The notes under the pieces: model-generated | The model's database searches: none | What the model was told of the DNA's origin: nothing | What the model saw: the letters and a program-made list of their open reading frames with translations, nothing else | Made by a program: the position numbers and the translations under genes | Assembly: GCA_030167865.1 (NCBI GenBank) | Contig: JALAGF010005657.1 | Coordinates: 62,001 to 94,130, forward strand | Reading direction: 5' to 3' | Length of the DNA: 32,130 nt | Source of the DNA: Craspedostauros australis | Lineage: Eukaryota | Shown here: positions 1 to 32,130 of the stretch, piece by piece | Numbering within the stretch: the first letter of the stretch is position 1 | How the letters are laid out: each line of letters opens with the position of its first letter

Positions 1-506
1 AACCTATCTGTATCCTTGCGCCGAAGCGTGTCGCAGTAATTGATCAACGACGCGATGCGCAGGTCGAGCCCAACCTCGTTCGCAGCATCCTGCAGCTCGT
101 TGAACATCTTCGGGTTCTGCTCGATCCACGTGCTCCCGGTTGCAAGCAGCTCGATGATCCGGCGCGTCGTCGACAGTGACCAGCTGCTTTTCCGAATCAC
201 GCGGCTGCTTTCCTCCGCAAGGATCACGCGGAAGTGACGCGAGTGCTGCAGCACCGTGGCGCTTTGGGCTGCCGCGACGAACACCATCGTGCCACCCTCG
301 CACTCGATGCCGAAGTCGGAGCTGCCGGATTCCTGCCCCCCGTCGCTGTCAGAGCCTGACAAATCGGTGTCGTCTCCATTTCCGTACTTTGATCCAGGAG
401 CGTGTTCGCTATGATCCATCGTGGCAGACTTTGAGACGCTTATGTTGATGTCTCTCTTCCAGAATGCACGCAGACCGCGGCGCTCATTCGACGTCTCACC
501 CTTCAT
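1..506 (-). CDS. BTB/POZ-like domain protein, 5' part only (runs off the left edge)
   Basis: Manual translation of the minus frame from ATG at 506 is open to the window edge: MKGETSNERR...GSSDFGIECEGGTMVFVAAAQSATVLQHSRHFRVILAEESSRVIRKSSWSLSTTRRIIELLATGSTWIEQNPKMFNELQDAANEVGLDLRIASLINYCDTLRRKDTDR. The pattern SDF-I-C...VL..S..F..IL...IIELL.TG.....L..AA..GL resembles a BTB domain (recognised by eye). Absent from the ORF track because there is no stop in the window. ORF 40..237(+) is its antisense shadow. Confidence 0.7.
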   Translation of the reverse strand, partial: MKGETSNERRGLRAFWKRDINISVSKSATMDHSEHAPGSKYGNGDDTDLSGSDSDGGQESGSSDFGIECEGGTMVFVAAAQSATVLQHSRHFRVILAEESSRVIRKSSWSLSTTRRIIELLATGSTWIEQNPKMFNELQDAANEVGLDLRIASLINYCDTLRRKDTDR

Positions 507-978
507 TATCGACGACAAAGCTCGAGAGTACGGAAGAGATGTTCCAGCTATTGCGCGTTTTTGAAGTGTCTACCTTTGCTATTGAGTGTGGATGCTGAGC
601 AAGATGTGAACGAAAGCGTGGATGTAAATGCGGACACGAGTCTGGACATGAATGAAGAGTCAATGTTTGAGGGTGCACTCGCTTCGGTGTCTCCGGAAGC
701 AAGGGAAGAGATATACTGTTACTTAGCACAAACCTGAATAGAAGTTGGCTTGGAAGTCTTGGCTTCGATAGCGAGGAGAATGACAACAGCAACGACGATG
801 GCGCCAACGATGGTGGCTCGGATGTCGTGGAGATAGCGAGGGAACTGTGTATTGGTGATGGCCACTGGGCCACACGGCGACAAAGAACACGAGTCTCGAC
901 AACTTCATACGCTCCTCTCAAGAGCCTCTTGGGCCACTTGCCTGAGATCGGCACCGGAATCGTACTGCAGTGGCGGTG

Positions 979-1014
979 GTGACAGTAGTGACAGGAGTGA
1001 CGGTAGCGACAGTG
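979..1014. repeat. degenerate 9-bp tandem repeat x4
   Basis: gtgacagta gtgacagga gtgacggta gcgacagtg, in the intergenic region. Confidence 0.5.
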
Positions 1015-1862
1015 TCGGCAGTCTTGGCGATGTTGATGTCAGTCCTTCCAGCTCTTGTTCGTCCTGGCAGTCGTTTGGTCGGTTCGTGCAGATCCATCCC
1101 AGTCCCCGAATGCATTTAGACCATGAGATGTTCCCAACAAGACTGAGTTGCCTCAGCGGAACTCTTCGTAAGATTGCAAGCATACACGAGCTCCTCAGTC
1201 TCGGCACCAATCATACTGATGTGTGGCGTTGTCGCCATCCCAACATCGTTTGCAGCGGGTGGAGTGTTGATGTGTGCGCCCTGTTTGCCAGATTGCAAGA
1301 TCGGCGTGTCTTTCGAGCTCAACAAAAATGTGACTTGTTGCGACATTTTTGTCAGCGACGAAAGGTGGAGGTATCGTGTGAAGGGTGTCGATGGTATCTT
1401 CTTCGACAAAATTAACTATTGAAGCGACTAGGTTGAGACGTATTCTCGCGACTTGCGAAAATCGTAAAACTCAACGGTCACGCGATTTCCATTTCTCGTC
1501 ACATTTTCCGGTCCTGTCCCTCTTGTCTGTCCACAAACATCACATCGAATGCGAGTGTAGAGTGCAGAGTAGAGCAGGAGACTCCATACCATCGCCAACT
1601 CTACAAACGGCCCAATAGATGCTTTCGACGCACGTGCCGATTCGATTCGTAGACAGTTTTGAGAATCAGAGCCATCTGTCGAACTTCGCAGAGTTGCCAT
1701 CCCATACTGCCATTCTTTCAACTTCTTCCATCGAAACATCGCAGCAAAGTACTACAATTTTACCACCGACCACATTCAATCCCATACTAGCAACATCTTC
1801 GACAGCATCCCTGCCCAATCGCATACGCATTCGCATTCACAATCGCAACATCTACAATCACC

Positions 1863-3173
1863 ATGACGAGCCAATTCCTGAAGGCACTGTGGCTTCTTTG
1901 CGCCTGCGTCCTCACAGCAGCGAGCCAAAGAGTCACGGTGCTGCCACGTTTCTCTTTGTCCATGACGCTCGATCGATCGGATTTCGACAGGCAAATATTC
2001 CACAATGATCTGGAGGACATGGTCCACGAGCACCTCGAGGAGTTCTTTGACTGGAGACTTGGTGGCTTGAAGACAGAGTCAAACAGCGACGGCAACGGCA
2101 TATCGACTTCTATCACCCTTTCAGCGTCGTTGATGTGGGAGAACGGTCAGGACGAAGCGCAACAAAACTCCGAAGCAGCAGATGGTGACAAATCCAGGTC
2201 TAAAACAACCGGCGAATACAGCGCGTGGGCGCACTTCGACTCGCTTCTTTCAACCAGCCTGAAACAATCCGAAGTCTCCGACGCCATCCTCGAATTGCTC
2301 TTGATTGAAGCATTTCAAGGCGATAACTACGACAATTTGCTGAATGCCATTCTCGAGAAGGAAAGCCTGCAAGGTATCGAAGAGATGGATGTCTCTGTCC
2401 ATGCGGATGGCTACGACGGTTCCGGCCCCCAAAAGGCCGGAAAATGGTCCCAACCGCAGGACGCGAAACCCAGCCCTTGGACGTCAACCACCACGATCGG
2501 CCTTTGTGCGGCGGGTTTTTTCTTCATCTTGCTCTCTACGCTCTGGACGTATCTGCATTTCTTTGCGAACCGAAGACTGCTTGCCAAGGAAAACGACGAT
2601 CGGTCATCATCCATGCTGAAGCACGAGACGTCAACGGACGTGACATCCTCTGACAATGGTCAAGATGACTCGGATGCCGATTCCAACAAAAGCCAAGGTC
2701 ACGAAAATGACCGACCCACGAACGAGGAGAGATGGATGGATGCATGGGCCAAGTCCATGACCAGCATCAGCATCCGCGAACCGGCCAGACCAAAGAAGAA
2801 GAAACAAAAGTGCGTCCCGCGACCAGCTGCACGACAGTCTCTGAATTCGGTCCTGTCAATGATCGAAGAGGCAGATGGTGACGAGTCAACATGCGCATCA
2901 TCCGTCGCCAGCAAGCATTCGCAATCATCCCGCAGCAGAAAGGCGAAGAAGGCAGCGGCCAAGGATGATCTCGTGCTTTCGAAAGCGGACACCACATACG
3001 GCAAGCTCCAATCCATCGAGGAGGACGCTCAACAGCCAGTCAACCCAACGACGGTATTGAATGCCATCGCCCAGTTGTCGATCAACGAGATGTTCCATGC
3101 CAAACCTCAGACGCCGCAGGAACAAGATGATAGGATCGAAGACCTGCTGCCGGATCCAAGCGAATCAGTTTGA
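1863..3173 (+). CDS. type-I single-pass membrane protein of unknown function (436 aa)
   Basis: Intronless ORF. Signal peptide MTSQFLKALWLLCACVLTAAS, acidic luminal domain, one TM (IGLCAAGFFFILLSTLWTYLHFF) followed by basic NRR, and a long Ser/acidic disordered tail with a KKKKQK patch. Confidence 0.85.
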   Translation: MTSQFLKALWLLCACVLTAASQRVTVLPRFSLSMTLDRSDFDRQIFHNDLEDMVHEHLEEFFDWRLGGLKTESNSDGNGISTSITLSASLMWENGQDEAQQNSEAADGDKSRSKTTGEYSAWAHFDSLLSTSLKQSEVSDAILELLLIEAFQGDNYDNLLNAILEKESLQGIEEMDVSVHADGYDGSGPQKAGKWSQPQDAKPSPWTSTTTIGLCAAGFFFILLSTLWTYLHFFANRRLLAKENDDRSSSMLKHETSTDVTSSDNGQDDSDADSNKSQGHENDRPTNEERWMDAWAKSMTSISIREPARPKKKKQKCVPRPAARQSLNSVLSMIEEADGDESTCASSVASKHSQSSRSRKAKKAAAKDDLVLSKADTTYGKLQSIEEDAQQPVNPTTVLNAIAQLSINEMFHAKPQTPQEQDDRIEDLLPDPSESV

Positions 3174-3589
3174 GACGGTTCGAAAATTGAAGCGTGTACG
3201 AGTAAGGAGGAGCCAGCTTGCACCGACTCCTGCCAGCGTCGTCTCCAATACCACTACTCGTGTGCACCATGCAGTGTGTGTTGTAGGTAAGCGCTCGCAT
3301 GTATGTTTCGTGCGTGCAATCCATTCTTTTTCGCGTCCATAGTTGCAATGTGCAAGATACCGTCATACAACGTAATCGATACTCGTCGGTACATATATGT
3401 GTAGATCACAGACACTTATCGTACGCTCATACATTGCTTTATCCTGAGGATTCAGTGTATACTCTCATCAATTTTCCTCGAAGCGAAGTGAATAGGTCGT
3501 ACATGCACCATGGATATACGTCTTCAATTCAAGTAACGACAAGGTGGTCCAATAGAGGATCCGTTCACGACATGTCCATGACTACGATT

Positions 3590-5176
3590 TTAGAGTCGCC
3601 TTCGTCCTTGCAAGTTGTCTATGGACCGCATCAAGCCTGCCTCGACGATGTCGAGCCTTTGCTCCAAGTTTGTGGCCTCCAGTATCCGTCCTCGGATCTC
3701 GGGCGATATCCCAAGCGGTGGCAACGGGTTGATAAGCGCTGCCACCCAATAGCAGAATTCGGTGGTGTGCGTCATGGGATCCGGCCTCTTCGCCAACATG
3801 GCCAGTCCAGATTCTCGATCCGAAGCATCCCTTGATTTGAACTGGATATCTCCATTGAGAGCCTCCAAGATTCGCAGCAGACGCCTTCCCGGATCGCAAA
3901 GGAAAACAACTGACTTATCGTTTTGATCACCATCATTGTTGCTGGTGCTGACGCTTTCATGCTTCGGCTTTTTGTTTGGCAGTATGGTTCGGACGGGCAC
4001 TGCAGTTACGTTGTGATGCTGGTAGGTGTCTGAATTAGCGGCAAGCTCAAACCACTGATGGACCAGTACCTGCAACGATGCTGCCCGTTCTGCTTGCTCC
4101 ACAGAGACGTGCTTATCAGGATAGGGCAACAAGCACTGTATTTGATTTGACGACCACTGCGAATCGGAGAGCGATGATGAGGAGCCGTCTGTACGATCCT
4201 GTTGCACAGATTCAGACGTGCCCATGCCATCCTTCTTCTCAACCTTCGCCCTCCGCTCGTATGGATTGGGTACGTCCGCAGACCAATCTAAAAAGCGCTC
4301 CTCTCCCCACCCCAAAACGACCTCCTCGCCATTCGGGTCATACCCACGACGCCAACGACCAATTCTGAGCTTGCAGTCCTGTGTCGGTCCCACAACCCTG
4401 GCGCGGTGCATTCCCTTGATGACGAAATCAACCGCAGTGGGGATTCGTGCGGTGCGTTTGATACCAGTTCCGTCGCTGTTGTCGTCGGCAGCATCTTGCA
4501 TCGAACCGATGAGCTCCAATTTGCAGATTGATCCATGCCGGCGTACCTTGCGCGTGCGGTTGTCCAAGGAGATCATGACGAACCAACCGCCCAGACCCAG
4601 GTTGCGAAGGAATTGAATGAAGGTGGGGTCTTCCGTGCGACCTTCGAGCAGCTGGCCTGGGAGAATGGCGTCGAAGCAGACCGTCGGCAAATCGAGCAGG
4701 ATGTGACCATCGCTCTCGGAATCATCGGCCCGTCGTAGGATCGCATCCTCCACCTGCTCCGATTCCTGCATCTCACGGATCCGGCGCGAGAGGACGGTCG
4801 AGATCAATTCATCTTGCGCGGCCTCTTCTCTTTCCTGGAGGTCCTGCATGCGTTGTTGCAGCAAGTCATCGTTGAAGACATCAGGATCGTCATTCTCATC
4901 AACTCCGTCGCCGTTGGACTGTGCACAACACAGCAGAGACGGTGTTGCGAATGCGGATGCCGCTGAGAAAGAGAGAGGATCATGCGCAGACGCGACAGAA
5001 GTTGGCGCCAGCGTTTGTTCTGTGGCTGATCTCGCATGCTTGGCCGGCGAGAGCAGTGACCGTGTTGGAGCGGAAAAGGATGACGCCAGGCAGACTAGGC
5101 CCGCCCAACACAGCCATCTCAGACTCACAGTGCCCAACGAGGGTATCTTGCCTGCGGTGATGACGGAATTCATCAT
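3590..5176 (-). CDS. Lon protease N-terminal (substrate-binding, PUA-like) domain protein without AAA+/protease domains, probably plastid-targeted (528 aa)
   Basis: LPTVCFDAILPGQ.L...EDPTF matches the start of the LON N domain and FCYWVAALINPLP...RGRILEATNLEQRL matches its C-terminal helices. The N-terminus WLCWAGLVCLASS-FSAP followed by a Ser/Ala-rich stretch fits a diatom bipartite ASAFAP-type presequence. Confidence 0.8.
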   Translation of the reverse strand: MMNSVITAGKIPSLGTVSLRWLCWAGLVCLASSFSAPTRSLLSPAKHARSATEQTLAPTSVASAHDPLSFSAASAFATPSLLCCAQSNGDGVDENDDPDVFNDDLLQQRMQDLQEREEAAQDELISTVLSRRIREMQESEQVEDAILRRADDSESDGHILLDLPTVCFDAILPGQLLEGRTEDPTFIQFLRNLGLGGWFVMISLDNRTRKVRRHGSICKLELIGSMQDAADDNSDGTGIKRTARIPTAVDFVIKGMHRARVVGPTQDCKLRIGRWRRGYDPNGEEVVLGWGEERFLDWSADVPNPYERRAKVEKKDGMGTSESVQQDRTDGSSSSLSDSQWSSNQIQCLLPYPDKHVSVEQAERAASLQVLVHQWFELAANSDTYQHHNVTAVPVRTILPNKKPKHESVSTSNNDGDQNDKSVVFLCDPGRRLLRILEALNGDIQFKSRDASDRESGLAMLAKRPDPMTHTTEFCYWVAALINPLPPLGISPEIRGRILEATNLEQRLDIVEAGLMRSIDNLQGRRRL

Positions 5177-5688
5177 GATGTTGTCAGATCACAATTGGAT
5201 CATCGTCGGATCATCGTCGGTCGAACCATCCAGCCGAATCCATCCAGAGATCTCATGCGCTCTGTCTGCAAGCGAGACGTGTCTGTTGGCGGTTTTTCGT
5301 TGGGCCCAGAATCCCCACGCCTCGTTTTGTGTTGCCAAACGTGTTAGGGTCACGATGCATACAAATTGTCCGATAACTCCATTCCAAGAAGCACAAATCC
5401 ACGACTCGGACTATAATGGCGCCTGATTTAGACGAGATGCACTGCAATTGAATAGACAAGAAGCTGGCGAGGAACGATCGACGTCACAAATTACCATGTT
5501 CTGTTCGCCAAAGATCGCGGCAGATGGGAGGAAGCCATCATCGTCCATCAGGGGAGGCACATCATGGAAGCGATGGCGGTGGTTCCGATTGTGATCCGTT
5601 GATGAGTTCGTCATAACCAACGATTATAAAGGCAAGAGGTGAAGCGACGGCATATAATAGAATAGAGCGGCGGACGACATTTGGAATC

Positions 5689-7281
5689 ATGAACCGAACG
5701 AGGACTTGCGGCAGCATGGTGATGAGATCACGGATCCGTCACGTTGATGGGCTGGGGTGGTTGATTGGGGCGCCAGGTTCTGTGGAATCATCGCTGCGAA
5801 GAATCGGTGACGCCCAACTGCGATGCCTCACATCTGGTGCTGCATTTCCTCTATTGAAGGATCAGCACCGTCAGCAGCACCGTCAGCAGCAGCGTTGGCA
5901 GACGACATATGGAACTGGTATGCCCAACGGCCACGCCAACACCCAGCGGCTTGCCGGTCGTCTTCGTCACCTGTCAAGCAGCAGCTCCGGTGGCAAGCCG
6001 AATGATAGCACCAGCGATGAAGACGGCGATGAAGCAGAAATGGCGTCCTATCCCACAAACGCGCCACCGTCCATGCCATTCATCAGCCACATCAAGAATC
6101 CCATCGTCCACCAGCTCTGGACGGCCCGTGAGCAGGCCAAGGATCAGAGTCGTCAGCAGCAGGTCAGCGAATGCTCCATCACCAAGACGCCAGCCGACTC
6201 GCAGATCTCCATCTCCTACCCTTTCTCAACAGATGCATTCGTGAGAGAGGCCTACCGCAACCCGTGGGGGCAGATGAGGTTTGGCAAGCTGCTGGAGGAC
6301 CTTGATGCGTTGGCAGGCAACATCGCCTTTCAGCACGTGCAGGATGTTAACCTCCAAATGGTCACGGCGTCCGTCGACCGCATCACCCTGTCGTCGCCAC
6401 CCAACTGCGAGATCGACCAGCATCTCACAGGCAAGGTCACCTACGTTGGCTCCTCCAGTTTGGAGATCCGCATGCAATGCTCATCGTCCAAGCCTGCTGG
6501 CGATGCCGACGACAAGGACGACTTCTGGCTGGAGGCATACTTCACCTTCGTTGCCACAGACCCCGTCACCAAGCGGCCTCTGAAGATCGCGCCCATTCAT
6601 CCAGAGACGGAGCTCGAACAACATTATTTCGATCAAGGCCAGGCAAGGGCTGTTGCCAAGAAGGTGGCGCGCAAGAGCAAGGCCCAACAGGGCGGTCCCA
6701 CTCCCGAGGCCAGCGAGGTCGAATCGATCGCTCAGGACCTGCTGCAGTCCGCCGCACCGCTCTTGAACATGCCGTCCCTCGCCGACCCCTACGCCATCCT
6801 CCAATCCTCGACGCAGATGCAGAACGCCGAGATCGCGCAACCGCAAGTTCGCAACCTCGCCAACCGCATCTTCGGCGGCTACCTGATGCGCAAGGCCTTC
6901 GAGATCGCCTTCAGCACGTGCTACGTCTTCGGCGGAGCTCGACCGCACTTCTTCGAGGTGGGCGACGTCTCGTTCCAAACCCCCGTGGACGTCGGCGATT
7001 TGGTGGTGTTCAATTCGCGCGTCCTGCATTCGTACGTCGAGCAGGACGGCAGCGTCGTGCAGTACGACCAGGTGCACGGACACGCCGATGTGCCTTTGGT
7101 CACCATCGTCGTCGACGCGTGGGTGACGGAGCCGGAAAAGGCACACGCTCGAAAATCGAATCAGTTCAATTTCACCTTCGCTCTGCCATCCGGCACGCAA
7201 TGTCGGAAGGTCATGCCATCCAATATTGACGAGGCGAGGCACATGGCGGAGCGCATCGTGTTGGACCGCAAGCGACATTGA
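5689..7281 (+). CDS. ACOT9: acyl-CoA thioesterase 9-like, double hotdog fold, probably mitochondrial (530 aa)
   Basis: Motifs YRNPWGQMRFGKLLEDLDALAG, VTASVDRI, VTYVGSSSLEI, RNLANRIFGGYLMRKAFE and FQTPVDVGDL are typical of ACOT9-type thioesterases. The Arg/Ser-rich N-terminal extension (RCLTS, RHLSSSS) resembles a mitochondrial presequence. Confidence 0.9.
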   Translation: MNRTRTCGSMVMRSRIRHVDGLGWLIGAPGSVESSLRRIGDAQLRCLTSGAAFPLLKDQHRQQHRQQQRWQTTYGTGMPNGHANTQRLAGRLRHLSSSSSGGKPNDSTSDEDGDEAEMASYPTNAPPSMPFISHIKNPIVHQLWTAREQAKDQSRQQQVSECSITKTPADSQISISYPFSTDAFVREAYRNPWGQMRFGKLLEDLDALAGNIAFQHVQDVNLQMVTASVDRITLSSPPNCEIDQHLTGKVTYVGSSSLEIRMQCSSSKPAGDADDKDDFWLEAYFTFVATDPVTKRPLKIAPIHPETELEQHYFDQGQARAVAKKVARKSKAQQGGPTPEASEVESIAQDLLQSAAPLLNMPSLADPYAILQSSTQMQNAEIAQPQVRNLANRIFGGYLMRKAFEIAFSTCYVFGGARPHFFEVGDVSFQTPVDVGDLVVFNSRVLHSYVEQDGSVVQYDQVHGHADVPLVTIVVDAWVTEPEKAHARKSNQFNFTFALPSGTQCRKVMPSNIDEARHMAERIVLDRKRH

Positions 7282-7918
7282 ACTCGCTAAAGGTTGGAGT
7301 TGAACGTCGTGATGCTGGATATGCTGCCCTTGCTTCCTCCCGGCCTCTGTCCACGTGTGAGTTGAATGAGTCGGCAGTGTTTCATTATCAGCAAAAGCGA
7401 AGAGCCGAGTCGTATTGAAATTGGGGTAGAGCACGTCTTGTAGTAAAGTATTGCGTACCACATTCGAAGACAAAACTACCATTACTCCAATAAATGACAG
7501 TACGAATCGATGATAAACTACACTGAGGTGTTTGACCATGGAACGTTGTTGAGGAGCTATGTTGTTGCGAGCACGATGCTTGGCATGCAGAGGCTGCTTT
7601 TGGAAAGAGCGCAATACGAGCGTGGAGAAGAGTAGAGCAGAGTTAAGTTGCTCCGCTTGTTATGAAGTTGAGAAAACTCTTGGAGGACGCGTGGAGAGCC
7701 CAGCTGTGTCATGTTCAGATACTCAAGGCTTGAAAGTAGGAATCGGAATAGAGTGCTCTACTCTGCGCATCTCTATTTCGGCGTACTAGTAGGTGTGTAT
7801 GATATGTGAAGAATGCATTGGAGTACTCTGCACGTGTTGATGCAGGACTGTGACTGTTTCCAATTGCACGAACGCTAATGAATGCGTTGTCTCCCTGTCT
7901 CGTTATTTCGTCAAGGCT

Positions 7919-10882
7919 TCATTTGTCATTGACATCAAATCCATGCCCGGGGTGATCATGAGTGGAACTGTTGGCATTCTGCTGTCGCGATCTTGTTGCG
8001 GACGACGCAGACGAGGAAGGTAGTTCCGTCGGTGCCAGTCCATGGGCGTCTTCCGCAGCAGCGGTGTGGATCAGATGGGGGCCGCCCTTCAGTACGGAGT
8101 TGTCTTCGCTGTAGCCGATGTTGCGCTTATCGTACACCTGAAGGTAGAACTGGTCGTTGTTCGTTTCACGATCAGCGCGATCGTGATTGGGCAAGCCATG
8201 ATCGTTCGCACCATCATCGCCGGCCTTCTGCGGCTCAGCATTGCCGTGCTGATACCTCCAGCCGACGTCCAGAACTTGGAGAATGCCATCCTCTGTCAGA
8301 TACGGTTGCCACGTCTGTTTGTAACGCTGCCGCTTCTGAAGGTACGAGGCCAGGCCGCTGATTGTCAACGCGATCACCAGCGTGCTCGTCAGCATCGCCA
8401 TGCCCAGCCATTCTCGCAGGGACCATGCGCCACCTGGTTCAAGATGTGAAGTGTACATCTTGCCCGTCGAACGAGTATCCTCGCTTGGACTGTGACTGCT
8501 ATCCGAGGAGCTCGAGGAACTGTCGTCGCTCGTTTCCTCTGGCGGCTTCGCCAAGGCGTCGGTTGTGTTCATCTCGCCACCTGCGGAGCACATGGCCAGG
8601 ACCTTCACGTGATCTTCACGTCGACGCGGCCGATCAACAGGCTGGCCATCTTCACCAAAGGTTTGGTTGCCTCCCCCTTGATCGGTAGTCGTGTTTTGTT
8701 GTGCACCGACATCATCCGATTCCGTTATGTTGCATTTGGACGCTGGTTTGAAGCCGTCTTCGCCTTTCTCTTGGAAGTAAGCGTGCAGCAGTCCCCATTC
8801 CTCTTGGTAGATGCCCTCCTCGAGCGTGACATCAAGCACCACCTGGCAAACGTGGGTGACATCCCTCAGGTACTTCTCATGCTTCAGGCTCTTTCCATCC
8901 ATCCAGAACACTGTATACATCACATCTACTCCGTACCAGTGGTACGTCGTTGTGTTTGTAAATCCATCCTGCGGGTCTTCGGTTGTTTCGTTCTTCCACC
9001 ACCTCGTGGCGTTGGTGGCGAATATGGGCCAGATTCTTGATTTGTGATGCTTGAGCCTCGACACCTTGTCCGTGGTCCTCAGCTGGATGTCTGGGTCGTT
9101 TTCTTTCAGCCGTCTGGTTTTGATGAGCGGCTCCGAGAAATCCAACACAACGACTGGCCTTGAGTCGGGGTCGACATTGGCGTTCCATTCCTTGTTGCCC
9201 TTGTGCGACACTTTATGCAGCGAGCGTCTGGGAGGTGGATGTGGAGGAGGTGGTCCGTGGTTCCCACCTTGTCCTGGGGGAGGGGGTCCAGGTCCTGGTG
9301 CAGATCGAGGCGGCGGGTTGGATGTTGGCGGAGGTCTGGGTGGAGCCCCGTCCGCCGCTCCATGGCCGCTATCATGGCTTGATGAGGATGAACTGCTGGA
9401 CTGGTTGTCAGGTTGATCTTCTTGTTCCAGACCCTCGATGCCAGCAACCAACCTACCTTTCAGGCGCACTTCGAAGGGCGAGAATTCATGGAGAATGTAC
9501 GTGGTGGTGTGTTTGACAAGCCTGTGAAAGTAGCGCTTCTGATCGAACATGAGGTCGTCCTTGGAATAGGACAGGGCGACGCTGAGTCGTTGAAGGACAG
9601 TGTTGGGTGGCAGGGGTGGTGGTGGTTGCGACGGGTCTACAGGAACAGATGGTGCATCACTGTCGCCGCCATCGCCTGATGCATCGGCACCGCCAATGTC
9701 GGACACTTCCGGTGTTGGTGCGTCGGTGGGTGAGGAAGTGTTATCTGGCCCCTGCACTTGGCCGTCTGAACCGGAGGGCGAAAGAGTAGGGGCGGTTGCG
9801 TCGTTGCCAATCGGTGGTCCCAAGCCCGTCGGTCCGGCTGTTTGGCAGTGCGGCATGAACGAGAAGGACTCACAGTCATAATCCGGATCCACTTCTGGAT
9901 CATATTGATCGTCCCAGCTGACATCGCTGCTGCTATCGCCATCGAAATCACTGAAGATCCCTTGGTTGTCACTGCCATCTCTTTCTGTGCTGGTCTCTGT
10001 ACTGCCAAGATGCGTAGCTTGAGAGTCCAAGCGGCGTGGGTGACGAGCAGCGCGATCGCGTTGAAGTCGCTCGCGTATCCTGCGAATAGCGTTCGCGTTA
10101 GACTGTTGTCGGTCTTCAGCGGAGGGCAGAGCGTAGCTGTGCGCATTCGGGTCACTTGGATACCCAGAACGCTGCATTGTTGAACTACCCACACCATGTG
10201 TCGCCACATCGAGCTCTCCAGCTTGCGTTAGTTGTGGCGATGATGAGACTTGCGCTTGTTGATCTTGATGCGCAGTGGATGATGACCTTCGTCTTTGTCG
10301 TCGCTTCTGCTGGGTGCCAGAGGCTGTGTGTTGCTGTTGATGTTGCTGTTGCTGGTGTTCATACGGGTGCTGATGTTGCTGTTGATGCCAATTGGTGTGT
10401 TCAACGTCTTCTCCACTTGAATCTATGAACTCATCGATGGCCGTGAGCGGCGCGATGGGCGCAACCGGACGGATGTACCTCCTGTGGTTTCGTTCGATGG
10501 AGACTGCGTGCGCAGGGGGTATCAGCTGGAACGAGGTCTCAGAAGCGAAAGAGTGTGGGAAGCCAGACGGTTGATTGTCATGTTGTTGCTGATGCTGTTG
10601 GCCCTGTTGGCTCTGTTGTGGATGGACTGCCTGCTTGGAGAGGTGGGAAGCTCTCGTGTGGGTGGCGCATAGAATCGCGACGGTGATTGCAGCAGCGTAG
10701 GAGGAGAGAGTGCTCGCGAACACTTTCACTCTCTGCCGCTGGCACTGTTGCTTTCGCTGTACACCTATTCGTCTCCTCCTGGTGGACACCTGTGTTTGTG
10801 TGACAATTGATTCCAGTGGCTGTTGTTGCTGGTGCTGTTGTTGCTGATGCGCCATCTGTGAGTTGGGGCGTTGGGTCACCAT
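7919..10882 (-). CDS. single-pass membrane protein A (987 aa from first ATG), paralog of 13554..15605, SAP-like (silicalemma-associated-protein-like) architecture
   Basis: ORF 7919..11692 begins at a GTG and its first ATG is at 10882 (MVTQRPNS). Contains a hydrophobic signal segment (VFASTLSSYAAAITVAILCATHT), Q/H-rich, acidic and Pro-rich low-complexity regions, RRL/RSL motifs, a Ser run, a TM (WLGMAMLTSTLVIALTISGLASYL) and a tail conserved with the paralog. Confidence 0.85.
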   Translation of the reverse strand: MVTQRPNSQMAHQQQQHQQQQPLESIVTQTQVSTRRRRIGVQRKQQCQRQRVKVFASTLSSYAAAITVAILCATHTRASHLSKQAVHPQQSQQGQQHQQQHDNQPSGFPHSFASETSFQLIPPAHAVSIERNHRRYIRPVAPIAPLTAIDEFIDSSGEDVEHTNWHQQQHQHPYEHQQQQHQQQHTASGTQQKRRQRRRSSSTAHQDQQAQVSSSPQLTQAGELDVATHGVGSSTMQRSGYPSDPNAHSYALPSAEDRQQSNANAIRRIRERLQRDRAARHPRRLDSQATHLGSTETSTERDGSDNQGIFSDFDGDSSSDVSWDDQYDPEVDPDYDCESFSFMPHCQTAGPTGLGPPIGNDATAPTLSPSGSDGQVQGPDNTSSPTDAPTPEVSDIGGADASGDGGDSDAPSVPVDPSQPPPPLPPNTVLQRLSVALSYSKDDLMFDQKRYFHRLVKHTTTYILHEFSPFEVRLKGRLVAGIEGLEQEDQPDNQSSSSSSSSHDSGHGAADGAPPRPPPTSNPPPRSAPGPGPPPPGQGGNHGPPPPHPPPRRSLHKVSHKGNKEWNANVDPDSRPVVVLDFSEPLIKTRRLKENDPDIQLRTTDKVSRLKHHKSRIWPIFATNATRWWKNETTEDPQDGFTNTTTYHWYGVDVMYTVFWMDGKSLKHEKYLRDVTHVCQVVLDVTLEEGIYQEEWGLLHAYFQEKGEDGFKPASKCNITESDDVGAQQNTTTDQGGGNQTFGEDGQPVDRPRRREDHVKVLAMCSAGGEMNTTDALAKPPEETSDDSSSSSSDSSHSPSEDTRSTGKMYTSHLEPGGAWSLREWLGMAMLTSTLVIALTISGLASYLQKRQRYKQTWQPYLTEDGILQVLDVGWRYQHGNAEPQKAGDDGANDHGLPNHDRADRETNNDQFYLQVYDKRNIGYSEDNSVLKGGPHLIHTAAAEDAHGLAPTELPSSSASSATRSRQQNANSSTHDHPGHGFDVNDK

Positions 10883-11497
10883 CCTGTGACTGGATGTCGT
10901 GGGTCGATGGAGTGCCAGCGAATGGGCGGACTCCCAGAGTGCTTGGGTGCAATCCAGGGTGTTCGTTTCCTGCGTTTCCTGCGTTCCCCTTGGGTGGCTG
11001 TTGCCTTGCTCCGGAGTACTAGTCGTTATACGAGCAGAGAGCCTCTGCCTCGTTTGCTTTGCCCGTGCTCCAAGGCACACAGATACGGTGCTCGTGGAGC
11101 GCTGTTCGCAGCGCACTGCTGGCACGAGCAATCGTTTCCGGAGGTGTGGCGTACGAGCTACTCGTAAGGTGGGCACTTGTGCGGATAGCACACCCTCTGG
11201 CCAACCAGTCCGCCTGCGCTCTGCTTGTCCCTTCTCGTTGCGTCTATCTCGACTTGTCCGCAATGAAGGCAGCGCCTCTTGCTTTGCTTTGCTTTGTTGG
11301 GAGACACAAGGGAGGCAAACTATTATGGTTTGGGGTGGCTTGGTATCGTATGATATCGTCTGGTATGGGATGGTGTGGGACGCTGACCGAAGCAGTCGCT
11401 GTTGTCTGCTTCTGGGATGTCCGTTCCTTCTGCTGTTGATGTCAATGCCTCTGTGGTTGCGGATGCCGTTTCTCCAATCTTGGGTCCTTGTTGCTGT

Positions 11498-11524
11498 GCT
11501 ACTGTTGCTACTGTTGCTACTGTG
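11498..11524. repeat. 9-bp tandem repeat (gctactgtt) x3
   Basis: gctactgtt gctactgtt gctactgtg, upstream of membrane protein A. Confidence 0.6.
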
Positions 11525-12665
11525 GCGTTGTGTGCGCAGTACATTCTTGTGTGGCGTCTTCTCCCTTGCTGTCGTCACAGTCCTCGGTGCGCTCTCTTGT
11601 GCCTCTCTGTCCTTGTCATGCACGTGCACAATGGTGGGAGACTCTGTTTTCGGCCTCTTTCTCACAGCGAACTCACCTTCACCGGCTTTCACGAGTCAAA
11701 GAACCATTCACTCTTCATCCGTGAGTACTAAAAACATCAACTCTGGACATAACTGCGACATTCCCGTTCGGCGGTAATTTGTTGTCGCTGATCAGTTCGG
11801 CTCCATGGGGTTGCTTCGCGCCAAAAACAGCACAAACCACTGGGTAGCGACTATCCACGGAAACAAATCTAGAGAGAGACATCGTGGTGGGCAATTGGTG
11901 GGCGTCGACGCAATCGCAATCCTGTTTTGCGTAGCGGGGGATCAGTCAACAGCATCGCGGGCAGAGCTGATTCCATCTTACCAGCAAGCTTGTTGTCAAA
12001 ATATCGGCAACGAAAGACCGGCATGGGAAGATCATATCGTGTCAGACCTGGTCGGCACCAACCAACTCGACCCATCAATCGATCCGACTCCATTCAACTT
12101 GCCGGTGTCTCGACTGTTTACAGGAGTGTCTGATCACTCACAATACCCATTCTTCTTGGCGCACCTCGTTCATGAATGAATGCACAAAAGCGTACCATGT
12201 ACACTCTCCGTGTACGATCTATTCGTCCAATCGAAGCCGTTCGTGTTGGAATGTGGACAAACGAAGACAAGGACAAACCGTCCTGTTTCCACAACCGTGT
12301 TTCGAGCCTCCAAGCATCAGCACCATCCAATCCCAAAGAGGGGAGGACGTTGAAATGGGCATACGGGTGTGTTACCGTACGCCATTTCTGGCCGAACCTC
12401 CATCATCGAATCGAGGCTGACCATTTCCTGTTGCCCGGCCATCACAGTATTTCCTTCAACGCACGCAGGAACGCCCGTTGTCTGTGCAAGCACGAGTCCA
12501 CCACGCTCTGTGAACATGTTGGTTGGAGCGCCTCCAGGTATCTGTGCATCCTACAGCTCGTATTGGTGGCAACCAGCCATCCAAGCAGGCTGCGGTCTGA
12601 AATCGTCCCGCCGACAAAATGCTTGCTGTTGTTGGGGACTGCGATCATGGAGTTGAGCAGCTCGC

Positions 12666-12690
12666 AGAGTAGAGTAGAGTAGAGCAGAGC
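12666..12690. repeat. (AGAGT/AGAGC)5 pentanucleotide microsatellite
   Basis: agagt agagt agagt agagc agagc in the divergent intergenic region. Confidence 0.7.
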
Positions 12691-13553
12691 AATCGATTCT
12701 TTGGTGCTGCCGGAATGGTTGCGCCATGTGCCAATTGGGGTACAGCCATCATGCTCGTTCCATGCGAGTACGGGTGCGAGTGCTCGTAGCCACCAATTGT
12801 CGCTGCATCCAAGGCGTGGCTGCCGCTTCCCCCTTCCTCTGCGTCCTTCCGTGAAGTGTTTTCGCTCAACATTGAACAGGGATTGTGAGCAACACACGAC
12901 AAGCAACATCAATCGTGCCAAACTCGTATCAATCATTTCCTCTGTGGACCAATCAGCTTCTGCCGTTCGTTCCATTCGTGCATAATGCGCAACAAAAAGT
13001 GGCGAAAGCGTGCCAAAACAGGAGCGATTTCCCTTGTTTGGGAGAGATGTTTGTTTTCCACGATGTGCCCATGTGATGTGGGCGCAAAGTCGCACGATCG
13101 AAATGGAGGGACACAGAACAACGCTGCAATGCGCGTACTCGTAACCAGAACATACCCAAATCCCAAGACCAACACAGAAAGCAGAAGCATGGCACGTGCA
13201 TCGCCGAAGTCGGCATGAACAGTAGCATCAAAGGCTCCAGAAAGGAACAGGAATAGGAATAGAAAAAGGCGTGAAAAGAGAAGTGACTGCTTCCACCGCA
13301 CTGTCCCACACCACAAAGTGGAGAGGTCGACCAGCTGACGTCTACTCTCGAGAGAGCGAGTGCCCGCACCATACGTTTGCTCAAGTAGCTCGTACACACC
13401 ATACTTTTTTATTTTTCAATACTACTCAACTCCCCAATTGACCTGTGGGCCAAATCCATCACGCGACACCTTCATGCTTACCAAGAGTTTACATCAATAG
13501 CCCAGATCAACATAGTTCATCGACCTGTCTTTCCAAACAAACTGGCAGTCAAC

Positions 13554-15605
13554 ATGGTCAGACCTTCCAATCGACGCATCCTCATCAGCGTCGCCTTCAT
13601 CGCGCAGCTTCTCTCGCAGTGCCATCCAGCGCACTGCTCGATGGATGGCAGTCCACGTGACGGCGCCGTCCAGCTGAGAAATCAGCAACAGCATGCAGAC
13701 CATGAACACTCCCAACTAGAACCGATCAACAGCAATGGCGATGGAGACGGCAACAACAACAGCAACTCATCTGCGGAAGCAACATTCCTGACTTTGCCAG
13801 CGCTGTCACTCGTCGGTACCGATCAAAGAAACGATGACGATACCCTGTTGTCAGAGGCGGATTCAGCGTCCACAGAACAACGCAATGATGCCGATGACAC
13901 AATCGAGGACGGGAACGATCTATCCACATACCTCTATCACAAGAGATATGTGAAGAGCGGCTCGTCCTCCCCGCGCATGCGTCAATCCTCCCAAAGCAAA
14001 AGCCGCGGCAGGAGACGCAAGCAGAAGCAGCCACCTAGAAGCAGGAGAAAGGAAGGCACACAAAACGGGAACCTTTCGGGTACTGATGGAGATCAACCAC
14101 CCGGAACCACCGCAGGCACAGACAGCTACGATCCCGGCGATGCGCCAGATTTCGACTGTCACAAGTACGCCGAGTACCTCGACATCGTCTGCGAGGACGA
14201 AGCGCCGCCTTCAGACAACCTTGGTTCCACCGACGATCCCCCAACCGTAAGTCCCACCATGGATGCGACGCGAACTGATGAGACGCAGGGTCCCATCGTT
14301 GGTGTGGAGACGCCGCCACCATTGCCAGCCAACAACATGGCGGTCGACCTCAGCATCGCACTCACGCACGACATCGTGCCGATGGGTGCAGATCAGGTGG
14401 AGTACTTCCGATCAGTTATCGAGAAAGTCACGACACGACTGCTTGACGAGGAGACTCAATTCGAAGTCTTGTCCAAGGGCGCAAACGCGCAAGGTCAACA
14501 GAACGGCACCACGAGGTCTTTGAGCGTGAGACGCAGTGGCCACAAAAGTTACCGACAGCGGCATTCGCAGGGCAGGCGCGACCTGGGCACGAGCAGGGAG
14601 AGCGAAGACGACAGAAAGCTCTCGAGATTGAAGCATTCCTCCACCATCATCAACGCAATCGCATCGATAGATGGCTTGCAGCTTCGAGATGGGGACGTTG
14701 TTGCCAGCACATTCCATTGGTACTCCGTGCAGGTTTACTACGACACCTTCTGGATGTCGGGGCAGTCCATGAAGAAGGAAGATCTCGTGGAGCAGATCCG
14801 CTACACCTGCCAGGCAGTCATTGACTACAATGTCATGTCAGGCAAGTACACCAAGAAGCTTCGACACGTCATCGACCTTGACCACAGAGCTGACGAGAGC
14901 GCTTTCTCCGTCTCCGACACCGAGATGGTTGACATCATGGCCTCGGCATCAGCGGGCAACGAAGCGCGCACCGTCGATGACATATCAAAGGAGGCCACAA
15001 GGCGGGCCTCGACGAGCTCCGACTCGTCTGATACGTCTTCCAGCGGCGACTCGGGTACCACGAGCTCCTACGACTTCAGCGATGAAGTGGGATACCAAGA
15101 ATTGAGGTTGGATCCGTATGCGCCCTGGTCCGCTCGCGAGTGGCTTGGTCTGGTCCTATTGGTCGTCACCGCATCATTCGGAGTCGGCTTGCCGCTCGTT
15201 GCTTCCTTCCTACGATCTCGTGAAGAAAGGGAAAGGACGTGGGCGCAAAATGCTTACCTCACCGAAGAAGGCCTCAAAGAGGTGCTGGATGTCGGTTGGA
15301 GGTACAAGTACGAAGATCCGGAGCAGCACATTGCAAAGCACGGAGGAGGAGATGTCAACGGTCATGTTGATGCTGATGTCGACGTTAACGGTGCTGCCGT
15401 TGGTGCTGGTGCGAACGCATCTGTCGACCCCCAGTTCTTCTTGCAGATTTTCGAGAAGGGGAAGGTTGGATACAACGAGGACAATTCTGTTCTACGTGGT
15501 GGGCCGCATGTAGTGCACGCGGCCGTCGGAGTGAGTCAGAACGACCCGACGGTTCCAACCGCGAGCACATCTTCAAGCCGCATGACCCCACAGCACCGGA
15601 ATTAG
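13554..15605 (+). CDS. single-pass membrane protein B (683 aa), paralog of 7919..10882, SAP-like architecture
   Basis: Intronless ORF. Signal peptide MVRPSNRRILISVAFIAQLLSQCHPAHC, acidic and basic patches, RSL/RDL/RKL motifs, Ser-rich juxtamembrane stretch, TM (WLGLVLLVVTASFGVGLPLVASFL), and several blocks colinear with protein A. Confidence 0.88.
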   Translation: MVRPSNRRILISVAFIAQLLSQCHPAHCSMDGSPRDGAVQLRNQQQHADHEHSQLEPINSNGDGDGNNNSNSSAEATFLTLPALSLVGTDQRNDDDTLLSEADSASTEQRNDADDTIEDGNDLSTYLYHKRYVKSGSSSPRMRQSSQSKSRGRRRKQKQPPRSRRKEGTQNGNLSGTDGDQPPGTTAGTDSYDPGDAPDFDCHKYAEYLDIVCEDEAPPSDNLGSTDDPPTVSPTMDATRTDETQGPIVGVETPPPLPANNMAVDLSIALTHDIVPMGADQVEYFRSVIEKVTTRLLDEETQFEVLSKGANAQGQQNGTTRSLSVRRSGHKSYRQRHSQGRRDLGTSRESEDDRKLSRLKHSSTIINAIASIDGLQLRDGDVVASTFHWYSVQVYYDTFWMSGQSMKKEDLVEQIRYTCQAVIDYNVMSGKYTKKLRHVIDLDHRADESAFSVSDTEMVDIMASASAGNEARTVDDISKEATRRASTSSDSSDTSSSGDSGTTSSYDFSDEVGYQELRLDPYAPWSAREWLGLVLLVVTASFGVGLPLVASFLRSREERERTWAQNAYLTEEGLKEVLDVGWRYKYEDPEQHIAKHGGGDVNGHVDADVDVNGAAVGAGANASVDPQFFLQIFEKGKVGYNEDNSVLRGGPHVVHAAVGVSQNDPTVPTASTSSSRMTPQHRN

Positions 15606-16499
15606 AACCACTATCCACACCAACATCAGCATCCGTCGATGCCAAGGCGATGGTCCCGAACGCTGAAATGCGGAGATGGAAAGGTTTTGGTTCAGTTCTT
15701 GGTACCATACCACGCGATACCATCCGAGTACGAATCTCGACGACTCCACATACTATGTACCTATGCTCTGGTGGGATCCTCCTCCCGAAGCGCACATGTA
15801 CACGCACACACAATTTTGCATACACCATACAAACTCTTGAATTATTATACTATTAGATGATTAATTTACACACGATCGTGGACAAACAAACTGTTCCGTG
15901 GAGTGCATAGAGAAATGTGCACATAAAGTGAATCGCAGGTCCATGATGGGTTCCGACCTCCACACTTCGATTCTACCGTGAGTCGCAGTATCTCTCATGC
16001 GTACTCATACTCATGCATGTGTATCTACTCTTTGCGCAATTTAGGTGCGACGGTGTATCCATACTTCGTGGGATGAGTATGGTTCGAGCATATTCACGAC
16101 ATTGGAGAAACTCCAATGGTGCACTCCACTATGCCAACACCCAACACCCAAGCATGAAACAGCTCATGGTGAATGGAGTTGTGTGAGTCAACAGCATTTT
16201 GCATTCACCTTGGTGCGATTCTGGTTCACTCGTTGCTCCAATTGCTCTGTACTCCATTTTTTGGCGTGAGCGCACGGCAATGTGGCTGCGACTCCAAAAG
16301 GCAAGTCGCAACTTGTTTCATCAAACAACAACTATCGTGGTGTGGGTGTCAGAATCGTGACGGAGAGCGAGAGCGAAGACAATGCGCATCAATGTGTCCC
16401 GAGAAAAGTCAACGTTAGAATGAAAGTGAAAGTCAGCTCATAAATCAATAGCACTCCTCGCCAACACAACATACACACAGTGGTACCATTTCAACGACA

Positions 16500-17543
16500 A
16501 TGATGCACAACATCCAACTTCCGTTGCTCCTTCTGGCCATCCTTTTGCCAGCTCACTCGCGAGAGCTGCTGCGGAACAGGGACGATGCCTATGACAATGG
16601 CAAGTTCGTGCCTTCCTTCGCTGTGGAAGGAAGCTCGTTGTCGCAGGACGGTGCCGATGAAGATGACCTCGACTACGACACGAATCCCTTTTGGCTTCGC
16701 CGCATTCAGGAGGTGAGTTCTTCTCTCACGGTGTCTGACGACTCGGAGCCATCCAACGACGGCATCGACATTGGCGGCGACCCGAATGAGAGCAAGGACG
16801 AAGACCGAGACGGCCACAACGCCGATGGATCGAACGACGCGGCGAGCTTGGAGATCATTGACGTGGGATGTCGCAGTGAGATTGACCCGTTCCAATCCGA
16901 CTGGACCATCGAGCTTGTAGGCTACACGACGGATATGTCTGAGGCGGAGATGTCCGAACTCGAAACTGTTTTTATCGAGGCGCACAACATCGTGGCGCAA
17001 GGCATGAGCTGCAAGGCCCTGGAGCGTGAGGTCCAGAGCGCGACGCTGGCGTTGGATTTCAATGACCCCAGCAACGACTCCTCCCGTTTCATGAGACAGC
17101 GCAAGTTGCGCGCGCAGACCGAATCTCGAGACTTGATCGACGTTCCAAGCGCTGCGCGCACGTTGATTGAGTCAGAGGCACAAACCTCAGTGTACGAAGG
17201 AAGCATCGTCGTGGATGGTACCTGCAACGGTTGTCCCGAGGCATGGACGGGCGAAACCAGGCCAGAAGTGGCAACTGCGGTGCGTGGAGGCCTCCGCCAT
17301 CAAGAAAAAGAGCCGCGTGATCCAGAGAGCGCGAGGAGAGAGGCAAGGGCAGGCCGACCCATGCCATTTGCGAAAGCATCGCGAGGGCAGGATGCGGCGG
17401 ATTCCACCATTTGCTCGTGCACGGTGGACGAAGTGGCGGAACTGCCGGATGCTGGAAAGATCCTGAGAGAGATGAAGAGGCTGGTGAAGCAATCCACTGA
17501 TCTCCCCAACATCGTCGACGTGGTCGATCTCCGACGCAAATAA
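16500..17543 (+). CDS. secreted acidic protein with RXL motifs and a Cys-containing domain, function unknown (347 aa)
   Basis: Signal peptide MMHNIQLPLLLLAILLPAHS followed directly by REL. Asp-rich N-region, LETVFIEAHN...SC...REV, RKL and RDL motifs, VDGTCNGCP and CSC. No TM seen. Confidence 0.85.
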   Translation: MMHNIQLPLLLLAILLPAHSRELLRNRDDAYDNGKFVPSFAVEGSSLSQDGADEDDLDYDTNPFWLRRIQEVSSSLTVSDDSEPSNDGIDIGGDPNESKDEDRDGHNADGSNDAASLEIIDVGCRSEIDPFQSDWTIELVGYTTDMSEAEMSELETVFIEAHNIVAQGMSCKALEREVQSATLALDFNDPSNDSSRFMRQRKLRAQTESRDLIDVPSAARTLIESEAQTSVYEGSIVVDGTCNGCPEAWTGETRPEVATAVRGGLRHQEKEPRDPESARREARAGRPMPFAKASRGQDAADSTICSCTVDEVAELPDAGKILREMKRLVKQSTDLPNIVDVVDLRRK

Positions 17544-17555
17544 GTCGTCGTCGTC

Positions 17556-17590
<35 letters not shown>
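17544..17590. repeat. compound microsatellite (GTC)5-(CT)15
   Basis: Starts immediately after the TAA of 16500..17543. GTC repeats run from 17544 and (ct)15 spans 17561-17590. Confidence 0.95.
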
Positions 17591-17594
<4 letters not shown>

Positions 17595-18291
17595 CGGAGA
17601 CGGAATCCTGCCCCCTCGCACAAGAGGAGTCGTTGCCGCTTAGCATTGGTAACAGCGATCGTACTACGCGTAGTAACCCCAACCAAAGTTGTATCCACTC
17701 GCACTCGCGCTCGCTTTGAACCATCGCAACAACCACCATCCCTGTCCAAAGAGGTCTCTGTTGTTCCGAGATCGATGCCATGCAGACGTGTCAGGGCAAA
17801 GAGAGCCAAGAACTTGGCGAGACAGAAATTTCTTCGGCTGTGTTCGTTGGGATTCGTTTCGACGTTCGCATCATTCATCTGTCTGTCCATCCACCCGAAA
17901 TTAAATCGAATTGATCAAATGGCCAACACAAAAGATCGAAGCGCAAAGAAAAATGATGATGTCTTGCGTCTTGCGTCTTTCACCATCTCTCCAGCATCAT
18001 CATTGCTGCCACGCAGTCCCTTTCGCACAAGTTTGACTGTCATTCAATTGACTCCGGCACAGAGAGGCATTGCTTCCACCACCACAAGCTCGCCGCACCT
18101 GCACAGATACAAACACTACTTTATTCGAGTATCATCAGAGTGCCCATTTGAAGCATTGGCACCTTCGACGGCATACCACTATTCAACTCGCACATACGTA
18201 CAACAAATATCAACGAGAAGGTCGCAAACACCGTCCGCCAAGGCAAAGAAGGGCAGCGCCACGACCGGAGGGAGCGCAAGAAGCAGGCAGG

Positions 18292-21200
18292 ATGGTGACC
18301 GCCTTGATGCACCCGAAGGAGTGCGACTCGAAGCGCATCGAGGAGGTGTCGCTGTACAAGCCGAAGCTCGCGGCAGGCAGCAAGGACAGGCGCATCCGCC
18401 TCTACACCATCGTGTTCATCGCGCTGTACGTGTACCAGTCCATCTGGGTGCTGTCGACCATCGGCGAGCCGTACCGCAAGTTCCTGGAGAAGGCGGACCG
18501 CGAGGGCTTCCAGGTGATGGAGGGAGCCACGCGCCTGCGCGCGGAGCTGGAGCACTCCTTCCAGGACATCAACGATCCCAACCGCCGCACGAAGAAGCTC
18601 GGCTGGATGGACTGGATGGACATGGACATCGAGGAGCTCGCCGCCGAGAAGAAGAAGGACAAGGAGAAGTCCTTCCTCGACAGCCTGCCCAAGAGGATGC
18701 GCGTCCCCTCCAAGTACGCTCCATCCTTCACGCCGTCCCTCATGCTCGGCATTCTCGCGACCATCCACGCGCTCGTGCTCCTCATGCAGCACTGGTCCGT
18801 CGGCTTCAACGTATGGATCAACTACCAGGAGATGGACGCGGAGGCGGTGGACCTGCCGGAGGACATCATGGAGCTGGATCTGGACGAGGATGCGCCCGCG
18901 CCATCGGCCAAGCATGCCGCCAAGAGCGATGGGCACTACGTGGACAGATCCATCAAGAACATGCCGGTCAGCATGCCCACGCACGCCAGGGTCGTCCCCG
19001 CCAAGGGCTACCACGTCCTCATCCCGCTCGACTACCTCCCCACCTTGGGCATGACCTTCGAATACCATCGCCGCCGCTACGCCTACGACGCAGACTCCGC
19101 CACGTGGCAAAAGATCCGCTGCCGCACCAACTTCCCCATGGACTTCCTGGCCACCTGGGACGGATTCAAATCGGACATCCATCTCGAATCTGGAAAGATC
19201 AGATACGGTTCCAACAAGTTCAGCGTCAAGCAACCCACGTTCTCCGAGCTATACAAGAAGCAGCTCCTCAGCCCCTTCACGGTCTTCCAGATCTTCTGCG
19301 TCGGTCTCTGGTTGCTCGATGACTATTGGCAGTACAGTTTCTTCACGCTCTTCATGGTGCTCACCTTCGAGGCCACTGTCGTCTTCTCCAGGATCAAGAG
19401 CCTGGGCGCCCTGCGCGGCATGGGCAACAAGGCCCGACCTGTTTACGTTTACCGTCTTGGTCGTTGGACCCCGTGCGAAACGCCGGATCTCTTGCCGGGC
19501 GACATCATGAGTCTCACCCGGGTCAAGCCGCACTTCGCCAAGGCTGGCGACGACAGCAAAAAAGGAAAGGACGATGACAAGAACAAAGACAAAGACAAGG
19601 ACAAAGATACGAAGGTGGCAAAGCGAAAGGTCGGTGGAAAGGTGGAGGACGAAGGTGGAGACATTGTGCCTGCCGATCTGCTCCTGCTCAAGGGTTCCTT
19701 GGTCGTCAACGAGGCCAGTTTGACAGGAGAATCCGTGCCCCAAATGAAGGAGGGTCTCGTGGAGCTCGACCAAGATGAAAAGTTTCAGATGAAGACACGC
19801 CACAAGATGAGCGTCGCCTACGCTGGCACCAAGATGCTCCAGTGCAAGGGGGTGGCCGAGGTTGCCGCCCAGCATCTGGATGAGAGCATCTCCTACGCCA
19901 GCATTCCCAATCCACCAGACAATGGCTGCATCTGCTTCGTTCTGCGCACGGGATTCTCATCCGCACAAGGAAAGCTCGTGCGAATGATCGAAGGTTCGCA
20001 GGAGAAGGTCAAGGGCCACGAGCGTGAAACTGGCTTGCTTCTGCTGCTACTCTTCGTCTTCGCCGTGGCGAGTTCCTCCTACGTCCTGTATCATGGACTC
20101 AACGACGAGAACCGAAGCCAGTACGAGCTGCTGTTGCATTGCATCCTCATCATCACCAGCGTCATCCCGCCAGAGCTTCCCATGCAGGTGAGTCAAAATC
20201 TGGGATTGTGTGCGATTTTCTTTCAGTATGATTTCACGACGCTTTGTATGCTCGCGTTCGTTTTGAGCTGGCTTGATGTAGCACGACGATGCAGGAACAC
20301 GCAACTGATGTCATGATTCCACGCACACGATCATGAACGCTATGCTGTTATCGCACCCACCTGCAGATGACATGTACCACACTCGTACCATACGTTCATC
20401 TCACCAAACGTTCGAACCCGATCTCACGCACTCTTCTCATTCTCGATCCACAACACGTATGCACACATACACCTACATGTACACACGCACATACACATAC
20501 GCACACGAACGCGCACTCGCATTTACCATCCTCCGAGTACAGACCGCACTTGCTGTCAACAACAGTCTCATGACGCTGATGAAAATGCACATCTTCTGCA
20601 CGGAGCCGTTCCGTGTCCCCATTGCTGGAAAGCTTGATGCATGCCTCTTCGACAAGACCGGAACCCTCACAACAGATGAACTTGTTGCTGTGGGTGTCTT
20701 TCCCCCGTCAGAGCTCAAGAATGCAAAAGCCAACGAGACTGGCGAGGCCAGCGGCAACGCAGCAGACACCTTGACGTCCATGCCGAAGGTGCAAGCGAGC
20801 GCTGCGCTCGTTCTGGCCGGTTGTCATTCGTTGGTGAATATCGAAGGTGAAACGACAGGAGATCCATTGGAACAGGCAGCACTGACATCGATGAGATGGT
20901 GCCTATCGGAAGAAACTGGGTACGCCATGCCAGCAGATGAAACCGGCAAGAAGGCAGCCGGTAAGCCGATCAATCTGCAGGGCACCAACATCTCTAAGCT
21001 GGAAATCCTGGCGAGGCACCATTTCAGTTCCAAGCTTCAGAGAATGAGCTGCGTCGTTCGAGATGTTCAATTGAGCAACCACTACGCTGTCGCAAAGGGA
21101 TCGCCGGAGGCCATCGGCCGTCTGCTGGCAGAAAAGCCTGCCAACTACGACGAAGCCGCAGCGATGCTTTCGAAGGAGGGGTTCCGCGTCATTGCACTTG

Positions 21201-23779
21201 CGTACAAGTCCATGAGATCCAGCAACGACATCGAAGATGCCAAGAGCACAAGAGCAAGCTGCGAAGCGTCGTTGACATTTTCTGGCTTCATCGCGTTCAC
21301 CTGTCCCGTCCGCAAAGACACGGCAGCCGTTTTGGCAAAGCTGTCGGAAGGAGGCATGTCGATTGCGATGGTGACTGGCGATGCTCTCCTCACGGCGGTC
21401 CATGTTGCCAAGGATGTCGGAATCATCCCAGCCCTGAACGCTGAGGTAGCAACGCTCGATGCTCCGATCGAGGAGACGAACGAGGAGCTGCGGGCGCTGT
21501 TGGAACAGAGGAGAAGCGAGAAGGGCATGCTGAAGAACACTGCGAACGGTGATGAAAAGAAGGAGAAGGTCAAGCAATTCAAACCGATCCTCGTCCTCGA
21601 AGTTTCGGACAAATCGGGATCTCTGTGCTGGAAATCGTACACGGATAACTCCGAGGTGGAGCTGTACAACGCATCCAAAATCCCCAAGCTTTCGGTCACC
21701 CATGACCTTGCCACGACAGGCAAGAGCCTCAGCCTCGCTCTGGAGCAGGATGAGGAGACCAGGAAGGTGCTGGGCTACGTGAAGGTGTTCGCACGCATGA
21801 CCCCGGATGCGAAGGAAACCGTGATCGAATGCCTTCACTCCGTCGGATCGCTTTGCTTGATGTGCGGTGATGGAGCCAACGATGTCGGTGCACTCAAGCA
21901 GGCCGATGTTGGCGTTGCGTTGCTCTCTGGATTTGGAAACGTGAACGTCGAAAAGTCTGCGGATGACGAAGCGCACAAGAGGGAGAAGGAGAAAGAGAAA
22001 CAGCAGAAGCTCCAGCTGACGCCCAAGTTCCGTCGAGAGCTTCAGCAGATGAAGAATATGCCGGTATTCCTCATCAAGGGCAAGGTCCGCTCCATCGGGG
22101 TTAACCCAGAGAAGTACCCAGAGCTGACAGAGAAGGAGGATTGGCTGCGAGTTTACGAGATCAAGACGATGGAGAAGGCCAGCAAGGCAATGAACGGGCG
22201 TGGCGGAACCCTATCCAAGGCAGACAAGAAGACCAAGCAGAGAGAAGAGGTGGTGGAGACGCAGCGAAAGGTGGCGGAAAGGACTGCCGAGTTGGAGGCG
22301 AAGGGCGTGCAATGGGCATCCTTCAAGGCCATGCAGCAAGTTATGAGCGAGGAGATGACGAAGAAGAAGAAAGCCGCGGGAGCAAGCCGTGGCGTGGAGG
22401 GATCCGCGACCGCCCTTGCCGCCCAACTCGAGGACATGGAGTCTGGAGAACTGCCGATGGTGAAGCTTGGCGACGCCAGCATCGCTGCCCCGTTCACGAG
22501 CAAAATGCCCAGCATCAGAGGATGCGTGGACATCGTTCGGCAAGGACGTTGCACGTTGGTATCAAGCCTCCAAATGGTAAGTTGTCAAGTGTTGTTCTCA
22601 AATGTTGCTCTCTGCTGGATGAAAGCACGCGAGGATGCCAATATTGTACGATGTCCCGACTCAGGTTTGCAGCAGACACGCATCTTTCGACGTGTTGAGT
22701 TGGTTGAGTTGGTTGTGTTCGTATGCTTCTGCCGTGGCGACAATCTCTTCAGTTCTAACCTTTTGTGAATCCTACATCCCCTGTGTCCTTCCTTTTGTCT
22801 CTCTCGAACGATTCATTCTTCTGCGTATACCTCCTCGTTTCTTCACTGCGTTGCTTCTACATGCGTACAGTACCAAATCCTGGCGCTGCAATGCTTGATC
22901 AGCTCGTACTCGCTATCGGTGCTGTACCTGGATGGTGTCAAGTACGGCGACACACAGATGACGGCCATGGGGATGCTCGGATCCATTTCCTTCATGTCCG
23001 TTTCCCGTTCCAAACCGTTGGATCGATTGTCGCCAGTGCGTCCGCTGACATCCATCTTCCACCCAGCGCTCTTCATCAGTCTGCTCGGTCAATTCAGCAT
23101 CCATTTGGCAACCATGATGTATGCCGTGTACTCTGCAAAGCTGCACCTCCCAACCGATCATGCGGTGGATCTTGATGGTGTATTCAAGCCGGGTATCTTG
23201 AACACCGTCGTGTTCCTCGTCAGCAACGTCCAGCAGGTGACTGTGTTCGTCGTCAACTTGCAGGGCCGCCCGTTCATGACCGGCCTCACAGAGAACCGGC
23301 CGCTCCTGTGGAGTTTGGTGTGCACATTCATCCTCACATTCATGTTCGCGTCCGAGACCGTCCCGGGGCTCAACAAATACTTCCAGCTGGTCCCATTCCC
23401 CGACGAAGAATTCAGAGATTTCCTGCTGAAGCTTCTCGCGTTTGACGTGTTCGCCACGTTCTCGCTGGATCGGCTGATGAAGTTCCTGTTCTGTCCTCAC
23501 ATCCTGTTCGCTAGCATGAAGGGAACCACAATGAAGGACGTCTTCTCGTTGGCACGAACATTCGCAGTCATTGCGTTCCTGATGTACAATTTCCTTGGCA
23601 ACGACGAGGCCTGGGAGGAGCTCATCCGCATGGAGGAGGAGCTTGCCATGAATCTGACCAACGCCACCGAGGGTGTTTCGGATGCGCTCGACGACGTGGT
23701 TGAGTGCATCGGGGATGCTTGCGATGCGGTTAAAACCGCTGCTGTTGCTGGCGCCGGCGTTGGAAGTGATGAGTTCTAA
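18292..23779 (+). CDS. ATP13A1: P5A-type ATPase (Spf1/ATP13A1, ER transmembrane-helix dislocase), 3 exons, about 1612 aa
   Basis: Exons 18292-20187, 20543-22576, 22871-23779. Motifs LTGES, PPELPMQ|TALAVN (P5A PPELP signature), DKTGTLT, KGSPE, MVTGD, GDGANDVGALK, KLGDASIAAPFTSK and GRCTLVSSLQM|YQILALQCLISSYSLSVLYLDG. Both splices restore conserved sequence in phase 0. Confidence 0.96.
20188..20542 (+). other. intron 1 of P5A ATPase (355 nt, GT-AG)
   Basis: CAG|GTGAGT...GTACAG|ACC. Joins PPELPMQ to TALAVNNSL. Contains a CA-rich low-complexity stretch. Confidence 0.88.
22577..22870 (+). other. intron 2 of P5A ATPase (294 nt, GT-AG)
   Basis: ATG|GTAAGT...pyrimidine-rich...GTACAG|TAC. Joins SSLQM to YQILALQCLIS. 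Confidence 0.92.
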
Positions 23780-24376
23780 CTATTCCATGAAACTGGTGGT
23801 AGCAGCGGAAAGGTCGAGGATGGATTCCACAATACTCGCACACACTCGAACAAAGCAGAAACCAAAACGTTTGGTATTAGAGTAAAACCACACCTTTTGC
23901 ACAAACCTTGCTCCGCGCAAGACTTGCAGACACGCTCTGTATTGGTATTTGCTGACAACAAGGGTTGCATGAGTAAGTTTGTTTGACTGTGCAGGCCCTC
24001 TGTCGCCTTCATGAGATCAATGTGGACCATCCGTAGTACGAACTCGGGCCACGTGGGGGAGAAACACGAGTGCTTGCGCGAGAGGGTACCATCGCCTTCA
24101 AAGAGAGGACATGAATTACTGTAATACAATACAATACTACGTACTCGATGTACTGTCACTGCTGCGAGTGTGGTTGTGGATGTGTGCCATACGTACAGTG
24201 GCTACCTTTGGGAGATGTGCACCCTATCAATTTGGTGCTTTTCCCTCTTCGTTCTCCAACCCGCTAATTCTTCGCTAAATTGTGGTTTACACGTGTCGTC
24301 AAAGCGCATCCTTGATCGTGCGAGTACCTGCACTCGTACGACTACTACTGTGGCATGCCATGATGCGCGGCGAGAA

Positions 24377-26051
24377 TCAGAAGCCGTCCTGCACCACGTA
24401 TGGGCAAGTATTGTACAGCCGTTCCATGTTCAGCGCGTTGAGGCTGAGCTCAGCGAGGTCGGTATTTGTGATTGGGAAAAGACCTGGCAACTGTTGATGG
24501 CGAAGTGCATTCATGCATGCACGCAGGCATGAGATAGTGGAGTATTGCAGAATGCAAGAAAGGGAAAAGAGGATGGAGGTGAACGTTGAGTTTGGTGAGA
24601 TGGAGCGCGTGTGCAAGTTCATTTGTGATGAGGTATGTCGTGATGTCTACAATGCTTCAAGAAGAGGCAGCTGATCATCGGGACACCAAGGCCACTGGCT
24701 GGCTGATGGAAATGGCTGCATTTGGTTGGACGCATTTGGTTGGACGCATTTGGTTGGACCTCCGCTCTGCGGCTCACACGAATCTCACACTTACCGATTT
24801 GGACGCAAACAGCTTCTTCCGCGACGGACGATCCCAGGTATTGCCAGGTCTCATGACGATGAACGGAATGAAATTGTGCTTTGTCGCCATACCACCGAGT
24901 GTATCGGCTCTCGATGTTCCCGACTTCCCATGCAGCTCCTTCTGCCTTCTCAGCCACTGCACCACCCGATCGTCCTTCTTTCTCTCCTTTCGGATGGACT
25001 TGCGAGGATCAAACGACTTGAGGATGTTGGTCACCAACGGGGTGGAGCCTGCTTGATCCTGGCACATGGAGGATGCTTGGTAGAGCAGCGCACGGCAGTT
25101 AGGAGCGCGTTTGCCCGCCACGGAATAAATGAGGCGAATCAAGTCGAGCGAAGGATTTGTTCCCAACGAAGACGAGATGGAGGGATTCGTTGGTTCCCCA
25201 GTAGCATCTTGTAGATCCTCAGTTCGCTTCCCATTGCCGTTACCGCCACCGCCACTTTTATTTCTTCCAGAGTTGATGTTTTCGCCATCCTGGGAGCCAT
25301 GAGCAATTGTTGAGGACAGTCCAGCCGATGCCGCTGAGGTGGAACTGTGGCAATCGTTAAGCATGCATACCACGAAGGTTGCGTCCTTGACGACGCGCGA
25401 CACCTTCGAGGCTTCATTGAGGCCACCCGTGATGAGCGTCAAACGGTCATTGTCGGCAGTGACATCGTCCATGTCAATGCCTGGGACAATTAACGCTCGC
25501 ACGTGATATCCTGCGTCCAACGCCAGATGCAAGAAGTAGTTTCCCGTGACTCCGTACGCCCCAAACAGAGCGATGGTCTTCTTGTCGCTGCGTTGCGACG
25601 GAGCAGAGCTTGGCCTTGCTCTTGAGCTGGATTTCGATTGTCTCTGCTGAGATCGTCCCTTGGCGCTCCCACGCGAGCCGTTGGTTCGCGACGATTGGTG
25701 TCTCTCCATGGGCAGCTTGCTTCTCATGGAGTTGGCTGGCGCAGCGTTCGGGTGCATGTTCTCCTCATCGTCATAAGAGGATGATCGCGAGAAGGCCATG
25801 GACGATCCGTACGATTCGCGATGCTTCATGTATGCCAGGTGGTCGTGATTGAACGACGGATCCGTCGCATGGCCGTCCTTCGACGATTCTTTGCCGTACG
25901 TCGATGGCTCAAGTGGCACCTGCATCGATGGCGTCGAGTACGATGAAGACGCAGATTTCACAGTTGATAGGCTGCCGTCCTTGTAATACGATGGCTTCTG
26001 GTACCGGTTTCCATGCGAGTAGCCGTCGCCCGAGCCGCGTTGCTTCTTCAT
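24377..26051 (-). CDS. atypical SDR / NAD(P)H-binding Rossmann protein (flavin-reductase/BVR-B-like) with a long disordered N-terminus, 2 exons, about 456 aa
   Basis: Exon 1 26051-24795 and exon 2 24490-24377. KTIALFGAYGVTG (GxxGxxG), ALDAGYHVRAL and FIVMRPG. The splice gives KKLFASKS|LPGLFPITNTDLAELSLNAL...LYNTCPYVV, which supplies the family's I..xDLA C-terminal motif. Confidence 0.85.
24491..24794 (-). other. intron of the Rossmann-fold gene (304 nt, GT-AG)
   Basis: Minus strand TCG|GTAAGT ... CAACAG|TTG, phase 0. Confidence 0.8.
24718..24759. repeat. perfect 14-bp tandem repeat x3 (gcatttggttggac), intronic
   Basis: Three exact copies at 24718, 24732 and 24746. Confidence 0.95.
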
Positions 26052-26923
26052 GCTGGTCTGGTCTGATTTGGAATCTGGTTTGGAGTCTGATTACGAGAAG
26101 GAATGGAGAGAAGCGAGGTGGAGTGGTACCGTTGATTCTTCGGGCACTGCTGATTCTCTCAAAGATGTTGTTCAATTGTTATCGCTGCCGTCGACGGATG
26201 TTACTCTGTTGGAATGACGCTCCAGGGGAACTTGACGATGGAAGCGACGGAGACGATGGTCCTGTTCAAATTCGATTTGGTGTTAACCAACAACACGACA
26301 GTTGAACAGCAACATGACAACCGCAACACAGGAACAACAGGAAAAAGATGAAGGAAAAAATCGCCAAAACAAATCACCCAACAAAAACGGTGTTCGAACT
26401 TCGAATCAATAACGTCTAAATAACGTTCCGTGCGCAACTCCATTGATTCGATCGACCGTTGTCTTCATTCAGTCACTTTAGTCGTTATCACGACACGAGA
26501 GAGCGCGATGCATTTTCAAGCACTCTTGTTCCGTTCTGCAGAAGTGAGTTGGCCAATCAGAACGATCTGAACTTGTCGCAGCCATGATGAAACGTGGAAT
26601 GGGCTTATGGTCGAACGAATGTCACAGCTGTCCGGCCTACCTGTCACAAAGCAAGTGTTCCACACGCATCTTGTCCGGGCGTTTGTGCTTCGCAGTTTTG
26701 GTTTCTGTCTGTTTGCGGGCGTGGGCACAACAGGTGACCGGACGGAGAGCGAGAGCGCACCTTTCGGAGTGGCCATGAGCGTGTCGCGGACGCGAAAAAT
26801 GATCACGCCTGTCTTTTCGTGGGGAGAAACGCGAAGAGGAAGCGCTGTGTGTGGCTGCTTCCTCCGACGAACAGCGAAGACGCGCGAACTCGCAAAAAGC
26901 AGCGAGAGAAGAGAGGAGCGAAG

Positions 26924-26990
26924 GACAACAACAGCAACAAAACCAGCAAGAAATCTAACAACAGCGGCAACAACAGCGACAACAACAACA
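26924..26990. repeat. ACA-rich low-complexity tract
   Basis: Imperfect (ACA)n runs in the divergent intergenic region between the Rossmann gene and HSF. Confidence 0.55.
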
Positions 26991-27477
26991 CGAAGAGAGG
27001 AAAGAAACGAGGAGAAAGCACAAAAGCGCCCAACCGCTCTCGTTGAGACAACCCAAAACGTGGCACACGACGGATTGGTTGTTCCCCAAAGAGGACATTC
27101 GCCTCTTGCAAAACGAACTGCGACCGTGACTTCGGTGGAGTTCGACGAGGAGAGAGGGGTGATTGATCTCTTCGCATAGAGATACCTGTTCGGACATACG
27201 ACTACATCGTACACTAAGCACTGAGTGTATGTAATACTTGTGCTCTGCAATCCTATTGTACGACCACTCTCCCAGTATCCAGTCCTTCGAACACCAACGG
27301 CATCCCACATTTTGGAGGGACTGTGAAAAGGAAGCAACATTGTGTTCTGCAACTGTCTCGACTTGGTTTTCATCAGCCCTGGCGTCCAGTTGCGTGGTCC
27401 GCAGACAGCACACGGTGGTCCGCTTTCGGCGCATCGAACACTCTACGGACGATACTACCAATACCTACGCATTGACG

Positions 27478-30400
27478 ATGACGAAGCTGAGACAACAGCA
27501 AGTGGGTCAACCAGGCCAAACCCAGCAACATCTGCATCAGCACTTGCTGTTGCTTCAACAACTTCAGCGGCAGCAACACTCTGCGACGAGCGCATCTACA
27601 ATCAATGGTTCCATCCTACCCCACCAACCACAGCTCCAGCAGCAACAACAGCTCCAGCGCTTCCAACAGCAGCATGGACCAGCTCTTTCACAAGCAATTG
27701 GCACCCACAGCGGCCATAATGCACACGTCTCCTCTGGACCATCGGCCACCGGAATTGCTGGCGCGAACCAGCTGCCCACTGAACTGATGCTCTACCTTGC
27801 CTTGCAACAGCAGCAACAACTGCAGCAGCAACAGCAGAATGGGACCAGCGGCACAGGTACGGACATTGCCCGTGCTCAAATGCAACAGGTCATGACCACT
27901 CAAACGCCTCAAAACAGCCTTCCCATCAGGAACGCGAACGTGGACACGATGTACCCTCCGATGCACGTGCCATTCCTTACCGCACACGTCGGACATGCTG
28001 CACAATATCCTTCAAGCAACAATTGTGATAGGGGGCAGCAACCTCTGTCGCCATCTCTTAACTTGGATCCGCGGAAACCTGCACACCCTTCCATGGCTAG
28101 CGATTGCACGGCGTTTGGACAAGAGCATGCCGGTTATGTTGCGGCCGGCGTTGGCGGAGACAGAAAGGCAGGGCTGCCTGCCCGACGAGCCACGCCGCAG
28201 TCATGCGCAAGCCCATATTCAGGCTCCGCATCGTCCCCGCCCGAAAAATCTGGGTCCTTGGGCATCTCTCGGGATGTGAATGGCAACGGCGCAGGCAACG
28301 ACGTTGCGAGTCGCCCTGCGAGTGGCACTGCGACGAAGCCTGCGAAAAGGTCTGCCAAAAAGCAAACGAAGAGGAACGCGAAGAGGGATGCGAAGAGTCA
28401 TGCCTCTCAAAGCTCGGCGACGACCAAGAAGAAACGGCTGGATCCACAATCCAAGCAATGGATCAAACTTCCCTTTCCTCTCAAGCTGCACACCCTGTTG
28501 ACAGTCTTGGAAGATGACGGCCTGTCATCGATCATCGGCTGGAATCCTGATGGTCGATCCTTCCGGATTCGCGATCAACAACGCTTCGCCGATTCCATCA
28601 TGACGACGTATTTCAATCAGTCCAAGTACAAATCATGTAAGTGCCATCCAACAGCATCACATCACAACTCGCGCATCCTTGCTTTTCGAAACAGTGACGA
28701 CATTGCTTCAGTAGCCGACTCACACCTTGCTGTTCATTCTGCCTTGCCCAACATGTCCCCTCACCACTACTACGACCGCCATCAACACCATCAACACTCT
28801 GTCACGACACTATCATATAACTGCCACGTAGTCCAACGGCAGCTGAATCTGTATGACTTTCAGCGAGCGCAGGCTGGCAAATTGAGCAGGTCGTACGCAC
28901 ATCCACTGTTCGTGAAGCATGATGATGCGGGAGCGTCCCGCATGGTCAGGAGGAAGAACAAGAAATTAAAATCGAAGGACGCTCTCGAGCGTTCGCCTTC
29001 GGCGGACAAAACGGTCCCTGCAGTGTCCCCCACCAACTCCACAGTCCCAGCAGCGCCACTGGCACCATCCGCCACCAAGAAGCAACGTCCATGCAAGTCA
29101 GCCCAGCAGCAACAGCGGCGGAAGACGCCAAGCAAAGCAGACGCCGCTACCACTGTCGAGTCAGCTCCGAAATCGACAAATCGTCCTCCCGCCAGCACGA
29201 TCACCGATGGTGACAGAGCCATGGCAGATCAGACCGTCGCCAAGCAAATGCAAGCGGGACAATCGAACGCAGCAACGAGTGCACGAAGCATGAAGATGAG
29301 AGGGATAACCAACAACGGCATGAATCTGAATCCTGGCCCAACCAATGTACCCAGCTTTGCTTCCGCCAACTCGACGTCGTTGCAGGCTTTGGCAAAAGGT
29401 AAAGGCATTGATCCCAAAACACTGGCCATGGTGTTGGCAATGTCGCGATCGGGTGCAGAACTTGCAAGTAACTTGGAGCTTGCCGTGGGCACCAGTCGAG
29501 GCAGTCTGGCTGTTGCTCAGAACGGGAACGAGGGTAGATACGAGCATCGGACCAGCGAAGTCGCCATAAGTGCGCCAGCTTCAGGTCTGCATAGTCGCGA
29601 TGTGCTGGCTCCGCAGATGCATCGTGCGGAAATGGCCCAAATGCGGCGATCGAACTCAATCGTTGGAAGCAATGGCAACAATCAACAGAATGGTCAACGG
29701 TCGAACCTTCCAAATCAATTCTCCGAATTGCGGAGCCCATCATCCCACCTAGCTTCGTCTTTGGCGTCATTCGACTCTGCCCCCGTTCACAAATTTGCGA
29801 CTGGGGCGCAGCCGACAGCCATGCCTGCCAAGGGTCGCATACAAGAAAGCAAAATGGTCACGCCACTGCTTACCGGCGCCAACCTGTCCCTTTTGAAGTC
29901 GCCGGCGCATTCCAGCTTCCAAACTGATCGATTCAATGATGGGAGAGGCATATCGTCGGTGCAATTGCCACAATCCTTCTCAAACCCGGACTTACCTCCG
30001 TCAAGGCAGGGTATGCAAGTTGGGATTGATGACAACGACTCTATTGAGTCGATTGAAGATCTCACCCCTCTCATGGCCGATGGCGTTCCGGGAAATGATT
30101 TCGGACCTGGGTGGGACATCCCTGGTGCGAGGACAACATTCGACGATCACCAACCGAGGGCTTCGGCTCAGCCTTTTGCAAGCGGAGCAGGTGCAGCCAT
30201 GATGGTGTCCACGCCAAGTCAAGCAGTCCGGCAATCATCTGCCGTGCACGGGAGAAGAACAGTGGACGATCTTTGCATGCAGCACGCAGTCAGAGCAACG
30301 GGTAGCCAAGATGTGAAAGTTGCGATGCGCGCAGCTACCCGCAAGGCGCCAGCTGTGCCATCACCATCGCGCGCGCAACCAGGCACACACGAGACGGCAC

Positions 30401-30558
30401 CACAAATGCACACGCCACAAATCCCATTTACAAACAAATTGGCGTCGCTGGACGAACCGAGCTCGAGTGTTGGTGTTGGTGAAAGTGGAGGCGGCGACTG
30501 CGAAGACAGCGAAGAAATACACGGTCTCGGGGATGCGACCAACATCGTCGAGATCTGA
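27478..30558 (+). CDS. HSF: heat shock transcription factor (HSF DNA-binding domain), 2 exons, about 961 aa
   Basis: First ATG at 27478 (the ORF track starts at a TTG). Exons 27478-28636 and 28832-30558. DBD PFPLKLHTLL...IIGWNPDGRSFRI...YFNQSKYKSF|QRQLNLYDFQR...YAHPLF, plus a polyQ N-terminus and basic NLS-like patches. Confidence 0.92.
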   Translation: MTKLRQQQVGQPGQTQQHLHQHLLLLQQLQRQQHSATSASTINGSILPHQPQLQQQQQLQRFQQQHGPALSQAIGTHSGHNAHVSSGPSATGIAGANQLPTELMLYLALQQQQQLQQQQQNGTSGTGTDIARAQMQQVMTTQTPQNSLPIRNANVDTMYPPMHVPFLTAHVGHAAQYPSSNNCDRGQQPLSPSLNLDPRKPAHPSMASDCTAFGQEHAGYVAAGVGGDRKAGLPARRATPQSCASPYSGSASSPPEKSGSLGISRDVNGNGAGNDVASRPASGTATKPAKRSAKKQTKRNAKRDAKSHASQSSATTKKKRLDPQSKQWIKLPFPLKLHTLLTVLEDDGLSSIIGWNPDGRSFRIRDQQRFADSIMTTYFNQSKYKSCKCHPTASHHNSRILAFRNSDDIASVADSHLAVHSALPNMSPHHYYDRHQHHQHSVTTLSYNCHVVQRQLNLYDFQRAQAGKLSRSYAHPLFVKHDDAGASRMVRRKNKKLKSKDALERSPSADKTVPAVSPTNSTVPAAPLAPSATKKQRPCKSAQQQQRRKTPSKADAATTVESAPKSTNRPPASTITDGDRAMADQTVAKQMQAGQSNAATSARSMKMRGITNNGMNLNPGPTNVPSFASANSTSLQALAKGKGIDPKTLAMVLAMSRSGAELASNLELAVGTSRGSLAVAQNGNEGRYEHRTSEVAISAPASGLHSRDVLAPQMHRAEMAQMRRSNSIVGSNGNNQQNGQRSNLPNQFSELRSPSSHLASSLASFDSAPVHKFATGAQPTAMPAKGRIQESKMVTPLLTGANLSLLKSPAHSSFQTDRFNDGRGISSVQLPQSFSNPDLPPSRQGMQVGIDDNDSIESIEDLTPLMADGVPGNDFGPGWDIPGARTTFDDHQPRASAQPFASGAGAAMMVSTPSQAVRQSSAVHGRRTVDDLCMQHAVRATGSQDVKVAMRAATRKAPAVPSPSRAQPGTHETAPQMHTPQIPFTNKLASLDEPSSSVGVGESGGGDCEDSEEIHGLGDATNIVEI
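28637..28831 (+). other. intron in HSF DNA-binding domain (195 nt, GT-AG, in frame, no stop)
   Basis: TCA T|GTAAGT...CGTAG|TC CAA. Removal restores SFQRQLN. Confidence 0.9.
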
Positions 30559-31248
30559 TGTGAAGATGAAGCCAACGCAGATGGCATCTACGAGGGGAGT
30601 ACTAGCTATGAGTAGGCGTGGGACCAGTGTACGAGTAGCTCGTAGGATGGAGCTGTCACGCATCTACGAGAATTGAGATTGGAGCATCTTGGCCGCACAG
30701 TCCAAGAATGGCGGTGGTCTTTCATGCAGCAGAGCTCTCATGTACTCGTACGTGTACGCAAAAGAAATCTCTCTAGCTATAAGGTATGGCATGGTTCTTG
30801 GCTCTCGCACCTTACCTCCTACACACGAGTACGAATCCAGGTGAGCAGACCTTCCCTAATGCCATTTGGCGAATAAACTAGAATTGTAGGTCCATTATCA
30901 GCACGCGCTGCGGCAGTTGTCCCTGTCAGTATCTGTGAGGGTGATAGTGTGATGCTATGATGTTATACTGTGTGTAGGATGAGGATCGGAGAGGATTATG
31001 AGGACAGGAGACGGATGGCTCTGTGTCTCCTCCTGTGTGAGGGCCTTGCGGACCGTCTGTCCTTTGTCAGGCCCATGGGTATGCCAACACCCCCCCCCAC
31101 GCTGACGATCGTCAGCGGAAAAAATACCAGTTTCGCAAAGGCAAAGAAAGAAATCCACATGTCCCACGCAAGTATAGGTGGGACCATATCATCATACGGG
31201 TGCTGGAAGTTGTATGCAATCGGCTCGTGAATTGTGCACGTTCGAAGA

Positions 31249-31298
31249 NNNNNNNNNNNNNNNNNNNNNNNNNNNNNNNNNNNNNNNNNNNNNNNNNN
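31249..31298. other. assembly gap (50 N)
   Basis: Run of N. True size and adjacency are unknown. Confidence 0.99.
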
Positions 31299-31433
31299 CT
31301 CAAGCGTGGAAGTAGGTTGCTTGAATATCCTTGCTCGAAGCCAGTCAACAACGAGGATGAGCTCGTATGTTCTCGAAAATTGACGGCGAATGCGCAAATG
31401 CCGATGTGCGAAACGTCCAGATGGTGGATCTCG

Positions 31434-32130
31434 TTAGGCTTGACTTGCACGATAGCAAGCAATGTTTGCGAAACCACCCAACCCATCGGGCAAGGCCGAA
31501 TAGGGTTGAGTTACACCGGCATGATCACAACATGCTCCAAGGGCCGGATCCGCTGGGACCCATAAGTGGGTACTACCATAGAGTACAGTGGTGGGCGGAT
31601 CATCCTTGAGACGCACCAAGCACAGATCCCATGCTTGGGATGTGCAACCATCAAGTCGTCCAGGTGGGGTGTAGGTATGGTACCCACCATGACGCCGACG
31701 ATTGGACTCGTCCGACTTGAGCCGATCTGCGAGACCACACAAAATGATGTCAGAACCGTGTTCTGCGATGGGCTCGAAAATGTCACTGGGATCCGTGCTC
31801 AAGCCAATGGGAGGCGAGCGTGCATCGTCGAGATCTTTGCTGCGAAGGTTCGGCGGAACACCAGTGTCAGCAAAATTCTCGTTCGGAACAAGAGGCGGAG
31901 GCGCGTTGTGGCCATCAACACCGTTGTGATCGTTCGCACTGTGGATGCGCTGCACAGCCATGGTGTGGTTGTCACCAACGCCGTCGTCACGGAAGCAAGC
32001 GTGGTCATGCGAAACACAGCGGCTGTGGGTGCGCTGGACTGCAAGCGAATGGCCATCATCAGGATGGTTGATGCCGATGTTGCGACAAGATGATGTTGAT
32101 GCCAATGGCGTACGTGCATGGAAGACGGAG
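31434..32130 (-). CDS. possible 3' end of an unknown gene entering from the right edge
   Basis: The frame of ORF 31434..32105 stays open to the window edge (over 230 codons). Low-complexity sequence with an internal repeat HSLAVQRTHS / HTMAVQRIHS. No recognisable domain. Confidence 0.3.
   Translation of the reverse strand, partial: SVFHARTPLASTSSCRNIGINHPDDGHSLAVQRTHSRCVSHDHACFRDDGVGDNHTMAVQRIHSANDHNGVDGHNAPPPLVPNENFADTGVPPNLRSKDLDDARSPPIGLSTDPSDIFEPIAEHGSDIILCGLADRLKSDESNRRRHGGYHTYTPPGRLDGCTSQAWDLCLVRLKDDPPTTVLYGSTHLWVPADPALGACCDHAGVTQPYSALPDGLGGFANIACYRASQA

What the first reader, a model, noticed from the sequence alone, without database searches (positions are those of the whole stretch)
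7919..15605. Head-to-head pair of paralogous single-pass membrane proteins with silicalemma-associated (SAP-like) architecture
Seen: the two divergent genes (starts about 2.7 kb apart) share colinear blocks: YDPEVDPDYDC..C / YDPGDAPDFDC..C; PPPLPPN..LSVALS..DQKRYF..FEV / PPPLPAN..LSIALT..DQVEYF..FEV; SRLKH; YHWYGVDVMYTVFWMDG..VCQVVLD / FHWYSVQVYYDTFWMSG..TCQAVID; SAGGE / SAGNE; a Ser-rich run; WSLREWLG / WSAREWLG + TM; and a conserved tail. At LDVGWRY the DNA differs only at three synonymous third positions (ctg gac gtc ggc tgg agg tat vs ctg gat gtc ggt tgg agg tac), suggesting an old duplication under purifying selection. Established: diatom Silicalemma Associated Proteins and silicanins are signal-peptide, single-TM proteins of the silica deposition vesicle, and RXL sites mark processed diatom biosilica proteins. 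Inference: a co-regulated, possibly heteromeric pair acting in frustule morphogenesis. The family assignment rests on architecture only.
Basis: partly seen in the sequence, partly recalled or inferred. Interest (0 to 1): 0.75.

Follow-up and report, generated by a model that had tools for sequence, protein, structure and literature searches.

The report
Diatom SEA-like membrane protein family
Two neighbouring, anciently duplicated diatom genes belong to an apparently undescribed family of predicted single-pass membrane proteins with a predicted mucin-type SEA-like domain that is likely cut by a protease; they are probably not the known silicalemma (SAP) proteins, and a role in building the silica wall is untested.

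Summary
The pair is real. A (10882-7919, minus, 987 aa) and B (13554-15605, plus, 683 aa) are divergent open frames, about 30% identical (E 6e-43), with saturated synonymous sites. They are two of three paralogs in this genome. A profile search found 169 relatives at 50% clustering; the 4 of 30 looked up that carry a species name are Nitzschia or Cylindrotheca. No Pfam family fits. A deep-alignment model of B (pLDDT 75.5) gives a luminal ferredoxin-like domain whose best structural matches are mostly SEA(-like) domains of cell-surface proteins (Z 5.2-7.2, modest). A variable loop inside it carries R-x-L in 66 of 97 members against 30 by shuffling. The cytosolic tail holds two strongly conserved blocks. 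SAP membership is not supported: the proteins are 2-6 times larger, the tail is longer, and the Ser run is not a family trait (1 of 84). SAP sequences could not be compared directly. Best reading: an undescribed diatom family of likely protease-cut, SEA-type transmembrane linkers. The silica role, co-regulation and a heteromer are untested.

The parts
7919..10882 (-). Gene A, 987 aa from the first ATG (109 kDa, pI 5.9); one open frame; second possible ATG at 10855
10649..10723 (-). A residues 54-78: hydrophobic stretch behind a long leader; likely signal peptide with long n-region, or signal anchor (inferred)
   Evidence: hydropathy peak 1.8; coordinates
9845..9874 (-). A Cys337-Cys346 pair, likely a disulfide loop; a Cys pair lies upstream of the domain in 49 of 84 complete relatives
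8579..9625 (-). A residues 420-768: SEA-like domain by homology to B, interrupted by long low-complexity insertions
9068..9454 (-). A residues 477-605: variable loop, Pro-rich, with R-x-L at 553 and 590
8474..8536 (-). A Ser-rich run in the stalk (11 Ser in the best 20 residues)
8348..8407 (-). A predicted transmembrane helix (826-845)
8075..8317 (-). A cytosolic tail: conserved block 1 (856-876) and block 2 (911-936) with a variable linker
10883..13553 (.). 2,671-nt spacer between the divergent starts; no Rfam match reaches its gathering score and no repeat beyond chance level was found
13554..15605 (+). Gene B, 683 aa (75 kDa, pI 5.0); one open frame
13554..13637 (+). B residues 1-28: likely signal peptide (inferred from hydropathy)
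14157..14192 (+). B Cys202-Cys213 pair
14313..14957 (+). B residues 254-468: predicted ferredoxin-like (SEA-like) luminal domain; core pLDDT mostly 80-98
14481..14624 (+). B residues 310-357: disordered loop with R-x-L at 321, 342 and 354; the first aligns with the family's conserved R-x-L column
15009..15068 (+). B Ser-rich run in the stalk (11 Ser in 20)
15144..15203 (+). B predicted transmembrane helix (531-550); Gly532 invariant in 110 rows, Thr539, Leu546 and Ala550 columns conserved (one helix face, inferred)
15240..15503 (+). B cytosolic tail: block 1 (563-584; Leu578 invariant, Gly581 and Trp582 in over 95%) and block 2 (627-650; Lys635, Tyr640, Ser645, Gly649 and Gly650 in over 90%)

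Best explanation
A and B are old paralogs of a diatom family of predicted type I membrane proteins that likely work as protease-cut, SEA-type transmembrane linkers: a predicted SEA-like domain would sit in the lumen or outside the cell, would be cut at the R-x-L loop, and the conserved cytosolic tail would dock a partner inside the cell. Steps: (1) entry into the secretory pathway (inferred from hydropathy; 50 of 76 Met-starting complete relatives have an N-terminal hydrophobic stretch). (2) A low-complexity N-terminal region, a Cys pair, then a folded ferredoxin-like domain next to the membrane (predicted with good confidence). (3) Cleavage at R-x-L inside the domain by the still unknown diatom R-x-L protease (motif enrichment shown; cleavage inferred). 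The first strand and helix of the domain lie before the loop and the rest after it, so the two pieces would stay clasped without a covalent link and the large N-terminal piece could be shed or left in a matrix (inferred by analogy with mucins and Notch). (4) The two tail blocks, the most conserved part of the family, bind a cytosolic adaptor, sorting or cytoskeletal factor (inferred). A and B lie head to head most simply because of an old local inverted duplication. The compartment is open; my rough odds are cell surface or mucilage 0.4, silica deposition vesicle 0.3, other endomembrane 0.3.
For: A-B homology. Third paralog. 169 relatives at E<=0.001, 77 at <=1e-10. Of the 150 listed hits, 149 match the tail profile, 143 the TM, 114 the second half of the domain and 84 all four blocks (these profiles were built from 110 rows of the family itself). 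Model with pLDDT 75.5, 154 of 409 residues at 90 or more. Of the top 27 structural rows, 3 are titled SEA domains, 7 are PCDH15, IA-2 or Trop2 (called SEA-like in the passages of PMC6586460), and 5 more (MUC16, TMPRSS6, CELSR1, Gpr126, SorCS2) I recall as SEA(-like); 12 are other proteins. The ESM Atlas gives Pfam SEA clusters as the best named lead, at 0.77, for B and for a Nitzschia relative (a lead only). R-x-L in the loop: 66 of 97 rows, shuffled mean 29.7, maximum 45; with a second basic residue 39 of 97 against 8.8; the stalk, which is shorter, has it in 2 of 97. Removal of R-x-L propeptides by an unknown protease is reported for silaffins (PMC5525289).
Against: All Z-scores are under 8, which the tool says may mean only a common arrangement, and unrelated ferredoxin-like folds (PheRS, RbfA, MscS-type channels, HMG-CoA reductase) score within about 1 Z unit. 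31 of 97 members have no R-x-L in the loop, and a few have almost no loop. The loop appears to precede the long strand hairpin, whereas I recall the MUC1 self-cleavage site lying in the hairpin itself; strand pairing was inferred from the secondary-structure list, not from coordinates. One relative (P0109) lacks the domain altogether. No localisation or processing data exist for any member.
Confidence: 0.6

Rival explanations
1. They are silica deposition vesicle membrane proteins that work like SAP1/3 or Sin1 without being members of either family: the cut N-terminal piece is embedded in silica and the tail binds a cytosolic patterning factor such as a dAnk.
For: Type I architecture, acidic pI (5.0 and 5.9), Ser runs in A and B, and family-wide R-x-L. 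PMC5647440 states that R-x-L sites had been found only in biosilica-associated proteins. The dAnk receptors are unidentified SDV transmembrane proteins (PMC9894196). The genome is that of a silicifier (92 matches to the silicon transporter family).
Against: No expression or localisation data. The Ser run is not a family trait (1 of 84). A search of five PMC9894196 supplements for six family words found none, though those files may hold no sequences.
Confidence: 0.3
2. They are distant true SAPs: SAPs would be short members of the same superfamily that lost the folded domain.
For: P0109 (311 aa, 12.2% Ser) has a signal stretch, R-x-L right behind it, a Ser/Gly-rich lumen without the domain, then this family's TM and a short tail. 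That is the SAP layout described in PMC10503012.
Against: SAPs are 17-40 kDa and 12-25% Ser, with tails of 58-68 aa in Cyclotella. A and B are 109 and 75 kDa, 10-11% Ser, with tails of about 142 and 133 aa; the family medians are 598 aa, 8.3% Ser and a 107-aa tail. Only 1 of the 150 listed hits has the SAP layout. SAPs are reported mainly from centric species, while the four named relatives here are Nitzschia and Cylindrotheca.
Confidence: 0.12
3. They are pennate cell-surface anchors that link secreted adhesive mucilage to the cortical actin-myosin system used for adhesion or gliding, in the manner of dystroglycan.
For: All 4 named relatives among 30 looked up are raphid pennates (the grouping is recalled). 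The trail proteins of Craspedostauros lack a membrane anchor. Dystroglycan, with an SEA-like domain, links matrix to actin.
Against: 26 of 30 relatives carry no species name, and those named come from one diatom family, so the range is unknown. No known cytoskeleton-binding family matches the tail.
Confidence: 0.17
4. They are signalling receptors of the mucin or Notch type (for example in mate or surface sensing), activated by shedding, with the tail as the signalling end.
For: Juxtamembrane SEA-like domains act as proteolytic switches in several receptors and in yeast Msb2. The Pseudo-nitzschia mating protein MRP1 was predicted to resemble an SEA domain.
Against: The tail has no recognised signalling domain. 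MRP1 itself was not compared.
Confidence: 0.12
5. A and B form a dedicated, co-regulated heteromer driven by a shared bidirectional promoter.
For: They have stayed adjacent although synonymous sites are saturated (pS 0.73), and A has a closer relative in another organism (P0004; SH-aLRT 99), so the adjacency is probably old. One face of the TM helix is conserved.
Against: The starts are 2.7 kb apart. The only exact shared 12-mer upstream of both is a common word in this genome (79 copies, reversed control 57). The third paralog has no family neighbour within the 16 kb read around it, and L018 has none in 8 kb upstream.
Confidence: 0.15

Closest known systems
SEA/SEA-like juxtamembrane domain proteins (MUC1/MUC16 mucins, type II serine proteases, Notch HD, dystroglycan, PCDH15 MAD12, IA-2, Trop2/EpCAM; yeast Msb2/Hkr1)
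   Same: Predicted ferredoxin-like domain next to one TM helix, behind a low-complexity ectodomain, with a candidate protease site inside the domain.
   Different: No sequence match to Pfam SEA. No mucin-type Gly-Ser self-cleavage word in the variable loop (0 of 97; the hairpin turn was not scanned). The site is a diatom R-x-L in a long loop that appears to lie before the hairpin. The two-block tail matches no Pfam family.
Silicalemma Associated Proteins (TpSAP1-3, CcSAP1-3)
   Same: Signal stretch, R-x-L, a Ser run, one TM helix and a conserved segment right after it.
   Different: 2-6 times larger; a folded luminal domain instead of a Ser/Gly-rich tract; a longer tail with two conserved blocks spanning about 90 residues instead of one of 23-28; Ser run not conserved. 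Direct sequence comparison was not possible.
Silicanin-1 and SiMat7-like proteins
   Same: Type I membrane protein with R-x-L, processed proteolytically.
   Different: Sin1 has 18 conserved Cys, an NQ-rich lumen and a 20-aa tail, and SiMat7-like proteins have 8 conserved Cys. A has 6 Cys and B 3 behind the signal stretch, with tails over 130 aa.
Pseudo-nitzschia multistriata MRP1
   Same: A diatom protein reported to resemble an SEA domain by predicted structure.
   Different: Described as a small domain proposed for pheromone signalling; not compared with this family here.

Membership tests
SAP (Tesson 2017) | [quoted passage not shown] | tested here: met
   Hydropathy only: one strong TM in each; B has an N-terminal stretch, A has one at 54-72 behind a long leader.
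SAP (Tesson 2017) | Luminal segment highly enriched in Ser (18 of 23, 36 of 51 or 14 of 20 in TpSAPs; 12-25% Ser overall) | tested here: not met
   Best window 11 of 20 in A and in B, 6 of 20 in the third paralog; 10.4% and 11.3% Ser. Family: 1 of 84 with 10 or more Ser in 20 stalk residues, median 8.3% Ser.
SAP (Tesson 2017) | R-x-L site in the N-terminal part after the signal peptide | tested here: inconclusive
   R-x-L is present, but deep in the lumen: A at 283, 553, 590; B at 295, 321, 342, 354; none right behind the signal stretch.
SAP (Tesson 2017) | Small size (17-40 kDa) and short tail (58-68 aa in CcSAPs) | tested here: not met
   109 and 75 kDa; tails about 142 and 133 aa; family median 598 aa with a 107-aa tail, minimum 68.
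SAP (Tesson 2017) | Sequence similarity to the 23-28-aa conserved cytoplasmic SAP domain | not testable with these tools
   SAP sequences are in figures that are not held. Indirectly, 1 of 150 profile hits has the SAP layout; 19 further hits were not listed, and the profile came from three sequences.
SAP (Tesson 2017) | Localisation at the silicalemma and expression during valve formation | not testable with these tools
   Needs GFP with PDMPO and a synchronised time course.
Silicanin / SiMat7-like | 8 or 18 conserved luminal Cys and a short cytosolic tail | tested here: not met
   Cys counts; the family alignment shows one half-conserved Cys in the domain (50 of 110) and one upstream pair (49 of 84).
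SEA/SEA-like domain proteins | Ferredoxin-like alpha/beta sandwich next to the membrane on the outer side | tested here: met
   Predicted model; Z 6.6, rmsd 3.5 A over 111 of 122 residues to MUC16 SEA5; Z 7.2, rmsd 3.3 A over 102 residues to SorCS2. The fold is met; common ancestry is not shown at Z under 8.
SEA/SEA-like domain proteins | Sequence match to Pfam SEA (PF01390) | tested here: not met
   No family for A or B at E<=1; no SEA match among 71 members at E<=0.01.
SEA/SEA-like domain proteins | Mucin-type autoproteolytic Gly-Ser site (canonical SEA only; pattern recalled) | tested here: inconclusive
   0 of 97 in the variable loop; the hairpin turn was not scanned by pattern. Notch's SEA-like domain also lacks the site.
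SEA/SEA-like domain proteins | Cleavage in the domain with the pieces staying associated | not testable with these tools
   Needs biochemistry.

The most novel reading that the evidence does not exclude
This is a diatom (possibly raphid-pennate) family of mucin- or Notch-like clasp proteins in which the diatom R-x-L processing signal has been built into an SEA-like domain. It would be one of the missing transmembrane links between a luminal or secreted matrix (the forming silica wall, or gliding mucilage) and cytosolic machinery such as dAnks or actin-myosin, with the invariant tail as the docking site.
Probability: 0.25. Interest if true: 0.75.

Novelty: new variant of a known kind. Interest (0 to 1): 0.45.

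Why it matters
Transmembrane proteins that pass information between the cytosol and the silica vesicle (the dAnk receptors, PMC9894196) are unidentified, and the adhesive trail proteins of a gliding diatom lack a membrane anchor. This family offers a concrete candidate, with a predicted folded domain, a statistically supported processing site and invariant tail residues to mutate. It also puts R-x-L, described as a propeptide or post-tail site of biosilica proteins, inside a folded domain. The head-to-head pair itself is ordinary: a local inverted duplication in a three-member family. With no functional data the interest is moderate.

Tried and rejected
Word-index protein searches found nothing for B whole or its TM and tail and only one known member for alignment A4. 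No PDB sequence matched the family profile at E<=10. Foldseek on the model gave no match at E<=0.001. A model from three sequences was unusable (pLDDT 40). The Atlas structure search on a poor Atlas model of P0060 gave only TM under 0.5.

Complex prediction of the TM and tail of B with those of A: no answer (score 0.00, alignments not used, partner fold uncertain). It is no evidence either way.

Expression: no RNA holder is listed on record. The one run, X1, is only guessed to be RNA. Of its 20 laid pieces 8 are shown; they match without substitutions and cover the 3' end of A with 234 nt beyond the stop (7685-8173), the 3' end of B with 235 nt beyond the stop (14953-15840), part of the spacer (12005-12711) and 15853-17091. 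This says nothing on levels or co-regulation.

Site-1 protease as the R-x-L protease: PF23090 found nothing in the genome or in the controls, so the idea is left open.

Spacer: no Rfam match near its gathering score; the shared 12-mer is a common genomic word; no long repeats.

Synteny: the first metagenome scan found no relative. The second gave 13 loci, of which only L018 has long upstream DNA. More paralogs: own-genome searches with two distant members and with B's domain found only the same three genes; five weak loci were not confirmed by the family profile.

The neighbours at 1863-3173 and 16500-17543 do not match the family profile. Earlier scan findings: none. Literature searches showed no description of this family; most subscription journals are not covered.
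Full report
OBSERVATION. The window holds two long divergent open frames: A, 7919-11695 on the minus strand with its first ATG at 10882 (987 aa), and B, 13389-15605 on the plus strand, read from the ATG at 13554 (683 aa). The starts are 2,672 nt apart, or 2,699 from A's second ATG. BLASTP gives two colinear segments: 29.8% over 373 columns (E 6e-43) and 28.6% over 182 (E 3e-12). The Smith-Waterman score is 505, against at most 73 in 200 shuffles. Over 200 codons of four blocks chosen for conservation, pS is 0.73 (saturated) and dN 0.55. The duplication is old and the blocks are under purifying selection, with the caveat that the blocks were picked for being conserved.

HOST AND PARALOGS. The genome has 92 matches to the silicon transporter family (matches, not copy numbers). 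With the named relatives below, this makes a diatom the likely host. B's TM and tail find exactly three places in the genome: B, A and a third gene C on contig C5819 (831 aa, clear N-terminal hydrophobic stretch). Three more searches found no fourth member. C has no family neighbour in the 16 kb read around it.

THE FAMILY. Pfam has nothing for A or B or, beyond four single weak hits, for 71 members. A profile of the three paralogs found 169 representatives at E<=0.001 among 1.84 billion, of which 150 were listed; one of them (P0134) matches none of the family blocks and is probably false. I looked up 30 of the 150. Four carry a species name: Nitzschia inconspicua twice, Nitzschia sp. Nitz4 and Cylindrotheca closterium. 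Four clusters have MMETSP entries without species, and the rest are unnamed. All names are 'hypothetical' or 'uncharacterized'. In an alignment of 110 rows (B segment, A, C and 107 longer hits) the conserved parts are the two halves of a luminal domain, the TM helix with an invariant Gly, and two tail blocks with an invariant Leu and several near-invariant Gly, Trp, Lys, Tyr and Ser positions. Among the 84 hits with all four blocks the median length is 598 aa, the median tail 107 aa and the median Ser content 8.3%; 49 have a Cys pair upstream of the domain, and only 1 has 10 or more Ser in 20 stalk residues. Trees (110 rows by FastTree; 50 of those rows by IQ-TREE quick search) place A with P0004 (SH-aLRT 99), these two with B (97), C with P0005 (98), and all five together (95). 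So the A-B split probably predates the separation from P0004's organism, and the three paralogs arose within one sub-lineage of the family. The root is only a midpoint.

STRUCTURE. With the 110-row alignment, B residues 252-660 fold with mean pLDDT 75.5. The order is strand, helix, short strand, a disordered loop of about 45 residues, a long strand hairpin, two helices and a strand, then the stalk, the TM helix and a tail with a short helix and two strands. The wide structural search gave Z 5.2-7.2 for the luminal part. Among the top 27 rows, 3 are titled SEA domains, 7 are PCDH15, IA-2 or Trop2 (SEA-like according to PMC6586460), 5 more I recall as SEA(-like), and 12 are other proteins, many with ferredoxin-like folds. 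The second look at Foldseek's candidates put PCDH15 at ranks 1, 3 and 4. No Z reaches 8, so the fold class is supported but common ancestry with animal SEA domains is not shown. The ESM Atlas gives SEA clusters as the best named lead at 0.77. The tail was barely tested by these searches.

PROCESSING SITE. In the 97 of 110 rows with both flanks, the variable loop holds R-x-L in 66 (shuffled mean 29.7, maximum 45 in 200 rounds) and R-x-L with a second basic residue in 39 (8.8; maximum 16); the shorter stalk holds it in 2. A has two such sites in the loop, B three and C two. Rows are related, so these counts overstate independence. A mucin-type self-cleavage word was found in 0 of 97 loops. The loop seems to lie before the hairpin, not in it; this comes from the secondary-structure list and the alignment, not from coordinates.

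MECHANISM. Shown: homology, family conservation and motif enrichment. Predicted: topology and fold. Inferred: cleavage at R-x-L, a non-covalent clasp of the two pieces, shedding or deposition of the N-terminal piece, and a cytosolic partner for the tail. The compartment is unknown.

COMPARISON WITH SAP AND SILICANIN. SAPs are defined by a signal peptide, a Ser-rich lumen, R-x-L, one TM helix and a 28-aa conserved segment after it. They are 17-40 kDa and 12-25% Ser, have 58-68-aa tails in Cyclotella and occur mainly in centric species. A and B share the outline but fail on size, tail length and Ser content, and have a folded domain where SAPs have a Ser/Gly tract. One relative, P0109, has lost the domain and shows the SAP layout, which keeps a distant link open. 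The SAP sequences are in figures that the library does not hold, so the decisive tail comparison was not made. Silicanins are excluded by Cys pattern and tail length.

THE PAIR. Nothing in the spacer points to a shared control element. The one distant locus with long upstream DNA, L018, has a single member and no divergent partner within 8 kb. Adjacency is best read as the trace of an old inverted duplication; co-regulation is untested.

LITERATURE SEEN. PMC5647440: parts 1, 2, 4 and 5 of 6 and the supplement text. PMC10503012: passages and supplement text. PMC9894196: passages, and a word search of five supplements. PMC5525289, PMC6586460, PMC7335047, 10.1101/2021.09.18.460806, 10.1101/2023.03.06.531300, 10.64898/2026.03.25.714164 and 10.64898/2026.05.06.723240: passages only. 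Pei and Grishin 2017 was not read; it is cited in PMC6586460. bioRxiv supplements were closed; the silica and trail proteome tables there could hold members of this family. A search for 'diatom' with 'SEA domain' returned 6 papers (5 listed), of which only the MRP1 preprint concerns a protein. No description of this family turned up.

VERDICT. Observation confirmed; SAP label not supported; an apparently undescribed diatom family of predicted SEA-like type I membrane proteins with a conserved R-x-L loop and tail. New variant of a known kind; interest 0.45.

Noticed in passing
G000, whole genome: 92 matches to the silicon transporter family PF03842, nine of them covering nearly the whole model and many partial. 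This may be a large SIT expansion, or allelic and fragmented assembly.
   Followed up: no
window 1863-3173 (+): 436-aa protein with a signal stretch, a mixed strand/helix region, one TM helix and a long charged tail; by eye a second SEA-like type I protein. No Pfam family over cut-off and no match to this family.
   Followed up: partly
window 16500-17543 (+): 347-aa protein with a signal stretch, several R-x-L-type sites and paired Cys, without a TM helix; no Pfam match, unrelated to the family. It lies 0.9 kb downstream of B.
   Followed up: partly
window 10883-11695 (-): A's frame stays open for 271 codons upstream of its first ATG, without a third-position GC bias; a long 5' leader or an unrecognised 5' exon is possible.
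   Followed up: partly
window 12005-12711: A 707-nt contig of run X1 (RNA only by guess) lies in the middle of the spacer between A and B; if it is RNA, there is an unannotated transcript or long leader there.
   Followed up: no
P0109: A 311-aa family member without the luminal domain, with R-x-L right behind the signal stretch and a Ser/Gly-rich lumen, which is the SAP layout; its closest relative in the FastTree tree, P0128, keeps at least the first half of the domain.
   Followed up: partly
L006:4396-8322 (-), just left of the window: Two tandem, very similar genes (593 and 545 aa open frames) with one N-terminal hydrophobic stretch each and no Pfam match; by eye type II Golgi-like proteins.
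   Followed up: no
window 18052-23779 (+); 27235-30558 (+); 5617-7281 (+): A P5A-type ATPase in several exons and an HSF-domain protein; the third looks by eye like a double hotdog acyl-CoA thioesterase but had no Pfam hit at E<=0.01.
   Followed up: partly
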